Source: a virus
Lineage: Duplodnaviria; Heunggongvirae; Uroviricota; Caudoviricetes
DNA: 46,881 bases
Virus record (IMG/VR): IMGVR_UViG_3300018065_000012
Strand: one strand, 5' to 3'
In this document: positions 1-46,881 of the stretch, piece by piece
How the letters are laid out: the number at the start of each line of letters is the position of its first letter
How positions within the stretch are numbered: position 1 is the first letter of the stretch
The notes under the pieces: generated by a model
Database searches by the model: none
What the model saw: the letters and a program-made list of their open reading frames with translations, nothing else
What the model was told of the DNA's origin: nothing
Made by a program: the position numbers and the translations under genes

Positions 1-72
1 TTAACTGAAGTGCCTGAACTTGAGGTGGAATACGAGATTCGACCCAAGCGGCGAATCTTGCGCGGGAATTAA
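1..72 (+). CDS. 3' end of an upstream gene (partial, C-terminal 23 codons, stop TAA 70-72)
   Basis: Open frame from position 1 ending ...ILRGN*; a strong SD (AGGAGG, 81-86) for the next gene follows. Confidence 0.3.
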   Translation, partial: LTEVPELEVEYEIRPKRRILRGN

Positions 73-92
73 GTAGTCGGAGGAGGAATGGT

Positions 93-1103
93 TTGACGCG
101 AACCAACAAGGCAGGTGGGTTATTCCTGCCTGCCTTGTTCTATTGGAGAATAACTATGAGTGGCAAAAAAGGTTGTTTGCTTGGCTGGCTTATGGGCAAT
201 GGCGAGACAGGGACGCCAGACATTCCTAATCCGCCATCGCCGCCACCACCATCTGGAACAGGAAATATGAATAAAAAAGCACTCCTTATTGGTATCAATA
301 AATATCAAATGCCCGGAGCGAATCTGAATGGCTGTGTGAATGACGTAAACAATATGTGGGACATACTTGTAAACAAGCAAGGTTTTGAGCCTGATAACAT
401 CCGCATGGTTACAGATGAACGCGCAACCAAGGCAAATATTCTTTCCCGTCTTGAATGGCTTGTAGCTGGTTCGAAGGCTGGTGATTTGCTTATCTTTCAG
501 TATAGCGGACACGGTTCCCAAGTGAGAGATAGGAACGGGGATGAACTGAATGACCACATGGATGAAATACTTTGCCCGACAGATTTGGATTGGGATGACC
601 CACTGACTGATGATATTGTGGCAACTTATTTCAAGCGCATTCCTAAAGGTGCGTTCCTGACGTTCATTTGTGATGCTTGTCACTCTGGGACAATGGATAG
701 GAGTCTCGTTTCTCCCAATAGCAATCCACACCCAACGAAGGAACGTTTCTTGCCACCACCGGCAGACATCTTAGCGCGGTCAAGAGGCAGAGATTTGAAA
801 ACCAAAAAGGTTGGTTGCAGAAGTTTGTTCAAGAGCAATGGAAACGTAACATATTCTGAGCAACGGCATATGCTTCTCTCCGGTTGTCGTGATGATCAAA
901 CAAGCGCCGATGCTTTTATTGATGGAAAGTATCAAGGCGCAATGACGGCAAGCTTGTTGAAGATGTTGAAAACGCACCCAGATGCTTCTTGGGTACGTGT
1001 TCACGAAGAGATGTTGAAGTATTTGTCAGGTAGTTTTTCTCAGGTGCCTCAATTGAGTGGGCCAAAGCCTGAATTGGAAGCAAAACCTTTTTCAAAGAGC
1101 TGA
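93..1103 (+). CDS. Metacaspase-like peptidase (C14 caspase fold) with an N-terminal hydrophobic segment and a Pro-rich linker
   Basis: ORF-track protein has KKALLIGINKY..., the catalytic His in QYSGHGSQ and the catalytic Cys in FICDACHSG, matching the caspase/metacaspase His-Cys dyad. TTG start sits 6 nt after AGGAGG; an alternative ATG is at 156. The N-terminus carries a hydrophobic stretch then PNPPSPPPPSG. Confidence 0.7.
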   Translation: MTRTNKAGGLFLPALFYWRITMSGKKGCLLGWLMGNGETGTPDIPNPPSPPPPSGTGNMNKKALLIGINKYQMPGANLNGCVNDVNNMWDILVNKQGFEPDNIRMVTDERATKANILSRLEWLVAGSKAGDLLIFQYSGHGSQVRDRNGDELNDHMDEILCPTDLDWDDPLTDDIVATYFKRIPKGAFLTFICDACHSGTMDRSLVSPNSNPHPTKERFLPPPADILARSRGRDLKTKKVGCRSLFKSNGNVTYSEQRHMLLSGCRDDQTSADAFIDGKYQGAMTASLLKMLKTHPDASWVRVHEEMLKYLSGSFSQVPQLSGPKPELEAKPFSKS

Positions 1104-1106
1104 AAA

Positions 1107-1481
1107 ATGAATCATGAAGAGATTGCCGAGCGGATAGCAAAAAGCTTTTCTTCTGCAAGTTTCAAAAAGATCATGTATTACGAGAAAGCCCCTCGCGGGT
1201 ATTTCTTTCTTTTGACGTGGCGTTACAATTTGGGGACTACGCCAAAAATAGACGATGTGAAAACTGCTATTGAAAAGATGAAGAAAGATTTTAATACGGA
1301 CTTTGCCAAAGTCAAGAAGTTTGGCGCGTTCAGCGAAACATCATCTTCAGGGCATGCTTTGACGGGTCGCGGCTTGAGGATGGAGTATTCTGTCTCCTCT
1401 ACTTTGTCAATTGAAGAACCGGAAAGAAACAAGATCATTGACCAATTGGAAAAGATGGGCTTTGATTGGGGAAACAAATGA
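1107..1481 (+). CDS. hypothetical protein
   Basis: 124-aa ORF starting 4 nt after the upstream stop; no recognisable motif. Confidence 0.5.
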   Translation: MNHEEIAERIAKSFSSASFKKIMYYEKAPRGYFFLLTWRYNLGTTPKIDDVKTAIEKMKKDFNTDFAKVKKFGAFSETSSSGHALTGRGLRMEYSVSSTLSIEEPERNKIIDQLEKMGFDWGNK

Positions 1482-1618
1482 AAGTAAAACCAGAGCACAA
1501 GTATTTCAAAAACAACGCTCAAGTTGTGAAAAAGACAGCGAATGTCAAACAGGAAGAAGGCGCAGGACAAAAAGTTGGAGCACCTGTCAAAGTCGAAATC
1601 AAAGATGAAAAGGAATAA
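1478..1618 (+). CDS. small Lys-rich hypothetical protein (46 aa)
   Basis: ATG overlaps the upstream TGA (ATGA). The ORF exactly fills the gap to the next gene (stop 1616-1618, next start 1621). It is below the ORF-track size cutoff. Confidence 0.35.
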   Translation: MKVKPEHKYFKNNAQVVKKTANVKQEEGAGQKVGAPVKVEIKDEKE

Positions 1619-1620
1619 CA

Positions 1621-1890
1621 ATGGCGGATAAAAAAAGCTGGTTCAATGTGATCATTGGCGCTTTGGGAACACTTCTTAATTGGTTTTTGCGGAGAAAGCA
1701 GAACCAGCAAGTTGATCAACAACAGGAACAGAACCAGCAGGATGTTCAGAACGAAGAAGGCAAGGTTGATGGAGAGCACCAAGAAATCGACAATGGGCCT
1801 TCAGATGTAACAACGACGCCTGATGGTGGTTTGAACTTTGATGAGTTCAATAAGGGCGAAAATAAAGATGAAAAGGAGAAAGAGAAATGA
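1621..1890 (+). CDS. small membrane protein (N-terminal TM helix, Gln/Glu-rich tail)
   Basis: WFNVIIGALGTLLNWFL hydrophobic helix followed by a QQ/E-rich region. Its stop overlaps the start of the next lipoprotein gene (ATGA). Confidence 0.5.
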   Translation: MADKKSWFNVIIGALGTLLNWFLRRKQNQQVDQQQEQNQQDVQNEEGKVDGEHQEIDNGPSDVTTTPDGGLNFDEFNKGENKDEKEKEK

Positions 1891-2282
1891 GATGGTTAGT
1901 CCTTTTGCTTCCGTTGTTGCTTGTGGGTTGTATTAACGTTAAGGTGGAAATGCCCAAGGAAGTAGAAAAGAAATACGTCTTTGAAAGATACCCGACCTAT
2001 CCGGTTGCTGAAAAACCAAAGCTTGAAAACGTCCGTGGTGCAGAAATGCATCCTTGGAAAGACGCAGCGACGTTTGCCGGTGCAAAATTGAAAGGTGCAG
2101 ACAAAACGAAGTTTGATGAACTTTCAACCAAGGCCAAAACAGATGAAAAAAATGGTCTGAAGAAAATCAAGGATGGCTACGACGGCTTAATCAAGTGGGG
2201 AAAGAAAAACGAAGCGACGGTTAAATCGTATAATGAATTTGCTGAAAAGAAAAACGAACGACTCAAAGACAAGGAGAAATGA
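1887..2282 (+). CDS. putative lipoprotein (lipobox LLVGC)
   Basis: MRWLVLLLPLLLVGC signal peptide with a lipobox, then a Lys-rich mature part. Overlaps the upstream membrane-protein gene (embedded/overlapping arrangement). Confidence 0.55.
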   Translation: MRWLVLLLPLLLVGCINVKVEMPKEVEKKYVFERYPTYPVAEKPKLENVRGAEMHPWKDAATFAGAKLKGADKTKFDELSTKAKTDEKNGLKKIKDGYDGLIKWGKKNEATVKSYNEFAEKKNERLKDKEK

Positions 2283-2283
2283 G

Positions 2284-2502
2284 ATGCGTAAATTGGTGGT
2301 ATTTCTTGCTATTGTTGCAGTAATGATCGTGGGTTGCGGCGAGGTTGAAGAGGTTAAGCCGGAGACGAAACCGGAGCCAACAGTAGAGAAAAAGGCCGAA
2401 GAACCCAAGGCAGAAGAGAAAAAAGAAGAACCCAAAGTAGAACAGCCGAAGGTGGAAAAGAAGGCCGAAGAACCCAAGGCAGAACCCAAGGCAGAAAAAT
2501 AA
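2284..2502 (+). CDS. putative lipoprotein (lipobox MIVGC) with EPKAEEKK repeats
   Basis: ATG at 2284 preceded by AAGGAG. MRKLVVFLAIVAVMIVGC signal/lipobox. C-terminal Pro/Glu/Lys-rich repeats. Confidence 0.5.
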   Translation: MRKLVVFLAIVAVMIVGCGEVEEVKPETKPEPTVEKKAEEPKAEEKKEEPKVEQPKVEKKAEEPKAEPKAEK

Positions 2503-2525
2503 TTTACATTTTTTCTAAAAAGAAC

Positions 2526-2554
2526 TTGAAAGTTTGCCGTCATAAGTGTATAAT
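2526..2554 (+). promoter_or_regulatory. sigma70-like promoter TTGAAA-N17-TATAAT (copy 1 of a repeated promoter motif)
   Basis: TTGAAA 2526-2531, 17-nt spacer, TATAAT 2549-2554. Same architecture at 3639, 33608 and 40655. Confidence 0.6.
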
Positions 2555-2583
2555 GTATTGATTGGATTGATCTTTTACAAACG

Positions 2584-2658
2584 TTGCGGAGTGGAGAAGT
2601 AGAATCTCGTCTGGCTCATAACCAGAAGGTCGCTGGTGCAATTCCAGCCTCCGCTACC
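2584..2658 (+). tRNA. tRNA-Met(CAU)-like (possibly initiator or Ile2 type); position 1:72 unpaired
   Basis: Cloverleaf by eye: D-stem GAGA/TCTC, anticodon stem TCTGG/CCAGA with loop CUCAUAA, variable AGGTC, T-arm GCTGG-TGCAATT-CCAGC, acceptor GCGGAG/CTCCGC, ends ACCA. The T-loop is non-canonical (G55). Confidence 0.5.
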
Positions 2659-2665
2659 AGACTGA

Positions 2666-2688
2666 CAAGTGGGTTAGTTCCACTTTTT
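2666..2688 (+). terminator. rho-independent terminator-like hairpin (AAGTGG-GTTAGTT-CCACTT + TTTTT)
   Basis: 6-bp stem, 7-nt loop, followed by T5, immediately after the tRNA-Met-like gene. Confidence 0.45.
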
Positions 2689-2689
2689 G

Positions 2690-3062
2690 GTTAGCTCAGT
2701 GCCGATTAATGGCTAAACAGGGAAACCCCGCTGAGCTTTGAAAACAGTTCTCGCTGAAGCCGAAATATCAAAGGGCGCTTTGCGGGACGGGCCTCCGAGA
2801 ACACACGACGCAGTTCTCATGGGAGCCGTGCGAGGACTTAATATTTAAGGTGAGTGAAATGTTTTGTTTTAGATTTGCCGAACAATCTGCCTCGTTACTC
2901 ATGCGAAAGCATGAGCGCGGTATTGCCGCGTCGGGGCGACTTATTTTGTCACCCAGTTTGACAAAACAAGAAGTCGTCCTGAATACGAATGATACCAGTT
3001 GACAAGGTTCGGCGAATGAAGAAAAATGAACGCCGGACCTTGAAAAGTTCGGCGTTTTTTTG
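2690..3062 (+). other. non-coding or structured region of about 370 nt (possible small RNA); an alternative 47-aa ORF lies at 2861-3004
   Basis: No long + ORF. Multiple hairpins: AGCTCAG...CTGAGCT, CTCATGC-GAAA-GCATGAG (GNRA tetraloop), CGCGG-TATTG-CCGCG, TTGTCA...TGACAA. Ends in a strong terminator. An ATG at 2861 with AAGGTGAG SD gives a 47-aa ORF that cannot be excluded. Confidence 0.3.
3030..3062 (+). terminator. rho-independent terminator (AACGCCGGAC...GTTCGGCGTT + T7)
   Basis: GC-rich imperfect inverted repeat followed by TTTTTTT. Confidence 0.6.
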
Positions 3063-3095
3063 TTGGCTAAATATAAAAGGAAGTGGGGGTGCGTC

Positions 3096-3632
3096 ATGAA
3101 GCGGGTTTTACTGCTCGGAAGAAACGGAAGAATCCTTGATGTAGTCTGCTGGAAGGCAGCGATCAATCTGACGTACTTCCGTGGATGCGGAAGGGATGTC
3201 GTGTTCCCGCTTGAATATCATGATGTTGAGGTTCGTTCTCAATATCAGTCTTTCAAGCTTCCGGCGGTTATGATTCTGCTTGGCAACCGTGACCGCTACC
3301 CGAATAGTGACGTGCTTCCGCTGTCCCGTTCAAATGTGTTGCTTCGGGATGAATACACGTGCCAGTACTGCGGAAAGAAATTGTCTTTCACAAGCGGTAC
3401 GATCGACCACGTTTTTCCGCTGTGCAAGGGCGGCACCAATACGTGGAGAAATGTGGTTGCGTGTTGCGAAGACTGTAACAACGAAAAGGATGACTTGAGA
3501 CTGGAACAGTACACGAAGCAGACGGGTAAGAAGCTGAAGAAAAAGCCACGGACTCCAAGCCGTGGGGTGCTGTTCAGGTCTTATGTTGAAAAGGAAGGTT
3601 ACGGCTGTTGGAAACCTTACATCAGCGTGTAA
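3096..3632 (+). CDS. HNH homing endonuclease
   Basis: CQYCGKK ... TIDHVFPLCKGG...N...VACCEDCNNEK: an HNH/zinc-finger nuclease motif. ATG at 3096 with AAGGAAG SD; the ORF-track frame starts at 3060. Confidence 0.8.
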   Translation: MKRVLLLGRNGRILDVVCWKAAINLTYFRGCGRDVVFPLEYHDVEVRSQYQSFKLPAVMILLGNRDRYPNSDVLPLSRSNVLLRDEYTCQYCGKKLSFTSGTIDHVFPLCKGGTNTWRNVVACCEDCNNEKDDLRLEQYTKQTGKKLKKKPRTPSRGVLFRSYVEKEGYGCWKPYISV

Positions 3633-3638
3633 TTTTCC

Positions 3639-3667
3639 TTGAAAATGTTCTTTGACAATTGTATAAC
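3639..3667 (+). promoter_or_regulatory. sigma70-like promoter TTGAAA-N17-TATAAC (copy 2), upstream of tRNA cluster 1
   Basis: TTGAAA 3639-3644, 17-nt spacer, TATAAC 3662-3667. Same motif family as 2526. Confidence 0.55.
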
Positions 3668-3680
3668 GTAATAGCGGAAT

Positions 3681-3757
3681 TGGAGCTGTAGCTCAACTGG
3701 TCAGAGTATCGGACTGTCGATCCGAGGGTTGCGGGTTCGAGTCCCGTCAGCTCCGCC
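3681..3757 (+). tRNA. tRNA-Asp(GUC)
   Basis: Acceptor GGAGCTG/CAGCTCC, D GCTC/GAGT, anticodon stem TCGGA/TCCGA loop CUGUCGA, T-arm GCGGG-TTCGAGT-CCCGT, discriminator G, CCA. Confidence 0.8.
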
Positions 3758-3765
3758 AGATGACA

Positions 3766-3793
3766 ACGCAGTGGGGAATTCCCCACTGCTTTT
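3766..3793 (+). promoter_or_regulatory. inter-tRNA hairpin CAGTGGGG-AATT-CCCCACTG followed by CTTTTGG (processing or terminator-like)
   Basis: Perfect 8-bp stem with a 4-nt loop between two tRNA genes. Confidence 0.4.
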
Positions 3794-3869
3794 GGGCGGT
3801 TAGTTCAGTTGGTAGAACGCATGGATCACAACCATGAGGTCACTGGTTCAAGTCCAGTACCGCCCACCA
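3794..3869 (+). tRNA. tRNA-Val(CAC)
   Basis: Acceptor GGGCGGT/ACCGCCC, D GTTC/GAAC, anticodon stem CATGG/CCATG loop AUCACAA, T-arm ACTGG-TTCAAGT-CCAGT, A73, CCA. Anchored to ORF-track ATG 3834. Confidence 0.8.
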
Positions 3870-3877
3870 GAAACAAA

Positions 3878-3954
3878 CGGAAGGTTAAGGTATTTGATTC
3901 CGAGTCCTTGGTTGAATTATATGCGTTATGCGCCAGCTTTGGGTTGGCCTTCCG
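3878..3954 (+). other. 77-nt element enclosed by a perfect 7-bp helix CGGAAGG/CCTTCCG (structured RNA or degenerate tRNA-like)
   Basis: tRNA-sized unit with an acceptor-like closing helix, but the interior does not fold into a canonical cloverleaf. Confidence 0.25.
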
Positions 3955-3964
3955 TGAATAAAAT

Positions 3965-4036
3965 CCAGCACGCTTCAGTGATGGGATACTTCTCCATTTT
4001 AGGAAAAAAAGCAACCTGTCGCGTTTTTTGGTGCTG
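3965..4036 (+). ncRNA. Bracketed tRNA-array element A (minimal copy of the module-bracketed family)
   Basis: 5' module CCAGCAC-GCTTCAGTG...GATACTTC, 3' module GCGTTTTTTGGTGCTGG. Terminal helix CCAGCAC/GTGCTGG. No tRNA-like insert. Confidence 0.55.
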
Positions 4037-4041
4037 GTTTA

Positions 4042-4117
4042 TGGCCCTGTGATGTAATTGGAAACATGTCAGGTTTTCAGCCTGATTTTTGGGGTTCGAG
4101 TCCCCACAGGGTCACCA
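4042..4117 (+). tRNA. tRNA-Glu(UUC)
   Basis: Acceptor GGCCCTG/CAGGGTC (G2-U71), D ATGT/ACAT, anticodon stem TCAGG/CCTGA loop UUUUCAG, T-arm TGGGG-TTCGAGT-CCCCA, A73, CCA. Confidence 0.8.
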
Positions 4118-4127
4118 AAAAATAATT

Positions 4128-4261
4128 CCAGTACGCTTCAGTGAAGAGATACTTCGACTTGTAATCGAGAGGTTGCGGGTTCGAGTCCCGTCGGTTTGCT
4201 TCGGCAAACTGTAGCTCAATTGGCAGAGCGCTAAATACCTCTTTGCGTTTTTTGGTACTGG
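4128..4261 (+). ncRNA. Bracketed element B carrying a circularly permuted tRNA-Thr(UGU)-like core
   Basis: Order in DNA: 5' module, anticodon arm TTCGA-CUUGUAA-TCGAG, variable AGGTT, T-arm GCGGG-TTCGAGT-CCCGT, acceptor 3' strand CGGTTTG, then C-TTCG-G cap, acceptor 5' strand CAAACTG, TA, D-arm GCTC-AATTGGCA-GAGC, G26, 3' module. The D-arm, anticodon loop and variable loop are identical to the genuine tRNA-Thr(UGU) at 12586. Confidence 0.55.
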
Positions 4262-4269
4262 AATTTTTC

Positions 4270-4346
4270 GGGGATGAAGACGAAGTGGACGAGTCACTGC
4301 CCTGTCACGGCAGAGTAAGCGGGTTCAAGTCCCGTCATTCCCGCCA
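4270..4346 (+). tRNA. tRNA-Asp(GUC), second divergent copy
   Basis: Acceptor GGGGATG/CATTCCC (G4-U69), 3-bp D-stem, anticodon stem CTGCC/GGCAG loop CUGUCAC, T-arm GCGGG-TTCAAGT-CCCGT, G73, CCA. Confidence 0.7.
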
Positions 4347-4355
4347 AGTTTACGT

Positions 4356-4430
4356 TCCGGCGTGGCCCAACGGTAGGGCAGCTGGCTGTTAACCAGTTCA
4401 TTGGAAGTTCGACTCTTCCCGCCGGAGCCA
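4356..4430 (+). tRNA. tRNA-Asn(GUU)
   Basis: Acceptor TCCGGCG/CGCCGGA, D GCCC/GGGC, anticodon stem GCTGG/CCAGT loop CUGUUAA, T-arm GGAAG-TTCGACT-CTTCC, G73, CCA. Confidence 0.8.
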
Positions 4431-4433
4431 TTT

Positions 4434-4520
4434 GCGCAAGTGCTGGAACAGGTAGACAGGCCAGTTTGAGGGACTGGTGTCCGAAAGGGCGTGGGAGTTC
4501 GAATCTCCCCTTGCGCACCA
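4434..4520 (+). tRNA. tRNA-Leu(GAG), class II
   Basis: Acceptor GCGCAAG/CTTGCGC, anticodon stem CCAGT/ACTGG loop UUGAGGG, long variable arm TGTCCGAAAGGGCGT, T-arm GGGAG-TTCGAAT-CTCCC, A73, CCA. Confidence 0.8.
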
Positions 4521-4628
4521 AATAATTTTTTGATAAAGTGCAATAGGAAAGGAGAAACAACAAATGCTTGATCTCACTTGTACCAAAGGGGGTCTGCCAT
4601 GTTAGAGCCTTAACGAAAGGAGCTAAAC

Positions 4629-5018
4629 ATGAGCAGAACCTTCAAGAAGTACCCACGGCACTGGTATAGGCGTCCAAGCGGACGTAAGAGAGCGCTGGTG
4701 AATGGGGTAAGGAAACGGGCTGTGCCTCCCGACCCTTACGATGATATTCACCCCGACAGACAGTGCTTTAGTGCAGACAAAGTTGGTTTGGAGTTGCACA
4801 AGTTGGGATGGAGCAACGAAAAGATTGCCAAGCGTTTGAGTTGGAGATTCAAAGTTCCTTACTTGGTGATTTGGCACAGCATTATCCCCGACAAACCGTT
4901 TGATTGGTGGTGGTCTTGCAAGTGTAAGGAATGCAATGAAAAATACCAAGCTTGGCGGGAGTGGCGCGGAGGAATGCGTCTTTATTCTTGGGATGAGTTG
5001 GCAGTGGAACGCGGCTGA
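4629..5018 (+). CDS. hypothetical protein (basic N-terminus, Trp/Cys-rich)
   Basis: ATG with AAAGGAG SD; 129 aa; no motif recognised. Confidence 0.5.
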   Translation: MSRTFKKYPRHWYRRPSGRKRALVNGVRKRAVPPDPYDDIHPDRQCFSADKVGLELHKLGWSNEKIAKRLSWRFKVPYLVIWHSIIPDKPFDWWWSCKCKECNEKYQAWREWRGGMRLYSWDELAVERG

Positions 5019-5036
5019 GACAAGGAAGAATAGCGG

Positions 5037-5119
5037 TGTGACGAAACTGGTAAACGTGCATGGCTTAGAACCATGTGCCCTTTGTGGGCTTGAGGGTTCG
5101 ACTCCCTTCACCGCTACCA
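5037..5119 (+). tRNA. tRNA-Leu(UAG), class II
   Basis: Acceptor AGCGGTG/CACCGCT, anticodon stem CATGG/CCATG loop CUUAGAA, variable arm TGCCCTTTGTGGGCT, T-arm GAGGG-TTCGACT-CCCTT, A73, CCA. Confidence 0.8.
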
Positions 5120-5135
5120 TTTGAGGAAAGAGCAA

Positions 5136-5894
5136 ATGACAGATATCATTGTTCTGACTCACAACAAGGAAGAGAAAACCTGTCGTTGTTTTGAATCCAT
5201 TGCGTTGAATACAAAAAATTATCGGGTGCTTTGGGTTGACAATGGCTCAGAAGAAGCAAGCATTCAAAAGGTTTTGCCGTTTGCTGAAAAGCTTGAAAAC
5301 TTTCGCTTGATGCGCAACAAGGAAAATGAAGGGTTTTCAAAAGGGGTCAATTGCGCCTTGCGTCTTTTCTTGTTTGACGGATTATCTGATCACCTTATCT
5401 TGCTGAACAATGACGTTGTTGTGACGAAAGGTTGGCTTGATCATTTGATTGCTGCGATGAAGAAATCAGGTTTGGATGCAATTGGCCCAGTGACATCAGA
5501 CAATTGTCAACAAAGCCTTGAAGCATTACGGCCTCAATTGAGTAGAAAATTGCCGGAGTTCACGGACGAAACGACAGAGGAAAAAGCGAGAATATTATAT
5601 GAGGACGCAGGTAGTGCAGTTTATCCGGTGACTTCAATCTTGACTTTTTTCTGTGTGTTGTTTCGCAGGGAAACGGTTGAACAAATCGGGTTGCTTGATG
5701 AAAACATTTTCGCCTACGGTGAAGATAACGATTATTGTGAGCGAATGAAACGCACGGGGAAGAAAATGGGATTAGCTGTTGGAATTTACGTTGAGCATGA
5801 TCACGGCGCAACGGCTCAGTTGTTTGGAGACAGCTGGAAAGAGAAACAAATGAAAAAGGCTTCGGCGTATATCCAGCAGAAATATAATCTTTAG
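5136..5894 (+). CDS. Family 2 glycosyltransferase (GT-A fold)
   Basis: IIVLTHN...VDNGS...LLNNDVVV... and YGEDNDYCERM (DxD/ED motifs typical of GT2). ATG 5136 with GAGGAAAG SD; the ORF-track frame opens at TTG 5121. Confidence 0.7.
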   Translation: MTDIIVLTHNKEEKTCRCFESIALNTKNYRVLWVDNGSEEASIQKVLPFAEKLENFRLMRNKENEGFSKGVNCALRLFLFDGLSDHLILLNNDVVVTKGWLDHLIAAMKKSGLDAIGPVTSDNCQQSLEALRPQLSRKLPEFTDETTEEKARILYEDAGSAVYPVTSILTFFCVLFRRETVEQIGLLDENIFAYGEDNDYCERMKRTGKKMGLAVGIYVEHDHGATAQLFGDSWKEKQMKKASAYIQQKYNL

Positions 5895-5981
5895 GCGTTG
5901 TGGTGAAACTGGCAGACACGCATGATTCAGGGTCATGTTCCCTTTTTGGGAGTGAGGGTTCGACTCCCTCCAACGCCACCA
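5894..5981 (+). tRNA. tRNA-Leu(CAG), class II
   Basis: Acceptor GGCGTTG/CAACGCC, anticodon stem CATGA/TCATG loop UUCAGGG, variable arm TTCCCTTTTTGGGAG, T-arm GAGGG-TTCGACT-CCCTC, A73, CCA. The first G overlaps the upstream stop codon. Confidence 0.8.
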
Positions 5982-5983
5982 TC

Positions 5984-6058
5984 GGCCCTATGGAGTAATC
6001 GGAAACTCACCAGATTCTCAGTCTGGAATTCAGGGTTCGAGTCCCTGTAGGGTCACCA
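5984..6058 (+). tRNA. tRNA-Glu(CUC)
   Basis: Acceptor GGCCCTA/TAGGGTC, D GAGT/ACTC, anticodon stem CCAGA/TCTGG loop UUCUCAG, T-arm CAGGG-TTCGAGT-CCCTG, A73, CCA. Confidence 0.8.
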
Positions 6059-6089
6059 GCTTCGGATTATGAATTGCTTAAAAGATAAA

Positions 6090-6166
6090 GGGCGATTAGC
6101 TCAGCTGGACAGAGCACTTGCTCGACAAGCAAGGGGTCAGTGGTTCGAGTCCACTATCGCCCACCA
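6090..6166 (+). tRNA. tRNA-Val(GAC)
   Basis: Acceptor GGGCGAT/ATCGCCC, D GCTC/GAGC, anticodon stem CTTGC/GCAAG loop UCGACAA (C33 is unusual), T-arm AGTGG-TTCGAGT-CCACT, A73, CCA. Anchored to ORF-track frames 6069/6118. Confidence 0.75.
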
Positions 6167-6177
6167 TTGTAGGAATC

Positions 6178-6255
6178 GGACGCGTAGCTCAGATTGGTCA
6201 GAGCACTTCTCTTACAAGGAAGGGGTCACAGGTTCGAGTCCTGTCGCGTCCACCA
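6178..6255 (+). tRNA. tRNA-Val(UAC)
   Basis: Acceptor GGACGCG/CGCGTCC, D GCTC/GAGC, anticodon stem CTTCT/GGAAG loop CUUACAA, T-arm ACAGG-TTCGAGT-CCTGT, A73, CCA. Confidence 0.8.
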
Positions 6256-6273
6256 AATGAAAGGCGGTGGAAA

Positions 6274-6507
6274 ATGGAAAACAAGGCGCTACCAAAGATC
6301 AAACTACGGGCCGTAAAAGAACCACAAAAAGAAAAGGCTCCAAAGAACACGTATTTGCTCACCATGCGCTTTCCAATCACCGCACTTGACGATGTTGAAG
6401 CGCGCGAACGTGCTTGGAAGCATATGAAGTTTCATAACTTTGTTAAGCTTGATGCAAAGCTTCAACGTGTTCGTGACAAGAAGGCACCGGAGAAAGTAAA
6501 TCTATGA
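6274..6507 (+). CDS. hypothetical protein (77 aa, Lys-rich)
   Basis: ATG 6274 after the tRNA. The ORF-track entry 6118-6507 begins inside tRNA genes, so the shorter start was chosen. Confidence 0.45.
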   Translation: MENKALPKIKLRAVKEPQKEKAPKNTYLLTMRFPITALDDVEARERAWKHMKFHNFVKLDAKLQRVRDKKAPEKVNL

Positions 6508-6932
6508 TTACAGTGACGTGTAATGGCTGTTTTGACGGGTTGCATCCCGGCCACTTGTTTTATCTTGGTTATTGTCGAGCGCAAGGTGACCGTTTGGTCG
6601 TTGGGATCAATTCCGATGAATACATAGCCAACAAGAAAAGAACAAAGCCGTATTTTGATGCTAAGCAACGTAAAGAAGTATTGCTGGCGCTCAACATTGC
6701 TGAAGATGTAATTGTGTTTGATGAACCGAATCCAAACGAATTCATCCGTAAGGTTCATCCGCAAGTGCATTGTACGGGTGAAGAATACGGCTATGAATGT
6801 GCTGAGTCAGTAATTTGTAATGAGCTTGGAATCAAATTGGTATTGGTTCCAAGAACGGCAATATGGTCAACGGGAAGTTTACCGTTGATTGGAATGAAAT
6901 GGGTTGCTGATTTTATGAATAGCGGAAAATGA
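6504..6932 (+). CDS. Nucleotidyltransferase of the HldE/RfaE domain II type (heptose-1-phosphate adenylyltransferase-like or cytidylyltransferase)
   Basis: VTCNGCFDGLHPGHLFYL is the HxGH nucleotidyltransferase signature as in RfaE/HldE and TagD. ATGA overlap with the upstream gene. Confidence 0.7.
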   Translation: MITVTCNGCFDGLHPGHLFYLGYCRAQGDRLVVGINSDEYIANKKRTKPYFDAKQRKEVLLALNIAEDVIVFDEPNPNEFIRKVHPQVHCTGEEYGYECAESVICNELGIKLVLVPRTAIWSTGSLPLIGMKWVADFMNSGK

Positions 6933-6946
6933 ACGTGGAGGGGAAA

Positions 6947-7306
6947 ATGGGCAAAAACTCGCAAGATAAAGGTGATTTGAGCAAGGTTATGATCATAGGT
7001 GCCTTGATGAAGAAAGACAAAAAGGTACTTGATACAATTGGAGAAAATCACAGATTTGATCTTGCGTTTTATGAAGAAGGGACAAGATGTTTCAAAACGG
7101 TTCAATGCAAAACAGGACAGTACAAAAACGGTTGCGTGATTTTTCCTACTTGTAGTGTTGTCAAGAATTCCAAAACTGGAAAACACGAAAGAAGGACTTA
7201 TAAAGGTCAAGTGGACTTTTTTTGGAGTGTATTGTCAAAAGAAAGAAAAGTGTTATCTTGTCCCGGAGAAAATTGCCGGTCAATCTTACACGTACTTAAG
7301 AGTTGA
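6947..7306 (+). CDS. hypothetical protein
   Basis: ATG 6947 with GGAGGGG SD (ORF-track frame from 6929); ends at 7306. Confidence 0.45.
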   Translation: MGKNSQDKGDLSKVMIIGALMKKDKKVLDTIGENHRFDLAFYEEGTRCFKTVQCKTGQYKNGCVIFPTCSVVKNSKTGKHERRTYKGQVDFFWSVLSKERKVLSCPGENCRSILHVLKS

Positions 7307-7363
7307 AAAACCAAAAGTCAAATGCAACAGGATAAACCGAGCTGAAGATTATGAATTATAATC

Positions 7364-7455
7364 GGGGGGATGGCTGAGCGGCTTAAAGCGCACGGTTGCT
7401 AACCGTGTGGGCGTTAGTAGCGTCTCGTGGGTTCGAATCCCACTCCCCCCGCCAT
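7364..7455 (+). tRNA. tRNA-Ser(GCU), class II
   Basis: Acceptor GGGGGGA/TCCCCCC, anticodon stem CACGG/CCGTG loop UUGCUAA, long variable arm, T-arm GTGGG-TTCGAAT-CCCAC, G73, CCA. Confidence 0.8.
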
Positions 7456-7460
7456 TCAAG

Positions 7461-7521
7461 GAGGGCTAAACCAGTGAGGTGTTAAAGCCTCCGCAGGTTC
7501 GAATCCTGTCCCCTCCGCCAC
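7461..7521 (+). pseudogene. 61-nt tRNA-like mini-element (acceptor helix, T-arm and CCA, but no D-arm)
   Basis: GGAGGG(C)...GCAGG-TTCGAAT-CCTGT-CCCCTCC-G-CCA. Interior has a GAGG-UGUUAAAG-CCUC hairpin. Too short for a tRNA. Confidence 0.3.
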
Positions 7522-7542
7522 TTTCAAAGAAAGGAGACAAGT

Positions 7543-7698
7543 GTGTCAGATGCCAAAAAGTCTCGCAAACTGGAACGCATCAAAAGGCGCATGGAAAACG
7601 TCGTTGACGACTGCGAATCGCTTTTGAAGATTTGCAATGGCGACTTGCGCATGAAAGAATTGCGGGACAAAGCACTTGAGTTTTACAAGCTTATTTAA
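7543..7698 (+). CDS. small helical hypothetical protein (51 aa)
   Basis: GTG start 5-6 nt after AAAGGAGA. ...SRKLERIKRRMENVVDDCESLLKICNGDLRMKELRDKALEFYKLI*. The stop abuts tRNA-Ser(UGA). Confidence 0.35.
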   Translation: MSDAKKSRKLERIKRRMENVVDDCESLLKICNGDLRMKELRDKALEFYKLI

Positions 7699-7789
7699 GG
7701 AAGGTTGGCAGAGTGGTTGAATGCGCTGGTTTTGAAAACCAGTGGGCGTCAAAAACGTCTCATGGGTTCGAATCCCATACCTTCCTCCA
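7699..7789 (+). tRNA. tRNA-Ser(UGA), class II
   Basis: Acceptor GGAAGGT/ACCTTCC, anticodon stem CTGGT/ACCAG loop UUUGAAA, long variable arm, T-arm ATGGG-TTCGAAT-CCCAT, U73, CCA. Anchored to ORF-track TTG 7705. Confidence 0.8.
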
Positions 7790-7803
7790 TATATGAAATT
7801 GAT

Positions 7804-7944
7804 ATGAGACAAAACTTGACTTTGACTGACCGGATTTGTATTGTTGTCTTTGTATCGTTGATGATTCTGATGCAACCATTATGGGTTGCGTTGAGAATTC
7901 TTCAATGGTTGATCCGGTTTTGGAAACCTGACTTTCATTGGTAA
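7804..7944 (+). CDS. small hydrophobic protein (46 aa, single TM helix)
   Basis: MRQNLTLTDRICIVVFVSLMILMQPLWVALRILQWLIRFWKPDFHW; in frame with ORF-track entry 7705-7944, starting after the tRNA. Confidence 0.4.
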   Translation: MRQNLTLTDRICIVVFVSLMILMQPLWVALRILQWLIRFWKPDFHW

Positions 7945-7947
7945 TGT

Positions 7948-8024
7948 GTGCCCGTGGCTCAAATGGATAGAGCACCTGACTACGGATCAGGAGGTTGTAG
8001 GTTCGAGTCCTACCGGGCATGCCA
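7948..8024 (+). tRNA. tRNA-Arg(ACG)
   Basis: Acceptor GTGCCCG/CGGGCAT, D GCTC/GAGC, anticodon stem CCTGA/TCAGG loop CUACGGA, T-arm GTAGG-TTCGAGT-CCTAC, G73, CCA. Confidence 0.8.
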
Positions 8025-8041
8025 ACTCAAAGGAATTGCAA

Positions 8042-8122
8042 ATGAAATTCTTTGATGGAACATGGGGATGTTTGATTTGGATTGTTTTGATAGGCGGTTT
8101 ACTGGTTTACTACTTGGCCTGA
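8042..8122 (+). CDS. tiny hydrophobic ORF (26 aa)
   Basis: AAAGGAA SD then ATG. MKFFDGTWGCLIWIVLIGGLLVYYLA*. Confidence 0.25.
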   Translation: MKFFDGTWGCLIWIVLIGGLLVYYLA

Positions 8123-8134
8123 TTGGAATTCTAT

Positions 8135-8211
8135 GGTGAGAGTAGCTCAGATGGTAGAGCGTCTGGTTGTGGTCCAGAAAGTCGCGGGTTCAAGTCCCGT
8201 CTCTCACCCCA
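8135..8211 (+). tRNA. tRNA-His(GUG) with genomically encoded G-1
   Basis: G-1 pairs with C73. Acceptor GTGAGAG/CTCTCAC, D GCTC/GAGC, anticodon stem TCTGG/CCAGA loop UUGUGGU, T-arm GCGGG-TTCAAGT-CCCGT, CCA. Confidence 0.8.
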
Positions 8212-8232
8212 ATATCAACGAAAGGATGAAAT

Positions 8233-8430
8233 TTGAAATGGATAATCTTAATCCTGTTCATGTATATGATAATTGCTATGATATTTTTTCTGCATGAATG
8301 TTCTAAAATACAAAAGCATGTTCCGCCAAAACGTCTTCGACACTGTTCGGTTTACAGGACGCTTCAATGGTTTGAAGCAATTGTTCGAAGCGTTTTATGG
8401 CCGGTTGTGTTGATATTGAATATCTTTTAG
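8233..8430 (+). CDS. hypothetical small membrane protein (65 aa, TTG start)
   Basis: ORF-track frame. Strongly hydrophobic N-terminus (WIILILFMYMIIAMIFFL). Confidence 0.3.
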   Translation: MKWIILILFMYMIIAMIFFLHECSKIQKHVPPKRLRHCSVYRTLQWFEAIVRSVLWPVVLILNIF

Positions 8431-8520
8431 GAAGGGTGGCTGAGCGGCTTAAGGCACTGGTTTCGAAAACCAGCGGACGCCAAAAGCGTCCCGTGGGTTC
8501 AAATCCCATCCCTTCCTCCA
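8430..8520 (+). tRNA. tRNA-Ser(CGA), class II
   Basis: Acceptor GGAAGGG/CCCTTCC, anticodon stem CTGGT/ACCAG loop UUCGAAA, long variable arm, T-arm GTGGG-TTCAAAT-CCCAT, U73, CCA. Confidence 0.8.
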
Positions 8521-8536
8521 TTGTAGGGAACAATCG

Positions 8537-8683
8537 ATGTTCGCTTGGTTTAAGAAATTGTTTTGTAAGAAAGAGGAAGCGCCAGAAGTAGTGGGCTTGA
8601 AAAAGTTTGAGCATCACGCTGAAATCACACTTGAATATAGCGATGGCAAAAGGGTAACACTTTGCGTTCGCAAAGGAGAATAA
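8537..8683 (+). CDS. small hypothetical protein (48 aa)
   Basis: ATG 8537. MFAWFKKLFCKKEEAPEVVGLKKFEHHAEITLEYSDGKRVTLCVRKGE*. Confidence 0.35.
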   Translation: MFAWFKKLFCKKEEAPEVVGLKKFEHHAEITLEYSDGKRVTLCVRKGE

Positions 8684-8758
8684 TCATGGATCATTCAGTT
8701 ACTTCCCGGAGCGGCGAAAGCACGATGGGGCGCAGGCCGCGTGAACCGGGAGGGATTT

Positions 8759-9016
8759 ATGAATCCAGAACGTCGGAGAAAAGGGTTGCTGAAGGTTTGG
8801 AAACTGATGCGGATTTGGCGTAATTATCATGATGGCGATAAAGAATACGCCAATGATGGGTTGATTGCGCAAGGGCATGAGAAAAACCGGAAGCCGTGCT
8901 CTTGTATGATGTGTTGCAATCGTCGCCGTTCAGGTTTTAGTAAGGGAAAAGAAAAGCTTACAAGACAGGAGCGAAAATCAGAAAACAGTTTCAAGGATCA
9001 ACTGGATGAATTGTAG
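8759..9016 (+). CDS. hypothetical basic protein with a Cys cluster (85 aa)
   Basis: ATG 8759 after GGGAGGG (ORF-track frame from 8741). CSCMMCC motif. An alternative out-of-frame 45-aa ORF at 8686-8823 with AAAGGAG SD overlaps it. Confidence 0.45.
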   Translation: MNPERRRKGLLKVWKLMRIWRNYHDGDKEYANDGLIAQGHEKNRKPCSCMMCCNRRRSGFSKGKEKLTRQERKSENSFKDQLDEL

Positions 9017-9104
9017 AGGGGTGTGGTAATTGGTAGCCAGCTGGTTTGGAACACCAGTGTGCCCTAATAAGGCATTGCGGGTTCAAATCCCGTCCCCTCT
9101 GCCA
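9015..9104 (+). tRNA. tRNA-Ser(GGA), class II
   Basis: Acceptor AGAGGGG/CCCCTCT, D TGGT/GCCA, anticodon stem CTGGT/ACCAG loop UUGGAAC, long variable arm, T-arm GCGGG-TTCAAAT-CCCGT, G73, CCA. Confidence 0.75.
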
Positions 9105-9118
9105 CTTTTGAACGATGC

Positions 9119-9194
9119 TGAGGGATAGCTCAATTGGTAGAGCACTTGGCTCTGGTCCAAGCGGTTGCAGGTTCGAATCCTGTTCCCTCTGCCA
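9119..9194 (+). tRNA. tRNA-Gln(CUG) (U1/U72 unpaired, G73)
   Basis: Acceptor TGAGGGA/TCCCTCT, D GCTC/GAGC, anticodon stem CTTGG/CCAAG loop CUCUGGU, T-arm GCAGG-TTCGAAT-CCTGT. Confidence 0.75.
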
Positions 9195-9199
9195 TTTTA

Positions 9200-9274
9200 T
9201 GGCCCGTAGTATAATTGGCAATACACAAGGTTTTGGTCCTTGTATTCCACGTTCGAGTCGTGGCGGGCCAGCCA
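9200..9274 (+). tRNA. tRNA-Gln(UUG) (U1-A72, G73)
   Basis: Acceptor TGGCCCG/CGGGCCA, D GTAT/ATAC, anticodon stem CAAGG/CCTTG loop UUUUGGU, T-arm CCACG-TTCGAGT-CGTGG, CCA. Confidence 0.8.
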
Positions 9275-9276
9275 AC

Positions 9277-9354
9277 GGGACGGTAGCTCAATTTGGTTAG
9301 AGCATCTGCCTTTTAAGCAGGAGGTTGTGGGTTCGAGTCCCACCCGTCTCACCA
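9277..9354 (+). tRNA. tRNA-Lys(UUU)
   Basis: Acceptor GGGACGG/CCGTCTC, D GCTC/GAGC, anticodon stem TCTGC/GCAGG loop CUUUUAA, T-arm GTGGG-TTCGAGT-CCCAC, A73, CCA. Anchored to ORF-track TTG 9325. Confidence 0.8.
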
Positions 9355-9372
9355 ATCTTGAAAGGAGGAACA

Positions 9373-10317
9373 TTGAAGTTTTTTGTAACAGGCGTCTATG
9401 GATTCATCGGCAGTTGCTTTGCAAGAATGTTGATTGAAGAAACTAATCACACGGTTGTTGGTTTTGGCCGGAACACTGATCAAAGAAATAAAGGCCGAAT
9501 CAAAAGCATTATCAGCAGTGAACGTTTCAACCTTATCAATGGCGACCTTGCTGGGGATATAAGTGGATTGCTTGAAGGCGTTGACGTTGTAGTTCATTTT
9601 GCGGCAAAGACTTTTGTGGACCATTCAGTGAAAGACCCTGAACCGTTTGTCCGCAGCAATATTATTGGCAGTTATCAACTTTTGGAACAAGCACGGATTT
9701 ACAAGCCCAAACGCTTCATTCACATTTCAACGGATGAAGTGTATGGCGCGTGTTTAGAAGGGTCTTACAGTGAGGATTCTCCGCTGAATCCGACAAATCC
9801 ATATTCAGCGACAAAAGCAGCTGCGGACGTTTTGGCAACAGGCTACTTTCATACGTACGGGGTGAACGTTATTATCACTCGCACTGAAAACAATGTTGGT
9901 CCGTTCCAGCACCCGCAAAAGGTTCTCCCGACGTTTGTAAGGAAAGCATTGGCTGGTGAGTTGTTGCCGGTTTACGGGGATGGAAAGCACGTAAGACAAT
10001 GGCTTCACGTAAAAGACCATTGCTATGCCGTTTTGCTTTTGATTGAAAAAGGACAGATTGGAGACATTTATCATATTGCTGGCTCAAAGGAATTGCAAAA
10101 CATCGAGTTGGCAAAAATGGTTTTGAAAATCTTGAAAAAGCCGGAAGACGCTTTTGAGTTTATTCCGGACAATGAGATTCGGCCCAATCATGACCGGCGT
10201 TATGCGATTGATTCATCCAAGCTTCGAGCGTTGGGTTGGGAACCAAAGTTTGATCGTGATGAAACCATTCGCAAAACGGTTGAATGGTACGTTAAAAATC
10301 AAAACTGGTTGGTGTAA
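9373..10317 (+). CDS. NDP-sugar 4,6-dehydratase (dTDP-glucose 4,6-dehydratase/RfbB-like, extended SDR)
   Basis: KFFVTGVYGFIGS Rossmann motif, YSATKAAAD (YxxxK), VRQWLHVKDHC. Start chosen at TTG 9373 after AAAGGAGG. The ORF-track frame (9325) opens inside tRNA-Lys. Confidence 0.75.
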   Translation: MKFFVTGVYGFIGSCFARMLIEETNHTVVGFGRNTDQRNKGRIKSIISSERFNLINGDLAGDISGLLEGVDVVVHFAAKTFVDHSVKDPEPFVRSNIIGSYQLLEQARIYKPKRFIHISTDEVYGACLEGSYSEDSPLNPTNPYSATKAAADVLATGYFHTYGVNVIITRTENNVGPFQHPQKVLPTFVRKALAGELLPVYGDGKHVRQWLHVKDHCYAVLLLIEKGQIGDIYHIAGSKELQNIELAKMVLKILKKPEDAFEFIPDNEIRPNHDRRYAIDSSKLRALGWEPKFDRDETIRKTVEWYVKNQNWLV

Positions 10318-10322
10318 ATTAT

Positions 10323-10399
10323 GGACGTATAGCTCAGTTGGTTAGAGCACTCGCCTGATAAGTGAGAGGCCGCTGGTTCGAATCCAGCTACGTCCACCA
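10323..10399 (+). tRNA. tRNA-Ile(GAU)
   Basis: Acceptor GGACGTA/TACGTCC, D GCTC/GAGC, anticodon stem CTCGC/GTGAG loop CUGAUAA, T-arm GCTGG-TTCGAAT-CCAGC, A73, CCA. Confidence 0.8.
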
Positions 10400-10603
10400 A
10401 CTTTATTTGCTCTCATAGGAAGGTCAGGACACCACTGCTGAAGGTAGGAGACAATTGTCGCTCGCACTACTGAGGGTGCAACACAAATAGGCTCCGTTTG
10501 GACTGGGTGAGCAGCAGGAAGGAGCGGGTTGTGGCAAAGATGAATGACAGATTGGAAAACAAAATCCTGCCTACTGTAGAATCTGTCGATGAGAGCATTT
10601 TGT

Positions 10604-10681
10604 GGGTGCGTAGCAAACATTGGTTTTGCAGCGGACTCTTAATCCGTCTTAATGTGGGTTCGATTCCCACCGCACCTACCA
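10604..10681 (+). tRNA. tRNA-Lys(CUU)
   Basis: Acceptor GGGTGCG/CGCACCT, D GCAA/TTGC, anticodon stem GCGGA/TCCGT loop CUCUUAA, T-arm GTGGG-TTCGATT-CCCAC, A73, CCA. Anchored to ORF-track 10498 frame. Confidence 0.75.
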
Positions 10682-10686
10682 ACTTT

Positions 10687-10762
10687 GCTCCCGTAGCTCA
10701 GCTGGACAGAGCGGGACTTTCCTAAAGTTCAGGTCGCAGGTTCGAATCCTGCCGGGAGTACC
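10687..10762 (+). tRNA. tRNA-Arg(CCU)
   Basis: Acceptor GCTCCCG/CGGGAGT, D GCTC/GAGC, anticodon stem GGACT/AGTTC loop UUCCUAA, T-arm GCAGG-TTCGAAT-CCTGC, A73, CCA. Confidence 0.8.
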
Positions 10763-10765
10763 AAA

Positions 10766-11188
10766 ATGATGATTGAAGAAAAACATAAAGACCTTTTTAC
10801 AGTGAGTGATGATTATCACCTTGCTCATTGTATCGCTACTGACATGAGAATGGGCGCTGGAATTGCGTTGCCAATGCAAAAGAAATTTAGATTGAGGGCG
10901 AAAATAAGAAACAGCAACGAATCCATATTGAGTCCAACTTGTATTTTGACTGGTCGCGTTTTCAATTTGATTACAAAACGGCGCAGCAGCGGAAAGCCGA
11001 CCTATCAATCGCTTCAAGCAAGCTTAGTAAAGATGCGTGAAATCATAGAACAAAAAGGCGTTACAAAACTTGCAATGCCAAAAATTGGTTGTGGCCTTGA
11101 TCGTCTTAATTGGGCCGTTGTGCGTCAAATGCTTGAAGATATTTTTTATGGTTTGGAGATCGAAATACTGGTTTGCGTTTGGAAATGA
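10766..11188 (+). CDS. Macro domain protein (ADP-ribose binding or processing)
   Basis: HLAHCIATDMRMGAGIA ... VTKLAMPKIGCGLDRLNW match conserved macro-domain motifs. Confidence 0.6.
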   Translation: MMIEEKHKDLFTVSDDYHLAHCIATDMRMGAGIALPMQKKFRLRAKIRNSNESILSPTCILTGRVFNLITKRRSSGKPTYQSLQASLVKMREIIEQKGVTKLAMPKIGCGLDRLNWAVVRQMLEDIFYGLEIEILVCVWK

Positions 11189-11191
11189 AAT

Positions 11192-11267
11192 GGGGGATTA
11201 GCTCAGTTGGGAGAGCGTTTGACTGGCAGTCAAAAGGTCACGAGTTCGAGTCTCGTATCCTCCACCA
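11192..11267 (+). tRNA. tRNA-Ala(GGC) with G3-U70
   Basis: Acceptor GGGGGAT/ATCCTCC, D GCTC/GAGC, anticodon stem TTTGA/TCAAA loop CUGGCAG, T-arm ACGAG-TTCGAGT-CTCGT, A73, CCA. Confidence 0.8.
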
Positions 11268-11272
11268 CTTGT

Positions 11273-11349
11273 GCTCCCGTAGCTCAAATGGATAGAGTCC
11301 CTGTCTTCTAAACAGGATGTTGCAGGTTCGAGTCCTGCCGGGAGTGCCA
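11273..11349 (+). tRNA. tRNA-Arg(UCU)
   Basis: Acceptor GCTCCCG/CGGGAGT, D GCTC/GAGT, anticodon stem CCTGT/ACAGG loop CUUCUAA, T-arm GCAGG-TTCGAGT-CCTGC, G73, CCA. Confidence 0.8.
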
Positions 11350-11363
11350 ACTTGGAGAACAAA

Positions 11364-11555
11364 ATGGAATTCAGATGGTGGCCGTGCAGGTTGGCAAATG
11401 ATTTTTGTGAGTTGTTGAAAATTCCCGCATATGTTTTAGCATTGCCACTGAAACTGATTGAACATTATCAAGAGACGATTTGGAAAAATTACGCAACTCA
11501 ATCTGACCGGGCGTATACGACAACGGAAATTTCAGATGAAGATTTGGCGGTGTAG
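11364..11555 (+). CDS. hypothetical protein (63 aa)
   Basis: ATG 11364 (ORF-track TTG 11352). The stop lies inside the first 10 nt of the next tRNA. Confidence 0.4.
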   Translation: MEFRWWPCRLANDFCELLKIPAYVLALPLKLIEHYQETIWKNYATQSDRAYTTTEISDEDLAV

Positions 11556-11623
11556 CTCAGTCTGGACAGAGCATCGGATTCATACCCCGAAGGCCACTGG
11601 TTCGATTCCAGTCACCGCTACCA
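11546..11623 (+). tRNA. tRNA-Met(CAU) (initiator-like anticodon stem ...CCCGA; could be Ile2/k2C type)
   Basis: Acceptor GGCGGTG/CACCGCT, D GCTC/GAGC, anticodon stem TCGGA/CCCGA (A31/C39 mismatch) loop UUCAUAC, T-arm ACTGG-TTCGATT-CCAGT, A73, CCA. Confidence 0.7.
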
Positions 11624-11628
11624 ATTTT

Positions 11629-11716
11629 GGGCGAGTGGAGGAATTGGTATACTCGCGGGATTTAAAATCCCGTGGACTAATAGTCCATGAGGGTTCGAGT
11701 CCCTCCTCGCCTACCA
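11629..11716 (+). tRNA. tRNA-Leu(UAA), class II
   Basis: Acceptor GGGCGAG/CTCGCCT, 3-bp D-stem GAG/CTC, anticodon stem CGGGA/TCCCG loop UUUAAAA, variable arm TGGACTAATAGTCCAT, T-arm GAGGG-TTCGAGT-CCCTC, A73, CCA. Anchored to ORF-track ATG 11687. Confidence 0.8.
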
Positions 11717-11734
11717 CTTGACAGGAGAATTTCA

Positions 11735-12289
11735 ATGCCCAACGAGTATTTGTTTGAGTGCCGCGTTCCGAAACATTACTTTGTAACGTCTGGAGCAGGC
11801 CAAATAACGCAGGATGCGGGAGCTGATCATTATGAAACAGGTTCCTATGATTTGGCTTTGCTGGATGCTTCAATTGAGAACTTCAACGTTGTGAAGTATA
11901 CCAGTGTAGTCCCTAAAAATGCGGAAGAAATCCCTTTGGATGAAGCCAAAAAGTATTTCCGTCACGGCGCGGTGCTTGAATGCATCATGGCTCAAATGAA
12001 CGGCCCGCAAGGTGAACATCTTTGCGCTGGCGTAGGAAGATGCAAATGCAAAGTCAATGGAAGCTACATCGGTGGCTTTGCGGCTGAGTATGAAGGCAAT
12101 GCTTCGACAGAGAAAGCAGAAAAAATCCTTGAAAAAGATTTACAAGGCATTGTTGACAGGCGCTATGGAAAAAGTGGTGAAATGTTTGATCTTGAGTTCA
12201 CAATAAGAGATTTGGTTGTTGACGACGAATACGGCACTGTTTTGGCCGCTATTTGCTTTATCACGTACGAATTTCCGGTGATAGGATAG
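11735..12289 (+). CDS. Pyruvoyl-dependent arginine decarboxylase (PdaD)-like
   Basis: Recalled similarity to archaeal PdaD: VPKHYFVTSGAGQ (cf. NTVSLVAGSSEG), ALLDASIENFNVVKYTSVVP (cf. ALLNAGIGNVNLIRISSIMP, Ser-Ser self-cleavage region), AAEYEGNASTEKAEKIL (cf. IMEYEGKCSKKEAEK). ATG 11735 with GGAGA SD; the ORF-track frame begins inside the tRNA. Confidence 0.5.
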   Translation: MPNEYLFECRVPKHYFVTSGAGQITQDAGADHYETGSYDLALLDASIENFNVVKYTSVVPKNAEEIPLDEAKKYFRHGAVLECIMAQMNGPQGEHLCAGVGRCKCKVNGSYIGGFAAEYEGNASTEKAEKILEKDLQGIVDRRYGKSGEMFDLEFTIRDLVVDDEYGTVLAAICFITYEFPVIG

Positions 12290-12294
12290 AATGT

Positions 12295-12381
12295 GGCAGC
12301 GTGGTGAAATTGGTATACACGCGTGATTCAAAATCACGTCCGGGCAACCGGGTGAGGGTTCGAGTCCCTCCGCTGCTACCA
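12295..12381 (+). tRNA. tRNA-Leu(CAA), class II
   Basis: Acceptor GGCAGCG/CGCTGCT, anticodon stem CGTGA/TCACG loop UUCAAAA, variable arm TCCGGGCAACCGGGT, T-arm GAGGG-TTCGAGT-CCCTC, A73, CCA. Confidence 0.8.
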
Positions 12382-12388
12382 AACTAAA

Positions 12389-12595
12389 ATGAAAGACAAA
12401 AGCGTAATCCCAGAAGGCATTTATTGTCACGGCGTAAATGGCGTCTGCCCATATTGGTCCTCAAGGGAGGACAAACCAGAGCAGGAAAATGGATACTGTT
12501 CTTTTCTTGAAATGGGCGATTGGAACGATGAGCCTTTGACCCTTTTGTGGGATCAAGTGAAAGAATGCGGAATAAATGATGATTGGCCAACATAG
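12389..12595 (+). CDS. hypothetical protein (68 aa, Cys/Trp-containing)
   Basis: ATG 7 nt after the tRNA CCA. The stop lies inside the next tRNA. Confidence 0.45.
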   Translation: MKDKSVIPEGIYCHGVNGVCPYWSSREDKPEQENGYCSFLEMGDWNDEPLTLLWDQVKECGINDDWPT

Positions 12596-12661
12596 CTCAA
12601 TTGGCAGAGCAGGGCACTTGTAATGCTCAGGTTGTGGGTTCGAATCCCTCTGTTGGCTCCA
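12586..12661 (+). tRNA. tRNA-Thr(UGU)
   Basis: Acceptor GCCAACA/TGTTGGC, D GCTC-AATTGGCA-GAGC, anticodon stem GGGCA/TGCTC loop CUUGUAA, variable AGGTT, T-arm GTGGG-TTCGAAT-CCCTC, U73, CCA. Confidence 0.8.
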
Positions 12662-12677
12662 CTTCAAAGGGGAAATT

Positions 12678-13073
12678 ATGATTTGGATTTTTCTTATTGT
12701 TGCCGTTTATATTTTCATTGATGTTTGTATCCGACAACGCCCAAAAAAGGTTGATATATACAAGCAACATTTGATAGCAGACAGGGAACAAGCAGAAGAC
12801 ATTTCGAGAAAACGAGAAGCCATTTGGGAAAGGTCAAAGGAAAAGAGAGAAAAATACGAGAAGGAAATCAAAACACAACAAAAAATTGGGAGAAATCTTT
12901 TCAAGGCGTTTGAGCTGATTGGTTGGTTTCGAGACGAACATAACAGACGATGGATTACGCCTTGCGGTGTTTTAGAAGACGTTGAGATTTATTTTTCTAC
13001 GAAACTTTATGTTCATACAGCGATTTACCTTTTGAAGAAGAAAAACTTGTTTGCTGCCGTGGCTCAGTGGTAG
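12678..13073 (+). CDS. membrane protein (N-terminal TM helix, charged coiled C-terminal part)
   Basis: MIWIFLIVAVYIFIDVCI followed by a K/E/R-rich region. The last 21 nt overlap tRNA-Thr(GGU). Confidence 0.5.
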   Translation: MIWIFLIVAVYIFIDVCIRQRPKKVDIYKQHLIADREQAEDISRKREAIWERSKEKREKYEKEIKTQQKIGRNLFKAFELIGWFRDEHNRRWITPCGVLEDVEIYFSTKLYVHTAIYLLKKKNLFAAVAQW

Positions 13074-13127
13074 AGCACGTCCTTGGTAAGGACGAGGTCA
13101 TGGGTTCGAGTCCCATCGGCAGCTCCA
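13053..13127 (+). tRNA. tRNA-Thr(GGU)
   Basis: Acceptor GCTGCCG/CGGCAGC, D GCTC/GAGC, anticodon stem CGTCC/GGACG loop UUGGUAA, T-arm ATGGG-TTCGAGT-CCCAT, U73, CCA. Confidence 0.8.
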
Positions 13128-13167
13128 AGCCTTTATCACCCCGCTATTTACGTTATGCAAATCATGG

Positions 13168-13244
13168 GCCACCTTAGCACAATTTGGCGGTGCGCTGCTT
13201 TCGTAAGGCAGAGGTTCCCGGTTCGAATCCGGGAGGTGGCTCCA
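13168..13244 (+). tRNA. tRNA-Thr(CGU)
   Basis: Acceptor GCCACCT/AGGTGGC, D GCAC/GTGC, anticodon stem CTGCT/GGCAG loop UUCGUAA, T-arm CCCGG-TTCGAAT-CCGGG, U73, CCA. Confidence 0.8.
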
Positions 13245-13424
13245 TATTTCTCTTTTCTGTAAAATTCCTCACAACGTTCATTCCTTTGTCGCAATTCCAT
13301 TCCTGACAAAAACTTACCAGCAAGAACTATTTTCTATCAATTGTCGCTAACTGCTTCTTTTTTTTTATATTTTGCAGTTAGTAGATGGTATAGACTTCCC
13401 GCGTGGATTTCGTGAGGTCAAAGG

Positions 13425-14399
13425 ATGAAACAATACATTGTTACTGGACGCTTCTTTGCGGGACCGTTGAAGCGATCAATCCCGGTAAATGCATATTTCT
13501 ATGAATATGAGGAACAATCAAAGCTGGTAATGACAAATGCTCCGGACAGTAGCAATTTGTCGAATCAGCTCCTAACAAAATTTAATTACAGCGATGGAGA
13601 TTCAGTAGGTTGGTTCAAAAGCCTTGTTCATGTTCATCATGTTAATTACATTGTCTATCTTCAAGACCTGCCAGAAAGCGTTTTGGACCTTACGGGTCCA
13701 GATGGTATTCTTGATGCAAGCGATGTAAACAATGATTCGTCCGTAACGGGAACGACGGTCAAGGATGCGCTTGAAAATCTCGCAGCAGGTGCATTGGTCA
13801 TTGTCGACATCCTTGCAAACCGTCCGGCGTTTGGAGTTCAAGGGCGGGCGTTTTGGGCAACAGATACTCAACAATTTTTCATTGATACAGGAACTTCTTG
13901 GGATTTAGTTTCTGGCGGTGGTTCAGGTTTTGTTCTGAATCGAGACTTGGACTATTTCAACGGGAACACTTCACCACTCAGAGCAGATGCAGATGTTTAC
14001 GGCTTTGAAGATGCGGCTTCGTTTCTTCCTTCTGTTGATAATGATGTGATTTTCAAAGTTGCTTCTCAGTTGGCATATGCAAATTTGAATACGACGACGA
14101 TTTTCTTACTCTATTTTATGTCAACGTCTGAAGTGGGAAAGAATATTGTGCTGAAATTTGATTACACTGTACACGACAACGGAGAAGCTTACAATGCGGG
14201 TACGGCTTACAGTTCAAGTCATACAGTTGCGACGCCAAACAATGCAAACATGGCAACGATAACTGCGATTACAATACCAAACGCCAATATCACGTCAAGC
14301 ACGGTAGAAGTCGAATGTCGACTAACGCGTGCGGGAACAGACGTTTCCGATACACACTTAGGTGATTTTATTCTCAAACAGCTCTTGGTCACAGGGTAA
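13425..14399 (+). CDS. putative virion structural protein (324 aa)
   Basis: First gene of the structural block, preceded by a 180-nt intergenic region; Asn/Thr/Ser-rich. No motif recognised. Confidence 0.5.
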   Translation: MKQYIVTGRFFAGPLKRSIPVNAYFYEYEEQSKLVMTNAPDSSNLSNQLLTKFNYSDGDSVGWFKSLVHVHHVNYIVYLQDLPESVLDLTGPDGILDASDVNNDSSVTGTTVKDALENLAAGALVIVDILANRPAFGVQGRAFWATDTQQFFIDTGTSWDLVSGGGSGFVLNRDLDYFNGNTSPLRADADVYGFEDAASFLPSVDNDVIFKVASQLAYANLNTTTIFLLYFMSTSEVGKNIVLKFDYTVHDNGEAYNAGTAYSSSHTVATPNNANMATITAITIPNANITSSTVEVECRLTRAGTDVSDTHLGDFILKQLLVTG

Positions 14400-14414
14400 G
14401 GAGGGTCTTAACAA

Positions 14415-17288
14415 ATGTCATTCAGGGAACGACTCATCGGATCAAGAGTTGACAGCGTAGGTGTACAAGTCTCCGTTGTTGACTCAAGATTGGATTCGGT
14501 TGTTGACTCGCGTGTAGCGATCGTTGACAGTCGAATTCAAGTCGGTGATTCGACGGTTTCGAGCGAGGTAACCTCTGTCGGAGTACAAGTGTCGGTTGTT
14601 GACTCGCGTTTGACCGTCGTAAACACTGAGACTACAACGATTGATTCGCGGGTGACTGTCGTCGACTCCCGCGTGGTTGTAATTGACGACGAATTATCGG
14701 TTGTTGATAGTAAGATTGATGTCATCGATACTGAAGTATCAACGCTTGATTCCCGCGTTGTTGTGGTCGATGACGAAGTATCAGTTGTTGACAGCAAGGT
14801 AACAAGTGGTTTCAACGGGACTGACCTGTCAATTACCAATAGCAAGATTGACAGTATTGGTACTGGCGGTGGCGGCGAATCGACGACACAATCGAAGGTT
14901 GACAGTGTTGGTGTTCAAGTTAGCGCTGTTGATTCACAGCTTGTCGTTACTGATTCTGTTGTTGACGTCATTGACAGCGAAGTTACATCAGTCGGCGTTC
15001 AGGTGACAGCGGTTGATTCTGTTCTAACGATTGTTGACTCCACGATTGTTGTCATCGATAGTGAAGTTACATCTGTCGGAACGCAGGTTTCAACAACTGA
15101 TTCACGGCTTGTTGTCGTCGATTCAATCGTTGATGTTATTGACAGCGAAGTTACGTCTGTCGGTACGCAGGTTTCAACGGTTGATAGTAAGATTGACGTC
15201 GTTGATACTGAATTATCAACGGTTGATTCACGCCTCACGGTTGTCGATTCCCGCGTTGTGGTGATTGACGACGAGGTTTCAACGGTAGGTTCCAACGTTC
15301 TGTCCGCGCATGTTGTAACGGACAGTAAGGTTGACAGTGTTGGAGCGCAAGTCAGCACGGTTGATAGCAAGTCCGACGTACAATCCGGCGCTATCAGCAC
15401 ACTGACTGGCATGGTCGATGCGTTGGATAACAACGTAATGGCCAAGTTAATCGTCCCGCCGGTTATCGTTCGTGACGAGACTTCAACCCGTACGATCAGG
15501 GTTTGGTTGTACCTGTACGATGCTGAAGGTACGATGATGGACCCCGACAGCAATCAAGCGTATTTGGAAGTGCTTGATGAAGCTGGGGCGACGGAACTTG
15601 CTCGTGGGTTGATGACGCGGAACGACATTGGTAGGTACTACAGAGATTGGACCATTGCAACGGGGCAATCACTGGAAGCCTATCAGCTTGTTGCTGACTA
15701 TGACGTAACTGGAAGCACGGTTTACCAGACGCGTTACAGTGAGGTCGTAGACGTTGATCCTGATGTCAGTTCTTCAATTGACAGCGTTGGAACGCAGGTA
15801 TCGGTTGTTGACTCCAGAGTCACGGTTGTCGATTCCCGCGTTGTTGTCATTGATACTGAACTGTCGGTTGTTGACAGTAAGATTGATGTTATCGACGACG
15901 AGGTATCGGTTGTTGATAGTAAAATTGACGTTATCGATACTGAGGTATCGGTTGTCAATTCAACAGTTGTTGTCATCGACAGCGAGATTACATCCGTTGG
16001 TGTTCAGGTTTCTACAACTGATTCCAGACTGGTTGTCGTTGACTCGATTGTTGACGTTATCGACAGCGAAGTTACATCAGTCGGTACACAGGTGACAGCG
16101 GTTGATTCTCGCATTGTTGTCGTTGACGACGAACTATCAACGGTTGATAGTAAGGTTGATGTCATTGATGGCGAGGTTGGCGCTGGTTTTGCAGCAACGA
16201 ACCTGTCGGTCGTTAACAGTAAGATTGACAGTGTTGGCGCTGGCGGCAGTAGCGAAAGCACAACACAGTCGAAGGTTGACAGTGTTGGCGTTCAGGTCAG
16301 TGCAGTCGACTCGCAACTGGTTGTTACCGATTCGGTTGTTGATGTCATTGACAGCGAAGTTACATCTGTTGGCGTTCAGGTTACAGCGACTGACTCACGG
16401 GTTACTGTTGTCGATTCACGGGTTGTCGTCATTGATACCGAACTGTCGGTTGTTGACAGTAAGATTGATGTCATCGACACTGAATTGTCAACGGTTGATT
16501 CGCGGGTTGTCGTCATTGATACTGAACTGTCAACGGTGGACTCCAAGGTTGACGTCATTGATGATGAGGTTTCGGCGCTTAACAGTACTGTACTTTCTGC
16601 CCACACTATCACGGATAGCAAAGTTGACAGCGTGGAAGTGGAAGTTCAAAGCGTTGGGACACAAGTGTCGACAACGGATTCCAGAGTCACGGTTGTCGAT
16701 TCGCAGGTCGTTGTTACGGATAGCAAGGTTGTCAGTGGCTTCAACGGGACTGACTTGTCCGTCACGAACAGTAAGGTTGATAGTTTGGCGTCCGTTGCGG
16801 CGACGTCTGTCCAGAAGGCAGAATTCAGGGCTTATATCTGGACAAATGCAAGTGCCAACCTTGTCGACGGTAGCAATGACTACACGGAAATTGCTGCTGG
16901 AACATCGCAGGAAACAAGCTGGGTTGACGCAGGTATTGTCGCCTCGTTGGTCGTCAATGCGCCTGAATCCGGAACAAAAACGGTCAAGGACTGCGAACTT
17001 GACCTTGGTTGGGCCGGACAGATGGATGCAAACGACGGTGACTCGAAATGGATGGTCGTCACGGGCGGTTCTGCAACGGTTACCAGTGCTGAAGATATTC
17101 CCGGCACAGAGGTTGCAGAAACGACCAGCAAGACCACGCGTTGGCGTACAGGGCAGTATGTTAACGCCAACGAAATGGGCACGATGCCCTTTACCCTCAT
17201 GTTGCTCGGTAAAGTGGACAACGGCGCAGACACAGTGACGCTCACTGGTTTGCTTGGCTCGACGGTTGCAGTTGTTTACGAGGTCTAA
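14415..17288 (+). CDS. Fibrous repeat protein (tail-fibre or whisker-like) built from tandem 11-aa (33-nt) VDS[RK]V-type repeats with a globular C-terminal domain
   Basis: 957 aa. Dozens of ...VVDSRVTVVDSRVVVIDTELSVVDSKIDVID... repeats. Large internal duplication (about 14430-15300 versus 15780-16620). Non-repetitive C-terminus 16800-17288. Confidence 0.7.
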   Translation: MSFRERLIGSRVDSVGVQVSVVDSRLDSVVDSRVAIVDSRIQVGDSTVSSEVTSVGVQVSVVDSRLTVVNTETTTIDSRVTVVDSRVVVIDDELSVVDSKIDVIDTEVSTLDSRVVVVDDEVSVVDSKVTSGFNGTDLSITNSKIDSIGTGGGGESTTQSKVDSVGVQVSAVDSQLVVTDSVVDVIDSEVTSVGVQVTAVDSVLTIVDSTIVVIDSEVTSVGTQVSTTDSRLVVVDSIVDVIDSEVTSVGTQVSTVDSKIDVVDTELSTVDSRLTVVDSRVVVIDDEVSTVGSNVLSAHVVTDSKVDSVGAQVSTVDSKSDVQSGAISTLTGMVDALDNNVMAKLIVPPVIVRDETSTRTIRVWLYLYDAEGTMMDPDSNQAYLEVLDEAGATELARGLMTRNDIGRYYRDWTIATGQSLEAYQLVADYDVTGSTVYQTRYSEVVDVDPDVSSSIDSVGTQVSVVDSRVTVVDSRVVVIDTELSVVDSKIDVIDDEVSVVDSKIDVIDTEVSVVNSTVVVIDSEITSVGVQVSTTDSRLVVVDSIVDVIDSEVTSVGTQVTAVDSRIVVVDDELSTVDSKVDVIDGEVGAGFAATNLSVVNSKIDSVGAGGSSESTTQSKVDSVGVQVSAVDSQLVVTDSVVDVIDSEVTSVGVQVTATDSRVTVVDSRVVVIDTELSVVDSKIDVIDTELSTVDSRVVVIDTELSTVDSKVDVIDDEVSALNSTVLSAHTITDSKVDSVEVEVQSVGTQVSTTDSRVTVVDSQVVVTDSKVVSGFNGTDLSVTNSKVDSLASVAATSVQKAEFRAYIWTNASANLVDGSNDYTEIAAGTSQETSWVDAGIVASLVVNAPESGTKTVKDCELDLGWAGQMDANDGDSKWMVVTGGSATVTSAEDIPGTEVAETTSKTTRWRTGQYVNANEMGTMPFTLMLLGKVDNGADTVTLTGLLGSTVAVVYEV

Positions 17289-17304
17289 GTCAAAGCAAGA
17301 AAGG

Positions 17305-17338
17305 CTTGGGAAGGGCTTGAAATATAGCCCTTCCCAAG
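17305..17338 (+). promoter_or_regulatory. perfect 12-bp hairpin CTTGGGAAGGGC-(10 nt)-GCCCTTCCCAAG immediately after the fibre gene stop
   Basis: Perfect inverted repeat 17 nt downstream of TAA 17286-17288. No U-tract, so more likely a stability/processing element or a weak terminator. Confidence 0.45.
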
Positions 17339-17344
17339 TACAAT

Positions 17345-17653
17345 ATGAACGCAGACGATAAGTACAATTTCAAATTCTGCATTATTGGTCAAGAGACAAT
17401 AAGGCAAAAGTTGATGACAATTCGTTTTCTTCGATTGTCACAACAGCCAACGCTCGCGATTGATTCATTTAATGCGGAGAAAAAAGGCATCATTGAAACA
17501 GCCAAATTTGCTATCGTGTTCAGGCCGGAGAAAAAGAACGATCCAATAAAGGAAGTTGGCGCTCTGATTGATAATGGATGGCCTGAATTTCGTATTTTGG
17601 TTGAGGGTGATGACTTCCCGATGTGCGGTATACCATCGGACAATATTGCATGA
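17345..17653 (+). CDS. hypothetical protein (102 aa)
   Basis: ORF-track frame; weak RBS; function unknown. Confidence 0.4.
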   Translation: MNADDKYNFKFCIIGQETIRQKLMTIRFLRLSQQPTLAIDSFNAEKKGIIETAKFAIVFRPEKKNDPIKEVGALIDNGWPEFRILVEGDDFPMCGIPSDNIA

Positions 17654-17665
17654 AATGGAGATGAA

Positions 17666-18796
17666 ATGGGATTGTTTACAGCAGCACATTTCGTTCAAGT
17701 TGCGCCGTGTCGCAGTGGTTTGTACGAAACGACGCGTGAAATTTGCAAAGGACAAATTGAATTTCTGAATTGGGATGCCCGCATGGTAGACGTGACGGGC
17801 ATTTGCACGGCTGGCGGGAAACCGACAAAGAAAAAGGAAGAAAGAGGAGTTCCGCTTGCAAGCGTAAAATGGGCAAAAAAGAAAGCAGATGTTTTCTTTT
17901 TGCACACGGGAATTCCGACGAAAATAGAAGGTTCAAGACCAGCGCTTTACTTTGCTCATGGGATGCCGGAGTATACGTTTTATTCGCAAGTCATGCGCGA
18001 AGTTTCCCCGAGTGAAGCCATTCGGGAACAAAAGCTTAAAAACGCGAATCCGTTCTTTGGCAGTTGGGGTTTAATAGTTCAGATAGCCAAGAAAGACTGG
18101 ATGAAAGGTGCGGTCACCTTATGGCGAAGACATAAGCCATATTGGGAGCCATACTTTGAAAATGTCATTCTTGGAAATCACTTTTGTGATTTGGAACTGT
18201 TTAAGCCGGAAGGAGACAAGGCCGACTATGTTCAGCGGCCAGCAGAAAACGGCGGCTTGAATATTACTTTTGCCGATCATTGGCGTTACACGGCTTTCAA
18301 AGACCCGTTTCAAATATTGCATGGTGCCTATAAGTTTTGCAAGGAGACAAATTCGCGGATTCATTTATATGCCGTGCCCAAGGAAGAAGTAAGGGATATT
18401 CGTCACCCTTGGAATTCGATTATACACGGCGTCAGCGATGAACTGAAAGATACGATTGGTGGTTTTTATGCAGTCCACGCAGATATTGCTTCAGTTCATC
18501 GGGCAGCTGATTTATTGATTACGCCTTCTTGTGATGATACAAGAACAGTGATTGAAGCTTCGGCCTGTGGTTGTCCGGTCCTTGCAAGACATGGGACGGA
18601 AGCGGCAATTTTTCATTGTCGTATGGAAGACCCTGATGAGCTTTACAAGGCATTGAAAGACGTTTACTACAAGTTACAAGACGAGAAAAAGAAAAAGAGT
18701 ATAAAAGAACGATCAAGAGAATTGGTAACGCGCAACAACTTTTCATTGAAAGCTTGTGTGGAGAAGATCGAAACGGGGCTGGCTGAAGCCCTTTAA
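17666..18796 (+). CDS. GT-B fold glycosyltransferase (GT4-like)
   Basis: C-terminal domain with EASACGCPVLA (cf. the EAMACGxPVIA motif of GT1/GT4 glycosyltransferases); 376 aa. Confidence 0.55.
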   Translation: MGLFTAAHFVQVAPCRSGLYETTREICKGQIEFLNWDARMVDVTGICTAGGKPTKKKEERGVPLASVKWAKKKADVFFLHTGIPTKIEGSRPALYFAHGMPEYTFYSQVMREVSPSEAIREQKLKNANPFFGSWGLIVQIAKKDWMKGAVTLWRRHKPYWEPYFENVILGNHFCDLELFKPEGDKADYVQRPAENGGLNITFADHWRYTAFKDPFQILHGAYKFCKETNSRIHLYAVPKEEVRDIRHPWNSIIHGVSDELKDTIGGFYAVHADIASVHRAADLLITPSCDDTRTVIEASACGCPVLARHGTEAAIFHCRMEDPDELYKALKDVYYKLQDEKKKKSIKERSRELVTRNNFSLKACVEKIETGLAEAL

Positions 18797-18838
18797 TAAA
18801 GTGTCGCAGTGCGGTGAGCTTTTGATAATATCAAGAGC

Positions 18839-18872
18839 GAAACATTGTCTCAGTTGTAGCCAACAATGTTTC
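18839..18872 (+). promoter_or_regulatory. 10-bp perfect hairpin GAAACATTGT-(14 nt)-ACAATGTTTC in the intergenic region
   Basis: Inverted repeat between the GT gene and the next structural gene. Confidence 0.35.
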
Positions 18873-18990
18873 TTGCCGCAGGGAGAAATTGGAGAGAGAA
18901 GTAATTTGCACTTTTTCTTTCTTTCCCTGCCCGTGGTCCGCACTCCCATTTTATTCTGCATTAGTTGAAAATGCTCGAAGGAGATGAAAA

Positions 18991-21873
18991 ATGGGATTGA
19001 CTGGTTCTCAAAGGGCAGAGAAGGTTGGATTCACTTACACACCTACAAATTACATTCCTGTTCCAGTTTACAGTGAGTCGACAAACAAGGTATCTGCCCA
19101 TCTAAAAGGCATCGACAATGCCCTTGTCGGCAGTGGCGCTGTAAGTGCAGTCAACGTACCAACAGATACGAGTAATTTTGATCAAATACTTTCTTCTGCC
19201 GATACGAATGTTCAGTTGGCATTGGAAACGCTTGATAGTCTTGGTGGATATTTTCCTTTGAGTGCAAGTGCTGTTGGCGTTGTAACGGATAATTTCGACG
19301 ACATTCTTTCCTCTGCCGACGACACGGTTCAAAAAGCATTTGACACACTTGACGACCACGACCACTATTCTGAAGGGTTGTTTGAGGACCGTCCAGCACC
19401 AAGCACTGAAGGCCGTTGGTACAATGCAACAGACAACAGGCAGCTTTTCATCGACAACGGAACACAATGGAGAGAAGTTGCTGCTTTGGGGACGTCTGCT
19501 CCAACGATTTATGAACGTCACGTAGCGACGGCAGCGCAGACGGTCTTTGATCTTTCAAGCCATTACGATGTAGGCGTCAACGCGCTTCAGGTCTATGTAA
19601 ACGGTGAAAGACAAACTGTTGGCGCAAGCAATGATTATGTTGAAACGGATTCTGATACAATCACATTCAATGCGGGGTTGAACGCTTCTGATGAAGTAAT
19701 TTTCTTGCAGCACGCCGGTGGTGCCAAATCGATTATTACAGCGAGAACAGATTTCACGGCAACAGGTGGACAAACTGAATTCAATCTTTCATTCAGTTAT
19801 CGTCCCGGCTATCAAGACATCCTTGTTTATTCATCGGGTGTTGTTCAAAGAGTTGGTGCCAGCTATGACTATTTGGAAACAGATGAAACAACTGTAACGT
19901 TCAATTCTGGCCGTGCCCTCAATGAGCAAATTGCTATCATAAGGATTGGTTCAAACGATGCTGGTACAGTCGGGTTGTATGACAGACATGTTGCTACAGC
20001 AGGACAAACAGTTTTCAATTTGGCTGGTGCATATCCAACGGGTACAAATGCGTTGTTAGTGTTCAAAAATGGCGCATTGCTTTCGGTCACGGCTGACTAC
20101 ACTGAAACAGATGGCGATACGGTTACGCTTACCGCTCCTGCCAATCTCAGCGATGTTCTGATCTTCCGTATTCCTTATGGAGATACGGAAGTTGGAACAG
20201 GTGGCCCAGCGATCAACGTGACGACGGATACGAGTAATTTTGATCAAATACTTTCTTCTGCTGATACAACTGTTCAAGCGGCATTGGAAACGCTTGACAG
20301 TCTTGGTGGATATTTCCCACTTAGCGCAAGTGCGGTTGGAGTTGCAACAGATGATTTTGATGACTTCATTTTGACTTCTGCCGACGACACGGTTCAAAAA
20401 GCGTTGGATACACTGGATGACCATGACCATTATGTTGAAGGCTTGTTCTCAAATCGCCCCGCTGCTGGTATTGAAGGCCGTTGGTATTACGCTACTGATA
20501 CGGGTATTCTATATGCGGATAATGGAATTGCTTGGAGGGAAGTATCTGCCAACGTTGCCGCCAGTGCTGTGAGCGTCGCTACAAGCGGTTTTGGCGGTTT
20601 CATTCTTGATTCTGACGATGACACAGCTCAAAAAGCTTTCGATACGCTGGACGATCACGATCACTATGTTGAAGGATTATTGGATGATCGTCCTGCTTTT
20701 GGAATTGATGGGCGGTGGTACCGAGCAACTGATACAGGACAACTCTTTGTAGACAATGGTTCCTCTTGGAACGAAGTTGCTGCAATTGGTACTGGCGCTC
20801 CAACGTTATATGAGCGTCACGTTGCGACAGCGGCTCAAACAGTCTTCGATCTTTCGACCAATTATGATACGGGAGTAAACGCACTTCAGGTTTATCGTAA
20901 TGGAAACAGGCAGACTGTAGGGGCCACCAATGATTATGTAGAAACTGATTCCGATACGGTAACTTTTAATGTTGGTTTGGACGCCAGTGATGAAGTAATT
21001 TTCATTCAGTTCTCAGGCGGTGCAAAGACGGTCATTACAGCGCGTGCAGATTTTGCCGCTACCGCTGGACAAACCGTTTTTGATTTGCCGTTTACATATC
21101 GTCCCGGCTACCAAGACATTCAGGTGTATTCTGGTGGCTTAATTCAGCGTCTTGGCGGCAGTTATGATTATCTGGAAACGGATGCTGATACCATCACCTT
21201 CAATGTTGGGCGTGTTCTGAATGAAAACGTCACTGTCTTGAAGATGGGCGGCAATGAAGCTGGCACAGTCGGGTTGTATGAGAAACATGTAGCTACTGCC
21301 GCACAGACAGTTTTCAATTTGACAGGTACTTATCCTGTTGGCACACACTCTCTGCTCGTTTTTCAAGAAGGTGCGTTGCTTACGATTGGCGACGACTATA
21401 CTGAAACGGACGCTGACACGGTAACGTTGACTGTTGGTGCTACTGTTAGCGACGTACTTCTTTTCCGTGTGATGAATGGCGACACGGAACTTTCAGCGCA
21501 CGATATTGACTACCATAGTGATTATCCGACAGGTTTGCATCCGTATGAGGCGAGTACAGCGGGTGTGGGTAGTCCAAACATCTTGTTGGATTCCGAAAGC
21601 GGCTTGACGGTTTCCAATGTCGGAGCAGGAGCGGAAAACTACAACACGTTGCCTTCTGCTGTGGCTGGTTTGAAGTACACATTCATTTGCGAGAATGCCA
21701 ATGGTATTCGGGCAACTGCTGCGGCTGGCGATACGGTGCGTGTTGGCAGCAATGTGAGTGCTGCTGCTGGATACGCAAGGGCTACTACAGTTGGAAATGC
21801 TGTTACGCTTGTTGCTGTAGACTCAACACAATGGATAGCGACTTCTGTTGTCGGTGTATGGACTGTTGTGTAA
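18991..21873 (+). CDS. Large structural protein (960 aa) with an internal duplication of about 400 aa and Ig-like/beta-sandwich-type repeats
   Basis: GAAGGAGA SD. Repeated blocks such as ...YERHVATAAQTVFDLS..GVNALQVYVNGERQTVGASNDYVETDSDTITFN... occur twice (about 19500-20200 and 20800-21450), and the DTSNFDQILSSADT...HDHY motif occurs three times. Confidence 0.6.
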   Translation: MGLTGSQRAEKVGFTYTPTNYIPVPVYSESTNKVSAHLKGIDNALVGSGAVSAVNVPTDTSNFDQILSSADTNVQLALETLDSLGGYFPLSASAVGVVTDNFDDILSSADDTVQKAFDTLDDHDHYSEGLFEDRPAPSTEGRWYNATDNRQLFIDNGTQWREVAALGTSAPTIYERHVATAAQTVFDLSSHYDVGVNALQVYVNGERQTVGASNDYVETDSDTITFNAGLNASDEVIFLQHAGGAKSIITARTDFTATGGQTEFNLSFSYRPGYQDILVYSSGVVQRVGASYDYLETDETTVTFNSGRALNEQIAIIRIGSNDAGTVGLYDRHVATAGQTVFNLAGAYPTGTNALLVFKNGALLSVTADYTETDGDTVTLTAPANLSDVLIFRIPYGDTEVGTGGPAINVTTDTSNFDQILSSADTTVQAALETLDSLGGYFPLSASAVGVATDDFDDFILTSADDTVQKALDTLDDHDHYVEGLFSNRPAAGIEGRWYYATDTGILYADNGIAWREVSANVAASAVSVATSGFGGFILDSDDDTAQKAFDTLDDHDHYVEGLLDDRPAFGIDGRWYRATDTGQLFVDNGSSWNEVAAIGTGAPTLYERHVATAAQTVFDLSTNYDTGVNALQVYRNGNRQTVGATNDYVETDSDTVTFNVGLDASDEVIFIQFSGGAKTVITARADFAATAGQTVFDLPFTYRPGYQDIQVYSGGLIQRLGGSYDYLETDADTITFNVGRVLNENVTVLKMGGNEAGTVGLYEKHVATAAQTVFNLTGTYPVGTHSLLVFQEGALLTIGDDYTETDADTVTLTVGATVSDVLLFRVMNGDTELSAHDIDYHSDYPTGLHPYEASTAGVGSPNILLDSESGLTVSNVGAGAENYNTLPSAVAGLKYTFICENANGIRATAAAGDTVRVGSNVSAAAGYARATTVGNAVTLVAVDSTQWIATSVVGVWTVV

Positions 21874-21885
21874 GGAACTTGACTG

Positions 21886-22650
21886 ATGACAAAGACAGTA
21901 GTTCCAGCGCATAGTATTGATGCGTTGATGAACAAAAAACTGTTGCGGAATCTGGAAATTCATAGCAACGCTGCCGCTGCAATATCCAAAGTTGATATTG
22001 ATTCTGGTATTGTTGCTTCTGAGGATGGCACAACCGTAATGAAAGTCAGCAGTCCTATCACTGTTGACATTGCTGCTTCCGGTGTCAATGGTCTTGACAC
22101 GGGCAGCGAAGCAGTTTCAACGTGGTATTACCTTTATATCATTTACAATCCAACGACTGATACCGAAGCTGGACTATTTTCGATTTCTGCTTCGAGTCCT
22201 ACAATGCCAAGTGGGTATACGAAAAAACGTTTGGTCAGCGCCATTTACAATCAATCTGGTGGTGACTTCTTAACATTCAAACAAGAGAACTACGAGTTTT
22301 ATCTGCTTGGTCGGCAAAGCGTCATATACGGTGGAACTGCTACGGCTTGGACTCCTCTAACAATGAGCAGTTATGTTCCAAGTAATATTTGTCGCACGGC
22401 TAAACTGAATTTGGTTGCTTTTTATGGCAGTACGAATGTTGGTACGGAATGGAGCCAACTTGCATGGAAAACAGGAACGGCTTGGACGCAGATTGATTGG
22501 CGTCGTGGAGTAAGTGGTGATTATATTGTGAATTCGCAAACATTTGATATACCATTGGACACGAAATCACCACCGACAATTTGGTATCGGAATTCAAATT
22601 CGGACTCACATTTTCGAGTATATGTCAACGGATGTAGATTGCAATTGTAG
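21886..22650 (+). CDS. Tandem paralog 1 of 6 (about 255-aa family, function unknown, probably virion-associated)
   Basis: Shared motifs: MTKTVVPAHSI, GLDTGSEAVSTWYYLYIIYNP, SSPTMPSGYTKKRL, PSNICRTAK, DIPLDTKSPPTIWY, C-terminal GCRLxL. Confidence 0.6.
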   Translation: MTKTVVPAHSIDALMNKKLLRNLEIHSNAAAAISKVDIDSGIVASEDGTTVMKVSSPITVDIAASGVNGLDTGSEAVSTWYYLYIIYNPTTDTEAGLFSISASSPTMPSGYTKKRLVSAIYNQSGGDFLTFKQENYEFYLLGRQSVIYGGTATAWTPLTMSSYVPSNICRTAKLNLVAFYGSTNVGTEWSQLAWKTGTAWTQIDWRRGVSGDYIVNSQTFDIPLDTKSPPTIWYRNSNSDSHFRVYVNGCRLQL

Positions 22651-22671
22651 AATCACTAAAGGACTTGACCG

Positions 22672-23439
22672 ATGACAAAGACAACAGTTCCAGCGCACAG
22701 TATGGAAGCGCTGATGAATAAAAAACTGTTGCGGAATCTGGAAATTCATAGCAACGCTGCCGCTGCGATTTCCAAGGTTGACATTGATTCTGGTCTTGTA
22801 GGCAGTGATGATGGAACGACTATAATGGAAGTTCCGAGTACCATTACGGTGGACATTGCGGCTTCAGGGGCTAATGGTCTTGATACAGGTTCAGAAGCGG
22901 TTTCGACTTGGTATTACTTGTACTTGATTTACAATCCAAGCACGGACACTGAGGCTGGATTGTTTTCAGCAAGCGCAAGCAGCCCCACGATGCCAAGTGG
23001 GTATACGAAGAAGCGTTTGATAAGCGCCGTCTATAATCATTCAGGTGGCGATTTTTTGACGTTCAGACAAGATGATTATGAATTTTATCAGCTTGGTTAT
23101 CAAAGTGTTTTAGCGGCTGGAACTGCTACGTCTTGGACTGCTGTTACAATGGGCAATTTTATTCCGAGTAATATTTGTCGCACAGCTAAAATGCTTGGGC
23201 TTGCTATTTACGGTGGTACGGCTGGCGTCAATAGCCGACAAAGCTATATTGCGTGGAAAACGGGAACAATTTGGACAGGTCTTATGTGGCGACGTGGGGC
23301 AAGTGGTGACCTTAATATCAATACGCAAACATTGGATATACCATTGGACACAAAATCACCGCCGACAATTTGGTATTATAACACACACGCAGCTTCAAAT
23401 TTTAATTTGTACGTTGTTGGATGTAGGCTGAACTTGTAA
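22672..23439 (+). CDS. Tandem paralog 2 of 6
   Basis: About 80% identical to paralog 1 by eye. Confidence 0.6.
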   Translation: MTKTTVPAHSMEALMNKKLLRNLEIHSNAAAAISKVDIDSGLVGSDDGTTIMEVPSTITVDIAASGANGLDTGSEAVSTWYYLYLIYNPSTDTEAGLFSASASSPTMPSGYTKKRLISAVYNHSGGDFLTFRQDDYEFYQLGYQSVLAAGTATSWTAVTMGNFIPSNICRTAKMLGLAIYGGTAGVNSRQSYIAWKTGTIWTGLMWRRGASGDLNINTQTLDIPLDTKSPPTIWYYNTHAASNFNLYVVGCRLNL

Positions 23440-23464
23440 AGAGAAATCTGGAAGAGGACTTGTA

Positions 23465-24229
23465 ATGACAAAGACAGTGCTTCCAGCGCATAGCATTGAA
23501 GTGGCGCTGAACGAAAAACTGTTGAAGGATTTGGAAATCGAATCCAATTCCTCAAACCCGACGTATCAGGTGGACATCAATTCTGGTATCGTTAGTAGTG
23601 AAGATGGAACTGTTGTGGTGGAGGTAACTTCACCAATTACAGTAGACATTACTGCTTCAGGAGTTAATGGACTCGATACGGGTTCAGAGGCAGTTTCAAC
23701 ATGGTATTATCTCTATATCATTTACAACTTGACAAGCGACACGGTTGCAGGACTTTTTTCGACAAGCGCAAGTTCGCCAACAATGCCGAGTGGGTACACA
23801 AAAAAGCGTTTGGTCAGTGCTATCTATAATCAATCTGGTGGTGATTTTTTGACCTTCAGACAAGATGATAACGAGTTTTATCTGCTTGGCTATCAAAGCA
23901 TCTTGTCTGGTGGAAGTGCTACCTCTTGGACTGCTGTAACGATGGGCAATTATGTTCCGAGCAATATTTGTCGCACGGTTAAACTCTCTTTGGTTTCCAC
24001 TTGGGGGGGGGCTGATGGCGGGTCAAAGGCTGCTTACCTTGGATGGAAAACAGGAACGATTTGGATGTCGTCTCGCTATCGTTACAGTTCCGGTGGTGAC
24101 TTGTATCGTAACTCGCATACATTTGATTTGCCATTAGACACAAAATCGCCACCGACGCTTTGGTATTATCAATCGTCATCAGTGTCAAGCCTCGCTTTGC
24201 TTGTTAATGGATGCAGACTGGATATATAA
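23465..24229 (+). CDS. Tandem paralog 3 of 6
   Basis: Same motif set; stop TAA overlaps the next start (TAATG). Confidence 0.6.
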   Translation: MTKTVLPAHSIEVALNEKLLKDLEIESNSSNPTYQVDINSGIVSSEDGTVVVEVTSPITVDITASGVNGLDTGSEAVSTWYYLYIIYNLTSDTVAGLFSTSASSPTMPSGYTKKRLVSAIYNQSGGDFLTFRQDDNEFYLLGYQSILSGGSATSWTAVTMGNYVPSNICRTVKLSLVSTWGGADGGSKAAYLGWKTGTIWMSSRYRYSSGGDLYRNSHTFDLPLDTKSPPTLWYYQSSSVSSLALLVNGCRLDI

Positions 24230-24987
24230 TGCCTGAAACTGAAATCAAAGCTGGACGCATTGACCCGTTGTTGACCAAGACGATGATACAGAGTCTTGAG
24301 ATACGTTGCAATTTTACGGACTTCGTTTACATTGACGCTGGCGTTGTCGGTTCAGATGACGGTGAGGAAATTATGGAAGTCACGGCCACTCTTTCTGTGG
24401 ATATTGACACGAACGGAGCGAACGGGCTGGACACAGGTTCACCAGCAGACAATACGTGGTATTATGTCTACGTCATAAGCAATTACACAACGGTTGCGGG
24501 TTTGCTTTCGACAAGTGCTTCTGCTCCGACAATGCCAAGTGGATATGTGAAGAAAAAAGCAGTAAGCAAATTGCGTCGTGGTACTGGCGCTTTTTACTTT
24601 GTAAGACAGTATAATGATTACGTGAAATATGCAAATAGGCTCAATGTCCTTACGAATGGAAGTGCGACATCTCGAACTCAAATCAGTCTGTCGAATTATG
24701 TTCCAGATGAAGCATACAGTGCCGACATCAATTGGAGATTCGAGCCTGATGGTACAAACATTCAAGCAAGCAGAGTGGGTTATGTTGAAGCCTTGAGTGG
24801 TTCGGCTCATCAGTGGTGTTACATGGGAATTGATGAGACGGCAAGCACAGTTTATCATTATCGCCAGTTTTGTCATATTGAATTACCGATGTATTATACC
24901 AGCCCAACAAGACTTTATTACTATCAAAGTGGTAGCGATGCTGATACTTCGCTTTGGGTTCAGGGATACAGATTGAAAGGGCTTTAG
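24229..24987 (+). CDS. Tandem paralog 4 of 6 (divergent)
   Basis: Retains GLDTGS...TWYY(V/L)Y...SAPTMPSGY(V/T)KK and C-terminal QGYRLKGL. The ORF track starts at 24211; the ATG at 24229 (TAATG junction) is preferred. Confidence 0.55.
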   Translation: MPETEIKAGRIDPLLTKTMIQSLEIRCNFTDFVYIDAGVVGSDDGEEIMEVTATLSVDIDTNGANGLDTGSPADNTWYYVYVISNYTTVAGLLSTSASAPTMPSGYVKKKAVSKLRRGTGAFYFVRQYNDYVKYANRLNVLTNGSATSRTQISLSNYVPDEAYSADINWRFEPDGTNIQASRVGYVEALSGSAHQWCYMGIDETASTVYHYRQFCHIELPMYYTSPTRLYYYQSGSDADTSLWVQGYRLKGL

Positions 24988-24991
24988 AGCA

Positions 24992-25744
24992 ATGGCTGAA
25001 ACAGTCGTACTTACAGAACGCATTCAGTCTGCATTGCTGAAGAAGGTAAATGGTCTTCGTGTCAGAGGAACAAGCGATACGGTTATAGCTATTGATTCGG
25101 GCGTTGTTGGTAGTGACGATGGTGACGTATGTATGGAAGTCACGTCCACAATTTCAGTGGATATTACGAATTCAGGTGCTAATGGATTGGATACGGGTGC
25201 GGCTGCGGCAAACACGTGGTATTACCTATTTTTGATTTATAATCCAACGACAGATACGGTTGCTGGATTGCTTTCAACGAGTCAAAGTTCGCCAACGATG
25301 CCTTTAGGATATACAAAGAAACGATGGATAAGTGCAGTGCGTCGAACCACTGTGTTGTTTCGATATACACAATGGAATGAAGAAATTTTGTTTGCTTACT
25401 ATATAGGCGTATTGAGCAATGGGAGTTCTACAAGCCGCACTCAAATCAGTTGCTCAAATTATGTTCCTGATGCTCATGCTTCTGCTTTTCTGGTTTTTGC
25501 AAATGCTACTTCATCAAATTTCCACGGAAGAGATATATGTACGATAGAGGAAGAAAGCGGCACCACGTACATGAGATTGTTCGCTGACTATGACGATGTT
25601 CCAACGCCGTTAAGTTTTATGAACCGAAACACTTGTAGCTGTTGGTTTCCAAACTATTATTCAACAGCCCGTGTGTACTATTACGTGAGTCATTCGCAAC
25701 AAGATTTAGACATTCTTATTCAAGGTTTCCAGTTGAGGTTATAA
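24992..25744 (+). CDS. Tandem paralog 5 of 6 (divergent)
   Basis: GANGLDTGAAAANTWYYLFLIYNPTTDT...SSPTMPLGYTKKR, C-terminal QGFQLRL. Confidence 0.55.
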   Translation: MAETVVLTERIQSALLKKVNGLRVRGTSDTVIAIDSGVVGSDDGDVCMEVTSTISVDITNSGANGLDTGAAAANTWYYLFLIYNPTTDTVAGLLSTSQSSPTMPLGYTKKRWISAVRRTTVLFRYTQWNEEILFAYYIGVLSNGSSTSRTQISCSNYVPDAHASAFLVFANATSSNFHGRDICTIEEESGTTYMRLFADYDDVPTPLSFMNRNTCSCWFPNYYSTARVYYYVSHSQQDLDILIQGFQLRL

Positions 25745-26499
25745 TGGCAGAGTTGGCCGTTGACATCAAGCGAATCAAGCAACTTCTGACAAAGAAGAAG
25801 TTGGACAATCTTGGAATCCAGTACAACAGTGCCAATGTTGTTCGGATTACAGATGGCGTTGTTGGAACTGATGATGGTGATGCTATCATGGAAGTCGGTT
25901 CTAACATCGACGTGGATATTTCAACGACTGGAGCAAACGCACTGGATACGGGTACGGTCAGCAATGATACTTGGTATTATCTCTTTCTCATTTTGAACCC
26001 GACGAATGGAACTGTTGCTGGATTGTTTTCATTGAGTGATACTGCCCCTACAATGCCTTCAGGATATACGAAGAAGCGACTTGTTAGTGTTCTTCGATAT
26101 TTCACAGCATCGTTTTCAAATTTCAGGCAATACAATTTTAGGGTGTACTATCCTCAAAATTATACCATCCTTTCTGGTGGGGGAAGCACGAGTCGGGTTC
26201 AACTAAACATAAGCAATTATGCGCCGAATGACTATACTCATTCTGCTCGACTTTTATTTATGGCGAACTGGAATAATGCTTTTGGAAACAGTGTAGTTTA
26301 TCTCGAAGCATTAAGTGGAAGCACCTATCATTACACAAGGGCTGGACTTTTTTCTGGTTCGTGGTGGTATAGATTCAGACAGACAAACGAAGCGGATGTA
26401 GGAATGATGTATGACAATCCCGTGCGTGTTTACTATTACACGGGCGATGCACAATGCCGATGCTCGATTTATGTCAAGGGCTACACGTTGAGATTATAA
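25744..26499 (+). CDS. Tandem paralog 6 of 6 (divergent)
   Basis: Starts at ATG 25744 (TAATG junction; the ORF-track frame opens at 25642). GANALDTGTVSNDTWYYLFLILNPTNGT...APTMPSGYTKKRL, C-terminal KGYTLRL. Confidence 0.55.
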   Translation: MAELAVDIKRIKQLLTKKKLDNLGIQYNSANVVRITDGVVGTDDGDAIMEVGSNIDVDISTTGANALDTGTVSNDTWYYLFLILNPTNGTVAGLFSLSDTAPTMPSGYTKKRLVSVLRYFTASFSNFRQYNFRVYYPQNYTILSGGGSTSRVQLNISNYAPNDYTHSARLLFMANWNNAFGNSVVYLEALSGSTYHYTRAGLFSGSWWYRFRQTNEADVGMMYDNPVRVYYYTGDAQCRCSIYVKGYTLRL

Positions 26500-26536
26500 C
26501 GTTTAGTAGAAGATACTCGAAAAGGAGAGAATAACA

Positions 26537-26752
26537 ATGGCACAGTGGTATGCACGGTACAATCAACTCGACAGTGACAAGGTGGAAGAAGCGGGATTTG
26601 TCGAGCAGTCGGAGCGTGATCGTTGGAGTGCTATGTCGGGCATGTCGGCTTGTGGTGGTTTCGATGATGAAATTCCGAACGACTTGATGGACATTGACGG
26701 CAACCCGAACTATTACTACAACACAGGCACGGGCGAAATTGTTCACCTGTAA
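26537..26752 (+). CDS. small acidic hypothetical protein (71 aa)
   Basis: AAAGGAGAG SD then ATG 26537. Confidence 0.5.
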   Translation: MAQWYARYNQLDSDKVEEAGFVEQSERDRWSAMSGMSACGGFDDEIPNDLMDIDGNPNYYYNTGTGEIVHL

Positions 26753-26819
26753 GTGTTGTGGGTTCTGAAAGGTTCTTGTCTGAAAGTCTATTCTTACGGC
26801 TGAGAAGTATGGAGAAGCA

Positions 26820-28055
26820 ATGCCGCATCTTTTGACTCAAGCCCAACAGAAGGAACAGGTGGCAGACCTTTCCTTGTATGTTGACCCTTCTGCATCGACC
26901 ATGACGGGGACAAATACTTCTGCTGTTACCAAGAAGTTGATTGACAGTGGCGGGGGTTTTTCGTCTTTGAAACCCCGTCAAGTAGTCGTCAATACCACTG
27001 ACCATACTGCTACAATTATTGATTACGTAGAAGATGACACGACACTCGTTTTGAAGAATCACATCTTTACCGCGACTTCAAAAGGCTATTCTATCGACAA
27101 CAATGCAGGAACTTCGGGTGACAAATTTAAGTATCCTCAATCAGCAATGGAAGCAGTACCAGAGACAATTGGCTTCTATCTTCATGTGTATCTTGCCGAT
27201 GGGACGTATAGCGAAATCGGAACAAGTGACATAGTGCTTGGTCGTGCAACAGTTTCAGATGCGTTTCTTTACATCAACAAAAAGATGGCGGCTGGTGGAC
27301 GTATTATAATCGAAGGCAACACGACGACTCCAGCCAACGTGCATTTTAACGGAACAACTCCATCTGCTGCTGCTGGTGTTTTAATTCAGAATGCTCAGAA
27401 AGTAGAAGTTGGAGGGTTGAAGGTATCCAACTGTACCTATGGGATTACTGCTGAAGAAAATTCATCTTTCAGGCTTTATGATGTTATTGCGACTGATTGT
27501 ACTTATGGAATTTCTTTGTTTGATGATTCGGATGGACAAGGTTGGCGGTTGATTTCTGGTCAAAGTGGGACAGGCAACACTTATGGCGTTTATATGGAGC
27601 GTGGATATTTCTACGTTTCCGATGAATCTGTTGGGTCAAGTTCATCCTCTTTGCGCTACAATGGATACAATATCTATCTAAAGACTTCGAGAATCAAAGT
27701 TATTGGAAATGCTACTGCCAATGTAAATCTTTCGGACTCGACAAATCAAGGCGTCTTTGCTACTGAAGGAAGTTCGCTTGAATTTGACCGCATTACAGTC
27801 GATAGTGCAGGGGCAGCGGGAATAGAGATAACATTTGAGAGCAGTGGAAGTGTAGCCAATTCTACTATCTCAAACAATACGGCTCAAGGAATTTTAGCGT
27901 TTAATAATTCCGTGATATACTCAGATACCAATACGGGTGCTGGAAGCACTTATGGTTTATCTGCTCAGAATGGTTCGGTAATCTCTAAGAATAGTACACA
28001 GCCTACGGGTACTGTAAGCAATGAACAAACGGTAAATGGTGGAGCGATTTACTAA
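26820..28055 (+). CDS. Tandem paralog 1 of 3: putative tailspike/depolymerase-like protein with right-handed beta-helix (pectate-lyase-like) repeats
   Basis: Conserved N-terminus (ADLSLYVD...TMTGTNTS...LKP.QVVVNT.D.TAT(I/V)(I/V)DY) followed by repeated (V/I)xNCTxGIxxxEN / NTYGxxxE beta-helix-like motifs; 411 aa. Confidence 0.55.
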   Translation: MPHLLTQAQQKEQVADLSLYVDPSASTMTGTNTSAVTKKLIDSGGGFSSLKPRQVVVNTTDHTATIIDYVEDDTTLVLKNHIFTATSKGYSIDNNAGTSGDKFKYPQSAMEAVPETIGFYLHVYLADGTYSEIGTSDIVLGRATVSDAFLYINKKMAAGGRIIIEGNTTTPANVHFNGTTPSAAAGVLIQNAQKVEVGGLKVSNCTYGITAEENSSFRLYDVIATDCTYGISLFDDSDGQGWRLISGQSGTGNTYGVYMERGYFYVSDESVGSSSSSLRYNGYNIYLKTSRIKVIGNATANVNLSDSTNQGVFATEGSSLEFDRITVDSAGAAGIEITFESSGSVANSTISNNTAQGILAFNNSVIYSDTNTGAGSTYGLSAQNGSVISKNSTQPTGTVSNEQTVNGGAIY

Positions 28056-28075
28056 ATAGGTGCAGGAGTTAGCGA

Positions 28076-29311
28076 ATGCCCCTTTTGACTCAAAACCAGA
28101 AAAAAGCGCAAGTTGCAGACCTGAGTTTGTATGTTGATAATTCTCAGTCCACAATGACAGGAACGAATACATCCGTTGTTTCCAATAAACTGATTGATTC
28201 GAGTGCAGATTTCTCGACGTTGAAACCGCATCAGGTAGTAGTGAACACAAGCGACCATACAGCGACAATCATTGACTATGTTGAAAACGATACTACAATA
28301 GTTCTGAAAGAGAATATTTTTACGGCGACTCCAAAGGGCTATTCCGTTGACAATCACACAGGTGCTTCAAGCGACAAATTCAAATATCCGCAATCGACAA
28401 TGGAATCTGTTCCTGCAAATATTGACTTTTATCTACACGTCTATATTGCTGACGGGACATACAGTGAGATTTCGGCAAGTGATATAGATACTATTCGTGG
28501 TAGCTTTGGAAAGGCTTTTCTTTTCATCAACAAAAGAATGAACGCTGGTGGGCGTATTGTTGTTGAAGGTAATACGACCACTCCCGCCAATGTTCTTTTC
28601 AATGGTACAACTCCATCGGCTGCTGTTGGTGTTCTTGTTCAAGATACTCAGAAGGTTGAAGTGAAAGGATTGAAAGTAACGAATTGTACGCATGGGATTG
28701 GTGTTGTCGAGAATTCTTTCTTGACTGTTTCCGATACCATTACAAACAGCAACAATAATGGGTTTACGGTCTATATGTACTCGTATGTTTTAGCCTCTCG
28801 GATAATTTCTGGCGAAAGTGGCGTTAAGAACACTTATGGTATATTGATGGAGTCGAGTACCTTCAATATTGACGATTCAGGTTCGGGAGCAAACTCGTCG
28901 TCGTTGCGTTACAACACTGACAACATCAATGCGTATTCTTCGACAGTCGCAGTTACAGGCAATGCTACCGCTAACGTTAATTTGTCCGATTCTACAAATT
29001 GGGGCGTCATTTTAAGAACATGCAATACAGCGATTCTTGACCGTGTTATTATTGACAGTGCGAGTTCTGGTGGGGCAATTCAAGTCAATTACGAAGGCAA
29101 TTTGAGTATCAGCAATTCTGTTATCTCAAACAATTCAACGAGAGGAATTACAGCTTATAGTAATTCCTTCGTATACTCAAGCAACAATACTGGTGCGGGT
29201 CAATCGTATGGTTTGGTTGCTCAACATGGTTCGGTTATTTTGAAGAACGGTACACAACCCACAGGAACAACGTCAAATGAACAAACATCAACAGGTGGAG
29301 CGATTTATTAA
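28076..29311 (+). CDS. Tandem paralog 2 of 3 (beta-helix tailspike-like)
   Basis: Same architecture; AGGAG SD. Confidence 0.55.
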   Translation: MPLLTQNQKKAQVADLSLYVDNSQSTMTGTNTSVVSNKLIDSSADFSTLKPHQVVVNTSDHTATIIDYVENDTTIVLKENIFTATPKGYSVDNHTGASSDKFKYPQSTMESVPANIDFYLHVYIADGTYSEISASDIDTIRGSFGKAFLFINKRMNAGGRIVVEGNTTTPANVLFNGTTPSAAVGVLVQDTQKVEVKGLKVTNCTHGIGVVENSFLTVSDTITNSNNNGFTVYMYSYVLASRIISGESGVKNTYGILMESSTFNIDDSGSGANSSSLRYNTDNINAYSSTVAVTGNATANVNLSDSTNWGVILRTCNTAILDRVIIDSASSGGAIQVNYEGNLSISNSVISNNSTRGITAYSNSFVYSSNNTGAGQSYGLVAQHGSVILKNGTQPTGTTSNEQTSTGGAIY

Positions 29312-29330
29312 GAAGGTGTAGGAGTCAGAA

Positions 29331-30569
29331 ATGCAGCATCTTTTAGTCAGAGCGCAACAGAAGGAAAAAGTCACAAGCCTTGACCTTTACGTTGATGCTT
29401 CTCAAACAACGACGACAGGAACCAACACATCTGTTGTTAGTGGAAAGCTGGTTGATTCCACCGCAGATTTTCGGTCTTTGAAACCGCATCAAGTGGTTGT
29501 CAACACAACTGATGGTACGGCTACGGTTGTCGACTATGCGGAAAACAGAACAACGTTGGTTTTGAAGAACCACATTTTCACAGCAACAAGCAAAGCATAT
29601 AGTATTGATGACCATACAGGTTCTTCAAGCGACAAATTCAAGTATCCTCAATCAGCTTTAGAAGCGATGCCTTCAACAATTGGTATTATTTCTCGTGTCT
29701 ATATTGCTGACGGTACATATAATGTGATGGGAACAACTGATGTAATTTGTAATCGTGGCGATGTTACAAAAGCTATCCTTTACGTCAACAAAAGTTTTAC
29801 TGCTGGTGGTCGTATAGACATTATAGGCAATGTATCAACTCCGGCGAATGTTGCTTTTAATGGTACAACTCCTTCTTCGAATGCTGGTGTATTCGTTCAA
29901 GGCAGTCAGAAAATAGAAGTTGAAGGAATCAAGGTAACGAATTGTGTGCATGGGATTACTGCTCAAGAAAAATCATCGGTAGAGGTTTTCGATACGATTA
30001 CAAATAGCAACACTTATGGGTTGTCTGTTTTTTCTCAATCGGTTATGGATTGTTTTAGGGTAATTTCTGGCGAGAGTGGTGCGGGAAATTCTTATGGCGC
30101 ATACCTCGAAGACAGCAATTGTTACATTGCAGATTCAGCTTCAGGAGCAAATTCGTCTTCGCTTCGTTATAATACGACAAACAATATCTATGCGGTGTTT
30201 TCAAGATTGAGGGCGTTGGGCAATGTTACTGCCAATGTGAACTTGTCCAATGCTACGGGATGGGGAGTAATTGCAAGCAGAGGCAGCACGGTAGATTTTG
30301 ACTATGTAACGATTGACAGTTCGGGTGCAGGGGGTTTTCAGGCTACATATGAGAGCAATGCCAGTTTAAGGGATTCCGTTGTTTCAAATAATACCACTTG
30401 GGGCATTTCAGCCGACCTTAATTCGTATGTGAACTCCCGTGATATGAGTGGTGCTGGAAATGATTATGGTTTGGTTTCTGAACTTGGCTCCGTTGTTCAG
30501 AAAGTCGGTACACAGCCCACAGGAGTATCAGGAAACGAATTGACAGCTACGGGCGGTACGATTATCTAA
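29331..30569 (+). CDS. Tandem paralog 3 of 3 (beta-helix tailspike-like)
   Basis: Same architecture; AGGAG SD. Confidence 0.55.
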   Translation: MQHLLVRAQQKEKVTSLDLYVDASQTTTTGTNTSVVSGKLVDSTADFRSLKPHQVVVNTTDGTATVVDYAENRTTLVLKNHIFTATSKAYSIDDHTGSSSDKFKYPQSALEAMPSTIGIISRVYIADGTYNVMGTTDVICNRGDVTKAILYVNKSFTAGGRIDIIGNVSTPANVAFNGTTPSSNAGVFVQGSQKIEVEGIKVTNCVHGITAQEKSSVEVFDTITNSNTYGLSVFSQSVMDCFRVISGESGAGNSYGAYLEDSNCYIADSASGANSSSLRYNTTNNIYAVFSRLRALGNVTANVNLSNATGWGVIASRGSTVDFDYVTIDSSGAGGFQATYESNASLRDSVVSNNTTWGISADLNSYVNSRDMSGAGNDYGLVSELGSVVQKVGTQPTGVSGNELTATGGTII

Positions 30570-30578
30570 GGAGAGAGT

Positions 30579-30872
30579 GTGGGGAAATTTATTCGCAAAA
30601 AAGCAGATGATGTTCTTATTACTCAGTTCCTTGGGACGTTGGATAATGAAGGGACGATGTTTGCCGATGGGTACTTGCAGGAATCAGGTGGTGGCAATAT
30701 GTTGCTTTCGAGTTTTCCAGCCAGTGCGACATGGAATGCAACGCAAGAAATCATTGACATTGGGGATACGAGCTACATTGACAATAATGGCGGTTGGGAT
30801 GATGGGAAATTCATTTACGACGGTTCATGGAGTCTGAATCCCAGTTACGTTCCTGAACCAGAAGATGAATAA
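30579..30872 (+). CDS. hypothetical protein (97 aa, GTG start)
   Basis: AAGGAGAGAG SD immediately upstream; Gly/Asp-rich. Confidence 0.45.
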   Translation: MGKFIRKKADDVLITQFLGTLDNEGTMFADGYLQESGGGNMLLSSFPASATWNATQEIIDIGDTSYIDNNGGWDDGKFIYDGSWSLNPSYVPEPEDE

Positions 30873-30877
30873 GATGA

Positions 30878-31063
30878 ATGCAAGTGATAAAGGCGATAAG
30901 AAAAAGAAAAATTTGCGCACAATGTTTGAAGATTCTTAATCCTCATTCCATACAATATTTTGTGGAGAAAGGATGCATCTGCGACGGGTGTTACAAACTG
31001 AATAAGTGGAAAGAAGAAAACCCAACGTCTTTAATACTTCCCTATTGCGGAAGGAGAATATGA
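30878..31063 (+). CDS. small Cys-rich (zinc-ribbon-like) protein (61 aa)
   Basis: CAQC...CICDGC...C pattern. The 3' end contains the GGAAGGAG RBS of the next gene. Confidence 0.4.
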   Translation: MQVIKAIRKRKICAQCLKILNPHSIQYFVEKGCICDGCYKLNKWKEENPTSLILPYCGRRI

Positions 31064-32521
31064 ATGAGCAGTAGAACACAACAGCGTGAAAAAAAGCGAA
31101 GGGAAAAACGGCAAAGGAAAAAAGAGAAAGATAGAGTTCAACAAACTGTTTCCCCAATGCCTCCAGAACAAAGAATAAGGCGACTGCCATACATTGTTCT
31201 CAAGTTGCTTACAGGCGCTAACATTGCTGAAAACTACAAGCTGAATAAAGATGCAGTTGCTATCATTTGGGACAACGATACTGATCATATCAGTAGTGAA
31301 GATTTCAAGATTGCTCAGAAAATAGCTGACGAACTTTTCAAGGAGCAAGTAAAAGAAAAAAGCTTGATGCCTACTATCAATACGCTTCCAGTTGGAATGA
31401 TGCTCCATAGGCTTGCTACGCAAAAAATCGAGCGTATGGTGCGGAACGAAACAGAAGGCAAAAAGAAAATCCTGTTTATCAAAGACAGAAGCGGATGTGG
31501 CTACTGGAGAATGTTAGTTCCTTCGCGTTACATGGATGCAGAAAACCTGTATATCGACATCACTGAATCGGAATTGGTCTTTGACTTTCTTTTGGAATAC
31601 GATACAATCGTCATTCAGCGTCTTTGCAATTGGCGTGAATATTACATCATTGAAAGACTGAAGCGGCACGGCAAGCGTATTGTTTACGACATTGATGATG
31701 ATATTTTTGACGTGCCTGTGGATAATCCCGCTGCTCGCTACGTGAAAAAAGATCAACACAAAGCGGCTTACGGAATTATGCGGCTTTGTGATGCGGTGAC
31801 GACAACCAGTGAGATTTTGAAAGAGCGTTTGAAGTGCCCTGAAACAACGGTTGTTATTCCAAACGCGATTGATCTTGAAGACGGTTACCCCGCGAAGTAT
31901 CGTCAAAGTGAAGACGGTATCAAACGTATTGTTTGGATGGGCGGTGGAAGTCATAGCAAGGATTGGCTTGAATGTTTTGAAGCTGTGGACAAGATTCTTC
32001 AAGAGCGCGAAGATGTTCGGCTTGTAATTTACGGGGATATACCACGGGCCTTGAGAGCAGCCCTTGCTACTGATGATAAACCATGGTTTACGAAAAGAAT
32101 TGAATTTGTACCGTTTCAAGCAGTTGAGACATATGTGGAATTGACAAAGGAAACAACGGCTGATTGCGCATTGGCTCCGTTATCCAATGAAAGTTTCAAC
32201 GCCGCAAAGAGTAATATCAAATGGTTGGAATACACGGCAATGGGGGTTCCAACTGTAGCCAGCAATGTAAGCCCGTACAAAGAACATATTGACAGCGGCA
32301 GAAACGGTGTCTTGGTTTCAAACACGGATGAATGGTATCGGGCAATTACAGCGTTTCTGGATGACCCAGAACTTTGTGCTAATGTTGTTGATGAAGCAGT
32401 GAAATCAGTTGACGAGCGTTTTGACGTAAAGAAAATTGTGCATGATTGGGAAGAAGTAATTTTGGGCCATGAGATGTATTCAGAAGAAAATCAACCACAG
32501 CTTGTAAACATCGAGACATGA
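31064..32521 (+). CDS. GT-B fold glycosyltransferase with a highly basic N-terminus
   Basis: C-terminal SNIKWLEYTAMGVPTVAS...GRNGVLV resembles the GT1/GT4 donor-binding domain. N-terminal KKRREKRQRKKEK. Confidence 0.55.
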   Translation: MSSRTQQREKKRREKRQRKKEKDRVQQTVSPMPPEQRIRRLPYIVLKLLTGANIAENYKLNKDAVAIIWDNDTDHISSEDFKIAQKIADELFKEQVKEKSLMPTINTLPVGMMLHRLATQKIERMVRNETEGKKKILFIKDRSGCGYWRMLVPSRYMDAENLYIDITESELVFDFLLEYDTIVIQRLCNWREYYIIERLKRHGKRIVYDIDDDIFDVPVDNPAARYVKKDQHKAAYGIMRLCDAVTTTSEILKERLKCPETTVVIPNAIDLEDGYPAKYRQSEDGIKRIVWMGGGSHSKDWLECFEAVDKILQEREDVRLVIYGDIPRALRAALATDDKPWFTKRIEFVPFQAVETYVELTKETTADCALAPLSNESFNAAKSNIKWLEYTAMGVPTVASNVSPYKEHIDSGRNGVLVSNTDEWYRAITAFLDDPELCANVVDEAVKSVDERFDVKKIVHDWEEVILGHEMYSEENQPQLVNIET

Positions 32522-32534
32522 AAAGGAGAAAACT

Positions 32535-32633
32535 ATGGTACAGCAAGCAAAAAAATTGATCACGAAATACAAAAAGTCACTCTCGCTAAAACGTGACAGG
32601 ATTGTTAAAAGAAAGCCAAAACCACAGGCATAA
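32535..32633 (+). CDS. tiny basic ORF (32 aa)
   Basis: AAAGGAGAAAACT then ATG. Fills the gap exactly; the stop lies 2 nt before the next ATG. Confidence 0.3.
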   Translation: MVQQAKKLITKYKKSLSLKRDRIVKRKPKPQA

Positions 32634-32635
32634 TT

Positions 32636-33571
32636 ATGACAAAGTATTTGGTTACTGGCGCGGCAGGTTTCATTGGTTCGCACCTTGTCGAAAATCTAAT
32701 CAAGCGTGGAGATAAAGTACGGGGTGTTGACAATTTTGCGACAGGTCGTCTTGAAAACATAAAGTCATTTCTCGATGATTTTGAATTTGTTGAAGGCGAT
32801 TTGAGAGAAGACAAAGTAGTTTCAGAAACAGTCAAAGACGTTGACGTAATCTTTCATGAAGCTGCAATTCCTTCTGTTCCCCGTTCTGTAGCCGACCCTT
32901 GGCTAAGTCACGAATCCAACGTTGATGTCACTTTGAAATTGCTAATGGCTTCGCGGGGGACGGTCAAGCGTTTGATTTATGCAGCGTCGTCTTCGGCCTA
33001 TGGTCAAAATCCACGATTGCCAAAAATTGAGAGTTTTCCAATTGCTCCAATTTCTCCGTATGCTGTAACGAAAGTCGTTGGCGAGTTGTATTGCAAAGTG
33101 TTTACTGAGATTTTTGAAGTTGAGACGATTTCTCTCCGGTATTTCAACGTTTTTGGTCCGCGTCAAAATCCAAAGTCACAGTATGCAGCGGTGATTCCAA
33201 AATTTATCGTTTCCATGTTGAGAGGAGAGCAACCACGTATTTATGGAGACGGTTTGCAATCCCGCGATTTTACATATGTCCAAAACGTCGTTGAAGCAAA
33301 TTTGTTAGCAGCGAAAGCAAAGAAGGCTTCAGGTCAGGTGTATAATATAGCCTGTGGACAACAGATTGATTTACTTACGTTGGTAACGAAAATCAATCAA
33401 CTTCTTGAAACAGAGATTGAACCAATTTTAGACCCGGAAAGAGCAGGCGACGTAAAGCATTCTTTGGCCGCTATTGATAATGCAAGGCGTGGATTGAAGT
33501 TTGAGCCGGTTGTGAGTTTTGATGAAGGTTTGGCAAAAACAGTTGATTGGTTTAAGTGTTGTCCTGAATAG
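32636..33571 (+). CDS. NAD-dependent sugar epimerase/dehydratase (UDP-sugar 4-epimerase-like, extended SDR)
   Basis: YLVTGAAGFIGSHL Rossmann motif, YAVTK (YxxxK), DGLQSRDFTYVQNVV. Confidence 0.75.
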   Translation: MTKYLVTGAAGFIGSHLVENLIKRGDKVRGVDNFATGRLENIKSFLDDFEFVEGDLREDKVVSETVKDVDVIFHEAAIPSVPRSVADPWLSHESNVDVTLKLLMASRGTVKRLIYAASSSAYGQNPRLPKIESFPIAPISPYAVTKVVGELYCKVFTEIFEVETISLRYFNVFGPRQNPKSQYAAVIPKFIVSMLRGEQPRIYGDGLQSRDFTYVQNVVEANLLAAKAKKASGQVYNIACGQQIDLLTLVTKINQLLETEIEPILDPERAGDVKHSLAAIDNARRGLKFEPVVSFDEGLAKTVDWFKCCPE

Positions 33572-33607
33572 TGTTATAAATTTTTGTTAAAAGTTTTAAG
33601 ATTTTCC

Positions 33608-33636
33608 TTGAAAACAAACGTCTAAGGTTGTATAAT
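33608..33636 (+). promoter_or_regulatory. sigma70-like promoter TTGAAA-N17-TATAAT (copy 3)
   Basis: TTGAAA 33608-33613, 17-nt spacer ending GGTTG, TATAAT 33631-33636. Confidence 0.6.
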
Positions 33637-33642
33637 GTATCG

Positions 33643-33847
33643 TTGAACAAAGGTCTTTTTGAAACTGGTGTAAAATGAATTTGGTCATAGCAAGCTCAAA
33701 CCATCCATGTCGATTCCCCGGACGCGGCGATGCCGCCCCAGCACGGGGTTGGTATGCGCCGTATTTCGGGCGTTTCGGGAGCTTGCTATGAGATAGGTAA
33801 CACAAAGTACTCAAGCAAGCCCCGAATGAAAATTCGGGGCTTTTTTA
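33643..33847 (+). ncRNA. candidate structured small RNA (about 200 nt) with its own promoter and terminator
   Basis: 13-bp perfect helix TCATAGCAAGCTC/GAGCTTGCTATGA enclosing GC-rich hairpins (CCCCG...CGGGG, GCGGC-GAT-GCCGC). Ends with a perfect terminator GCCCCGAA-TGAAAA-TTCGGGGC + T6 (33818-33847). A 38-aa ORF is possible but lacks an RBS. Confidence 0.45.
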
Positions 33848-33891
33848 TTGTTCTTTGACAACCAAATCGACAGCTTAACGCGGAAAAATTC

Positions 33892-33967
33892 GGGGATGTA
33901 GCTCAGTTGGGAGAGCGCTGCGTTCGCAATGCAGAGGTCAGGGGTTCGAATCCCCTCGTCTCCACCA
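33892..33967 (+). tRNA. tRNA-Ala(CGC) with G3-U70
   Basis: Acceptor GGGGATG/CGTCTCC, D GCTC/GAGC, anticodon stem CTGCG/TGCAG loop UUCGCAA, T-arm AGGGG-TTCGAAT-CCCCT, A73, CCA. Confidence 0.75.
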
Positions 33968-33975
33968 AATATAAT

Positions 33976-34052
<77 letters not shown>

Positions 34053-34054
34053 TT

Positions 34055-34130
34055 GGGGGCATAGCTCAGCTGGGAGAGCACAAGCTTTGCAAGCTTGGGG
34101 TCAGGAGTTCGAGTCTCCTTGCCTCCACCA
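34055..34130 (+). tRNA. tRNA-Ala(UGC) with G3-U70
   Basis: Acceptor GGGGGCA/TGCCTCC, D GCTC/GAGC, anticodon stem CAAGC/GCTTG loop UUUGCAA, T-arm AGGAG-TTCGAGT-CTCCT, A73, CCA. Confidence 0.8.
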
Positions 34131-34137
34131 AATACAA

Positions 34138-34271
34138 AAGGCACGCTTCAGTGAAGAGTTACTTCCCTTCGGCGGACGAAGTTCAGGTTCGATTCCTGAC
34201 CCTCCAACCATGATGGAGGGTAGTGTAATGGTAGCACGCGTAAAATATCTCTTTGCGTCTTTTGGTGCCTT
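34138..34271 (+). ncRNA. Bracketed element C1 with a permuted tRNA-like core (acceptor closed by an ACCATGA loop that encodes the discriminator and CCA)
   Basis: Terminal helix AAGGCAC/GTGCCTT; 5' module GCTTCAGTGAAGAGTTACTTC; T-arm TCAGG-TTCGATT-CCTGA; CCCTCCA-ACCATGA-TGGAGGG; D-arm GTGT-AATGGTA-GCAC; 3' module ...CTCTTTGCGTCTTTTGG. The anticodon region is aberrant. Confidence 0.5.
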
Positions 34272-34280
34272 TTATATTTT

Positions 34281-34388
34281 TCAGCACGCTTCAGTGATGA
34301 CATACTTCTTGGTTCAACTCCAACATCGCCCTCTATATGGGCGATGGTGCCACGTGGGTGGCGGTGTTGTTACGTTTTTTGGTGCTGA
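34281..34388 (+). ncRNA. Bracketed element C2 with a permuted tRNA-like core lacking an anticodon arm
   Basis: Terminal helix TCAGCAC/GTGCTGA; T-arm TTGG-TTCAACT-CCAA; acceptor CATCGCC-loop-GGCGATG; D-arm GCCA-CGTGGG-TGGC; 3' module CGTTTTTTGG. Confidence 0.5.
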
Positions 34389-34404
34389 ACTTTTTGAATA
34401 AATT

Positions 34405-34513
34405 CCGGCACGCTTCAGCGTGGGCTTACTTCTTTCTTAAAAAAAGAACCTGCCTGTTCGATTCAGGTGTTGGGTGGACCCGGTACAATTCGCTCATGCG
34501 TCTTTTGGTGCTG
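34405..34513 (+). ncRNA. Bracketed element C3 (anticodon-like arm and T-arm, degenerate acceptor and D parts)
   Basis: Terminal helix CCGGCAC/GTGCTGG (one G-U); TTCTTT-CUUAAAA-AAAGAA arm; T-arm GCCTG-TTCGATT-CAGGT; 3' module GCGTCTTTTGG. Confidence 0.45.
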
Positions 34514-34518
34514 GATTT

Positions 34519-34593
34519 AGCGGTGTTAGTGTATTGGTTGCACATTTGGTTCCCAGCCAGAAGGAGCCAGTTCGAGTCTGGTACACCGCTCCA
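34519..34593 (+). tRNA. tRNA-Gly(CCC)
   Basis: Acceptor GCGGTGT/ACACCGC, D GTGT/GCAC, anticodon stem TTTGG/CCAGA loop UUCCCAG, T-arm GCCAG-TTCGAGT-CTGGT, U73, CCA. Confidence 0.75.
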
Positions 34594-34596
34594 TTT

Positions 34597-34673
34597 GTCA
34601 AGGTAGCTCAGCACGGTAGAGCACTGGCCTGAAGAGCCGGGTGTCGTCGGTTCAAATCCGACCCTTGACGCCA
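34597..34673 (+). tRNA. tRNA-Phe(GAA)
   Basis: Acceptor GTCAAGG/CCTTGAC, D GCTC/GAGC, anticodon stem CTGGC/GCCGG loop CUGAAGA, T-arm GTCGG-TTCAAAT-CCGAC, G73, CCA. Confidence 0.8.
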
Positions 34674-34676
34674 CAC

Positions 34677-34752
34677 GCAGGCGCATGTTCCAAGGCTGGC
34701 GACGGGGATTCCAAATCCTTGTGGGTAGGTTCGATTCCTACCGTCTGCGCCA
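34677..34752 (+). tRNA. tRNA-Trp(CCA), copy 1
   Basis: Acceptor GCAGGCG/CGTCTGC, irregular D-arm, anticodon stem GGGGA/TCCTT loop UUCCAAA, T-arm GTAGG-TTCGATT-CCTAC, G73, CCA. Confidence 0.7.
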
Positions 34753-34755
34753 TAC

Positions 34756-34830
34756 AGGGCCATAGTTTAATTGGTAAAACGGGGGATTCCAAATCCTTTG
34801 ATGCGGGTTCGATTCCTGCTGGCCCTGCCA
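34756..34830 (+). tRNA. tRNA-Trp(CCA), copy 2 (identical anticodon arm, different body, A1-U72)
   Basis: Acceptor AGGGCCA/TGGCCCT, D GTTT/AAAC, anticodon stem GGGGA/TCCTT loop UUCCAAA, T-arm GCGGG-TTCGATT-CCTGC, G73, CCA. Confidence 0.7.
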
Positions 34831-34836
34831 ATCTGT

Positions 34837-34928
34837 GGAGAGTGTTCCCCACGGCAGACTGTAAATCTGTTGCCCATCAGAATAAGTGGGGTGGCGGCGA
34901 ATGGGTTCAATTCCCTCACTCTCCACCA
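34837..34928 (+). tRNA. atypical tRNA-Tyr(GUA)-like, 92 nt: 8-bp acceptor, no canonical D-arm, enlarged variable region (possible pseudo-tRNA)
   Basis: Acceptor GGAGAGTG/CACTCTCC; anticodon arm GCAGA-CUGUAAA-TCTGT; only TT-CCCC-ACG between the acceptor and anticodon stems; GTGGGG in the variable region could pair with CCCC; weak T-stem GGG/CCC; A73, CCA. Confidence 0.4.
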
Positions 34929-34932
34929 TTAA

Positions 34933-35018
34933 GGAGCGGTAGTCTAATTGGTAAGGCAGTGGGCTGTAAACCCACCGGCATTGCGCCATTGGAGGTTCGA
35001 GTCCTCCCCGCTCCACCA
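34933..35018 (+). tRNA. tRNA-Tyr(GUA), class II
   Basis: Acceptor GGAGCGG/CCGCTCC, D GTCT/AGGC, anticodon stem GTGGG/CCCAC loop CUGUAAA, variable arm CGGCATTGCGCCAT, T-arm GGAGG-TTCGAGT-CCTCC, A73, CCA. Confidence 0.8.
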
Positions 35019-35039
35019 TTTTTCTTTTTCAGCAAAAAT

Positions 35040-35061
35040 CTTTTATATTCGGTTGTATAAT
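35040..35061 (+). promoter_or_regulatory. weaker promoter-like site sharing the GGTTGTATAAT -10 element (no good -35)
   Basis: TATAAT 35056-35061 preceded by GGTTG as in the other promoters; the -35 region is CAAAAA. Confidence 0.3.
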
Positions 35062-35083
35062 ATAAGGGTAATTCTCACAGGGG

Positions 35084-35338
35084 ATGAATATGGAAACTCG
35101 GCCAGAAACGGGCAAAATGAAGTTTGGCGACGACTGGTCTGGAATATTCATCCGAGGCGACAATGCTTTCAATTATCATATGCAACTCAAAGAAGTTTTG
35201 AAAGACAATGGCGGTGAATTCGGCATTATTGCGAAACATACAATCCGAGATTTGATTGATCTTTTGGAATCTTGCGAAGAGCATAATGATATCAAACCGC
35301 AAAAATTGAAATCATTCGAGGAATGCCGTTATGAATGA
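35084..35338 (+). CDS. hypothetical protein (84 aa)
   Basis: ORF-track frame; overlaps the dCMP deaminase start by 8 nt. Confidence 0.45.
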   Translation: MNMETRPETGKMKFGDDWSGIFIRGDNAFNYHMQLKEVLKDNGGEFGIIAKHTIRDLIDLLESCEEHNDIKPQKLKSFEECRYE

Positions 35339-35786
35339 TAGACCATCCATTGACCAGACGATGATGGATATTGCAAAAACTTGGTCCTTTCGATCAAGAT
35401 GTTTACGGCGACAAGTGGGTTCAGTAATCGTAAAAGACAAACATGTTTTGACTTCTGGTTATAATGGCCCGCCAAAAGGGTTGCCTCATTGCGATGAATG
35501 TGGTGGTTGTTTGCGGCAAGAAATGGATTTGCCGTCAGGCGAACGTCAAGAACTTTGCAGAGGTTCTCACGCAGAATTGAATGCAATTATTCAAGCGGCA
35601 ATATTTGGGATAAGCGTAAAAGGCGCAACGCTGTATTGCACAAACTTTCCTTGTAACTTTTGTGCCAAAGCAATTGTTCAAGCTGAGATTAAAAAAGTCA
35701 TTTACGAAGATGACTATACGGAAGACGATAACATGGCAAAACAAATGCTTGAACATGTTGGAATTAAAATGGAGAAATTTGAATGA
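35331..35786 (+). CDS. cd: dCMP deaminase (cytidine/deoxycytidylate deaminase family)
   Basis: Zinc-binding HAELNAI and PCNFCAKAI (H[AC]E...PCxxC) motifs; size and context as in T4-type dCMP deaminases. Confidence 0.8.
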   Translation: MNDRPSIDQTMMDIAKTWSFRSRCLRRQVGSVIVKDKHVLTSGYNGPPKGLPHCDECGGCLRQEMDLPSGERQELCRGSHAELNAIIQAAIFGISVKGATLYCTNFPCNFCAKAIVQAEIKKVIYEDDYTEDDNMAKQMLEHVGIKMEKFE

Positions 35787-35962
35787 GCTGGAAAGATTTT
35801 CTTTACGGCGCGGCATCTGTTCTCGACTTGTCTGGTTCAATGGGCAATGCGCAAGTGAATGAAATTTTGCGCAAGTCTGACGCGGAAGCATTGAGGTCAG
35901 ATTGGGAAGCAGTTGGACAAGACATGTGGAAGGCGATTGAACAATCTGAAGATGTCGGGTGA
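35783..35962 (+). CDS. small acidic hypothetical protein (59 aa), translationally coupled to cd
   Basis: ATGA overlap with the cd stop; MSWKDFLYGAASVLDLSGSMGNAQVNEILRKSDAEALRSDWEAVGQDMWKAIEQSEDVG*. The stop lies inside the next tRNA. Confidence 0.45.
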   Translation: MSWKDFLYGAASVLDLSGSMGNAQVNEILRKSDAEALRSDWEAVGQDMWKAIEQSEDVG

Positions 35963-36038
35963 GCGCAGCTGGTGCTGTGAGTGGCCTGCAAAGCCATTTG
36001 GCCTTTGGGTCCAACTGGTTCGATTCCAGCATCCGACT
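35954..36038 (+). tRNA. tRNA-Sec-like (8/4 'allo-tRNA' architecture) tRNA with GCA (Cys) anticodon
   Basis: 8-bp acceptor GTCGGGTG/CATCCGAC; 6-bp D-stem CGCAGC/GCTGTG with 4-nt loop TGGT; 6-bp anticodon stem AGTGGC/GCCATT with loop CUGCAAA; long variable arm TGGCCTTTGGGTCCAA; 4-bp T-stem CTGG/CCAG with loop TTCGATT; U73; no encoded CCA. Confidence 0.5.
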
Positions 36039-36056
36039 CTAATTTGGAGAACATGA

Positions 36057-36311
36057 ATGCCAAAAAGAAGTTTCCCGCTCAAGATCAGTTTTGATCATGA
36101 AATTGATCGAGATACGATGTTTTTTCTTGCTGTAAAGTTTGCGAGAGAATATCCAAAAGCAGCGACACAAATAATTGGAGCATTGGAAGGGGAACGGAAA
36201 TATTGCAAGATCAATTGTCCGTTCCCTTTTGTATGTAGTGAGTTTCCTTGCAAAACGCTTTGTTGTAACGCAGACTGCTGCGACAACGGCCACGCTTATA
36301 GGATGAGCTGA
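36057..36311 (+). CDS. hypothetical Cys-rich protein (84 aa)
   Basis: GGAG SD. The C-terminus has CKINCPFPFVCSEFPCKTLCCNADCCDNGH. Confidence 0.45.
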   Translation: MPKRSFPLKISFDHEIDRDTMFFLAVKFAREYPKAATQIIGALEGERKYCKINCPFPFVCSEFPCKTLCCNADCCDNGHAYRMS

Positions 36312-36685
36312 TGCAATACGAACTTGAAAATGGTTACAAGGTTTGGGTGAACGCGAAGACTTACCGCTCGAAATTGAACAAGCAAGTTTGCATCAAATGT
36401 TTGAAACAGTATTGGCCAGATGCAGATTCCGTTTGGGATGTTCAAGCAGAACTGAAATGGGAAGAAGGCAGGTTGTATATTTGTCCTTGTTCTTCTGTTA
36501 ACGGGCGCGATGAAAACCGCAGAGCAGGCCGATACAACGAAGGCCGGTTGATCGAACACGACCCACCGGAAGCTTGCCCATTCAAAACAGAGCATCTTGT
36601 CAGTTGTAATAAACAAGGTTTCATCTATTATAAAAGCCGCATTGAGGAGTATTGCGAAAAGAATTTCAAAAAGGTGAAAAGGTGA
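36311..36685 (+). CDS. hypothetical protein (124 aa, Cys-containing)
   Basis: TGATG overlap with the upstream gene. Confidence 0.5.
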   Translation: MQYELENGYKVWVNAKTYRSKLNKQVCIKCLKQYWPDADSVWDVQAELKWEEGRLYICPCSSVNGRDENRRAGRYNEGRLIEHDPPEACPFKTEHLVSCNKQGFIYYKSRIEEYCEKNFKKVKR

Positions 36686-36873
36686 AGCTGATTGTAAAAT
36701 TTGTCGTCTTGATTGCTGGAAGTTATCTTTGCTATTTGTCTTGGGCTGAGCCAAAAACAATTATTTGGCTGTATGGAAATTATATCATGCCGGTTTTCTT
36801 TGCATGTATTCCGTTTTATGCAGCATGGTGGTGCTATCAAGACTTAAAGAGCGCCCGTAGCTCAGATGGATAG
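36682..36873 (+). CDS. small membrane protein (about 63 aa, two hydrophobic helices)
   Basis: GTG start overlapping the upstream TGA (GTGA). VKLIVKFVVLIAGSYLCYLSW...IMPVFFACIPFYAAWWCY. The 3' end overlaps tRNA-Arg(CCG). The ORF-track frame starts at 36652. Confidence 0.4.
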   Translation: MKLIVKFVVLIAGSYLCYLSWAEPKTIIWLYGNYIMPVFFACIPFYAAWWCYQDLKSARSSDG

Positions 36874-36927
36874 AGCGTCTGCCTCCGGAGCAGAAGGTCA
36901 CAGGTTCGAGTCCTGTCGGGCGTGCCA
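36851..36927 (+). tRNA. tRNA-Arg(CCG)
   Basis: Acceptor GCGCCCG/CGGGCGT, D GCTC/GAGC, anticodon stem TCTGC/GCAGA loop CUCCGGA, T-arm ACAGG-TTCGAGT-CCTGT, G73, CCA. Confidence 0.8.
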
Positions 36928-36946
36928 AACATACGAGGATGAAAGA

Positions 36947-37204
36947 ATGATAATCATGGAGCATGGAAACGTCGATAAACAAGTACCCAATCAAGGCGCG
37001 TGGGATATTCATGTTGCGGGGCAAGAAAAATATCCACTGGTGGTGATCCTTTGTCCCAAATGTCAAAAAGTATCTTGTCTCCGTAATCATACGATTCATC
37101 GCGACGGGACAGTTTCACCAAGCTTGGTCTGTCCAAGAGATGAATGTAATTTTCATGAAATGATCAAGTTGAAAGACTGGAAAGGGTTGCCTCAAAAATT
37201 GTAG
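36947..37204 (+). CDS. small zinc-ribbon-like protein (85 aa)
   Basis: ATG 36947 after GAGGATGAAAGA (the ORF-track frame from 36866 opens inside the tRNA). CPKCQ...CPRDEC. Confidence 0.45.
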   Translation: MIIMEHGNVDKQVPNQGAWDIHVAGQEKYPLVVILCPKCQKVSCLRNHTIHRDGTVSPSLVCPRDECNFHEMIKLKDWKGLPQKL

Positions 37205-37207
37205 TTT

Positions 37208-37283
37208 GGGCCGGTAACTCAATTGGTAGAGAACCGTTCTTATACAGCGGTAGTCGTTGGTTCGAATCCAACCCGGCCTACCA
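37208..37283 (+). tRNA. tRNA-Ile(UAU)
   Basis: Acceptor GGGCCGG/CCGGCCT, D ACTC/GAGA (3 bp), anticodon stem CCGTT/AGCGG loop CUUAUAC, T-arm GTTGG-TTCGAAT-CCAAC, A73, CCA. Anchored to ORF-track TTG 37223. Confidence 0.75.
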
Positions 37284-37304
37284 AATTCAAGATGGAGTGG
37301 AATT

Positions 37305-37559
37305 ATGAAAGAGGGACGCATAAGCAAAGGTGGCGTGGGAAATCCTCCAACAAGACCAAGACCCAAGCCACCAAAGGGACAAGGAGGCTCTCAAAAGTTG
37401 AAAGAAGTTTTGGAAGCCCTTGAATTCTATGCTGATGAAAGCAATTGGAAAAACGGGACGTCAGTTCATTACGAATGGGCGACGTTTGCTGAGTTGGATG
37501 AAGGCAAACGGGCAAGAAAAGCACTTGAAAAATATCGGGGTGTAGGAAAGTCTGGTTAA
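37305..37559 (+). CDS. hypothetical protein (84 aa)
   Basis: ATG 37305 after GGAGTGG (the ORF-track frame starts at 37257 inside the tRNA). The last 24 nt overlap tRNA-Pro(CGG). Confidence 0.4.
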   Translation: MKEGRISKGGVGNPPTRPRPKPPKGQGGSQKLKEVLEALEFYADESNWKNGTSVHYEWATFAELDEGKRARKALEKYRGVGKSG

Positions 37560-37613
37560 TCCGCTACGTTCGGGACGTAGAGATCGCCGGTTCAAATCCG
37601 GCCACCCCGACCA
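37536..37613 (+). tRNA. tRNA-Pro(CGG)
   Basis: Acceptor CGGGGTG/CACCCCG, D GGAA/ATCC (3 bp), anticodon stem CTACG/CGTAG loop UUCGGGA, T-arm GCCGG-TTCAAAT-CCGGC, A73, CCA. Confidence 0.8.
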
Positions 37614-37629
37614 CTTTAGGAAAAGGCTG

Positions 37630-37764
37630 ATGAACGATCCAAAAGCTTATCAATACACAGGCTCATTGAGTGACAAGTTCTTTATTGTGTTGATCATTTT
37701 AGCAATGATTTCTGTTCCTATTTTTATTATAATTGCGTTTTTGTATTGGGTTCCAAGGAGCTAA
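37630..37764 (+). CDS. small single-TM membrane protein (44 aa)
   Basis: AGGAAAAGG SD then ATG 37630. MNDPKAYQYTGSLSDKFFIVLIILAMISVPIFIIIAFLYWVPRS*. The stop lies 1 nt before the next ATG. Confidence 0.4.
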   Translation: MNDPKAYQYTGSLSDKFFIVLIILAMISVPIFIIIAFLYWVPRS

Positions 37765-37765
37765 A

Positions 37766-38008
37766 ATGCTTTACACGGTTGGCGAGACAGAAAAATACGA
37801 GCAATATATAAAAGAGCAAGGCACGATTTCAAAGGCAGTTGGTGGCTCAGTTTGGAGTTCAAAAGAAGCCGCGCAAAAGTATTTGAAAGAAAGAGGGTTG
37901 CTTGGAAAATTTACTGTTTACGGCATTGACGCCGGTTGGAATGATACTGAATATACAGGTAATCCTTGGCGTGATTTGAAAATTGTTGCAAAAATAATTG
38001 AACTTTGA
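37766..38008 (+). CDS. hypothetical protein (80 aa)
   Basis: ATG 37766 after AAGGAG (the ORF-track frame starts at 37733). Confidence 0.5.
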   Translation: MLYTVGETEKYEQYIKEQGTISKAVGGSVWSSKEAAQKYLKERGLLGKFTVYGIDAGWNDTEYTGNPWRDLKIVAKIIEL

Positions 38009-38082
38009 GCGGGTGTAGCTTAATGGTAAAGCTCCAGCCTTCCAAGCTGATCACGTGGGTTCGATTCCCATCGCCCGCTCCA
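38009..38082 (+). tRNA. tRNA-Gly(UCC)
   Basis: Acceptor GCGGGTG/CGCCCGC, D GCTT/AAGC, anticodon stem CCAGC/GCTGA (C27/A43 mismatch) loop CUUCCAA, T-arm GTGGG-TTCGATT-CCCAT, U73, CCA. Confidence 0.7.
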
Positions 38083-38087
38083 TTTAA

Positions 38088-38161
38088 GCGGCTGTAGCTC
38101 AGTGGTAGAGCGCAAGGTTGCCAATCTTGCTACGAGGGTTCGATTCCCTTCAGCCGCTCCA
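38088..38161 (+). tRNA. tRNA-Gly(GCC)
   Basis: Acceptor GCGGCTG/CAGCCGC, D GCTC/GAGC, anticodon stem CAAGG/TCTTG loop UUGCCAA, T-arm GAGGG-TTCGATT-CCCTT, U73, CCA. Confidence 0.8.
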
Positions 38162-38223
38162 AAATTAAAGATGAAACGGAGATATATGATGAGCCAATCA
38201 CCTTTTGTTCGGGGGATTACATC

Positions 38224-38481
38224 ATGGACGCTCCAAAATGCGAACATCTGTTACCATTTTTGCAAGCTCAAACGCGGCTGATAACAAAACATTTGGGCGA
38301 GCATAAATGGTTCCAAAAAATTGAAAGTGAAAATGAAGCAGTTGGAGATTTCATTGAAAAGTTTGGGTGGGTAATGCGAGAATTCTTTTGTGGTTATTGT
38401 TGTGAACATCGTTATGAATGCGACATTGCCATAGAATACGATTTCTTGCCGCCAGAGAGGAAAAAGCAAAATGACCCTTGA
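38224..38481 (+). CDS. hypothetical protein (85 aa, Cys/His-containing)
   Basis: ORF-track frame; a GGGGGA lies upstream. Confidence 0.4.
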   Translation: MDAPKCEHLLPFLQAQTRLITKHLGEHKWFQKIESENEAVGDFIEKFGWVMREFFCGYCCEHRYECDIAIEYDFLPPERKKQNDP

Positions 38482-39274
38482 AGAAGCACGCAAACTTGTT
38501 TTGAAATCATTCAACAAAAGTGATTTCTATTACAACCATCAATCGCCGCATGGCTATACAAACTTCATTGACGGGATGGCGTGGGTTGGTTTATTGTGCG
38601 GCGCATGTCATCTTGTGGATGACAAAGAGTTGGCGGCATTAGCAGAAAACTACTTGAGAATGCTTTTGAAAGTTGGACCGGATGCAAGAAATTATGCGCC
38701 GATGAAAGTAAGAGACGACTGGATCAAATCTGAAACAGCTCCCGGATTTTGGTACCGTAAAAAGCCGCAGTCCTTCGCGGGGCCAGCGGCTTTATTGTTT
38801 GCTATCAACTGCGGCGCAAAATTGGATAACCCCTTCAACATTGAATCACGTGCCAAGTGGATGCGTTTCTTAAATCCATTCTTTGGTTATCTTGTGCGTT
38901 GGTTTCATTGGTTCAGACAGCATATCAATAGTCAGTTTATCGCTCATTTGATTAACGATTCCAAACCGCCAAGCTCAATGCTTTGGTTGTGCGAGGAAAA
39001 TCCTTTTTTCAGCGCTATTGCTGGAATTGAATGCAGTGTTGAATACCCGAAATCATGGAGCCGGTTTCAAAAGTATGAAACAAAAGACGTGGACGATATT
39101 CAACCGCTGAAAAACCGGAAACCATCAGCTTGGATTTTCAGAAGTTGGCCCAAGGCCGAATACACTGGCGCACTTCCTTACGCGGGCAGTGCTTATACGC
39201 CAACGGCAATGGTTGTTGGTGAATATTTGCAACAGCATTTGAGGAAGAAAAATGCCAAAGTACAAGACAGTTGA
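38471..39274 (+). CDS. hypothetical protein (267 aa, Trp/Phe-rich)
   Basis: Overlaps the upstream gene by 11 nt. No motif recognised. Confidence 0.5.
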   Translation: MTLEEARKLVLKSFNKSDFYYNHQSPHGYTNFIDGMAWVGLLCGACHLVDDKELAALAENYLRMLLKVGPDARNYAPMKVRDDWIKSETAPGFWYRKKPQSFAGPAALLFAINCGAKLDNPFNIESRAKWMRFLNPFFGYLVRWFHWFRQHINSQFIAHLINDSKPPSSMLWLCEENPFFSAIAGIECSVEYPKSWSRFQKYETKDVDDIQPLKNRKPSAWIFRSWPKAEYTGALPYAGSAYTPTAMVVGEYLQQHLRKKNAKVQDS

Positions 39275-39491
39275 GGAACTTGCGCAAGCATTCCAAACAG
39301 GTGAGTTTGGAGCAGATGGTCAAGTTATCAAGATTGAATCGGATGACATAAACGCTTCATTGGTTCGGGTAACTTGCGCAGAGGAAAGTCCTGACGAGTT
39401 TGAAATAATGTTCGAAGGATACGTACAAGGCGGTTATACAAAAGTGAAAAACGAGCTTGGGCCGTCTTTTGGAAGAGCGAAAAAAGAATGA
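39252..39491 (+). CDS. hypothetical acidic protein (79 aa)
   Basis: Overlaps the upstream gene by 23 nt. Confidence 0.45.
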   Translation: MPKYKTVEELAQAFQTGEFGADGQVIKIESDDINASLVRVTCAEESPDEFEIMFEGYVQGGYTKVKNELGPSFGRAKKE

Positions 39492-39494
39492 CGT

Positions 39495-39571
39495 CGGGGT
39501 GTGGCTCAGCTTGGTAGAGCGCTTGACTGGGGGTCAAGAGGTCGCTGGTTCAAATCCAGTCACCCCGACCA
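39495..39571 (+). tRNA. tRNA-Pro(GGG)
   Basis: Acceptor CGGGGTG/CACCCCG, D GCTC/GAGC, anticodon stem CTTGA/TCAAG loop CUGGGGG, T-arm GCTGG-TTCAAAT-CCAGT, A73, CCA. Confidence 0.8.
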
Positions 39572-39586
39572 TTTTGGAAACGGATA

Positions 39587-39814
39587 ATGATAGACAAAAA
39601 GCAAATAGAAATCGAAACACTAAAGCATAAAGTCAACGAACAAAAAGCGTTCATAATGCATTTGAAACGACTTTATGGCAGCGCGAGGCGGTGGGAACTT
39701 TCAAGAACGACACAGTGCCACAAGTGCCACGTCGACGCGGATGCTGAATTTTTTGCATTCATGAGAGCAATGCCTCATATTGAATGGGACAACTGGGGAA
39801 ACGCTAAAAAATGA
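39587..39814 (+). CDS. hypothetical protein (75 aa)
   Basis: ORF-track frame; Cys/His pairs (CHKCH). Confidence 0.45.
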   Translation: MIDKKQIEIETLKHKVNEQKAFIMHLKRLYGSARRWELSRTTQCHKCHVDADAEFFAFMRAMPHIEWDNWGNAKK

Positions 39815-40113
39815 GTTGGGCGAAGTATGCAAAAGAAACGTTGAAAAAGGGTCTTGACGCGGCTGTAAAGCCTCGTGGAAGCTCAATGAAGCCAAAGATT
39901 GAAAGTGGTGACGTTGTAACCATTGCCCCTTGTGACCCGTTCAGACTCAAGGTGGATGATATTGTTTTGGTTACAGTAAAAGGGAAAGACTATTTGCATT
40001 TGATCAAGGCGGTTGATAGCAAAAGGTTTTTGATTGGAAACAATCGTGGCGGGATAAATGGCTGGGTTGGCTGGAACTCAATTCATGGAAAAGCGGTAGA
40101 GGTTTCAAAATGA
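39811..40113 (+). CDS. S24/S26-like serine peptidase fold protein (LexA/UmuD/signal-peptidase-like catalytic domain only)
   Basis: GSSMKPKIESGDVVTI (cf. GDSMxPxxxxGDxxxV) and a downstream Lys in HLIKAV. ATGA overlap with the upstream gene. Confidence 0.45.
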   Translation: MSWAKYAKETLKKGLDAAVKPRGSSMKPKIESGDVVTIAPCDPFRLKVDDIVLVTVKGKDYLHLIKAVDSKRFLIGNNRGGINGWVGWNSIHGKAVEVSK

Positions 40114-40646
40114 TTCGACGTATCAACTTGTACGCTGGCCCATGTGCAGGAAAGTCGACCATTGCGGCGCATGTGTTTTCTCATTTCAGAGCCAAGCAAG
40201 TCAACATTGAGCTTGTGACAGAATATGTGAAATCTTGGGCATATGAAGAGCGCAAAATTACATCGTATGATCAATTGTACTTACTCGCAAAACAGTTGCG
40301 GCAAGAGGATTTAATTTTGCGAAACGGAGTTGACCTAATCGTAACGGATTCCCCGATTTTACTTTCTGCTTGTTACGCGCAGAAATATGGGTTTCCAAGC
40401 GTTTCTGCGTTGCGGGAAATTGCTGCTGAGTTTGAGAAAACATACCCGTCGTTAAACATTTTTATCGAACGCGGAAGGACGCCTTACAATCAAAGTGGTC
40501 GTTACGAGACTTACGAACAAGCAGTTGAGATGGATGCGGCAATTGAAAAAACCATTTTTGCTGCTGGGGTTAAAGAGTTGTTCAGCGTATCATTGGATAC
40601 TGAAATAATTATCAAATTGATTGAAACAAAGTTAGAGACTTTTTAA
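40110..40646 (+). CDS. P-loop NTPase (predicted kinase/AAA-like ATPase)
   Basis: Walker A GPCAGKST near the N-terminus. ATGA overlap with the upstream gene. Confidence 0.55.
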   Translation: MIRRINLYAGPCAGKSTIAAHVFSHFRAKQVNIELVTEYVKSWAYEERKITSYDQLYLLAKQLRQEDLILRNGVDLIVTDSPILLSACYAQKYGFPSVSALREIAAEFEKTYPSLNIFIERGRTPYNQSGRYETYEQAVEMDAAIEKTIFAAGVKELFSVSLDTEIIIKLIETKLETF

Positions 40647-40654
40647 TTTTTCCC

Positions 40655-40682
40655 TTGAAAGCTGTCGGCTTGGTTGTATAAT
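40655..40682 (+). promoter_or_regulatory. sigma70-like promoter TTGAAA-N16-TATAAT (copy 4)
   Basis: TTGAAA 40655-40660, spacer ending GGTTG, TATAAT 40677-40682. Confidence 0.55.
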
Positions 40683-40705
40683 AAAACAGTGGTCCAGCAA
40701 ATAAT

Positions 40706-40770
40706 TCGACACGCTTCAGCGCAAAGATACTTCTTGGTATAGAAAAGCTTTGCTCGATTTTTGGTGTCGA
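40706..40770 (+). ncRNA. Bracketed element D (minimal copy) in its own promoter-to-hairpin unit
   Basis: Terminal helix TCGACAC/GTGTCGA; 5' module GCTTCAGCGCAAAGATACTTC; inner helix GCAAAG/CTTTGC; 3' module TCGATTTTTGG. Confidence 0.55.
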
Positions 40771-40781
40771 TTTTCTTAATA

Positions 40782-40842
40782 GGCTCGGGGCGGAACCTAT
40801 CACACCACACCAAATTGGATCGCCTCTATACTGCCCCGAGCC
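40782..40842 (+). terminator. long hairpin GGCTCGGGGC-(41 nt)-GCCCCGAGCC followed by a U-rich TTCTCTT (terminator-like)
   Basis: Perfect 10-bp GC-rich inverted repeat downstream of element D. Confidence 0.4.
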
Positions 40843-41002
40843 TTCTCTTAATATATTGATATGAACGGAATTACACTTGCGTCAAACACCTTACCCATTA
40901 TTTTTTTATATTTTTCCTTATAGTAGAGGACGCTATTATTGTGTTCGGCTGAGGTTGTGTAAATACGATTCTCCAAGAATCTTAAGACGTGACGGGTAGA
41001 CA

Positions 41003-41494
41003 ATGAGAAAGTGGCGCGTAATCCGAGATTTTTACCTTGGAGAGTCTGATCGCATCAAAGCGAGAAATCCGAATGAAGACAATTTCATGCTTTATGAAGG
41101 CACAATTATCTATGAGGCAGAAAATACCGATCGCGTAGTCATCAATGGAAAAGTTTATCATTTCAGAATTGGAACAGTTTTTACTCGCTTTTGCGTTCTT
41201 GAAGAAACACTTCCAGAATCGGTTACAGGCGACACAATGCCGGGTGGGGTGTTACCAGCGGACCTTGTTTGGAAAGGTCCAAGTGATCTGACCACCATCA
41301 TCGCCGGGAAACGATATCAAACCCCAGATAGATTTTTTGAGGAGAGTCTCGTTGTTGCAATTCGTGGTTTGATTGTTGCCGATGAAAATGTCGATGGATT
41401 CACAATCATCGACGACCAAACATTTGAAATGAAAGAAACCTACACAAAACCGAAGGATTGGATCATGTGTGGGTATGTTAAGAAAAGCTCATGA
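41003..41494 (+). CDS. hypothetical protein (163 aa)
   Basis: ORF-track frame; its stop overlaps the start of the collagen-like gene (ATGA). Confidence 0.5.
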   Translation: MRKWRVIRDFYLGESDRIKARNPNEDNFMLYEGTIIYEAENTDRVVINGKVYHFRIGTVFTRFCVLEETLPESVTGDTMPGGVLPADLVWKGPSDLTTIIAGKRYQTPDRFFEESLVVAIRGLIVADENVDGFTIIDDQTFEMKETYTKPKDWIMCGYVKKSS

Positions 41495-44400
41495 CACGTA
41501 GCCTTCTCAGCCAATCACTCCAAGTCGATGCTTCCGCAACTTATGATGATACTATAGCTTCAGTACATACTCAACCTGTTGCGGAAGGTCAAGCCAATCT
41601 TGAAGGTGATCTGAATGTTCTTCGTACGTTATTGAAGAATTTGATCGGAGAACCTGATTGGTATGACCCCGCTGAATTATCGATGAAGGAACTTGCTGAT
41701 AAGTTCCTGATGGAAGCACTCCATCAGAGTGGTTTTGAAAATGTCACGGTTGGAACGGGAACCAGCACAACAGTTTTTGATGGCCCAATCAAGTCAATCG
41801 CGAATCACAACAATGGTCAAGGTTCTTCCACTGTTGAGGGCGTCGTCGTTGACTCGGAAAGGGCATATCGACTCTTTATTCGAGACCATGATTCAGGCGA
41901 CCCAATTTCAGACGGCAGCGGAAATGCAGTTTATGGCCGTTTGAGTTTTGGCGCTGGTACATATACGATAAGTTGGCACACCTTCAATGGTGGTTCTGAG
42001 TCAACTTACAACTTCACTTCCCCTATCGACCTTGATCTTGCGTTTGTCGCTGTTTCAAGGCAGTTCAAAAATCTTGATTGGAATCATTTTCTTGACGTTG
42101 AATTTTATGACATCGGTATCGGCGGCATTGGTTCGCAAGGTAACCAAGGAAATCAAGGTGACGTTGGCATCGATGGAGTTCAGGGGCCGCAAGGAAACAC
42201 GGGTATTGACGGCGTTCAAGGCGGCCAAGGACGCCAAGGAAATCAAGGCGAAGTTGGTGAGTCTGGCGTTCAAGGTTATCAGGGTTGGCAAGGTACCATT
42301 GGAGTTGATGGCGTTCAAGGAGCGCAAGGAAATCAAGGAAATATTGGTATCGACGGTGTTCAAGGCGCACAAGGCAATCAGGGTGACATTGGTACAGACG
42401 GTGTCCAAGGTGGTCAAGGCGTTCAGGGTTGGCAGGGAACGGGTGATACAGGCCCGCAAGGAAACGACGGTGTTCAGGGCTGGCAAGGTGATTTTGGAGC
42501 GCAAGGTAATCAAGGCGACGAGGGCACAGGCAATCAGGGCAACCAAGGGCCAGCAGGAATTGATGGACAGCAAGGTGCTCAAGGTGATGTAGGTATTCAG
42601 GGCTATCAAGGCAATCAGGGCTTCATCGGCGTTCAAGGATTTTCTCCGCAAGGTTGGCAAGGCCCACAAGGTGGAATTGGCGTTGATGGCGTCCAAGGAA
42701 ATCAAGGACGACAAGGTAATCAGGGCAACGCTGGCGACACTGGCGGGCAAGGTCGTCAGGGTGCGCAAGGCGCTGTCGGTGCTGATGGATTCCAAGGAAA
42801 TCAAGGCGACATAGGCGTTGATGGAGTTCAAGGGCCGCAAGGCAATGTTGGTTTGCAAGGCGTTCAAGGATGGCAAGGCGACCAAGGCGTTGACGGTGTT
42901 CAGGGCAACCAAGGTAATCAGGGTGATGTTGGCTCTGATGGTGCTGACGGTGCGCAAGGCCGTCAGGGAAATCAGGGTCAAGTTGGTGACATCGGCGCAC
43001 AAGGAGCGCAAGGCTGGCAAGGACTTCAAGGTATTGACGGAGTCCAAGGCAATCAGGGTGTTGCGGGTGACATCGGTTTCCAAGGCGCACAGGGTTATCA
43101 AGGAACAGGCGTACAAGGTAGTCAGGGAAACCAAGGAGACATCGGTGTTGACGGTGTTCAGGGAACGCAAGGCAATCAAGGTGACATCGGTGTTGATGGA
43201 GTTCAGGGGCCGCAGGGTGACGTTGGTATTGACGGTGTCCAAGGCGTTCAAGGTTCGCAAGGCAATCAAGGTCAAGTTGGAGATACCGGAGCGCAGGGTA
43301 ACCAAGGACGCCAAGGAAATCAAGGTCAAGTTGGAGATACAGGCTCTCAAGGCAACCAAGGAGATATCGGCGTTCAGGGTGCGCAGGGCAATCAAGGACT
43401 TCAGGGTGACCAAGGCGTAGATGGTGTTCAGGGCAGTCAAGGTAACCAAGGCGACATTGGTGTTGATGGAGTACAGGGTGCGCAGGGCAATCAAGGACTT
43501 CAGGGCGACCAAGGAATTGACGGAGTTCAAGGCACTCAAGGTTGGCAAGGTATAGTTGGCTTCCAAGGTAATCAGGGTTTGCAAGGGATAGACGGTGTTC
43601 AAGGTAATCAAGGTTCGCAAGGAAATCAAGGTCAAGTTGGAGATACGGGTTCGCAAGGAACACAGGGCAACCAAGGAGATGTAGGACAAGACGGCGTTCA
43701 AGGGAACCAAGGCCGTCAAGGAAATCAGGGCGACATCGGTGTTGACGGTGTTCAGGGCAGTCAAGGTAATCAGGGCGCTGTTGGCGTTGATGGAGTCCAA
43801 GGCGTGCAGGGCGATGTCGGTTCTGATGGAGTCCAAGGTGTTCAGGGAAATCAGGGTTGGCAAGGAGATGTCGGCATTGATGGCGTTCAAGGCCCACAAG
43901 GTAACGTGGGTGTCGACGGCGTTCAAGGCGTACAAGGCTCTCAGGGTTGGCAGGGAATTGACGGAGTTCAAGGCGTACAAGGTTGGCAAGGACTTCAAGG
44001 CGACCAAGGAATAGATGGCGTTCAGGGCAATCAGGGAAATCAGGGTTCACAAGGCAATCAGGGTGAAGTAGGCGATACTGGAACACAAGGGACGCAGGGC
44101 AACCAAGGCATTATTGGACAAGATGGAGTTCAGGGTAACCAAGGTCGTCAAGGGAATCAAGGTGCTATCGGTGTTGATGGCGTTCAAGGCAATCAGGGGA
44201 ATCAAGGCGACCAAGGGATAGATGGAGTACAGGGTAATCAAGGTTGGCAAGGAACGGGCGACACAGGGGCGCAAGGCAGTCAAGGCAATCAGGGTTGGCA
44301 AGGTGAATTTGGCCCACAAGGAGATGAAGGCACAGGCAATCAGGGTTCACAGGGGCCAGCGGGAATTGATGGTACACAGGGTTTCCAAGGTTCTGACGGT

Positions 44401-46881
44401 ACGCAAGGTTGGCAAGGCAATCAAGGTTATTTGGGGCCACAGGGTTATTCTCCGCAAGGTTGGCAAGGAGCGCAGGGAAATCAAGGCGATATTGGTTCTG
44501 ATGGAGTTCAGGGCGTACAAGGAAATCAAGGGGACGTAGGTGATACAGGCATTCAAGGAAATCAAGGCAATCAGGGCGATATCGGTATTGATGGAATCCA
44601 AGGGCCACAGGGGAATCAAGGTAATCAGGGCGCAGTTGGTGTTGATGGCGTCCAAGGCGTTCAAGGAAACCAAGGTGACGTAGGTGATACAGGTAGTCAG
44701 GGGGCGCAGGGCAACCAAGGCATTATTGGACAAGACGGAGTTCAGGGCAACCAAGGTTCACAAGGAAACCAAGGTCAAGTTGGCGATACAGGCTCTCAAG
44801 GAAATACTGGTGCTGATGGAGTTCAAGGCAATCAAGGAGCGCAGGGGAACCAAGGCTTACAAGGCGATACTGGCGATACAGGCGTACAAGGAAATCAAGG
44901 TTGGCAGGGTGTTGTTGGCGCTGATGGAGTTCAAGGTGCGCAAGGGGACGTAGGTGCGGATGGCGTACAAGGCAATCAGGGTTGGCAAGGTGCTATCGGT
45001 GTTGATGGAGTTCAGGGCAGTCAAGGAAATCAGGGCGATATTGGTGCGGATGGTGTTCAGGGTTCACAAGGGAATCAAGGCGTTGTTGGTTCTGATGGAG
45101 TCCAAGGCGTTCAAGGCAACCAAGGCGACGTAGGCGATACGGGCATTCAGGGTTCACAAGGTTCGCAGGGCAACGTTGGTCAGGACGGGGTTCAGGGAAA
45201 TCAGGGAGCGCAAGGAAATCAAGGTCAGGTTGGAGATACAGGTTCGCAAGGTAATCAGGGCTGGCAAGGAACAGGCGATACAGGCGTACAAGGAGTGCAG
45301 GGAAACCAAGGCGATGTTGGCTCTGATGGAGTTCAAGGCGCACAAGGTGACGTAGGAGATACAGGCGCTCAAGGTAATCAGGGCGCAGTTGGTGCGGATG
45401 GAGTCCAAGGGAATCAGGGAAGTCAAGGAGACGCTGGTACTGATGGCGTACAAGGCAATCAGGGGAATCAGGGTTCTATTGGCGTCGATGGGGTTCGGGG
45501 TAATCAGGGACGACAAGGTAATCAGGGCAATGCTGGCGACACAGGCACACAGGGGAATCAGGGCAACCAAGGAAATGTCGGTCAGACAGGCGTACAAGGG
45601 AGTCAGGGAAACCAAGGCGATGAAGGTACTGACGGGGCGCAAGGCAATCAAGGCAATACAGGCGCACAAGGGAATCAGGGCAACCAAGGAAACGTAGGAC
45701 AAGACGGTGTTCAGGGAAATCAGGGAAACCAAGGCGATGAAGGTTTCCAAGGTTATCAAGGGACAAATCCCGGTGTTCAAGGGCCGCAAGGTTGGCAAGG
45801 ACAAGATGGCCTCGGCGCTGCTGCTACTCTTGGAGAGTTGTACGCAAAGGATTATGGAACAGGACAAACGCTGGATACCGTCAACACGTGGGAAGTGGTT
45901 GAAGCCCTTGCGACGGCTGGCAATAGTTACAACACCACTCTAAGCACCGTAAACCATACCATTACAGTGTTGAAAACGGCACTGTATAACATGGATTGGC
46001 AAATATCGTTCAGTGGCACAGCAAACCATCAAATGGAGTTTGCTGTCTTTGTAAACAATGTTGCTCAGAATGACACGTATCAAGAACGAAAACTGAATGC
46101 AAATGGTGATACAGGCAATGTTGGCGGCACTGCAATTCTGTCATTGACTGCTAACGACGTTGTTGATTTGCGTGTTCGGGATACGACATCTTCTGGAAGC
46201 ATCACTGTAAATCATGCGAATCTTAACGTTGATGAAATTGTTGGTGTTGGGCCGCAAGGAGTTCAGGGCGCACAAGGCAATGATGGAGTTCAGGGAAATC
46301 AAGGTAATGTAGGTGATACAGGCGATACAGGAGCGCAAGGAAATCAAGGTTGGCAAGGTGATGCTGGCACGGACGGCGTACAGGGAAATCAAGGCAATCA
46401 GGGCTGGCAAGGAACGGGCGATACAGGAGCGCAAGGAAATCAAGGAGATGTAGGACAAGATGGAGTCCAAGGCAATCAGGGTAATCAAGGGGATGTAGGC
46501 ACTGATGGTTCACAAGGAAATCAAGGCTTACAAGGCGATACTGGCGATACAGGTGCACAAGGAAATCAAGGTAATGTAGGTGATACAGGCGTTCAAGGCG
46601 CGCAGGGTCGTCAAGGGAATCAGGGCGACATTGGCGATACAGGAGCGCAGGGGAATCAAGGAAACGTAGGACAAGATGGAGTTCAGGGAAATCAAGGCAA
46701 TCAAGGATGGCAAGGTACGGGTGATACAGGGCCACAAGGGTATCAAGGTTGGCAGGGAGATGAAGGTTCACAAGGCAATCAAGGATGGCAAGGTTGGCAA
46801 GCAAGCGGTGGCGAAGAAAGAGCGTTGTTCTGTTGTTCGTTCTTTACTTCAAAGCGGTCATACATTGAGTATTCACAAACA
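41491..46881 (+). CDS. Giant collagen-like (Gly-X-Y) protein, open at the window end (more than 1796 aa): N-terminal 210-aa non-collagen domain, about 1200 aa of GXY triplets, an internal 150-aa C1q/BclA-CTD-like globular insert, then GXY resumes
   Basis: Read in frame from ATG 41491 with no stop to 46881. It is absent from the ORF track, which appears to list only stop-closed ORFs. Translation from 42121 is GGIGSQGNQGNQGDVGIDGVQGPQGNTGID...; the insert at about 45790-46250 has beta-rich TNF/C1q-like sequence (...ITVLKTALYNMDWQISFSGTANHQMEFAVFVNN...DLRVRDTTSSGSITVNHANLNV). Confidence 0.75.
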   Translation, partial: MTRSLLSQSLQVDASATYDDTIASVHTQPVAEGQANLEGDLNVLRTLLKNLIGEPDWYDPAELSMKELADKFLMEALHQSGFENVTVGTGTSTTVFDGPIKSIANHNNGQGSSTVEGVVVDSERAYRLFIRDHDSGDPISDGSGNAVYGRLSFGAGTYTISWHTFNGGSESTYNFTSPIDLDLAFVAVSRQFKNLDWNHFLDVEFYDIGIGGIGSQGNQGNQGDVGIDGVQGPQGNTGIDGVQGGQGRQGNQGEVGESGVQGYQGWQGTIGVDGVQGAQGNQGNIGIDGVQGAQGNQGDIGTDGVQGGQGVQGWQGTGDTGPQGNDGVQGWQGDFGAQGNQGDEGTGNQGNQGPAGIDGQQGAQGDVGIQGYQGNQGFIGVQGFSPQGWQGPQGGIGVDGVQGNQGRQGNQGNAGDTGGQGRQGAQGAVGADGFQGNQGDIGVDGVQGPQGNVGLQGVQGWQGDQGVDGVQGNQGNQGDVGSDGADGAQGRQGNQGQVGDIGAQGAQGWQGLQGIDGVQGNQGVAGDIGFQGAQGYQGTGVQGSQGNQGDIGVDGVQGTQGNQGDIGVDGVQGPQGDVGIDGVQGVQGSQGNQGQVGDTGAQGNQGRQGNQGQVGDTGSQGNQGDIGVQGAQGNQGLQGDQGVDGVQGSQGNQGDIGVDGVQGAQGNQGLQGDQGIDGVQGTQGWQGIVGFQGNQGLQGIDGVQGNQGSQGNQGQVGDTGSQGTQGNQGDVGQDGVQGNQGRQGNQGDIGVDGVQGSQGNQGAVGVDGVQGVQGDVGSDGVQGVQGNQGWQGDVGIDGVQGPQGNVGVDGVQGVQGSQGWQGIDGVQGVQGWQGLQGDQGIDGVQGNQGNQGSQGNQGEVGDTGTQGTQGNQGIIGQDGVQGNQGRQGNQGAIGVDGVQGNQGNQGDQGIDGVQGNQGWQGTGDTGAQGSQGNQGWQGEFGPQGDEGTGNQGSQGPAGIDGTQGFQGSDGTQGWQGNQGYLGPQGYSPQGWQGAQGNQGDIGSDGVQGVQGNQGDVGDTGIQGNQGNQGDIGIDGIQGPQGNQGNQGAVGVDGVQGVQGNQGDVGDTGSQGAQGNQGIIGQDGVQGNQGSQGNQGQVGDTGSQGNTGADGVQGNQGAQGNQGLQGDTGDTGVQGNQGWQGVVGADGVQGAQGDVGADGVQGNQGWQGAIGVDGVQGSQGNQGDIGADGVQGSQGNQGVVGSDGVQGVQGNQGDVGDTGIQGSQGSQGNVGQDGVQGNQGAQGNQGQVGDTGSQGNQGWQGTGDTGVQGVQGNQGDVGSDGVQGAQGDVGDTGAQGNQGAVGADGVQGNQGSQGDAGTDGVQGNQGNQGSIGVDGVRGNQGRQGNQGNAGDTGTQGNQGNQGNVGQTGVQGSQGNQGDEGTDGAQGNQGNTGAQGNQGNQGNVGQDGVQGNQGNQGDEGFQGYQGTNPGVQGPQGWQGQDGLGAAATLGELYAKDYGTGQTLDTVNTWEVVEALATAGNSYNTTLSTVNHTITVLKTALYNMDWQISFSGTANHQMEFAVFVNNVAQNDTYQERKLNANGDTGNVGGTAILSLTANDVVDLRVRDTTSSGSITVNHANLNVDEIVGVGPQGVQGAQGNDGVQGNQGNVGDTGDTGAQGNQGWQGDAGTDGVQGNQGNQGWQGTGDTGAQGNQGDVGQDGVQGNQGNQGDVGTDGSQGNQGLQGDTGDTGAQGNQGNVGDTGVQGAQGRQGNQGDIGDTGAQGNQGNVGQDGVQGNQGNQGWQGTGDTGPQGYQGWQGDEGSQGNQGWQGWQASGGEERALFCCSFFTSKRSYIEYSQT

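Follow-up and report, generated by a model that had tools for sequence, protein, structure and literature searches.

A 46,881-nt stretch of DNA (hereafter the window) from the ~338 kb contig of an uncultured tailed phage contains three tandem genes for right-handed β-helix proteins, which are true paralogs that arose by an old tandem duplication and have been retained under purifying selection. Its source samples are JGI 3300018080 and ENA ERZ27256791. With a probability somewhat better than even, we regard the products of all three genes as receptor-binding fibres or spikes borne on the virion. The preliminary description of three tandem + strand ORFs at 26820-30569 agrees exactly with the ORF coordinates (Table 1), and its figure of 411 aa for each product holds for paralogs 1 and 2 but not for paralog 3, which has 412. 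The genes are separated by spacers of 20 and 19 nt, both carrying a GGAG-type ribosome-binding site, and the DNA repeat unit of the array is 1253-1258 bp.

Table 1. Features of the β-helix paralog array and its surroundings (positions in the window)
Feature	Position	Strand	Remarks
Six tandem paralogs, ~250-255 aa	21886..26499	+	immediately upstream; second expanded fibre-like family
Paralog 1	26820..28055	+	411 aa; N-terminal peptide, β-barrel module, β-helix
β-barrel accessory module (N-terminal), paralog 1	26892..27104	+	residues ~25-95
β-helix domain, paralog 1	27096..28052	+	residues ~93-411; hhalign, AF2
Most divergent paralog segment	27450..27854	+	residues ~211-345 of paralog 1; corresponding columns in the other two paralogs
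Paralog 2	28076..29311	+	411 aa; 63% identity to paralog 1
Equivalent β-barrel stretch, paralog 2	about 28145-28357	+	
Paralog 3	29331..30569	+	412 aa; 57-58% identity to paralogs 1 and 2
Equivalent β-barrel stretch, paralog 3	29403-29615	+	
97-aa ORF	30579..30872	+	directly after paralog 3; position conserved in related contig
GT1-family glycosyltransferase	31064-32521	+	Pfam, PHROG matches
NAD-dependent nucleotide-sugar epimerase	32636-33571	+	Pfam, PHROG matches
Strong terminator-like hairpin	33817-33842		3' of epimerase gene; terminator scan

Over their full length the three proteins share 57-63% pairwise identity (63-66% at the nucleotide level), and HMMER E-values among them, 1e-138 to 1e-146, are far past chance. 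Synonymous sites are saturated, and every segment gives a dN/dS within 0.15-0.24 (0.15 for paralog 2 versus paralog 1). Homology spans the whole length of the proteins, contrary to the earlier picture in which a conserved 110-aa module leads into three domains of unrelated sequence, and what had been taken as three different specificity domains are diverged copies of a single domain. The divergence is concentrated in the middle of the helix: in 30-residue windows pairwise identity is ~47-83% across residues 1-210 (mostly 60-83%, with the minimum of 47% at 121-150), falls to 23-63% across residues 211-360 and returns to 52-78% at the C-terminal end. By segment, it amounts to 59-76% in the first 100 residues, 56-73% in residues 100-210 and 40-52% in residues ~211-345.

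The fold is a right-handed β-helix of roughly a dozen rungs. The Pfam Beta_helix model (PF13229) recovers paralogs 1, 2 and 3 with 43.1, 27.1 and 26.9 bits respectively, all above its gathering score of 25.9, and the confident segment of the AF2 model of paralog 1 (residues 103-411) displays the stacked three-stranded rungs that characterize a right-handed parallel β-helix. The helix opens at about residue 93 with an N-cap, which in paralog 1 reads D..G..DKFKYPQSAMEAVP...VY.ADGTY, and closes with a conserved C-terminal cap (NTGAG.TYGL...GSVI.K..TQPTGT..NE.T..GGAI) that stops at residues 410-411 of 411. Like the cap, residues K390, Q394 and E402 are invariant in the family. The motifs first noticed in these sequences, NCT.GI..EN, GNTYG and NS.IYSDTNTG, are all found in the paralogs. 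A possible duplication inside the helix (SG.GNTYG... versus TGAGSTYG...) is weakly suggested by an E-value of 0.006 in a single comparison. The label "pectate-lyase-like" is apt for the fold but not for family membership, given that no Pec_lyase or Pectinesterase model of Pfam matched the window proteins at E <= 1. Membership in the pectate lyase and pectinesterase families (PL1, PL3, PL9, CE8) was rejected, the only matches being to a generic first-rung motif; where β-helix relatives match the Pectinesterase profile, they do so over its initial third alone.

A plausible though doubtful alternative is that the three proteins are active tailspike depolymerases (lyases or hydrolases), each directed against a different capsule, O-antigen or exopolysaccharide (EPS) and sharing an N-terminal particle-binding domain. 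Models of catalytic families did not match the window proteins, and in the wider β-helix family conservation is limited to the caps at either end of the helix and does not extend to the groove. Since no conserved catalytic signature was seen, we lean slightly towards the paralogs being glycan-binding proteins, with or without a weak enzymatic activity.

In each paralog a short conserved N-terminal peptide of ~24 aa precedes a β-barrel module of ~70 aa. This separable module (residues ~25-95) is defined by its homology to other proteins, with the consensus GTNTS..KLiDS.A.F...GD.V.NTTD.T..V..VdS.T.L.L...IFtA.gk.Y.I; a first AF2 run gave residues 1-102 a pLDDT below 50, and a second run that included module homologues modelled residues ~25-95. 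It occurs in 1-7 copies per carrier protein, at N-terminal, internal or C-terminal positions, and its carriers include a tail sheath protein (six copies), a head-spike base of the RcGTA type and baseplate, minor head and fibre proteins. No counterpart was found in Pfam, NCBIfam or the PDB sequence set, and a search of the paralogs for a known anchor domain found none. The "particle-anchoring domain" of the preliminary description is not supported as worded: the module is a mobile β-barrel scattered over many virion proteins and positions, a distribution that looks better suited to a general accessory domain of the virion surface than to a dedicated anchor. That proteins of the sheath, head-spike base, baseplate and fibres carry it also puts the paralogs with the proteins of the virion surface. 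As a β-barrel of virion surface proteins that lies outside current domain libraries, it may be useful for annotation.

A bolder and unlikely interpretation would make the β-barrel a new decoration domain, widespread in phage virions and either glycan-binding or itself glycosylated, and would make the paralogs, with glycosyltransferase and sugar-epimerase genes at their flank, glycosylated fibres; if true, the cassette would give rise to a multivalent adhesion apparatus coated in sugar and not to classical tailspikes. N-x-S/T sequons occur at ~2x the shuffled expectation in the three paralogs, a modest enrichment (z 2-3) that is absent from P0004, the only other full-length family member, and from the distant relatives, and it was not relied upon as evidence.

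Profile comparison of the helix with 102 distant relatives using hhalign gave a match of 99.8% (E 8.9e-29) over residues 93-410, and 68 of these relatives match phrog_4577, annotated as "tail protein". The phrog_4577 HMM did not itself match the window proteins (for none of the three was a PHROG match better than E 0.24) and NCBIfam offered no usable match to the three paralogs; given this lack of PHROG or NCBIfam matches, the link to tail fibres is one of remote homology. The distant relatives bear Phage_tail_fib, Mtd_N, BppU_N and collagen domains at their N-termini, with fusions to trimeric shafts of the collagen and tail-collar types. In the cultured Clostridium phage phiCT453B the module forms the C-terminus of a tail-fibre gene located directly after the baseplate genes, and a 53-residue C-terminal match to this phage was the sole one in a tblastn search against phages. 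Moreover, in 100 of the 118 proteins matching the β-helix HMM, a set that includes the three paralogs and P0004, the match ends <=3 residues from the C-terminus. On these comparisons, the paralog helix belongs to a widespread family of C-terminal, i.e. distal, tail-fibre modules. This compact module with its near-invariant terminal cap may aid annotation. Its provenance also argues against the very unlikely reading of the paralogs as head-fibre- or spike-like decoration fibres on the capsid or along the tail, serving weak, reversible adhesion to glycans instead of primary receptor binding: the module relatives have tail-fibre, tail-collar, BppU or baseplate N-termini, and the phiCT453B module is part of the tail-fibre gene that adjoins the baseplate genes.

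The short form of the module, mostly represented by phrog_4577, has in common with the window proteins the N-cap D.N.G...F.T.Q.A...P...I...ADGTY.E...GNTTTP.NV and, at the protein end, the cap SN..GI...S.V.S..N.G.GN.YGL...GS.I.K.GTQP.GT..E...GG.I. It differs in having a fibre shaft or collar domain where the window proteins have the β-barrel, and relative to it the window proteins contain ~110 extra residues of mid-helix rungs (hhalign), an insertion that the divergent segment at residues ~211-345 overlaps (hhalign, MAFFT). A blastn search with the paralog region against GenBank phages matched nothing, a pattern scan of IMG/VR found no relatives and a scan of the JGI metagenomes detected just one further copy of P0004, so that within IMG/VR and the JGI metagenomes the full-length family comprises the three paralogs and P0004 alone. 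Searches of PDB sequences yielded only weak matches, to the generic N-cap or to gp15, the receptor-binding protein of Staphylococcus phage Andhra, and recovered no solved structure for the C-terminal module. Andhra gp15 (PDB 8egr) is a 609-aa protein of 19 layers with a coiled-coil stem; it is only 16% identical to the window proteins and lacks the β-barrel module. The A-module of the mannuronan C5-epimerase AlgE4, the passenger of the autotransporter Vag8 and the GH110 galactosidases are non-viral proteins with 11-13% identity, whose Pfam families are unmatched by the window proteins; here the likeness is one of fold only.

If the paralogs are receptor-binding proteins, they would form trimers mounted on the particle via their conserved N-terminal third, and the divergent central rungs (~211-345) would constitute the ligand-binding face. 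The trimeric shafts fused to the module in its relatives lend indirect support to a trimeric state. The three versions may then bind different glycans of the host surface, and such distinct recognition could render either the particle or the phage population multivalent. Comparable sets of receptor-binding proteins are known from multi-tailspike phages, such as the Kuttervirus CBA120 (TSP1-4), the Agtrevirus AV101 and Klebsiella jumbo phages with many depolymerases. In contrast to those tailspikes, the window proteins are short (411 aa), lack their anchor and branching domains, have another N-terminal module and possess at most a putative enzymatic activity; whereas the multi-tailspike proteins are mosaic, the window proteins are full-length paralogs of each other. 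Broadening of host recognition through duplicated β-helix fibre genes is a familiar strategy and not a new kind of system, tandem diverged receptor-binding proteins being a route of large phages to a wider or switched host range.

The genomic neighborhood supplies further context. The six tandem paralogs upstream are 36-74% identical and show weak matches to Mtd_2nd and tail-fibre PHROGs; no anchor peptide common to them and the β-helix paralogs was seen by eye. Other fibre-like neighbors are proteins of 957 and 960 aa with virion and tail PHROG matches and a giant collagen-like ORF. In the related phage contig L001 the cassette recurs with one β-helix gene and one counterpart of the six upstream paralogs. 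The copy-number difference is a hallmark of a variable host-range locus, and three β-helix plus six fibre-like genes versus one each in the relative would illustrate how host range is widened or switched. Several short-read assemblies break within paralogs 2 and 3. The 97-aa ORF is 69% identical to a 95-aa ORF that follows the single β-helix gene in L001 and L008, and has no match in the family libraries; a 71-aa ORF (26537-26752) is not conserved in the related contig. The sugar-metabolism genes adjoining the paralogs would fit a most improbable non-structural role as soluble or secreted polysaccharide-modifying enzymes (an AlgE4-like epimerase or a lyase), which together with the neighboring sugar enzymes remodel the envelope of the infected cell or a glycan product. 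Against this, the great majority of sequence relatives are modules at the C-terminus of tail-fibre proteins, the β-barrel is a domain of virion proteins, the immediate upstream genes are fibre-like and structural, and no signal peptide is evident by eye in the N-terminal sequence. While overturning no existing ideas, the array marks target genes for studying the host range of an uncultured phage. The upstream Mtd-type matches, which had suggested a diversity-generating retroelement, are restricted to the second domain of Mtd, and among the subset of window ORFs scanned against family libraries there was no reverse transcriptase.

A HMMER scan of 1.84 billion representatives with the three tandem beta-helix proteins returned 462 matches at E <= 1e-3, falling in two separate classes, one covering residues ~300-410 and the other residues ~25-98. 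Matches of the first class end at most 3 residues from the protein C-terminus in 100 of 118 cases in the local domain table. An alignment of 102 such proteins showed near-invariant positions confined to the N-cap (YYV..G.D.NDG...F.TIQ.AI..IP...I.I..GTY.E...GNTTTP.NV) and the C-terminal cap (SN..GI...S.V.S..N.G.GN.YGL...GS.I.K.GTQP.GT..E...GG.I). When the profile of the three paralogs was compared with that of this family, residues 93-410 aligned at 99.8% probability (E 8.9e-29), and the paralogs have a ~110-residue insertion (about 205-310). Within the family 68 of the 102 relatives match the 'tail protein' family phrog_4577, many match other tail-fibre PHROGs, and their N-terminal parts include Phage_tail_fib (tail collar), Mtd_N, BppU_N, collagen and fibre-repeat domains. 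The sole match among cultured phages is at the extreme C-terminus of the tail-fibre protein of Clostridium phage phiCT453B, whose gene lies 3' of baseplate J-like genes. The family homology, the domains of the relatives and the phiCT453B case together therefore indicate that the beta-helix of the paralogs is a distal tail-fibre module of a common type, here enlarged; sequence search found no solved structure of that module.

The beta-helix fold noticed in the preliminary description is clearly predicted: all three proteins exceed the gathering threshold of Pfam Beta_helix (PF13229) and come near that of NosD, and the AlphaFold2 model of paralog 1 (35 input sequences) is confident at residues 103-411 (block pLDDT mostly 80-97), with the regular short-strand pattern typical of such helices. 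The fold table lists the Vag8 passenger (29.2), the phage Andhra receptor-binding protein gp15 (27.2), the AlgE4 mannuronan C5-epimerase (26.5), the Acinetobacter phage AS12 tailspike (25.6), GH110 galactosidases (about 25) and CBA120 TSP2 (25.1), and below the last of these many more tailspikes, depolymerases and pectin-active enzymes. Hence the label 'pectate-lyase-like' holds for the fold; it fails for the family, as the three paralogs match none of the models for pectate lyases, pectinesterases or glycoside hydrolases. Enzymatic glycan cleavage, as judged from sequence, would be possible but is unsupported, because the proteins match no catalytic family and, across the wider family, conservation lies in the caps rather than the groove. 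The original proposal of active depolymerases on a true anchor appears rather unlikely to us, though we give it more weight than any other alternative.

The N-terminal part, proposed as a likely particle-anchoring domain, is better read in a different way. The second class of matches defines a ~70-aa beta-barrel module (consensus GTNTS..KLiDS.A.F...GD.V.NTTD...IFtA.gk.Y.I), for which no Pfam or NCBIfam model exists, and which gives a weak match to the N-terminus of phrog_1980, a tail-fibre family. Many virion proteins have it, each in 1-7 copies, which may lie N-terminally, internally or C-terminally; within the window it is confined to the three paralogs. Its carriers include a tail sheath (P0038; Phage_sheath_1, phrog_23) with six tandem copies before the sheath domains, a family of proteins of 155-163 aa with an RcGTA-type head-spike base protein (NF048002) as the C-terminal half, a baseplate protein, a minor head protein and DUF285 proteins. 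A further carrier, P0039 (774 aa, two copies), appears from its sequence to be another beta-helix protein with one module copy inserted in the helix. Such a distribution is unlike that expected of a dedicated anchor and fits a surface-exposed accessory domain, with an expected role comparable to that of the Ig-like domains present in many virion proteins. A reading of the paralogs as head or tail decoration fibres is improbable. Conservation of the first 24 residues covers the paralogs, P0004 (the only other full-length family member) and P0036 (an 87-aa fragment); Andhra gp15 attaches via an N-terminal loop of 36-38 residues (PMC9710869), and by analogy this peptide may serve for attachment.

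At the DNA level the paralogs form a direct repeat of three units of 1253-1258 bp, with spacers of 20 and 19 nt between the genes; each spacer has a GGAG-type ribosome-binding site. Instead of a shared ~110-aa module followed by three different domains, we found one homologous protein, alignable end to end with three single-residue gaps, in which conservation forms a gradient along the full length; the third copy, earlier put at 411 aa, has 412 residues. Protein identity is 63% (1 vs 2), 57% (1 vs 3) and 58% (2 vs 3). By alignment column it is ~59-76% in the first 210, 40-52% in 210-350 and 49-69% at the C-terminus, with most of the divergence in the central rungs. Synonymous changes have reached saturation (pS 0.62-0.68), and dN/dS is 0.15-0.24 overall and at most ~0.4 in every segment; the three are therefore old duplicates, all still under purifying selection. 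They are neither pseudogenes nor an assembly artefact, and the same three genes are present on contigs from several independent samples. Among short-read assemblies of other samples, one contig (L003) ends 345 nt into paralog 2 and three (L005, L006, L007) end ~770-800 nt into paralog 3, which suggests repeat-induced assembly breaks or strain-level variation at the locus.

The neighborhood is rich in fibre genes and the N-terminal module is typical of virion surface proteins. We propose that the paralogs would form trimeric fibres or spikes on the particle, attached via the conserved N-terminal third and contacting host surface glycans through the central rungs; ligands would differ among the three versions, so that particles or the phage population could recognize several glycans. 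Given that all three have much the same N-terminal region, they may compete for one docking site, co-assembly being less likely.

Sets of neighbouring beta-helix receptor-binding genes whose N-terminal parts are conserved are familiar from phages such as CBA120 and the jumbo Klebsiella phages. Several such genes also lie side by side in Agtrevirus AV101 (PMC10791037). The triplet resembles these arrays and is a case of a known arrangement in an uncultured huge phage. It is unusual in its small architecture, which joins a beta-barrel module to an enlarged short tail-fibre beta-helix. Next to it lies a second fibre-like family, expanded six-fold. For annotation, the N-terminal module, which is uncatalogued, and the C-terminal cap family, which has no solved structure, should be of use.

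Features of the window in gene order (empty cells: not given)
Feature	Coordinates	Strand	Size	Remarks
Caspase-like Peptidase_C14 protein	93-1103	+		window start
tRNA array, first	2585-13244	+
HNH endonuclease	3060-3632
Glycosyltransferase	5121-5894
Epimerase	9325-10317
Cassette gene 1		+	324 aa
Cassette gene 2		+	957 aa	coiled-coil and tail-needle PHROG matches
Cassette gene 3		+	102 aa
Cassette gene 4		+	376 aa	weak glycosyltransferase matches
Cassette gene 5		+	960 aa	virion-protein matches
Six tandem paralogs	21886-26499	+	~250-255 aa	weak Mtd-second-domain and tail-fibre PHROG matches
Small ORF		+	71 aa
Beta-helix paralog 1	26820-28055	+	411 aa
Beta-helix paralog 2	28076-29311	+	411 aa
Beta-helix paralog 3	29331-30569	+	412 aa
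Small ORF	30579-30872	+	97 aa	no family match
Small ORF		+	61 aa
GT1 glycosyltransferase	31064-32521	+
Nucleotide-sugar epimerase	32636-33571	+		followed by a strong terminator-like hairpin
tRNA array, second	33892-39571	+
tRNA	35953-36038			Sec-like by Rfam, Cys (GCA) by ARAGORN
Open frame	41482-46881	+	>=1800 codons	runs off window end

The gene order and matches make the surroundings look like the fibre/host-recognition region of a huge phage, and the paralog proteins are found on contigs of up to 338 kb. Two arrays with 47 tRNA genes in all bracket a block of plus-strand genes that includes the fibre cassette. Nearly every amino acid is covered by these tRNAs, one of which is a tRNA-Ile with anticodon TAT; small ORFs, the HNH endonuclease, a glycosyltransferase and an epimerase are interspersed among them. 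The terminal open frame consists of collagen-like GXY triplets from ~codon 215 on (GNQGNQGDVGIDGVQG...); this repeat explains why GC rises to 0.53 and purines are strongly skewed at 42-46 kb, and the long minus-strand ORFs listed there are its artefacts. Just 5' of the window, the same contig (L009) encodes NrdD, an anaerobic ribonucleotide reductase, together with a radical-SAM activase, a hint that the host is anaerobic. Other genes typical of very large phages also lie 5' of the window. In or around the structural cassette are three glycosyltransferase-like genes (at 5121-5894, 17666-18796 and 31064-32521) and two nucleotide-sugar epimerase genes. That the paralogs are non-structural glycan-modifying enzymes acting with the adjacent glycosyltransferases is the weakest alternative and very improbable, because the relatives of the beta-helix are tail-fibre proteins. 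The paralogs have 13, 15 and 14 N-x-S/T sequons against ~6.5, 9.8 and 7.2 expected from shuffling, an approximately twofold excess that is absent from P0004 and the distant relatives, which leaves a link to glycosylation speculative.

Among 5.8 billion clustered proteins the only full-length relatives are the three paralogs and P0004 (414 aa, 52-57% identical to them), and no further one came from scanning IMG/VR and JGI metagenomes. The 32-kb contig carrying P0004 (L001) keeps the cassette order (324, 886, 102, 373, 933 aa), with one beta-helix gene and one 260-aa homolog of the six upstream paralogs, which are 36-74% identical to one another; it also encodes an unrelated-looking 343-aa protein. 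Directly 3' of the last or only beta-helix gene both phages have a small ORF (97 aa in the window; 95 aa at 11258-11545 in L001; 69% identity), whose product is a candidate partner or assembly factor. The single copies in L001 versus three and six in the window imply that related phages differ in the copy number of both fibre-like families, as a host-range locus would be expected to show, the six-paralog array being a second, larger lineage-specific expansion. P0004 is approximately equidistant from all three paralogs, the closest pair being paralogs 1 and 2.

What the first reader, a model, noticed from the sequence alone, without database searches (positions are those of the whole stretch)
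33643..33847. Promoter-to-terminator unit encoding a highly structured RNA of about 200 nt upstream of tRNA cluster 2
Downstream of promoter copy 3 lies a 13-bp perfect long-range helix (UCAUAGCAAGCUC...GAGCUUGCUAUGA). It encloses several GC-rich hairpins and is followed by a perfect intrinsic terminator (GCCCCGAA-UGAAAA-UUCGGGGC plus U6). Coding potential is limited to a 38-aa ORF with no RBS. I could not match it by eye to 6S, tmRNA, RNase P or a common riboswitch.
Basis: seen in the sequence. Interest (0 to 1): 0.6.

Follow-up and report, generated by a model that had tools for sequence, protein, structure and literature searches.

The report
Leader-peptide attenuator controlling phage tRNA genes
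The "structured 200-nt RNA" is most likely a regulatory leader in which a ribosome translates a 38-codon mini-gene built from the codons read by the 15 tRNA genes just downstream, so a huge phage would make more of those tRNAs only when they run short; no such control of tRNA genes turned up in four full-text searches.

Summary
No Rfam family matches.

The interpretation changes. The 3' strand of the helix (region 2) can instead pair over 17 bp with the 5' arm of the terminator, forming an antiterminator. The ORF starts 10 nt before the helix's 5' strand, and its stop codon lies inside region 2. That is the 1:2 / 2:3 / 3:4 layout of a trp- or his-type attenuator.

The ORF contains a cognate codon for all 14 anticodon species of tRNA cluster 2.

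A second unit (2859-3057) sits ahead of the main body of cluster 1. Eight more units lie in huge-phage contigs recovered through a shared Y-RNA-like motif. Each leader peptide is built from the amino acids of its own downstream tRNAs, for example ...RTRTRTTGRTGWTGT... before Thr, Trp, Arg and Gly tRNAs.

Over eight units tested, the true leader-to-cluster pairing is the single best of 40,320 permutations.

Best reading: feedback control of the phage tRNA supply through ribosome stalling. This is all inference from sequence. The window unit has only a weak ribosome-binding site and no sequence homologue.

The parts
33608..33636 (+). Sigma-70-type promoter: -35 TTGAAA at 33608-33613 and -10 TATAAT at 33631-33636, with 17-nt spacing. 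The transcription start is inferred near 33643.
   Evidence: Same style (CTTGAAA...TGTATAAT) as the promoters at 2526 and 40655 and as the promoters of the related units.
33667..33670 (+). Weak Shine-Dalgarno-like GGUG, 4 nt upstream of the AUG.
   Evidence: Read from the sequence. The other nine units have GGAG, AGGAG, AAGGAG, GAGG or GGTG 5-10 nt upstream of the start codon.
33675..33791 (+). Leader ORF of 38 codons plus TGA: MNLVIASSNHPCRFPGRGDAAPARGWYAPYFGRFGSLL*. It contains a cognate codon for all 14 anticodon species of tRNA cluster 2.
33685..33697 (+). Region 1 (anti-antiterminator strand): the 5' strand of the 13-bp helix, covering codons 4-8.
33710..33778 (+). GC-rich inner hairpin that carries most of the cluster-2 codons (codons 12-35). 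It is followed by UAUUU and may act as an RNA polymerase pause hairpin; that role is inferred.
   Evidence: MFE and centroid structures.
33774..33792 (+). Region 2: pairs either with region 1 (13 bp) or with region 3 (17 bp). It contains the stop codon at 33789-33791.
33810..33826 (+). Region 3: the 3' strand of the antiterminator, overlapping the 5' arm of the terminator.
   Evidence: the hairpin alone is -23.8 kcal/mol; the duplex is -26.8 against -16.0 +/- 2.6 in shuffles, and 2 of 2000 shuffles reach it.
33817..33846 (+). Intrinsic terminator (regions 3:4): 11-bp stem at 33817-33842, UGAA loop, and a U6 tract at 33841-33846.
   Evidence: (-19.1 kcal/mol).
33849..33862 (+). boxA-like box TGTTCTTTGACAAC, 30 nt before the first tRNA. 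It may be a Nus-factor antitermination site; that role is inferred.
   Evidence: The exact TCTTTGACAA occurs on the + strand only at 3649 and 33852 in the window, each just upstream of a tRNA array. It recurs upstream of tRNA groups in L046, L047, L050, L068, L072, L088 and L091.
33892..39571 (+). Regulated target: tRNA cluster 2, 15 tRNAs with 14 anticodon species. These are Ala cgc/tgc, Pro tgg/cgg/ggg, Gly ccc/tcc/gcc, Phe gaa, Trp cca x2, Tyr gta, Cys gca, Arg ccg and Ile tat, interspersed with small ORFs and Y-RNA-like genes.
2859..3057 (+). Sister unit ahead of the main body of cluster 1. SD AAGGUGA; 47-codon leader ORF at 2859-3002 (MFCFRFAEQSASLLMRKHERGIAASGRLILSPSLTKQEVVLNTNDTS*). Region 1 at 2873-2883, region 2 at 3003-3018, terminator at 3028-3057.
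   Evidence: It covers 26 of the 30 cluster-1 anticodon species.

Best explanation
The unit is a ribosome-mediated (leader-peptide) transcription attenuator that gates read-through from the promoter at 33608 into tRNA cluster 2.

Proposed mechanism:
1. Transcription starts near 33643. A ribosome initiates at AUG 33675 and translates a 38-codon ORF whose codons sample every tRNA species encoded downstream.
2. If those aminoacyl-tRNAs are plentiful, the ribosome runs to the stop codon, which lies inside region 2, and masks region 2. Region 3 then pairs with region 4, the terminator forms, and transcription stops at 33846.
3. If any of those tRNAs is scarce, the ribosome stalls earlier. That keeps region 1 from pairing with region 2 and leaves region 2 free. 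Region 2 pairs with region 3 (a 17-bp antiterminator), the terminator cannot form, and RNA polymerase reads through the boxA-like box into the tRNA array.
4. With no ribosome at all, the 13-bp region 1:2 helix forms and the terminator forms, so the default state is off.

The net effect would be negative feedback on the phage's own tRNA supply.

Shown here: the sequence elements, the mutually exclusive pairings and their statistics, and the match between leader codons and downstream tRNAs across ten units. Inferred: translation of the ORF, stalling, the direction of regulation, the pause hairpin and the role of boxA.
For: 1. Architecture.
- Regions 1:2 pair over 13 bp. Regions 2:3 pair over 17 bp with two 1-nt bulges.
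- The 2:3 hairpin is -23.8 kcal/mol and the duplex is -26.8 against -16.0 +/- 2.6 in shuffles; 2 of 2000 shuffles reach it.
- The 3:4 terminator is -19.1 kcal/mol.
- The ORF begins 10 nt before region 1 and its stop codon sits in region 2, 25 nt before the terminator stem.

2. Codon content.
- 14 of 14 cluster-2 anticodon species have a cognate codon in the ORF.
- None of 7,616 38-codon windows taken from the window's genes reaches 14. About 2.5% of dinucleotide shuffles of the ORF do. The other five frames reach 9-13.

3. Replication within the window.
- The unit at 2859-3057 has a good SD and the same 1:2 / 2:3 / 3:4 layout. Its leader covers 26 of 30 cluster-1 anticodons.
- Fisher test of own against other cluster for the two window leaders: p = 2.3e-4.

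4. Replication in other phages.
- A 253-kb IMG/VR contig partitions its tRNAs differently, and each of its two leaders follows its own cluster.
- MNKFALLPVLPVFDAAAYEWL... precedes Tyr/Ala/Val/Glu/Leu/Phe/Asp/Trp/Pro tRNAs. VLTFLTTTSSNGFSMSLNCGNKRSQRQGHITCKMPGGGKTET precedes Lys/Asn/Ile/Arg/Gly/His/Ser/Met/Thr/Cys/Gln tRNAs. Fisher p = 3e-5.
- Further units: L093 ...RTRTRTTGRTGWTGT... before Thr/Trp/Arg/Gly; L088 ...VLLSSVSFSSCGYLNSL... before Phe/Ser/Tyr/Asn/Val/Leu/Cys; and L050, L064, L073 and L080.

5. Statistics across units.
- Over eight units, the true leader-to-cluster assignment is the single best of 40,320 permutations, both for the fraction of leader codons decoded and for anticodon coverage. 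Own-cluster coverage is 0.87-1.0.
- Synonymous-codon choice favours coverage of isoacceptors, combined p = 0.003.

6. Structure across units.
- Antiterminator pairing beats shuffles in 8 of 10 units: p <= 0.01 in all eight, and no shuffle of 500 reaches it in six.
- The gap from stop codon to terminator stem is 23-33 nt in all ten.
- Folding with a 30-nt ribosome footprint masked gives 'stalled early = terminator arm sequestered, at the stop = arm largely free' in 7 of 10 units.

7. Context.
- No independent consensus promoter lies between the terminator and the first tRNA. A boxA-like box is there instead.
Against: - The window unit has only a weak SD (GGUG, 4 nt from the AUG). The other nine units have clearer ones.
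- No sequence homologue of this particular unit was found, so there is no covariation or Ka/Ks test for it.
- After controlling for base composition, its codon coverage alone is only p about 0.025. The strong statistics come from the family of units.
- At equilibrium, the state with the 1:2 helix and the terminator is about 14 kcal/mol more stable than the antiterminated state. Read-through therefore needs kinetic control.
- In the crude masking model, only stalls at codons 1-13, 21-22 and 28-29 clearly sequester the terminator arm. Most cluster-2 codons lie at codons 11-35, where region 1 is behind the ribosome and might still reach region 2.
- Most codon species occur once or twice, which gives weaker stalling signals than the codon runs of hisL or pheL.
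- There are no expression, ribosome-profiling or termination data.
Confidence: 0.75

Rival explanations
1. A ribosome-independent attenuator. The domain closed by the 13-bp helix would be an aptamer or binding site for a metabolite, a protein or a tRNA, and binding would shift the balance between the helix plus terminator and the antiterminator. The ORF would be incidental.
For: The sharing of one strand between a closing helix, an antiterminator and a terminator is also the standard layout of transcriptional riboswitches. The enclosed region is GC-rich and very stable. The SD is weak.
Against: No Rfam riboswitch or T-box match, even at E <= 10. A 13-bp perfect closing helix is far more stable than typical ligand-gated P1 helices (from memory). 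This reading does not explain why the stop codon sits in region 2. It also does not explain why ten independent units carry ORFs whose composition tracks the downstream tRNA set. The enclosed sequences of the units are not alignable.
Confidence: 0.1
2. A free-standing, trans-acting structured small RNA. It would be made from its own promoter, end at its own terminator, and act on host or phage targets or bind a protein.
For: It is a discrete promoter-to-terminator unit with z = -5.7 folding. About 25 unpaired nucleotides lie between the helix and the terminator. Terminated attenuator RNAs can have a second life in trans, as described for rnTrpL of Sinorhizobium in PMC6614838 (listed). This could therefore be true in addition to the attenuator role.
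Against: No family match and no conserved homologue. The antiterminator pairing, the placement of the stop codon and the codon-tRNA match have no role in this model.
Confidence: 0.1
3. A gene for a functional 38-aa protein, with the RNA structure incidental. Alternatively, the whole pattern is a chance by-product of a GC-rich hairpin next to a terminator.
For: The ORF exists. GC-rich sequence encodes Ala, Pro, Gly and Arg in any frame, and the other frames cover 9-13 of the 14 anticodons.
Against: The peptide is low-complexity and has no homologue. The leader peptides of the ten units share no sequence, only the rule that composition matches the downstream tRNAs. That rule also holds for AT-rich-codon sets such as Phe/Ser/Tyr/Asn/Val/Leu/Cys in L088. 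Chance is rejected at 1 in 40,320 for the family.
Confidence: 0.05

Closest known systems
Leader-peptide attenuators of amino-acid biosynthetic operons (trpL, hisL, pheL, leuL, and the multivalent thrL and ilvL)
   Same: A short translated leader ORF. Regions 1-4 with mutually exclusive 1:2, 2:3 and 3:4 hairpins. An intrinsic terminator just upstream of the regulated genes. A stop codon placed so that a terminating ribosome masks region 2. Ribosome stalling at hungry codons as the signal.
   Different: The regulated genes are tRNA genes, not biosynthetic enzymes. The leader is not a run of one or two codon types but a sampler of up to 14 amino acids and 26 anticodon species, mostly one or two codons each. 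Regions 1 and 2 are separated by an 81-nt hairpin that itself carries most of the sensor codons. It is encoded by a huge phage. There is no sequence similarity; the Rfam Thr_leader and Phe_leader hits are terminator noise (E = 1.5-2.8, 16-17 bits against a gathering score of 55).
pheM leader of the pheST operon (phenylalanyl-tRNA synthetase)
   Same: Leader-peptide attenuation applied to a component of the translation apparatus, sensing the supply of charged tRNA (from memory).
   Different: It regulates a synthetase for a single amino acid and is bacterial.
T-box riboswitches
   Same: Transcription attenuation that responds to tRNA status through competition between a terminator and an antiterminator.
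   Different: A T-box binds uncharged tRNA directly through a specifier codon and the T-box sequence, without a ribosome, and it regulates synthetase and amino-acid genes. No T-box match here.
rrn-type boxA / Nus-factor processive antitermination
   Same: A box closely resembling boxA (TGTTCTTTGACAAC) lies between the attenuator and the untranslated tRNA array. From memory, the rrn boxA is UGCUCUUUAACAA in E. coli and UGUUCUUUGAAAAC in Bacillus. In rRNA/tRNA operons boxA occupies the same position.
   Different: Only sequence resemblance and recurrent position were tested. At 3638-3666 the box also overlaps the spacer of a promoter-like site.

Membership tests
Ribosome-mediated (leader-peptide) transcription attenuators | Intrinsic terminator in the leader, upstream of the regulated genes | tested here: met
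   An 11-bp stem plus U6 at 33817-33846, 45 nt before the first tRNA.
Ribosome-mediated (leader-peptide) transcription attenuators | Antiterminator (2:3) mutually exclusive with the terminator | tested here: met
   17 bp, 33774-33792 with 33810-33826. Duplex -26.8 kcal/mol against -16.0 +/- 2.6 in shuffles; 2 of 2000 shuffles reach it.
Ribosome-mediated (leader-peptide) transcription attenuators | Anti-antiterminator (1:2), with region 1 inside the leader ORF | tested here: met
   13-bp perfect helix; region 1 covers codons 4-8.
Ribosome-mediated (leader-peptide) transcription attenuators | Short ORF whose stop codon places a terminating ribosome over region 2 but not over the terminator | tested here: met
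   The stop at 33789-33791 is inside region 2 and 25 nt before the terminator stem. The gap is 23-33 nt in all ten units.
Ribosome-mediated (leader-peptide) transcription attenuators | Regulatory codons that correspond to the function of the regulated genes | tested here: met
   14 of 14 downstream anticodon species have cognate codons. At family level, the true pairing is the single best of 40,320 permutations.
Ribosome-mediated (leader-peptide) transcription attenuators | Functional translation start for the leader ORF | tested here: inconclusive
   AUG with only GGUG 4 nt upstream, in an A/U-rich and weakly paired context. The nine sister units have better SDs.
Ribosome-mediated (leader-peptide) transcription attenuators | Read-through responds to translation of the leader or to the supply of charged tRNA | not testable with these tools
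   Needs reporter fusions, term-seq or ribosome profiling.
Known structured RNA families (6S, tmRNA, RNase P, SRP, riboswitches, T-box, Y RNA) | Match to the family covariance model | tested here: not met
   No hit at gathering score in the whole window other than tRNAs. In 33500-33950 at E <= 10 there is only terminator-driven noise. ARAGORN finds no tmRNA.
rrn-type boxA antitermination site | Conserved boxA-like sequence between the promoter/leader and an untranslated RNA operon | tested here: met
   TGTTCTTTGACAAC at 33849-33862. The same box recurs 24-160 nt upstream of tRNA groups in the window and in seven related loci.
rrn-type boxA antitermination site | NusB/NusE binding and processive antitermination | not testable with these tools
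   Needs biochemical or genetic tests.

The most novel reading that the evidence does not exclude
A clade of huge phages controls its large tRNA gene arrays by feedback through 'codon-sampler' leader peptides. Each array would be preceded by a mini-ORF containing roughly one codon for each tRNA species it encodes, coupled to an antiterminator/terminator switch. The phage would then switch an array on when any tRNA in it is limiting, whether because of codon-usage mismatch, host shut-off or tRNA-cleaving defence systems, and switch it off when supply is adequate. This would be leader-peptide attenuation applied to tRNA genes, and the most multivalent attenuator known.
Probability: 0.7. Interest if true: 0.85.

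Novelty: new variant of a known kind. Interest (0 to 1): 0.8.

Why it matters
Why phages carry tRNA genes, and when they use them, are open questions; proposed answers include codon-usage matching, host shut-off and escape from tRNA-cleaving defence systems.

A built-in sensor that reads the availability of each tRNA and adjusts transcription of the array would show that phage tRNA supply is actively kept in balance. It would make the question testable with leader-reporter fusions and codon swaps.

It would extend a textbook mechanism, leader-peptide attenuation, to a new class of targets (RNA genes) and to a new design (one codon per tRNA species, up to 26 species).

It would also give annotators a simple rule for finding such regulators in metagenomic phage genomes, and give engineers a compact sensor of tRNA availability.

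Tried and rejected
- Known RNA families. Rfam at gathering score over the whole window and at E <= 10 over the locus gave only tRNAs and terminator noise. ARAGORN found no tmRNA.
- Direct homologues of the unit. None was found with blastn against GenBank phages, two exact 24-mers in IMG/VR, a region 2/3 pattern in the JGI metagenomes, or blastn against the 57 motif-derived loci. A relaxed region 2/3 pattern in IMG/VR hit only an unrelated actinophage coding gene.
- Protein anchors.
  - The flanking epimerase and the dCMP deaminase have no phage relatives; their best hits are bacterial or archaeal at <= 60% identity. Two of the three large protein searches were therefore wasted.
  - A pseudo-protein translated across the tRNAs found nothing.
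  - The 485-aa glycosyltransferase has one 81%-identical relative (L017), but gene order differs there.
  - tblastn of two window proteins against GenBank phages found no close relative.
- A tRNA-junction pattern in IMG/VR found nothing.
- The motif scan of GTDB genomes returned 10 hits, fewer than the roughly 17 I estimate by chance. In the one hit I inspected closely (L110) the motif lies inside a long ORF on the opposite strand, so I treat them as chance.
- Equilibrium folding of the complete leader with a masked ribosome footprint nearly always kept the terminator. I replaced it with a model that folds the transcript before the 3' arm of the terminator has been made.
- 6S-like, SRP-like, retron, T-box and Y-RNA identities for the finding were considered and dropped for lack of any defining motif.
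- Two candidate units did not fit. L068/L085 has a long GC hairpin directly after tRNAs, and no matching ORF was found in L072. I left both out of the family.

Full report
**Context.** The window comes from a huge phage.
- The same sequence lies on contigs of up to 338 kb in ENA, Logan and JGI assemblies.
- The window carries 47 tRNA genes in two clusters, 2585-13244 and 33892-39571.
- It also carries sugar-modifying enzymes, families of paralogous tail-fibre-like proteins and a collagen-like giant ORF.
- No close relative exists among GenBank phages.

**Checking the observation.**
- Promoter: TTGAAA-17-TATAAT at 33608-33636. It is one of exactly three such sites in the window; 0.06 are expected by chance.
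- Helix: a perfect 13-bp long-range helix, 33685-33697 with 33779-33791.
- Terminator: 11-bp stem at 33817-33842 with six U.
- ORF: 38 codons at 33675-33791.
- Folding of 33643-33847: -84.9 kcal/mol against -58.3 +/- 4.6 for shuffles, z = -5.7.
- Known families: Rfam finds nothing but tRNAs at gathering score and only terminator-driven noise at E <= 10.

**What the structure is for.** The 3' strand of the 13-bp helix, with six bases upstream of it (33774-33792), is also complementary to 33810-33826. That second segment is the 5' arm of the terminator plus the seven bases before it.
- The alternative pairing has 17 bp with two single-base bulges.
- As a hairpin it is -23.8 kcal/mol.
- As a duplex it is -26.8 kcal/mol against -16.0 +/- 2.6 for shuffled upstream sequence; 2 of 2000 shuffles reach it.

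The element therefore has four regions with mutually exclusive pairings:
- 2:3 is an antiterminator.
- 3:4 is the terminator.

This is the logic of a transcription attenuator. The 38-codon ORF fits it closely: it starts 10 nt before region 1, and its TGA (33789-33791) lies inside region 2, 25 nt before the terminator stem. A ribosome that reaches the stop would cover region 2 and leave the terminator free to form. This is the layout I recall for trpL.

**The codons.**
- The ORF reads MNLVIASSNHPCRFPGRGDAAPARGWYAPYFGRFGSLL.
- Cluster 2 encodes Ala(cgc, tgc), Pro(tgg, cgg, ggg), Gly(ccc, tcc, gcc), Phe, Trp, Tyr, Cys, Arg(ccg) and Ile(tat).
- Every one of these 14 anticodon species has a cognate codon in the ORF, including AUA for tRNA-Ile(UAU) and CGG for tRNA-Arg(CCG). 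Of codons 5-35, 21 of 31 are read by cluster-2 tRNAs.
- None of 7,616 equal-length windows taken from the window's genes covers all 14. The other five reading frames of the same stretch cover 9-13.
- Dinucleotide shuffles of the ORF reach 14 in 2.5% of trials. On its own, and once its GC-rich composition is allowed for, this unit is therefore suggestive rather than conclusive.

**A second unit in the same window.** Promoter 1 (2526) drives a tRNA-Met gene, about 200 nt of unexplained sequence, and then a second leader.
- A 47-codon ORF with a good SD (AAGGUGA) lies at 2859-3002.
- It is followed by the only other strong intrinsic terminator in the tRNA regions, at 3028-3057.
- Region 1 (2873-2883, in codons 5-9) pairs with region 2 (3008-3018). 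Region 2 (3003-3015) also pairs with the terminator's 5' arm: -19.6 against -13.2 +/- 2.2 in shuffles, p about 0.01.
- Its peptide, MFCFRFAEQSASLLMRKHERGIAASGRLILSPSLTKQEVVLNTNDTS, covers 26 of the 30 anticodon species of cluster 1.
- Each window leader prefers its own cluster (Fisher p = 2.3e-4).

**Finding relatives.** Protein anchors failed. The neighbouring epimerase and dCMP deaminase look host-derived and have no phage relatives.

A motif noticed in passing worked instead. CACGCTTCAGYG...WTACTTC opens six Y-RNA-like genes inside the tRNA clusters.
- Scanning IMG/VR with it found a 253-kb phage contig.
- Scanning the JGI metagenomes found 55 loci, about 25 of which carry tRNA arrays on the motif strand.
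- None contains a sequence homologue of the finding, but the architecture recurs.

The recurring layout is a TGTATAAT-type promoter, an SD, a small ORF, a gap of 23-33 nt, a strong terminator and then a tRNA array.

The leader peptides share no sequence. They share one rule: each is made of the amino acids of the tRNAs downstream of it.

| Unit | Leader peptide | tRNAs downstream |
|---|---|---|
| 253-kb contig, first array | MNKFALLPVLPVFDAAAYEWLTAGRELCG | Tyr, Ala, Val, Glu, Leu, Phe, Asp, Trp, Pro |
| 253-kb contig, second array | VLTFLTTTSSNGFSMSLNCGNKRSQRQGHITCKMPGGGKTET | Lys, Asn, Ile, Arg, Gly, His, Ser, Met, Thr, Cys, Gln |
| L093 | MKMMDARTRTRTTGRTGWTGTASGVCSVPV | Thr, Trp, Arg, Arg, Thr, Gly |
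| L088 | MMVLLSSVSFSSCGYLNSLTERGAL | Phe, Ser, Tyr, Asn, Val, Leu, Cys |
| L050 (homologues in L064 and L073) | VNTQQHMITRKAEASQATIPVRPEEDKAPCGLVL | Lys, Pro, His, Ile, Ala, Met, Glu, Arg, Asp |
| L080 | ...AVLLPVNLSCEVSESLQDDFGPAP | Asp, Leu, Glu, Val, Ile, Ser, Gln |

The 253-kb contig partitions its amino acids between arrays differently from the window phage, yet each leader still follows its own array (Fisher p = 3e-5).

**Statistics for the family.**
- For eight non-redundant units I scored every leader against every array. Of the 40,320 possible assignments, the true one is the single best both for the fraction of leader codons decoded by the array and for the fraction of the array's anticodon species covered.
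- Own-array coverage is 0.87, 1.0, 0.90, 0.95, 0.93, 1.0, 1.0 and 1.0.
- The window unit under study is the best leader for its own array, and its own array is the one it covers best.
- With the peptide sequences held fixed and synonymous codons drawn at random, the real leaders cover more isoacceptors than expected (combined p = 0.003). This points to sensing of tRNA species rather than amino acids alone.
- The antiterminator pairing between the 3' end of the ORF and the terminator's 5' arm is far stronger than in shuffles in 8 of 10 units. Typical values are -29 to -33 kcal/mol against about -15 to -20, and no shuffle of 500 reaches the observed value in six of the units.

**A simple fold model.** I folded each transcript up to the point just before the terminator's 3' arm is made, with a 30-nt ribosome footprint held unpaired.
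- In 7 of 10 units the terminator arm is sequestered when the ribosome is early in the ORF and largely free when it is at the end.
- For the window unit, the arm is clearly sequestered only for stalls at codons 1-13, 21-22 and 28-29.

**Surroundings.**
- No separate consensus promoter lies between the terminator and the first tRNA.
- A box, TGTTCTTTGACAAC (33849-33862), lies there instead. It closely resembles the boxA of rRNA operons as I remember it.
- The exact core TCTTTGACAA occurs on the + strand only twice in the window, each time 24-31 nt before the first tRNA of an array. It recurs before tRNA groups in the related contigs.
- This fits transcription of the long untranslated array by polymerases that have passed the attenuator and then become resistant to termination. 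That step is inference.

**Mechanism proposed.** The leader works as a tRNA-supply gauge.
- Plentiful cognate aminoacyl-tRNAs let the ribosome reach the stop codon and mask region 2. The terminator forms and the array stays off.
- Scarcity of any sampled tRNA stalls the ribosome upstream. Region 2 pairs with region 3 and the polymerase reads into the array.
- Without any ribosome, the 13-bp 1:2 helix keeps this particular unit off.

The sequence features, their statistics and the recurrence of the design are shown. Translation, stalling, the direction of control, pausing at the inner hairpin and the boxA function are inferred.

**Weak points.**
- This unit's SD is only GGUG, 4 nt from the AUG.
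- It has no sequence homologue, so no covariation test is possible for it.
- Its own composition-controlled p value is about 0.025.
- The terminated conformation is about 14 kcal/mol more stable at equilibrium, so kinetics must decide the outcome.
- Most sensor codons lie downstream of region 1, where a stalled ribosome no longer covers it.
- Most codon species occur only once or twice.

**Comparison with what is known.**
- The mechanism is that of the classical leader-peptide attenuators (trpL, hisL, pheL, leuL, thrL, ilvL) and of pheM-pheST.
- All the structural criteria for that class are met here. Translation initiation is inconclusive, and the regulatory response cannot be tested with these tools.
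- Two things are new: the target (tRNA genes, in a phage) and the design (a sampler of up to 26 anticodon species instead of a run of one or two codons).
- It is not a T-box, a riboswitch or any other Rfam family.
- Four full-text searches for leader peptides or attenuators in connection with phage tRNA genes or tRNA clusters found no precedent. That library is incomplete, so prior description cannot be excluded.

**Verdict.** The best explanation is a leader-peptide attenuator of tRNA cluster 2 (confidence 0.75), a new variant of a known kind and of high interest.

Noticed in passing
window 3966-4040, 4129-4272, 34139-34268, 34282-34392, 34406-34520, 40707-40775: Six Y-RNA-like genes sit inside or beside the tRNA clusters. 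Each is closed by a conserved stem, CCAGCACGCTTCAGYG...GCGTYTTTTGGTGCTGG. At least four carry a tRNA-like module in which a T-arm is followed by an acceptor stem closed by a loop and then a D-arm, so they look like circularly permuted tRNAs. The module is clearest in the units at 4129 and 34139; in those at 34282 and 34406 it was read only by eye. ARAGORN does not call them. Rfam YrlA matches 34182-34237 below threshold (24.4 bits, E = 0.005). The motif marks a clade of huge-phage contigs: it hit one 253-kb contig in IMG/VR and 55 JGI loci, about 25 of which carry tRNA arrays.
   Followed up: partly
window 2859-3057: A second leader-peptide attenuator lies ahead of the main body of tRNA cluster 1. 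It has a 47-codon ORF with SD AAGGUGA, an 11-bp long-range 1:2 helix, an antiterminator and a terminator. Its leader covers 26 of the 30 cluster-1 anticodon species.
   Followed up: yes
window 2571-2580, 3649-3658, 33849-33862; also L046 232, L047 3160, L050 9028, L068 1073, L072 130 and 1775, L088 3204 and 4688, L091 43: A boxA-like box, (T)GTTCTTTGACAA(C), lies 5-160 nt upstream of the first tRNA of arrays; one further instance (L072 1775) is 345 nt upstream. It may be a Nus-factor antitermination site for the untranslated arrays. At 3638-3666 it overlaps the spacer of a TTGAAA-17-TATAAC promoter-like site.
   Followed up: partly
window 2585-2858: Promoter 1 drives a tRNA-Met with a mismatched 1:72 pair and an unusual T-loop (GGUGCAAUUCC). 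This tRNA lies upstream of the attenuator and so would escape its control. The same order, promoter then tRNA-Met then leader, is seen in L080 and L093. Between the tRNA and the leader ORF are about 200 nt (2660-2858) of ORF-poor, strongly folding sequence with no Rfam match.
   Followed up: partly
window 35953-36039: An 86-nt tRNA with a Cys anticodon (GCA, ARAGORN) scores best against the Rfam selenocysteine tRNA model (RF01852, 60.6 bits, above its gathering score of 47). It may be a tRNA-Sec-like tRNA-Cys.
   Followed up: no
window 40655-41003: The third consensus promoter (TTGAAA-16-TATAAT) drives about 320 nt without an obvious ORF. The stretch starts with a short Y-RNA-like stem unit that lacks the tRNA module (40707-40775) and includes a long hairpin (GGCTCGGGGCGG...CTGCCCCGAGCC, about 40782-40843), ahead of the ORF at 41003.
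   Followed up: no
window 34681-34830: Two adjacent tRNA-Trp(CCA) genes. The first is only 72 nt long, with its anticodon at position 31, and Rfam does not call it at gathering score.
   Followed up: no
window 21886-26499, 26820-30569, 42000-46881: Three sets of tandem or repetitive genes. There are six tandem paralogues of about 254 aa with a weak match to the Mtd second domain. There are three tandem 411-aa beta-helix paralogues. There is also a giant ORF of collagen-like GXY-type repeats (more than 1,894 aa in L002). The relative L017 has a rearranged version of this block, so it is probably a fast-evolving host-recognition module.
   Followed up: no
window 32636-33571 and 35331-35786: The epimerase just upstream of the finding and the dCMP deaminase inside cluster 2 have no phage relatives. 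Their best matches are bacterial (Chloroflexota-like) or archaeal proteins at 56-60% identity, which suggests recent acquisition from cells.
   Followed up: partly

Follow-up and report, generated by a model that had tools for sequence, protein, structure and literature searches.

Candidate Y RNA-like small RNAs with a constant stem and variable tRNA-like heads in the tRNA arrays of huge phages

Among the tRNA genes of a phage with 47 tRNAs lie two short sequences, C1 and C2, that carry tRNA arms in permuted order, and they raise the question of what kind of RNA such elements encode. The initial annotation of the window (the whole stretch of 46,881 nucleotides analyzed here) described them as permuted tRNA-like cores closed by a "module helix" and devoid of a decoding anticodon arm, an anatomy that proved correct, and it held that they are not translating tRNAs, in agreement with the lack of any ARAGORN call at 34131-34519 and an Rfam tRNA score of 17.6 bits against a threshold of 29. 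We consider it probable that C1, C2, and four further elements in the window (C3, E1, E2, and one at 40706-40770) are genes for YrlA/YrlB-type Y RNA-like small RNAs whose stem docks a phage-type Ro60. The parts of C1 and C2 are as follows.

34138..34271, + strand: C1, complete Y RNA-like element in which the stem module carries a tRNA-like head
34138..34165, + strand: C1 stem module, 5' half (P1 AAGGCAC, loop GCUUCA, P2 GUGAAGAG, then UUACUUC)
34183..34199, + strand: C1 T arm, UCAGG-UUCGAUU-CCUGA
34200..34220, + strand: C1 acceptor-like hairpin (3' strand CCCUCCA, 34200-34206; loop ACCAUGA, 34207-34213; 5' strand UGGAGGG, 34214-34220)
34221..34237, + strand: C1 U8-A9 (UA, 34221-34222) and D arm GUGU-AAUGGUA-GCAC (34223-34237)
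34249..34271, + strand: C1 stem module, 3' half (P2 CUCUUUGC, loop GUCUUUUG, P1 GUGCCUU)
34281..34388, + strand: C2, complete Y RNA-like element with a minimal head lacking the V hairpin
34308-34324, + strand: C2 T arm, (C)UUGG-UUCAACU-CCAA(C), immediately 3' of the 5' module
34324-34346, + strand: C2 acceptor hairpin, which allows two readings (7 bp and a 9-nt loop, or 8 bp and a 7-nt loop); also delimited more narrowly as 34325-34345
inside 34348-34363, + strand: C2 D-like hairpin GCCA-CGUGGG-UGGC, noncanonical

The C1 head comprises a V hairpin, a T arm, a 7-bp acceptor hairpin whose loop encodes A73 plus CCA, the dinucleotide UA, and a canonical D arm in which tRNA positions A14, A15, G18, G19, and A21 are filled; U48, at 34182, matches A15 to give an A15:U48 Levitt pair. 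All of these parts except the V hairpin had been placed correctly from the start, as had the T arm, acceptor hairpin, and D-like hairpin of C2 and its lack of an anticodon arm, to which we add the second reading of the C2 acceptor. A further helix proposed for C1, ACUUC-(12 nt)-GAAGU, held up in part: the two strands (34161-34165 and 34178-34182) can pair, but the minimum free energy (MFE) fold prefers a competing CUUCG/CGAAG hairpin, and with either a 12-nt or a 5-nt loop C1 has no 7-nt anticodon loop. Across heads this helix is perfect in only 9/32 and retains at least 4 of its 5 pairs in 20/32, so that it was rejected as a family-wide feature in favor of a subclass feature and fails to explain the invariance of ACUUC. 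C2 has no anticodon loop at all, and its D-like hairpin is degenerate, with neither U8 nor a canonical D loop. The C2-type subclass was found on four other contigs, and RNAalifold recovered the same helices from 5 C2-type relatives, with 15/33 pairs compensated.

The remaining elements of the window, and the tRNA array around C1 to C3, are listed below. C3 and the element at 40706-40770 had been overlooked in the initial annotation.

3965..4037, + strand: E1, small hairpin head (YrlB-like type) on the common stem module
4128..4261, + strand: E2, full tRNA-like head on the common stem module; the head has an anticodon-like hairpin (loop CUUGUAA), a T arm, an 8-bp acceptor hairpin closed by a UUCG loop, and a D arm
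33892..35018, + strand: tRNA array around C1-C3, all members on the same strand with short AU-rich spacers, in the order Ala, Pro, Ala, C1, C2, C3, Gly, Phe, Trp, Trp, a tRNA-like sequence, Tyr
34405..34514, + strand: C3, third member of the cluster, with a V hairpin, a T arm, and the hairpin GUUGGG-UGGA-CCCGGU but without a D arm
40706..40770, + strand: sixth element, not part of a tRNA array; the common stem module bears a small hairpin head

On the + strand, four exact copies of the 11-mer GCACGCTTCAG are joined by copies with a single mismatch at 4131 and 40709, and the MFE folds of the five elements other than the sixth share a common P1 / loop / P2 / head layout (z-scores of -2.0 to -5.7). 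The GUUGGG-UGGA-CCCGGU hairpin of C3 is short and conserved, and the C3 ortholog lies at positions 261-372 of contig L036. C1 to C3 are probably cotranscribed with the surrounding tRNA array. HNH and PD-(D/E)XK nuclease genes lie within the tRNA arrays that hold the elements. The phage also encodes an RNase P-like RNA, at 10385-10589. Three 411-amino-acid (aa) open reading frames (ORFs) and a 485-aa ORF upstream were considered as RtcB or Ro and rejected, as they encode beta-helix proteins and a glycosyltransferase. A megablast search of 22 kb against GenBank phages returned a single 65-nt tRNA stretch as its sole match.

Public metagenomes contain at least 65 distinct elements of this type, mostly within huge-phage tRNA arrays, and their stem follows a consensus of a 7-bp P1, an internal loop NCUUCA / GNYUWUYG (6 nt on the 5' side and 8 nt on the 3' side), an 8-bp P2, and then WUACUUC. 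Among 62 distinct modules, 13 of the 15 stem pairs changed on both sides, with a covariation score of 0.842 compared with 0.241 for shuffled controls (0/500 reached the observed value) and at most 0.158 for slid controls. Loop positions left unconstrained by the search filter are likewise fixed, with C28, U42, and G44 present in 62/62 modules and U40 and G37 in 57/62. The UAC that follows the stem, the counterpart of a YUAY motif (UUAC in C1, AUAC in C2), is invariant in 62/62 modules, with the proviso that the element finder demanded pairing and parts of the motif, so that the percent-paired figure and part of the invariance are inflated by selection. RNAalifold, applied to 17 relatives, independently recovered P1, P2, the T arm, the 7-bp acceptor hairpin, and the D arm, with 25/31 pairs compensated. 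The T, acceptor, and D pairings of the initial annotation are upheld by comparison with relatives. The syntenic C1 ortholog carries ACUA in place of ACCA, and a C2 counterpart is missing from that same relative, in which C2 is dispensable.

The heads resemble tRNA in several respects. A perfect hairpin of at least 7 bp begins at the first base after the T stem in 31/39 T-arm heads, compared with 4.2% in shuffles, and the 15:48 Levitt pair is G:C in 8 heads, A:U in 12, and A:C in 1 (Fisher, 4e-5). NCCA is encoded at tRNA positions 73-76 in 10/34 heads (binomial p = 8e-11), and, to judge from the ACUA ortholog, the encoded CCA is not strictly conserved. Tandem GRAAGAC hairpins and domains of about 160-170 nt, the latter without an Rfam match in L043 and L064, also occur as heads on the stem. 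From the sequences surveyed to date, the subfamily is known only from phage-like metagenomic contigs. When 185,579 bacterial and archaeal genomes were scanned twice with exact patterns, 0 and 3 matches resulted, and the 3 were set aside as unpaired and chance-like, with no Ro60 found there by tblastn with the clade Ro60s described below.

Genomic context connects the stem to Ro60. Of the distinct Ro60 (TROVE plus vWA) genes for which 300 nt or more of upstream sequence was available, 13/13 have a stem element upstream on the same strand, at a distance of 57-1452 nt, and such a position relative to Ro60 is the criterion that correctly identified YrlA (Chen 2014, PMC4201824). The link was reached from both directions. 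A search from the RNA motif alone led to TROVE genes on L039, L011, and L019, and on L039 three elements lie 57-560 nt upstream of an ORF that encodes a 587-aa TROVE (6.8e-24) plus vWA_Ro60 protein. A search from Ro60 homologs found an upstream, same-strand element on L067, L068, L069-72, L073, L074, and L075, and further on L076, L077, L080-82, and L083-85. In many loci a stem with a tiny hairpin head lies directly upstream of Ro60. One of these proteins, P0090, is the Ro60 of a 253-kb phage contig whose tRNA arrays also bear C1/C3-like elements, and it matches the solved Ro60 structures of phiLo (1.8e-18), Deinococcus radiodurans Rsr (1.4e-9), and Xenopus Ro60 (8.8e-5). The clade is divergent, its members being 45-50% identical to each other and distant from Rsr, and the phiLo protein is the closest solved structure. 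For the window itself, TROVE is absent among the 30 large ORFs of its 46.9 kb, tblastn with Bxz1 Ro and the clade Ro60s gave no match in the window or in L029, and no Ro60 was found in the roughly 9 kb readable upstream; C1 and C2 therefore lie outside the usual 4 kb of Ro60. The phage on L074 has one gene 93% identical to the region upstream of the window, and synteny ends before its Ro60.

The closest known RNA is YrlA, a tRNA-mimicking Y RNA of bacteria and phages (Chen 2014, PMC4201824), and the elements are a phage branch of this known Y RNA family, not a new kind of tRNA. In YrlA (RF02553; Salmonella Typhimurium, Mycobacterium smegmatis) the parts follow the same order as here (a terminal stem interrupted by an asymmetric internal loop, then YUAY, a V hairpin, a T arm with a UUCRA loop, an acceptor-like stem-loop, UA, and a D arm), with 15:48 covariation and a similar stem-loop-stem geometry (consensus loops of 5 and 8 nt, compared with 6 and 8 nt here). 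YrlA is accompanied by a hairpin-type YrlB, as E1 accompanies E2, and tRNA-like and small-hairpin heads on one common stem repeat the YrlA/YrlB split. The lack of an anticodon arm is, by this comparison, the norm for the YrlA / Y RNA design. Established RNAs of the YrlA type are bound by Ro60 and bear tRNA modifications (pseudouridine 55, dihydrouridine). There are also differences, in that CCA is added to YrlA but encoded here, and YrlA occurs in one or two copies beside rsr, whereas six elements occur per 47 kb within tRNA arrays. Known Y RNAs carry a CGAA site, and the corresponding Ro-binding motif (GNCGAAN0-1G) was found in 0/62 modules, which instead have the loop NCUUCA / GNYUWUYG and the invariant UACUUC, together with varied heads and scattered copies.

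Rfam scores contribute little to this comparison. Local YrlA matches of C1 (34182-34237, 24.4 bits) and E2 (4168-4232, 33.9 bits) cover only the tRNA-like part and fall below the gathering score of 69, at which Rfam reports only tRNAs in the window. The bona fide YrlA of Bxz1 also falls short (32.5 bits), so the threshold has little power for phage members, and ordinary tRNA-tRNA junctions score as high (for example, 33.1 bits at 33922-34018), so a match to this model alone proves nothing. The YrlA-like RNAs of mycobacteriophages Bxz1/ET08 are phage encoded, lie upstream of the Ro-like gene gp220, and have a head nearly superimposable on that of E2 (UUAC, a hairpin with a 7-nt loop, GAGGU, and (C/U)GCGGGUUCGA(A/G)UCCCGU), but their stems have the loop sequences GGCCGARRG and CACCAUGUC and they lie <300 nt from Ro and not in a tRNA array. 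D. radiodurans Yrn1 and Yrn2 share one precursor with a tRNA (Yrn2-tRNA-Asp-Yrn1) and their tRNA-like features follow the native order of D / anticodon / T, a layout shared by the relatives L075 8551, L076 162, and L077 2088; their metazoan-type Ro-binding helix, conserved on both strands, has a motif that differs from the one here. Thermus phage phiLo encodes a phage Ro60 with Yrl1/Yrl2 directly upstream, in a model in which the Ro60 particle engages host PNPase, and the available portion of that report identifies the Yrls via the CGAA motif and does not describe a tRNA-like head (PMC12135203).

We infer Ro60 binding, processing, partner, and role as follows. A phage-type Ro60, composed of a TROVE ring and a vWA domain, most likely docks on the constant terminal stem. 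The variable head imitates tRNA through an acceptor-like hairpin of 7-8 bp with a T arm stacked on it, and the C1 head adds the D arm and its Levitt pair. The RNAs are probably made within polycistronic tRNA precursors, from which the enzymes that release the tRNAs would also excise them. If the systems of Deinococcus, Salmonella, Mycobacterium, and phiLo are a guide, the ring of Ro60 would be gated by the Y RNA, and the head would tether Ro60 to a tRNA-recognizing partner, such as PNPase or tRNA processing/repair enzymes. RNase P probably nicks C1-type heads, in which a 7-bp stem is followed by NCCA and a spacer; trimming would then leave the CCA end, and the stem would keep the halves together. 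Cuts of this sort in C1 were proposed in the initial annotation, and they would resemble the case of M. smegmatis YrlA, for which the 7-bp acceptor stem, RNase P cleavage, and CCA end were shown experimentally (PMC4201824), and would suit the enrichment of NCCA. C2-type heads are a pared-down version that consists of the elbow plus a minihelix.

The same annotation suggested that such bodies could be decoys or substrates for tRNA-directed enzymes. In the rival built on this idea they are free-standing and act independently of Ro60: the heads would soak up or divert enzymes such as RNase P, the CCA-adding enzyme, or host nucleases that attack anticodons or acceptors, and the stem would do no more than stabilize them. 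Their close mimicry of tRNA, their place within the tRNA arrays of a phage with 47 tRNAs, and the lack of a Ro60 gene in the window would all suit decoys, but at least 14 loop positions are fixed while the helices covary, which is needless in a stabilizing stem, and the tiny hairpin heads directly upstream of Ro60 argue against it too. Because these RNAs are tied to Ro60 through their conserved part, the module, such decoys are not the leading reading, and we consider them unlikely. A decoy role may, however, belong to the Ro60-Y RNA particle as a whole.

A Ro60-bound stem must also be weighed against a stem that serves another protein or acts as a processing signal, with adjacency to Ro60 arising from shared regulation. 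The departure of the loop sequences from the CGAA site contacted by Ro60 in known Y RNAs speaks for this, but the loop sizes resemble those of the YrlA consensus, the upstream same-strand position holds in every Ro60 locus counted, and the divergence of this Ro60 clade from Rsr makes a coevolved non-CGAA site plausible; we regard the idea as rather improbable.

Circularly permuted tRNA genes occur in the red alga Cyanidioschyzon merolae, and both these and two-piece permuted tmRNA place the T arm and acceptor 3' strand before the 5' strand, as do C1 and C2. Maturation of the elements into translating tRNAs, by joining of the stem ends and cleavage in the acceptor loop, would account for a 3' half that precedes the 5' half, for the encoded CCA, and for the 7-nt CU-NNN-AA loops of some relatives. 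Permuted tRNAs and tmRNA, however, mature into working molecules, whereas C1 and C2 have neither a decoding loop nor a tag ORF; the permuted tmRNA model (RF04321) scored 14.3 bits against 47, and ARAGORN called no tmRNA. The element ends form a 7-bp / 6+8-nt loop / 8-bp stem rather than a bulge-helix-bulge motif, both P1 and P2 are kept as helices instead of being discarded, hairpin-only members cannot be tRNAs, and the Ro60 link counts against such an origin, which we hold to be very improbable. Degenerate tandem-tRNA debris or a spreading MITE-like repeat without RNA-level function, in keeping with the YrlA model's matches to tRNA junctions and the nuclease genes in the arrays, is equally hard to credit, given that every helix is compensated and the loops are fixed across at least 20 contigs, that the acceptor strands are mutually complementary (unexpected for junctions of different tRNAs), and that copies differ in sequence instead of being near-identical.

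If the stem does dock Ro60, the putative Ro60 sites need not contain CGAA, and searches by the CGAA motif or the Rfam model would therefore miss a large phage branch. Y RNAs would also be one more feature that the "gaps" in phage tRNA arrays conceal. A more tentative and, in our estimate, doubtful extension is a "one handle, many heads" arrangement in huge phages, in which one Ro60-binding stem, expressed from tRNA operons, is combined with other structured heads and with a library of tRNA mimics, of which some could be charged at their encoded CCA ends, and steers Ro60 to several tRNA-handling enzymes. Were this true, it would represent a programmable adaptor logic undescribed for any Y RNA system, and the steered particle would repair or cull damaged phage tRNAs or blunt host tRNA-targeting defenses. 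By offering dozens of natural variants on one stem (full mimics, elbow plus minihelix, or hairpin only, with or without encoded CCA), this family makes the purpose of the tRNA-like domain in bacterial Y RNAs accessible to comparison and experiment. The tRNA sets of the phages that bear the elements are nearly complete, and in relatives, at least, Ro60 has a CCA-adding enzyme and a 2H phosphoesterase as neighbors.

All of the base pairings that the initial annotation listed for C1 and C2, two neighboring tRNA-like elements in the second tRNA array of the window, were found in the sequence, confirming that observation. The terminal module that closes C1 also closes C2, and the window carries six such elements in all, with the third neighbor C3 and the sixth element being absent from the initial annotation:

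3965-4037, E1, a stem element
4128-4261, E2, a stem element
34138-34271, C1: T arm UCAGG-UUCGAUU-CCUGA, acceptor 3' strand CCCUCCA, loop ACCAUGA and 5' strand UGGAGGG, followed by UA and a D arm GUGU-AAUGGUA-GCAC
34281-34388, C2: 5' module joined directly to the T arm, a perfect acceptor hairpin and a GCCA-CGUGGG-UGGC hairpin
34405-34514, C3, third neighbor of C1 and C2
40706-40770, the sixth element

Minimum-free-energy folds place five of the six on one plan, a 7-bp helix (P1), an internal loop of 6 + 8 nt, an 8-bp helix (P2) and a head. The acceptor hairpin of C2 can be read as 7 bp with a 9-nt loop or as 8 bp with a 7-nt loop (UCUAUAU, without CCA), and its GCCA-CGUGGG-UGGC hairpin, which had been described as a D arm, is present but non-canonical as one.

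These elements belong to a larger family. Exact scans for the 5' motif recovered a 253-kb phage contig in IMG/VR with several more elements in its tRNA arrays, as well as 33 loci in JGI metagenomes, and an element finder combining the motif with P1/P2 pairing returned 109 matches in 795 kb of fetched DNA, compared to 7 in a reversed control and 12 in a block-shuffled control. A stricter filter left 65 distinct elements. Across 62 aligned stems, 13 of 15 base pairs had changes on both sides, and the covariation score was 0.842, compared to 0.241 for shuffled alignments (0 of 500 reached 0.842) and at most 0.158 in slid registers; the figure of 98% paired is inflated because the finder required pairing, while the diversity of pair types is unaffected. 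The stem loops are invariant, with CUUCA and UAC fixed, partly as imposed by the filter, and among the filter-free positions C28, U42 and G44 occurred in 62/62 stems and U40 and G37 in 57/62. Among 185,579 bacterial and archaeal genomes scanned for exact patterns, no true member of the family turned up, and our literature search found no paper describing this phage subfamily.

A T arm is present in 39 of the 65 distinct elements, and the heads that carry it are tRNA-like. In 31 of these 39, the base directly following the T arm opens a perfect hairpin of 7 bp or more (4.2% in shuffled sequence), and in 20 of 34 heads UA or UG then leads into a D stem of 4 bp whose loop contains GG. Positions 15 (second base of the D loop) and 48 (the base 5' of the T stem) covary, with 8 G:C and 12 A:U pairs and one exception (Fisher 4e-5, a value that overstates independence, the sequences being mutually related); C1 has A15:U48. 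RNAalifold analysis of 17 C1/E2-type elements independently recovered the two stem helices P1 and P2 together with the T and D stems and an acceptor stem of 7 bp; of the 31 pairs, 25 are compensated. NCCA falls at tRNA positions 73 to 76 in 10/34 heads (binomial 8e-11), or half of the 20 whose acceptor loop can hold it, and is missing from tetraloop-closed heads such as that of E2.

The C2 subclass recurs on four other contigs, where it lacks the hairpin that precedes the T arm (V hairpin) and has a T arm, a 7- to 8-bp acceptor hairpin and a GCCC...GGGC-type hairpin, the same helices appearing in the consensus fold, and relatives of C3 have the hairpin UGGG-UGGN-CCCG in common. The syntenic locus L036 has the order tRNA-Gly, C1 ortholog, C3 ortholog, tRNA-Phe, with C2 absent; the T, acceptor and D parts of this C1 ortholog are identical to those of C1, ACUA replaces ACCA, and the V hairpin and tail differ.

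The elements, C1 and C2 included, have the design of YrlA, a bacterial Y RNA that mimics tRNA and is bound by the Ro60 ortholog Rsr (Chen et al. 2014, PMC4201824). The order of parts is the same (a terminal stem with an asymmetric loop, YUAY, V hairpin, T arm, acceptor-like stem-loop, UA and D arm), as is the geometry of the Rfam YrlA consensus (P1 of 6 bp, loop of 5 + 8 nt, P2 of 7 bp, CUA, T, acceptor-like hairpin, D). As a control, we fetched mycobacteriophage Bxz1, whose YrlA precedes the Ro-like gene gp220 and has a head nearly identical to that of E2. This genuine YrlA scores only 32.5 bits against the Rfam model, on its tRNA-like part alone, similar to the scores of C1 (24.4) and E2 (33.9). 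The model also matches ordinary tRNA junctions, and we therefore treat such matches as a lead and not as a test.

The decisive evidence for Y RNA identity is the adjacency of stem elements to Ro60 genes. A tblastn search of all fetched loci with the Bxz1 Ro protein matched L039, where a 587-aa open reading frame (ORF) with TROVE (6.8e-24) and vWA_Ro60 domains has three stem elements (two hairpin-type and one tRNA-like) 57 to 560 nt upstream on the same strand; L011 and L019, from the first RNA-motif scan, likewise have a Ro60 gene just downstream of an element. The L039 protein and its homologs make up a large clade, and at every homolog locus fetched with at least 300 nt of upstream sequence, one or two stem elements lie upstream on the same strand; with L039, L011 and L019, this amounts to 13/13 distinct Ro60 genes. 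The homolog loci examined were L067, L068, L069-72 (protein P0057), L073 (P0090), L074 (P0037), L075 (P0102), L076 (P0100), L077 (P0099), L080-82 (P0064) and L083-85 (P0047). The P0090 gene lies on the 253-kb contig that bears C1- and C3-like elements in its tRNA arrays, and among solved Ro60 structures its product matches those of phage phiLo (1.8e-18), Deinococcus radiodurans Rsr (1.4e-9) and Xenopus Ro60 (8.8e-5). Two huge phages share a Ro60 neighborhood:

L073 3127-12483 (253-kb contig), common Ro60 neighborhood
L075 531-12484 (345-kb contig), common Ro60 neighborhood

The order in both is metallophosphatase, 2H-SAK protein, CCA-adding enzyme (PolyA_pol + HD), DUF5661, Y RNA element(s), Ro60 and ClpP, with a histidine kinase and response regulator pair beyond ClpP.

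The phage elements are nevertheless a variant of this design, differing in stem motif, copy number and heads. In the accounts of PMC4201824 and PMC12135203, the Ro-binding strand of known Y RNAs is defined by the motif GNCGAAN0-1G, or CGAA, which is absent from the phage stems (0/62). The phage elements are not confined to positions beside Ro60 but occur in numerous copies dispersed through tRNA arrays. ORF domain searches and tblastn found no Ro60 gene in the window or in ∼9 kb of fetched upstream sequence. The heads are also diverse, unlike those of known Y RNAs. Besides permuted T/acceptor/D heads, we observed native-order D/anticodon/T heads (beside Ro60 in L075, L076 and L077), tandem GRAAGAC hairpins and domains of ∼160 to 170 nt. 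The native-order head at L064 2872-2737, which has the Y-type stem and an additional hairpin at its flanks, is a tRNA-Cys(GCA) for both ARAGORN and Rfam (44.3 bits). Directly upstream of Ro60 genes at L011 383-575, L069 639-851 and L080 9484-9693, the same stem carries ∼140- to 160-nt heads of four or five tandem hairpins with GRAAGAC loops (e.g., CUGCAAAGACAG, CAGGGAAGACUG and CAUGGGAAGACAUG), and at L043 3164-2942, L064 3905-3696 and L083 2422-2647 it encloses structured ∼160- to 170-nt heads with common GGCUCUAAGGUAGC-like segments, those of L043 and L064 having no Rfam match at E values up to 0.05.

Structure, covariation, conservation and the genomic link to Ro60 come directly from this analysis; by analogy with characterized Y RNA systems, the constant stem would dock Ro60, and the head would give the Ro60 particle a tRNA-shaped surface, tethering a tRNA-recognizing partner such as PNPase, and may also protect the RNA. 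PNPase is described as the partner in the Deinococcus, Salmonella and phage phiLo systems (PMC4201824; PMC12135203). Placement in tRNA arrays, where the spacers are short and AU-rich and no internal promoter occurs, suggests cotranscription with the tRNAs, for which Deinococcus Yrn2-tRNA-Asp-Yrn1 is a precedent (PMC4201824). Two weak terminator-like matches there are pieces of the elements themselves. The YrlA of Mycobacterium smegmatis is the sole studied YrlA whose acceptor stem has 7 bp; RNase P cleaves it, it has a CCA end in vivo, and both halves remain bound to Rsr (PMC4201824). This is a direct precedent for the processing proposed initially for C1, in which cuts after CCA and at the 5' end release tRNA halves held together by the module helix. 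The interpretation in the initial annotation is partly correct, as to anatomy and processing, but the Y RNA design, and the module as its Ro60-linked part, had been overlooked. There appear to be two head designs, one nickable with an exposed CCA end (C1) and one closed (E2).

Between tRNA-Ile and tRNA-Lys, at 10385-10589 (+), lies an RNA of ∼200 nt resembling a miniature RNase P RNA (Rfam RNaseP_bact_a 28.2 bits, E value of 3.7e-5, far under gathering), with CR-I-like AGGAAGGUCAGGAC, CR-V-like ACAAAAUCCUGCCUAC and a closing helix UGCUCUCAU/AUGAGAGCA. Its counterpart in the 253-kb relative (L010 880-1069) matches RNaseP_arch (31.7 bits, E value of 6e-6) and has GAGGAAGCUCGGGAC and ACAGAAUCCCGGCUAC. 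If the phage does encode an RNase P RNA, this would bear on the cutting of tRNAs and C1-type RNAs. Just upstream of the second tRNA array, 33608-33850 (+) may be an independent small RNA gene, with a strong promoter-like site (TTGAAA-17-TATAAT, 11/12), an intrinsic terminator (33817-33842) and, in the ∼200 nt between them, a possible long hairpin CAUAGCAAGCUC...GAGCUUGCUAUG with a GC-rich core; Rfam gives no meaningful match for this region. A full tmRNA (118 bits) is encoded at L043 4354-4722 (-), on a related phage contig bearing stem elements.

ARAGORN identified 47 tRNA genes in the window, every one of them on the + strand. They form two arrays (2585-13244 and 33892-39571), and C1 to C3 occupy a 389-nt gap in the second, between tRNA-Ala(UGC) (ending at 34130) and tRNA-Gly(CCC) (starting at 34520). 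ORFs between the arrays encode phage-like auxiliary functions (among them glycosyltransferases, epimerases, beta-helix proteins, HNH and PD-(D/E)XK nucleases and a caspase-like protein). Genes inserted among the tRNAs (3060-3632, 6929-7306, 35331-35786 and 10766-11188) encode an HNH endonuclease, a PD-(D/E)XK endonuclease, a cytidine/deoxycytidylate-type deaminase that also matches MafB19-like deaminase, and a weak Macro-domain match. The window also encodes a caspase-domain protein at 93-1103 (Peptidase_C14, 3.5e-32) and a pyruvoyl-dependent arginine decarboxylase at 11687-12289 (7.4e-32), and genes for the anaerobic ribonucleotide reductase NrdD and a radical-SAM partner lie in the DNA just upstream of the window (L029 5033-7649). 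At ∼45100-46881, both strands have long ORFs in several frames; their low-complexity, highly repetitive translations (e.g., KGIRATKE repeats) suggest a single repeat-rich gene continuing past the window end. Two tRNAs have an unusual architecture: the 86-nt tRNA-Cys(GCA) (ARAGORN) at 35954-36039 (region 35953-36039, +), which scores 60.6 against the selenocysteine-tRNA model (gathering 47), and the 72-nt tRNA-Trp(CCA) at 34681-34752 (region 34676-34752), which scores 37.6 bits against that model, better than against the general tRNA model. Between tRNA-Trp and tRNA-Tyr, a tRNA-like sequence at 34836-34925 (+) with no ARAGORN call scores 28.9 bits against the Rfam tRNA-Sec model and has an acceptor GUGGAGAG...CUCUCCACCA, an anticodon-like loop CUGUAAA (GUA) and a long variable region.

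Follow-up and report, generated by a model that had tools for sequence, protein, structure and literature searches.

A 92-base tRNA-like gene at positions 34837-34928 (+ strand) of the phage sequence studied here (IMG/VR record IMGVR_UViG_3300018065_000012; the whole stretch of 46,881 nucleotides is called the window below) is likely to be a functional elongator tRNA-Tyr, with anticodon GUA, that is built around a non-cloverleaf core. We base this assignment on sequence comparison. The gene belongs to what is apparently a widespread and undescribed family of phage and bacterial tRNAs in which a long-range helix, crossing that of the variable arm, stands in for the D hairpin. On balance, we also favor the broader reading that these RNAs make up a class of elongator tRNA having a strand-swapped long-range D-stem and at least five specificities (Tyr, Arg-UCU, Ile-UAU, Trp and Cys), which is present in the tRNA arrays of phages and of bacteria, notably Planctomycetota, and is missed by standard tRNA finders. 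A literature search of incomplete coverage, which took in PMC5389517, PMC7609411, PMC8421152 and PMC7590224, returned no description of the fold.

Layout and predicted fold

All the features described in the original prediction were found in place, on the + strand. The acceptor stem, which had been described as a perfect 8-bp helix, is formed by GGAGAGUG (34837-34844) and CACUCUCC (34917-34924), paired at 8/8 positions. Its 5' strand is followed by a UU linker (34845-34846), by the sequence CCCCAC (34847-34852, hereafter H1a), and by G34853, the purine equivalent to position 26 (G in 48/55 family members, A in 7/55), which lies opposite U34871, the position-44 equivalent, and adjoins the anticodon stem. 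The acceptor and anticodon stems are thus separated by just 9 nt (UU CCCCAC G, 34845-34853), and a D stem-loop is indeed absent. In the anticodon arm (GCAGA-CUGUAAA-UCUGU, 34854-34870), a stem of 5 bp carries a 7-nt loop that contains U33, A37 and the anticodon GUA at 34861-34863. This arm had been called identical to that of the classic bacterial tRNA-Tyr; the arm is present, but its last stem base is U, making a G.U pair, and not C, the base found there in E. coli tRNA-Tyr.

The predicted enlarged variable region was located at 34871-34901, a gap of 31 nt between the anticodon and T stems that includes the sequence GUGGGG (34886-34891, H1b). The suggestion that GUGGGG pairs with the orphan CCCC(AC) was borne out by covariation in all 55 homologues and by RNAalifold: H1b is the 3' strand, and H1a the 5' strand, of a helix, H1, that takes the place of the D-stem, and in the window 6/6 positions are paired. 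A second helix, H2, at the position of the variable arm, is formed by UGCC (34871-34874, H2a) and GGCG (34896-34899, H2b), and is 4/4 paired in the window (U.G, G-C, C-G, C-G). Since H1b lies between H2a and H2b, H1 and H2 cross and form a pseudoknot. An A/U-rich loop of 11 nt, CAUCAGAAUAA (34875-34885), leads from H2a back to H1b; this is the long end of the family range (4-11 nt, mode 7). Directly 3' of H1b stands UGG (34892-34894), the proposed equivalent of the D-loop residues G18 G19 (54/55 members have YGG, and 1/55 has AGG). H2b is found 1-2 nt 5' of the T stem throughout the family. The T arm (UGGG-UUCAAUU-CCCU, 34902-34916) carries the UUCRAYU loop seen in 54/55 members, and its stem (34902-34905/34913-34916) is as weak as had been noted, with three G-C pairs and a terminal U.U, which makes the acceptor/T branch 8/4. 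The 3' end consists of the discriminator A73 (34925) and an encoded CCA (34926-34928); among the 62 GUA members of the family, A73 is found in all 62 and CCA in 50.

From this layout we propose the following architecture. The 8 bp of the acceptor stem and the 4 bp of the T stem would stack into 12 layers, as in a canonical 7/5 tRNA. H1a (nt 11-16 of the RNA) would continue without a break through the position-26 purine into the anticodon stem, and would therefore lie where a normal D stem has its 3' strand. Its partner H1b would come from inside the variable region, and the GG behind it would reach the T loop in the manner of G18/G19, while the bases on either side of this insert would pair as H2, where a class II tRNA has its variable-arm stem. 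The crossing of H1 and H2 would produce an H-type pseudoknot whose first loop holds the anticodon arm. H1 thus appears to be a strand-swapped D-stem, and the GG after H1b is probably the functional equivalent of G18/G19. From the topology we infer that H1 and H2 may form simultaneously within an L-shaped fold. The single-sequence minimum free energy fold of the window copy places GUGGG in a hairpin that competes with H1 (CCCAU/GUGGG), with a z-score of only -1.9; this hairpin is specific to the window and was dropped as a consensus feature, as it is not conserved in the homologues.

Homologues, covariation and recognition by tRNA finders

At least 55 distinct homologues of the same layout were found in IMG/VR viral contigs, many of which are related, such that sequence counts exceed the number of independent events. 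Further homologues occur in bacterial tRNA arrays, mostly of Planctomycetota; among the carriers available in culture are Novipirellula sp. SH528, Neorhodopirellula pilleata Pla100, Rhodopirellula europaea 6C and Rubripirellula obstinata. The RNAs of the family are 86-96 nt long. TTCC was imposed by the search patterns, as was the anticodon-loop sequence in the Tyr set; the presence of TT at the linker in 55/55 members is therefore partly by construction, and an Arg member in L132 that was found by the covariance model alone has UC at this position. Members with anticodons other than GUA keep U33 and R37, two positions that were fixed by the pattern in the pattern-derived set. In contrast, no filter required A73 or the encoded CCA, and the two G residues after H1b, which are invariant in the Tyr set, were not required by the search pattern either, nor was the UUCRAYU sequence of the T loop imposed by the search. 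An exact search with the anticodon arm gave 57 matches, mostly to ordinary tRNA-Tyr, the relevant ones being only those in L011 and L056. BLAST against 50,697 GenBank phage records yielded no full-length homologue, and there is consequently no cultured-phage example or public annotation from that source for comparison.

RNAalifold, run on a plain MAFFT alignment of 55 homologues (A1), returned the acceptor stem, H1, the anticodon stem and the T stem, and no D hairpin. Because the linker varies in length, A1 misaligns the 3' strand of H2; H2 was therefore scored, with cross-sequence controls, on a condensed alignment (A2). A2 derives from our own anchor-based parse, in which H1b is the best complement, always abutting YGG, and H2b is chosen among three offsets. 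All five helices covary. Every one of the 55 homologues has H1 paired along its whole length, and 24 different strand combinations are seen; in A2 this helix is 100% paired with 4/6 pairs changed on both sides. H2 is 97.2% paired in A2, 3/4 of its pairs being changed on both sides, and occurs as GCC/GGC, GGC/GCC, GAC/GUC, ACC/GGU, GCUU/AAGC, GGUA/UACC and GCAC/GUGC; in the Arg (UCU) subgroup it often has only 2-3 bp. The acceptor stem is paired in 99.5% of the A2 cells and has changed on both sides at 7/8 pairs, G1-C72 being invariant, and the anticodon stem covaries at two pairs. The outermost T-stem position holds a standard pair in 28/54 distinct members and a mismatch in 26/54, the window copy being among the latter. 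Overall, 97.3% of the A2 cells are paired, compared with 77.1% in shuffled alignments, and the covariation score of 0.558 (0.150 in shuffles) was reached by 0/500 shuffles; slid controls on A2 were 40-60% paired. Five divergent members (L069, L117, L129, L149 and L190) have neither YGG nor a canonical T loop, a joint loss that fits a contact between YGG and the T loop.

The element has a 7-nt anticodon loop with U33 and R37, a UUCRAYU T loop, and a discriminator followed by CCA, as canonical tRNAs do; it has no D stem-loop, no 7-bp acceptor stem with a 5-bp T stem, and no tRNA-level score with the Rfam model RF00005. ARAGORN, an automated predictor of the kind that had been proposed as a check, called 47 tRNAs in the window and not the element, and an Rfam scan at gathering thresholds reported no family for it. 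A covariance model built from the 55 homologues (R1) scored the window copy, which is in its training set, at 90.1 bits (E = 2e-26), and all other matches in the window at 25 bits or less. With R1, members score at least 49.6 bits and canonical tRNAs no more than about 36 bits, and the window copy stands in the middle of the family range of 58-105 bits. In L198, a 96-nt "tRNA-Tyr" called by ARAGORN proved to be a family member read out of register, the call starting 10 nt 5' of the R1 match. ARAGORN calls of about 92 nt for tRNA-Ile(UAU) in related arrays had been suspected of having the same fold, and were set aside, being cloverleaves that have a D-arm as well as a long variable arm.

Proposed role in translation and competing explanations

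The composition of tRNA arrays gives indirect support for a role in translation. Four large phage arrays, L064 (36 tRNAs), L085 (37), L095 (27) and L112 (26), have 19 specificities each and are without a canonical tRNA-Tyr only; each carries the non-cloverleaf Tyr element, which fills the missing tRNA-Tyr slot. The element is the sole tRNA-Tyr in most related arrays, a canonical tRNA-Tyr being found alongside it in only 3/48 loci, plus the window. The same fold also occurs with UCU, UAU, CCA and GCA anticodons, and the discriminator varies by specificity (Tyr A, Ile A, Arg A/G/U, Trp G, Cys U). These bases match the bacterial identity table of PMC9976931 (Table 1), which gives A73, G34 and U35 as the determinants for TyrRS. 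The window element carries all three (A73 being A34925), and a bacterial TyrRS would probably charge the RNA, which would then be used on the ribosome. In the window, the element would be transcribed inside a polycistronic cluster, Gly-Phe-Trp-Trp-X-Tyr, in which it (X) is flanked by spacers of 6 nt and 4 nt. The canonical tRNA-Tyr that follows (34933-35018) scores 62.5 bits, and the neighboring canonical tRNAs apparently encode CCA, given that the ARAGORN calls end 3 nt past the Rfam ends. With this tRNA-Tyr 4 nt downstream, the window copy could be redundant.

This adjacency is one reason to consider that the RNA might instead be a tRNA mimic acting outside translation, as a decoy or sponge for tRNA-targeting defense nucleases, a regulator, or the substrate of another enzyme, with the tRNA-like ends and anticodon loop kept for recognition only. 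Part of the translation apparatus might refuse a non-canonical core, other tRNA mimics (YrlA-like modules) are present in the same window, and phage tRNA-Tyr is known to counteract a retron defense (PMC11555353). We nevertheless regard this explanation as unlikely: the element is the only RNA with a Tyr anticodon in the four near-complete arrays, the discriminator tracks the anticodon by the rules of aminoacylation identity over five anticodons, for which a pure decoy would have little reason, and the RNA retains its CCA, its 8/4 branch of 12 layers and a canonical T loop. A decoy role and a translational one are also compatible with each other.

The same proximity, together with the shared anticodon and the lack of a call by ARAGORN or Rfam, could point to a decaying copy of the adjacent tRNA-Tyr, as the original prediction had envisaged, here a pseudogene that has lost its D-arm by deletion. 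However, the layout is conserved in bacterial genomes and in no fewer than 55 distinct sequences drawn from many contigs, and each helix shows compensatory changes; the divergence of these homologues excludes assembly artefacts and recent copies of a single sequence. The window copy itself has all its helices intact and a mid-family score, and in a global alignment it is identical to the neighboring tRNA-Tyr at 57/103 columns, with different acceptor and anticodon stems. We therefore give decay very little credence. Nor do we think there is any appreciable chance that the element is an ordinary cloverleaf, or an 8/4 cloverleaf of the tRNA-Sec or allo-tRNA type, whose D-arm the tools have missed. 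In a permissive scan, its best Rfam match was to tRNA-Sec (RF01852), at 28.9 bits against a gathering threshold of 47; the match to RF00005 (threshold 29 bits) was lower than 28.9 bits and suppressed within the tRNA clan. The tRNA-Sec alignment does place the acceptor, anticodon and T arms, and the 8/4 branch is like that of allo-tRNAs, but the D-arm region is reduced to a 6-nt stub and the V-arm pairs are non-standard. There are only 9 nt in which a D-arm could lie, and these pair with a distant segment in 55/55 homologues. When 12 other members were tested against Rfam, 0/12 reached any gathering score. The standard cloverleaf that would have argued against the predicted fold was thus looked for with covariance models in Rfam and does not occur.

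Known tRNA variants and neighboring elements

With canonical class II tRNA-Tyr the element shares the GUA anticodon, the 5-bp/7-nt anticodon arm, U33, A37, A73, G1-C72, CCA, the UUCRAYU loop, a helix between the anticodon and T stems (here H2) and its setting in a tRNA cluster. Canonical tRNA-Tyr has a D hairpin and a 7/5 branch, whereas the element has an H1 of reversed strand connectivity that crosses H2, and an 8/4 branch. Mukai et al. (2017; PMC5389517) described 8/4 tRNA-Ser and tRNA-His among the clustered tRNA genes of alphaproteobacterial phages. The (8/4) tRNAs and allo-tRNAs likewise have a 12-bp branch split 8/4, occur in phage clusters and bacterial genomes, and were discovered only at metagenome scale; they fold as cloverleaves that have both a long D stem-loop and a V-arm hairpin, and Ser, His, Cys and Sec have been reported as their specificities, besides allo-tRNA suppressors. 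The V-arm of an (8/4) tRNA ends in a hairpin loop, whereas the V-position stem of the element, H2, encloses H1b and YGG. In the searched text of PMC5389517, neither Tyr nor a pseudoknotted core is mentioned. Bacterial tRNA-Sec (RF01852), which gives the best Rfam alignment, has a similarly long acceptor stem and a 6-bp helix of D-stem length, but its anticodon is UCA and its branch has 13 bp, compared with GUA, 12 layers (8+4) and no D hairpin in the element.

Mitochondrial tRNAs that lack the D-arm, such as metazoan mt-tRNA-Ser(AGY) and nematode mt-tRNAs, also do without a D hairpin and still work as tRNAs. These mitochondrial forms (reviewed in PMC7609411) are shrunken, with an unpaired replacement loop, degenerate T loops and adapted partner proteins, whereas the element is enlarged (86-96 nt in its family), with a canonical T loop plus GG and a D-stem-like helix made by long-range pairing. 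The tRNA-like structures of plant RNA viruses (TYMV TLS-Val, BMV TLS-Tyr) mimic tRNA by means of a pseudoknot, and some are tyrosylated; their pseudoknot builds the acceptor arm, at the 3' end of the genomic RNA (PMC7749636, PMC9976931). In contrast, the element would have its pseudoknot in the core, and it is a free-standing small RNA, ending in CCA, that is encoded among the tRNA genes of DNA phages and bacteria.

Should these RNAs be charged and decoded, then RNase P, the CCA-adding and modification enzymes, EF-Tu, the ribosome and at least five aminoacyl-tRNA synthetases would all accept a core of different strand connectivity. The presence of the genes in cultured Planctomycetes makes this question directly testable. 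The annotation of the tRNA sets of phages and arrays is at present incomplete, and it is the search models that make tRNA-Tyr seem "missing" from these arrays. For tRNA engineering, the fold also provides a natural and possibly orthogonal scaffold. As to why phages keep it, one may speculate that it lets them evade nucleases, or other factors, recognizing the canonical tRNA core, which raises the question of whether an altered core serves phages against tRNA-targeting defenses.

The alternative origin that had been suggested for the element, kinship with the permuted elements nearby, did not hold, as the latter are Y-RNA-like (YrlA-type) scaffolds bearing capped tRNA-like modules. A reading of these neighboring units as permuted tRNA genes was rejected: their acceptor stems are loop-capped and the ends of the unit form a covarying scaffold helix, which makes them YrlA-like Y RNAs. 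The element, unlike the YrlA type, has free, CCA-ended termini and its own anticodon arm, and the scaffold motif GCACGCTTCAG was not found within 34837-34928. The YrlA model gave 15.6 bits (E = 1.1) over a stretch neighboring the element. In four relatives of the window phage (L322-L325), no family member was found within the stretches examined; these relatives share the Y-RNA scaffold motif with the window phage.

A D-hairpin-less element in the tRNA array

ARAGORN called 47 tRNAs covering all 20 amino acids in the window, and phage-like proteins surround the array (tail-needle/fibre-like proteins, a thymidylate kinase and a dCMP deaminase); no close relative was found among 50,697 GenBank phage records. 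In a tight cluster with the gene order Gly-Phe-Trp-Trp-X-Tyr, X is a 92-nt Tyr-like gene (34837-34928, plus strand), hereafter the Tyr element, separated by 6 nt from the upstream tRNA-Trp and by 4 nt from the downstream canonical tRNA-Tyr. Its 5' part reads GGAGAGUG UU CCCCAC G GCAGA CUGUAAA UCUGU U GCC CAUCAGAAUAA, followed by GUGGGG UGG C GGCG AA UGGG UUCAAUU CCCU CACUCUCC A CCA. As originally described, it has an 8-bp acceptor stem and a Tyr anticodon arm, just 9 nt in place of the missing D-arm, an enlarged region of 31 nt from the anticodon stem to the T stem, and a weak T stem (three pairs and a U.U). Its other helices are complete: the acceptor stem (8/8), the long-range helix H1 (CCCCAC 34847-34852 with GUGGGG 34886-34891; 6/6), the anticodon stem (5/5) and a second helix, H2 (UGCC 34871-34874 with GGCG 34896-34899; 4/4 including one U.G). 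One of its two oddities is an 11-nt loop, at the upper limit of the lengths seen in the family. Automated tRNA prediction agreed with this picture: ARAGORN made no call for the element and it passed no Rfam gathering score (best, tRNA-Sec at 28.9 bits versus a gathering score of 47), so that no normal cloverleaf was recovered.

A conserved family with crossing helices

Exact matching of the anticodon arm turned up two viral loci, L011 and L056, that have this D-arm-less layout and are nearly identical to each other over the stretches compared. They carry compensatory changes (CCCAAC/GUUGGG for CCCCAC/GUGGGG and, in the T stem, AGG/CCU for GGG/CCC) and a different acceptor stem. A looser IMG/VR pattern, TTCC-N(2-6)-GNNGACTGTAAATC, followed by structural filtering, gave at least 55 distinct core members among the matches listed, the window copy included, and four divergent ones that were set aside. 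The family consensus (86-96 nt in total) begins with an 8-nt acceptor 5' strand, UU, the first strand of H1 (H1a; 6 nt, CCNNNN) and a purine; then come a 5-bp stem with the loop CUGUAAA, U, the first strand of H2 (H2a; 3-5 nt), an A/U-rich loop of 4-11 nt (mode 7) and H1b (6 nt, NNNNGG). H1b is followed by YGG, a 1-4 nt linker, H2b, 1-2 nt, a 4-position T stem with the loop UUCRAYU, the 8-nt acceptor 3' strand, A and CCA. A covariance model built from the 55 homologues (R1) scored the Tyr element at 90.1 bits and found no other member in the window; none of 12 family members tested reached an Rfam 15 gathering score. In many phage arrays (L011, L085, L125, L143, L146, L150, L173 and others) the motif AGAGTGTTACAAATTT lies directly upstream of the family member, in L011 inside a promoter-like TTGACA-N18-TACAAA site; it is absent upstream in the window, where the Tyr element itself begins with GGAGAGTGTT.

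The predicted CCCC-GUGGGG pairing proved correct, since H1 occurs in 24 different strand combinations with all pairs formed in 55/55 sequences. H2 likewise varies in type (GCC/GGC, GGC/GCC, GAC/GUC, ACC/GGU, GCUU/AAGC, GGUA/UACC, GCAC/GUGC), with a mean of 4.89 of 5 pairs within each sequence versus 3.91 of 5 when H2a was set against the H2b region of sequences with a different H2a core. The acceptor, anticodon and T stems were scored together with H1 and H2, entered as crossing helices, in a condensed anchor-based alignment. Standard pairs filled 97.3% of cells versus 77.1% in shuffles, and the covariation score was 0.558 versus 0.150 (reached in 0/500 shuffles), in an alignment condensed from our own anchor-based parse, with H2b picked among three offsets and H1b as the best complement, yet always abutting the invariant YGG. 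H1 was 100% paired with both-side changes at 4/6 pairs, and H2 97.2% paired with such changes at 3/4; sliding the partners by 1-3 columns reduced pairing to 40-60%. As an independent check, RNAalifold on an unedited MAFFT alignment of the 55 homologues returned the acceptor stem, H1, the anticodon stem and the T stem, with 15/23 pairs changed on both sides and no D hairpin. A window-specific hairpin from a single-sequence fold was rejected, being absent from the homologues. The Tyr element is thus almost certainly a real, conserved structured RNA. Because the strands follow the order H1a, H2a, H1b, H2b, the two helices cross as a pseudoknot, and we lean towards a model in which they would coexist and give an L shape.

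In this fold H1a runs straight on into the position-26 purine and then the anticodon-stem 5' strand, a place that the D-stem 3' strand holds in normal tRNAs; H1b would therefore be equivalent to the D-stem 5' strand. The normal D loop, with G18 and G19, comes after that strand, and the YGG after H1b may parallel it. H2, which extends from just past the position-44 U to 1-2 nt short of the T stem, would lie at the site of the class II variable-arm stem. With H1b, YGG and H2 so placed, the fold can be described as a class II tRNA whose 'variable loop' gives a D-stem strand and the D-loop GG; formally, it would be an H-type pseudoknot whose loop 1 holds the anticodon arm. Both G residues of YGG are invariant in the Tyr set, which was collected with a search pattern that did not require them. 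Five divergent members (L069, L117, L129, L149, L190) lack both YGG and the UUCRAYU T loop, a joint loss that a contact between GG and the T loop predicts, in a small sample that includes two relatives, L129 and L149. The acceptor/T branch has 8 + 4 layers; at the outer position of the T stem, 28/54 distinct members have a standard pair and the window has U.U. Such a 12-layer branch is described for the 8/4 tRNAs of phage tRNA clusters by Mukai et al. (PMC5389517).

Function, specificity and origin

The family lies inside tRNA arrays, as judged by ARAGORN at 48 carrier loci. The four most complete arrays (L064, 36 tRNAs; L085, 37; L095, 27; L112, 26) each cover 19 specificities, and Tyr alone is missing from the ARAGORN calls; were the missing specificity random, the chance of Tyr in 4/4 would be about (1/20)^4. 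Canonical tRNA-Tyr co-occurred only in L103, L143, L159 and the window. By array content, then, the family element appears to fill the Tyr slot. Members with a GUA anticodon have A73 in 62/62 cases and an encoded CCA in 50/62, neither imposed by the filters.

R1 also matched an Arg(UCU) member (L132, 7007-7095, minus strand), whose contig has a Tyr member too, as well as one for Cys(GCA) (L196, 1219-1307, plus strand). Anticodon-free pattern scans of the loci collected, with structural filtering, yielded 18 UCU (Arg), 12 UAU (Ile), 1 CCA (Trp) and 1 GCA (Cys) sequences, with CCA encoded in 31/32. Loci with these non-Tyr anticodons include L132, L196, L221 and L314, besides some 30 further viral ones (L205-L306). 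Tyr and Ile members have A as the discriminator, Arg members A, G or U, Trp G and Cys U; these are the bacterial determinants in a table of PMC9976931. R1, trained on Tyr members only, gave these sequences 49.6-68.7 bits versus at most about 36 bits for canonical tRNAs. The predicted D-hairpin-less, pseudoknotted 8/4 fold extends beyond Tyr. Taken together, the Tyr slot, the identity bases and the separation by R1 argue for charging by cognate synthetases and against a pseudogene or a pure decoy; the Tyr element is probably a functional tRNA-Tyr.

It had been proposed that the element was either a decaying duplicate of the adjoining tRNA-Tyr or kin of permuted elements nearby. The canonical neighbour is indeed its second oddity (L103 has the same arrangement), but its helices are complete, global alignment with that neighbour gives 57/103 identical columns, and the acceptor and anticodon stems differ; it is not a recent duplicate. 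The permuted elements are probably six units with a common scaffold, in the gap 34131-34519 (34139-34270, 34282-34392, 34406-34512) and at 3966-4037, 4129-4258 and 40707-40772. Each unit begins with (A)GCACGC-UUCAG-YG (also given as GCACGCUUCAG-YG), 6-7 variable nt and UACUUC, and ends, after a cargo, with 6-7 variable nt and GCGU(C/U)UUUUGGUGC. The variable segments form a 6-7-bp helix that covaries between units (GAAGAG/CUCUUU, GAUGACA/UGUUGUU, GUGGGC/GCUCAU, GAUGGG/CCUGUC, GCAAAG/CUUUGC). The cargo is short in two units; in the other four it is a tRNA-like module made up of a T arm, an acceptor stem capped by a loop, and a D arm. The Rfam YrlA (Y RNA-like) model scored this module at 33.9 (E = 7e-6) and 24.4 bits, both below the gathering score of 69. 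Four IMG/VR contigs (L322-L325) share the scaffold motif. Given the scaffold, the capped acceptor and the YrlA alignment, permuted tRNA genes were set aside; the preferred reading is that the units are Y-RNA-like tRNA mimics and have no kinship with the Tyr element. The original prediction is thus confirmed in its observation and supported in part in its interpretation: the missing D-arm and the CCCC-GUGGGG pairing hold, and the decaying duplicate and the tie to the permuted elements do not.

Among known systems, bacterial tRNA-Tyr is the predicted functional counterpart of the Tyr element, and the Mukai phage tRNAs have the same 8/4 branch, but because the element has no D hairpin it falls outside every cloverleaf family. 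D-armless mitochondrial tRNAs differ in their shrunken size, their unpaired replacement loop and their degenerate elbow, and plant-virus tRNA-like structures in having their pseudoknot in the acceptor arm. A 2024 paper describes known bacterial tRNAs as all canonical cloverleaves (PMC11551756). No description of the fold was found in the full-text literature searched, whose incomplete coverage makes an earlier account possible; we rate the element as a putative tRNA with a new core topology.

Distribution and other RNAs of the arrays

At BLAST sensitivity no family element was found in cultured GenBank phages. In a scan of one genome per species, bacterial chromosomes carried it within arrays of at least 20 tRNA genes. 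Most carriers are Planctomycetota, namely Rhodopirellula, Neorhodopirellula, Rubripirellula, MAGs of Phycisphaerae, and Novipirellula, whose complete SH528 chromosome has two matching loci; others are MAG contigs with assignments to Spiribacter, Flavobacterium, Bacteroidota, Verrucomicrobiales and Anaerolineales. Long tRNA arrays are known in Planctomycetes and other phyla (PMC8421152). In L182, ~4.4 kb separate the array copy from a Thr-Tyr-Gly-Thr cluster that includes a canonical tRNA-Tyr, which places the element in the accessory array and not in the host core tRNA set.

Carrier arrays also contain permuted (two-piece) tmRNAs called by ARAGORN (L094 5899-6278, L106 4076-4467, L112 11753-12256, L157 9853-10329), with tags in phage arrays that include ANDSVYALAA and ANDEQFALAA; L081 (4727-5082) has tmRNA calls too, with the tag ANYDAIPQAA. 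In the array of L177, a Bacteroidota MAG contig with a family member, ARAGORN called a UUA-anticodon 'tRNA-Stop' (2274-2353) and another tRNA whose anticodon has four bases, UCAA (3703-3776). Related phage arrays encode ~92-nt tRNA-Ile(UAU) genes (L064 11033-11124, L072 3303-3394, L085 5078-5169, L112 7368-7458, L157 8515-8606, L165 715-805, L107 12781-12876). These form cloverleaves in which the D-arm is normal and the variable arm long, a class II-like trait that is unusual in tRNA-Ile.

In the window, the first of the two neighbouring tRNA-Trp(CCA) genes (34681-34752; 72 nt, anticodon at position 31) is an ARAGORN call only; it scores below Rfam's gathering threshold for tRNA, and no D stem is obvious in its D region (CAUGUUCCAAGGCUGGCGAC). 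The RNA at 35953-36038 has a Cys (GCA) anticodon yet scores 60.6 bits with the Rfam tRNA-Sec model (gathering score 47). Its acceptor, D and T stems have 8, 6 and 4 bp and its D loop 4 nt, a form similar to the 'minor cysteine tRNA' of 8/4 type in Mukai et al. 2017. The tRNA array is split by a 20-kb protein-coding block holding two runs of tandem paralogues (21886-25744 and 26820-30569), one of five ORFs of about 250-258 aa with a weak Mtd second-domain match and the other of three ORFs of 411-412 aa with a right-handed beta-helix; both runs resemble sets of receptor-binding or depolymerase modules that have diversified.
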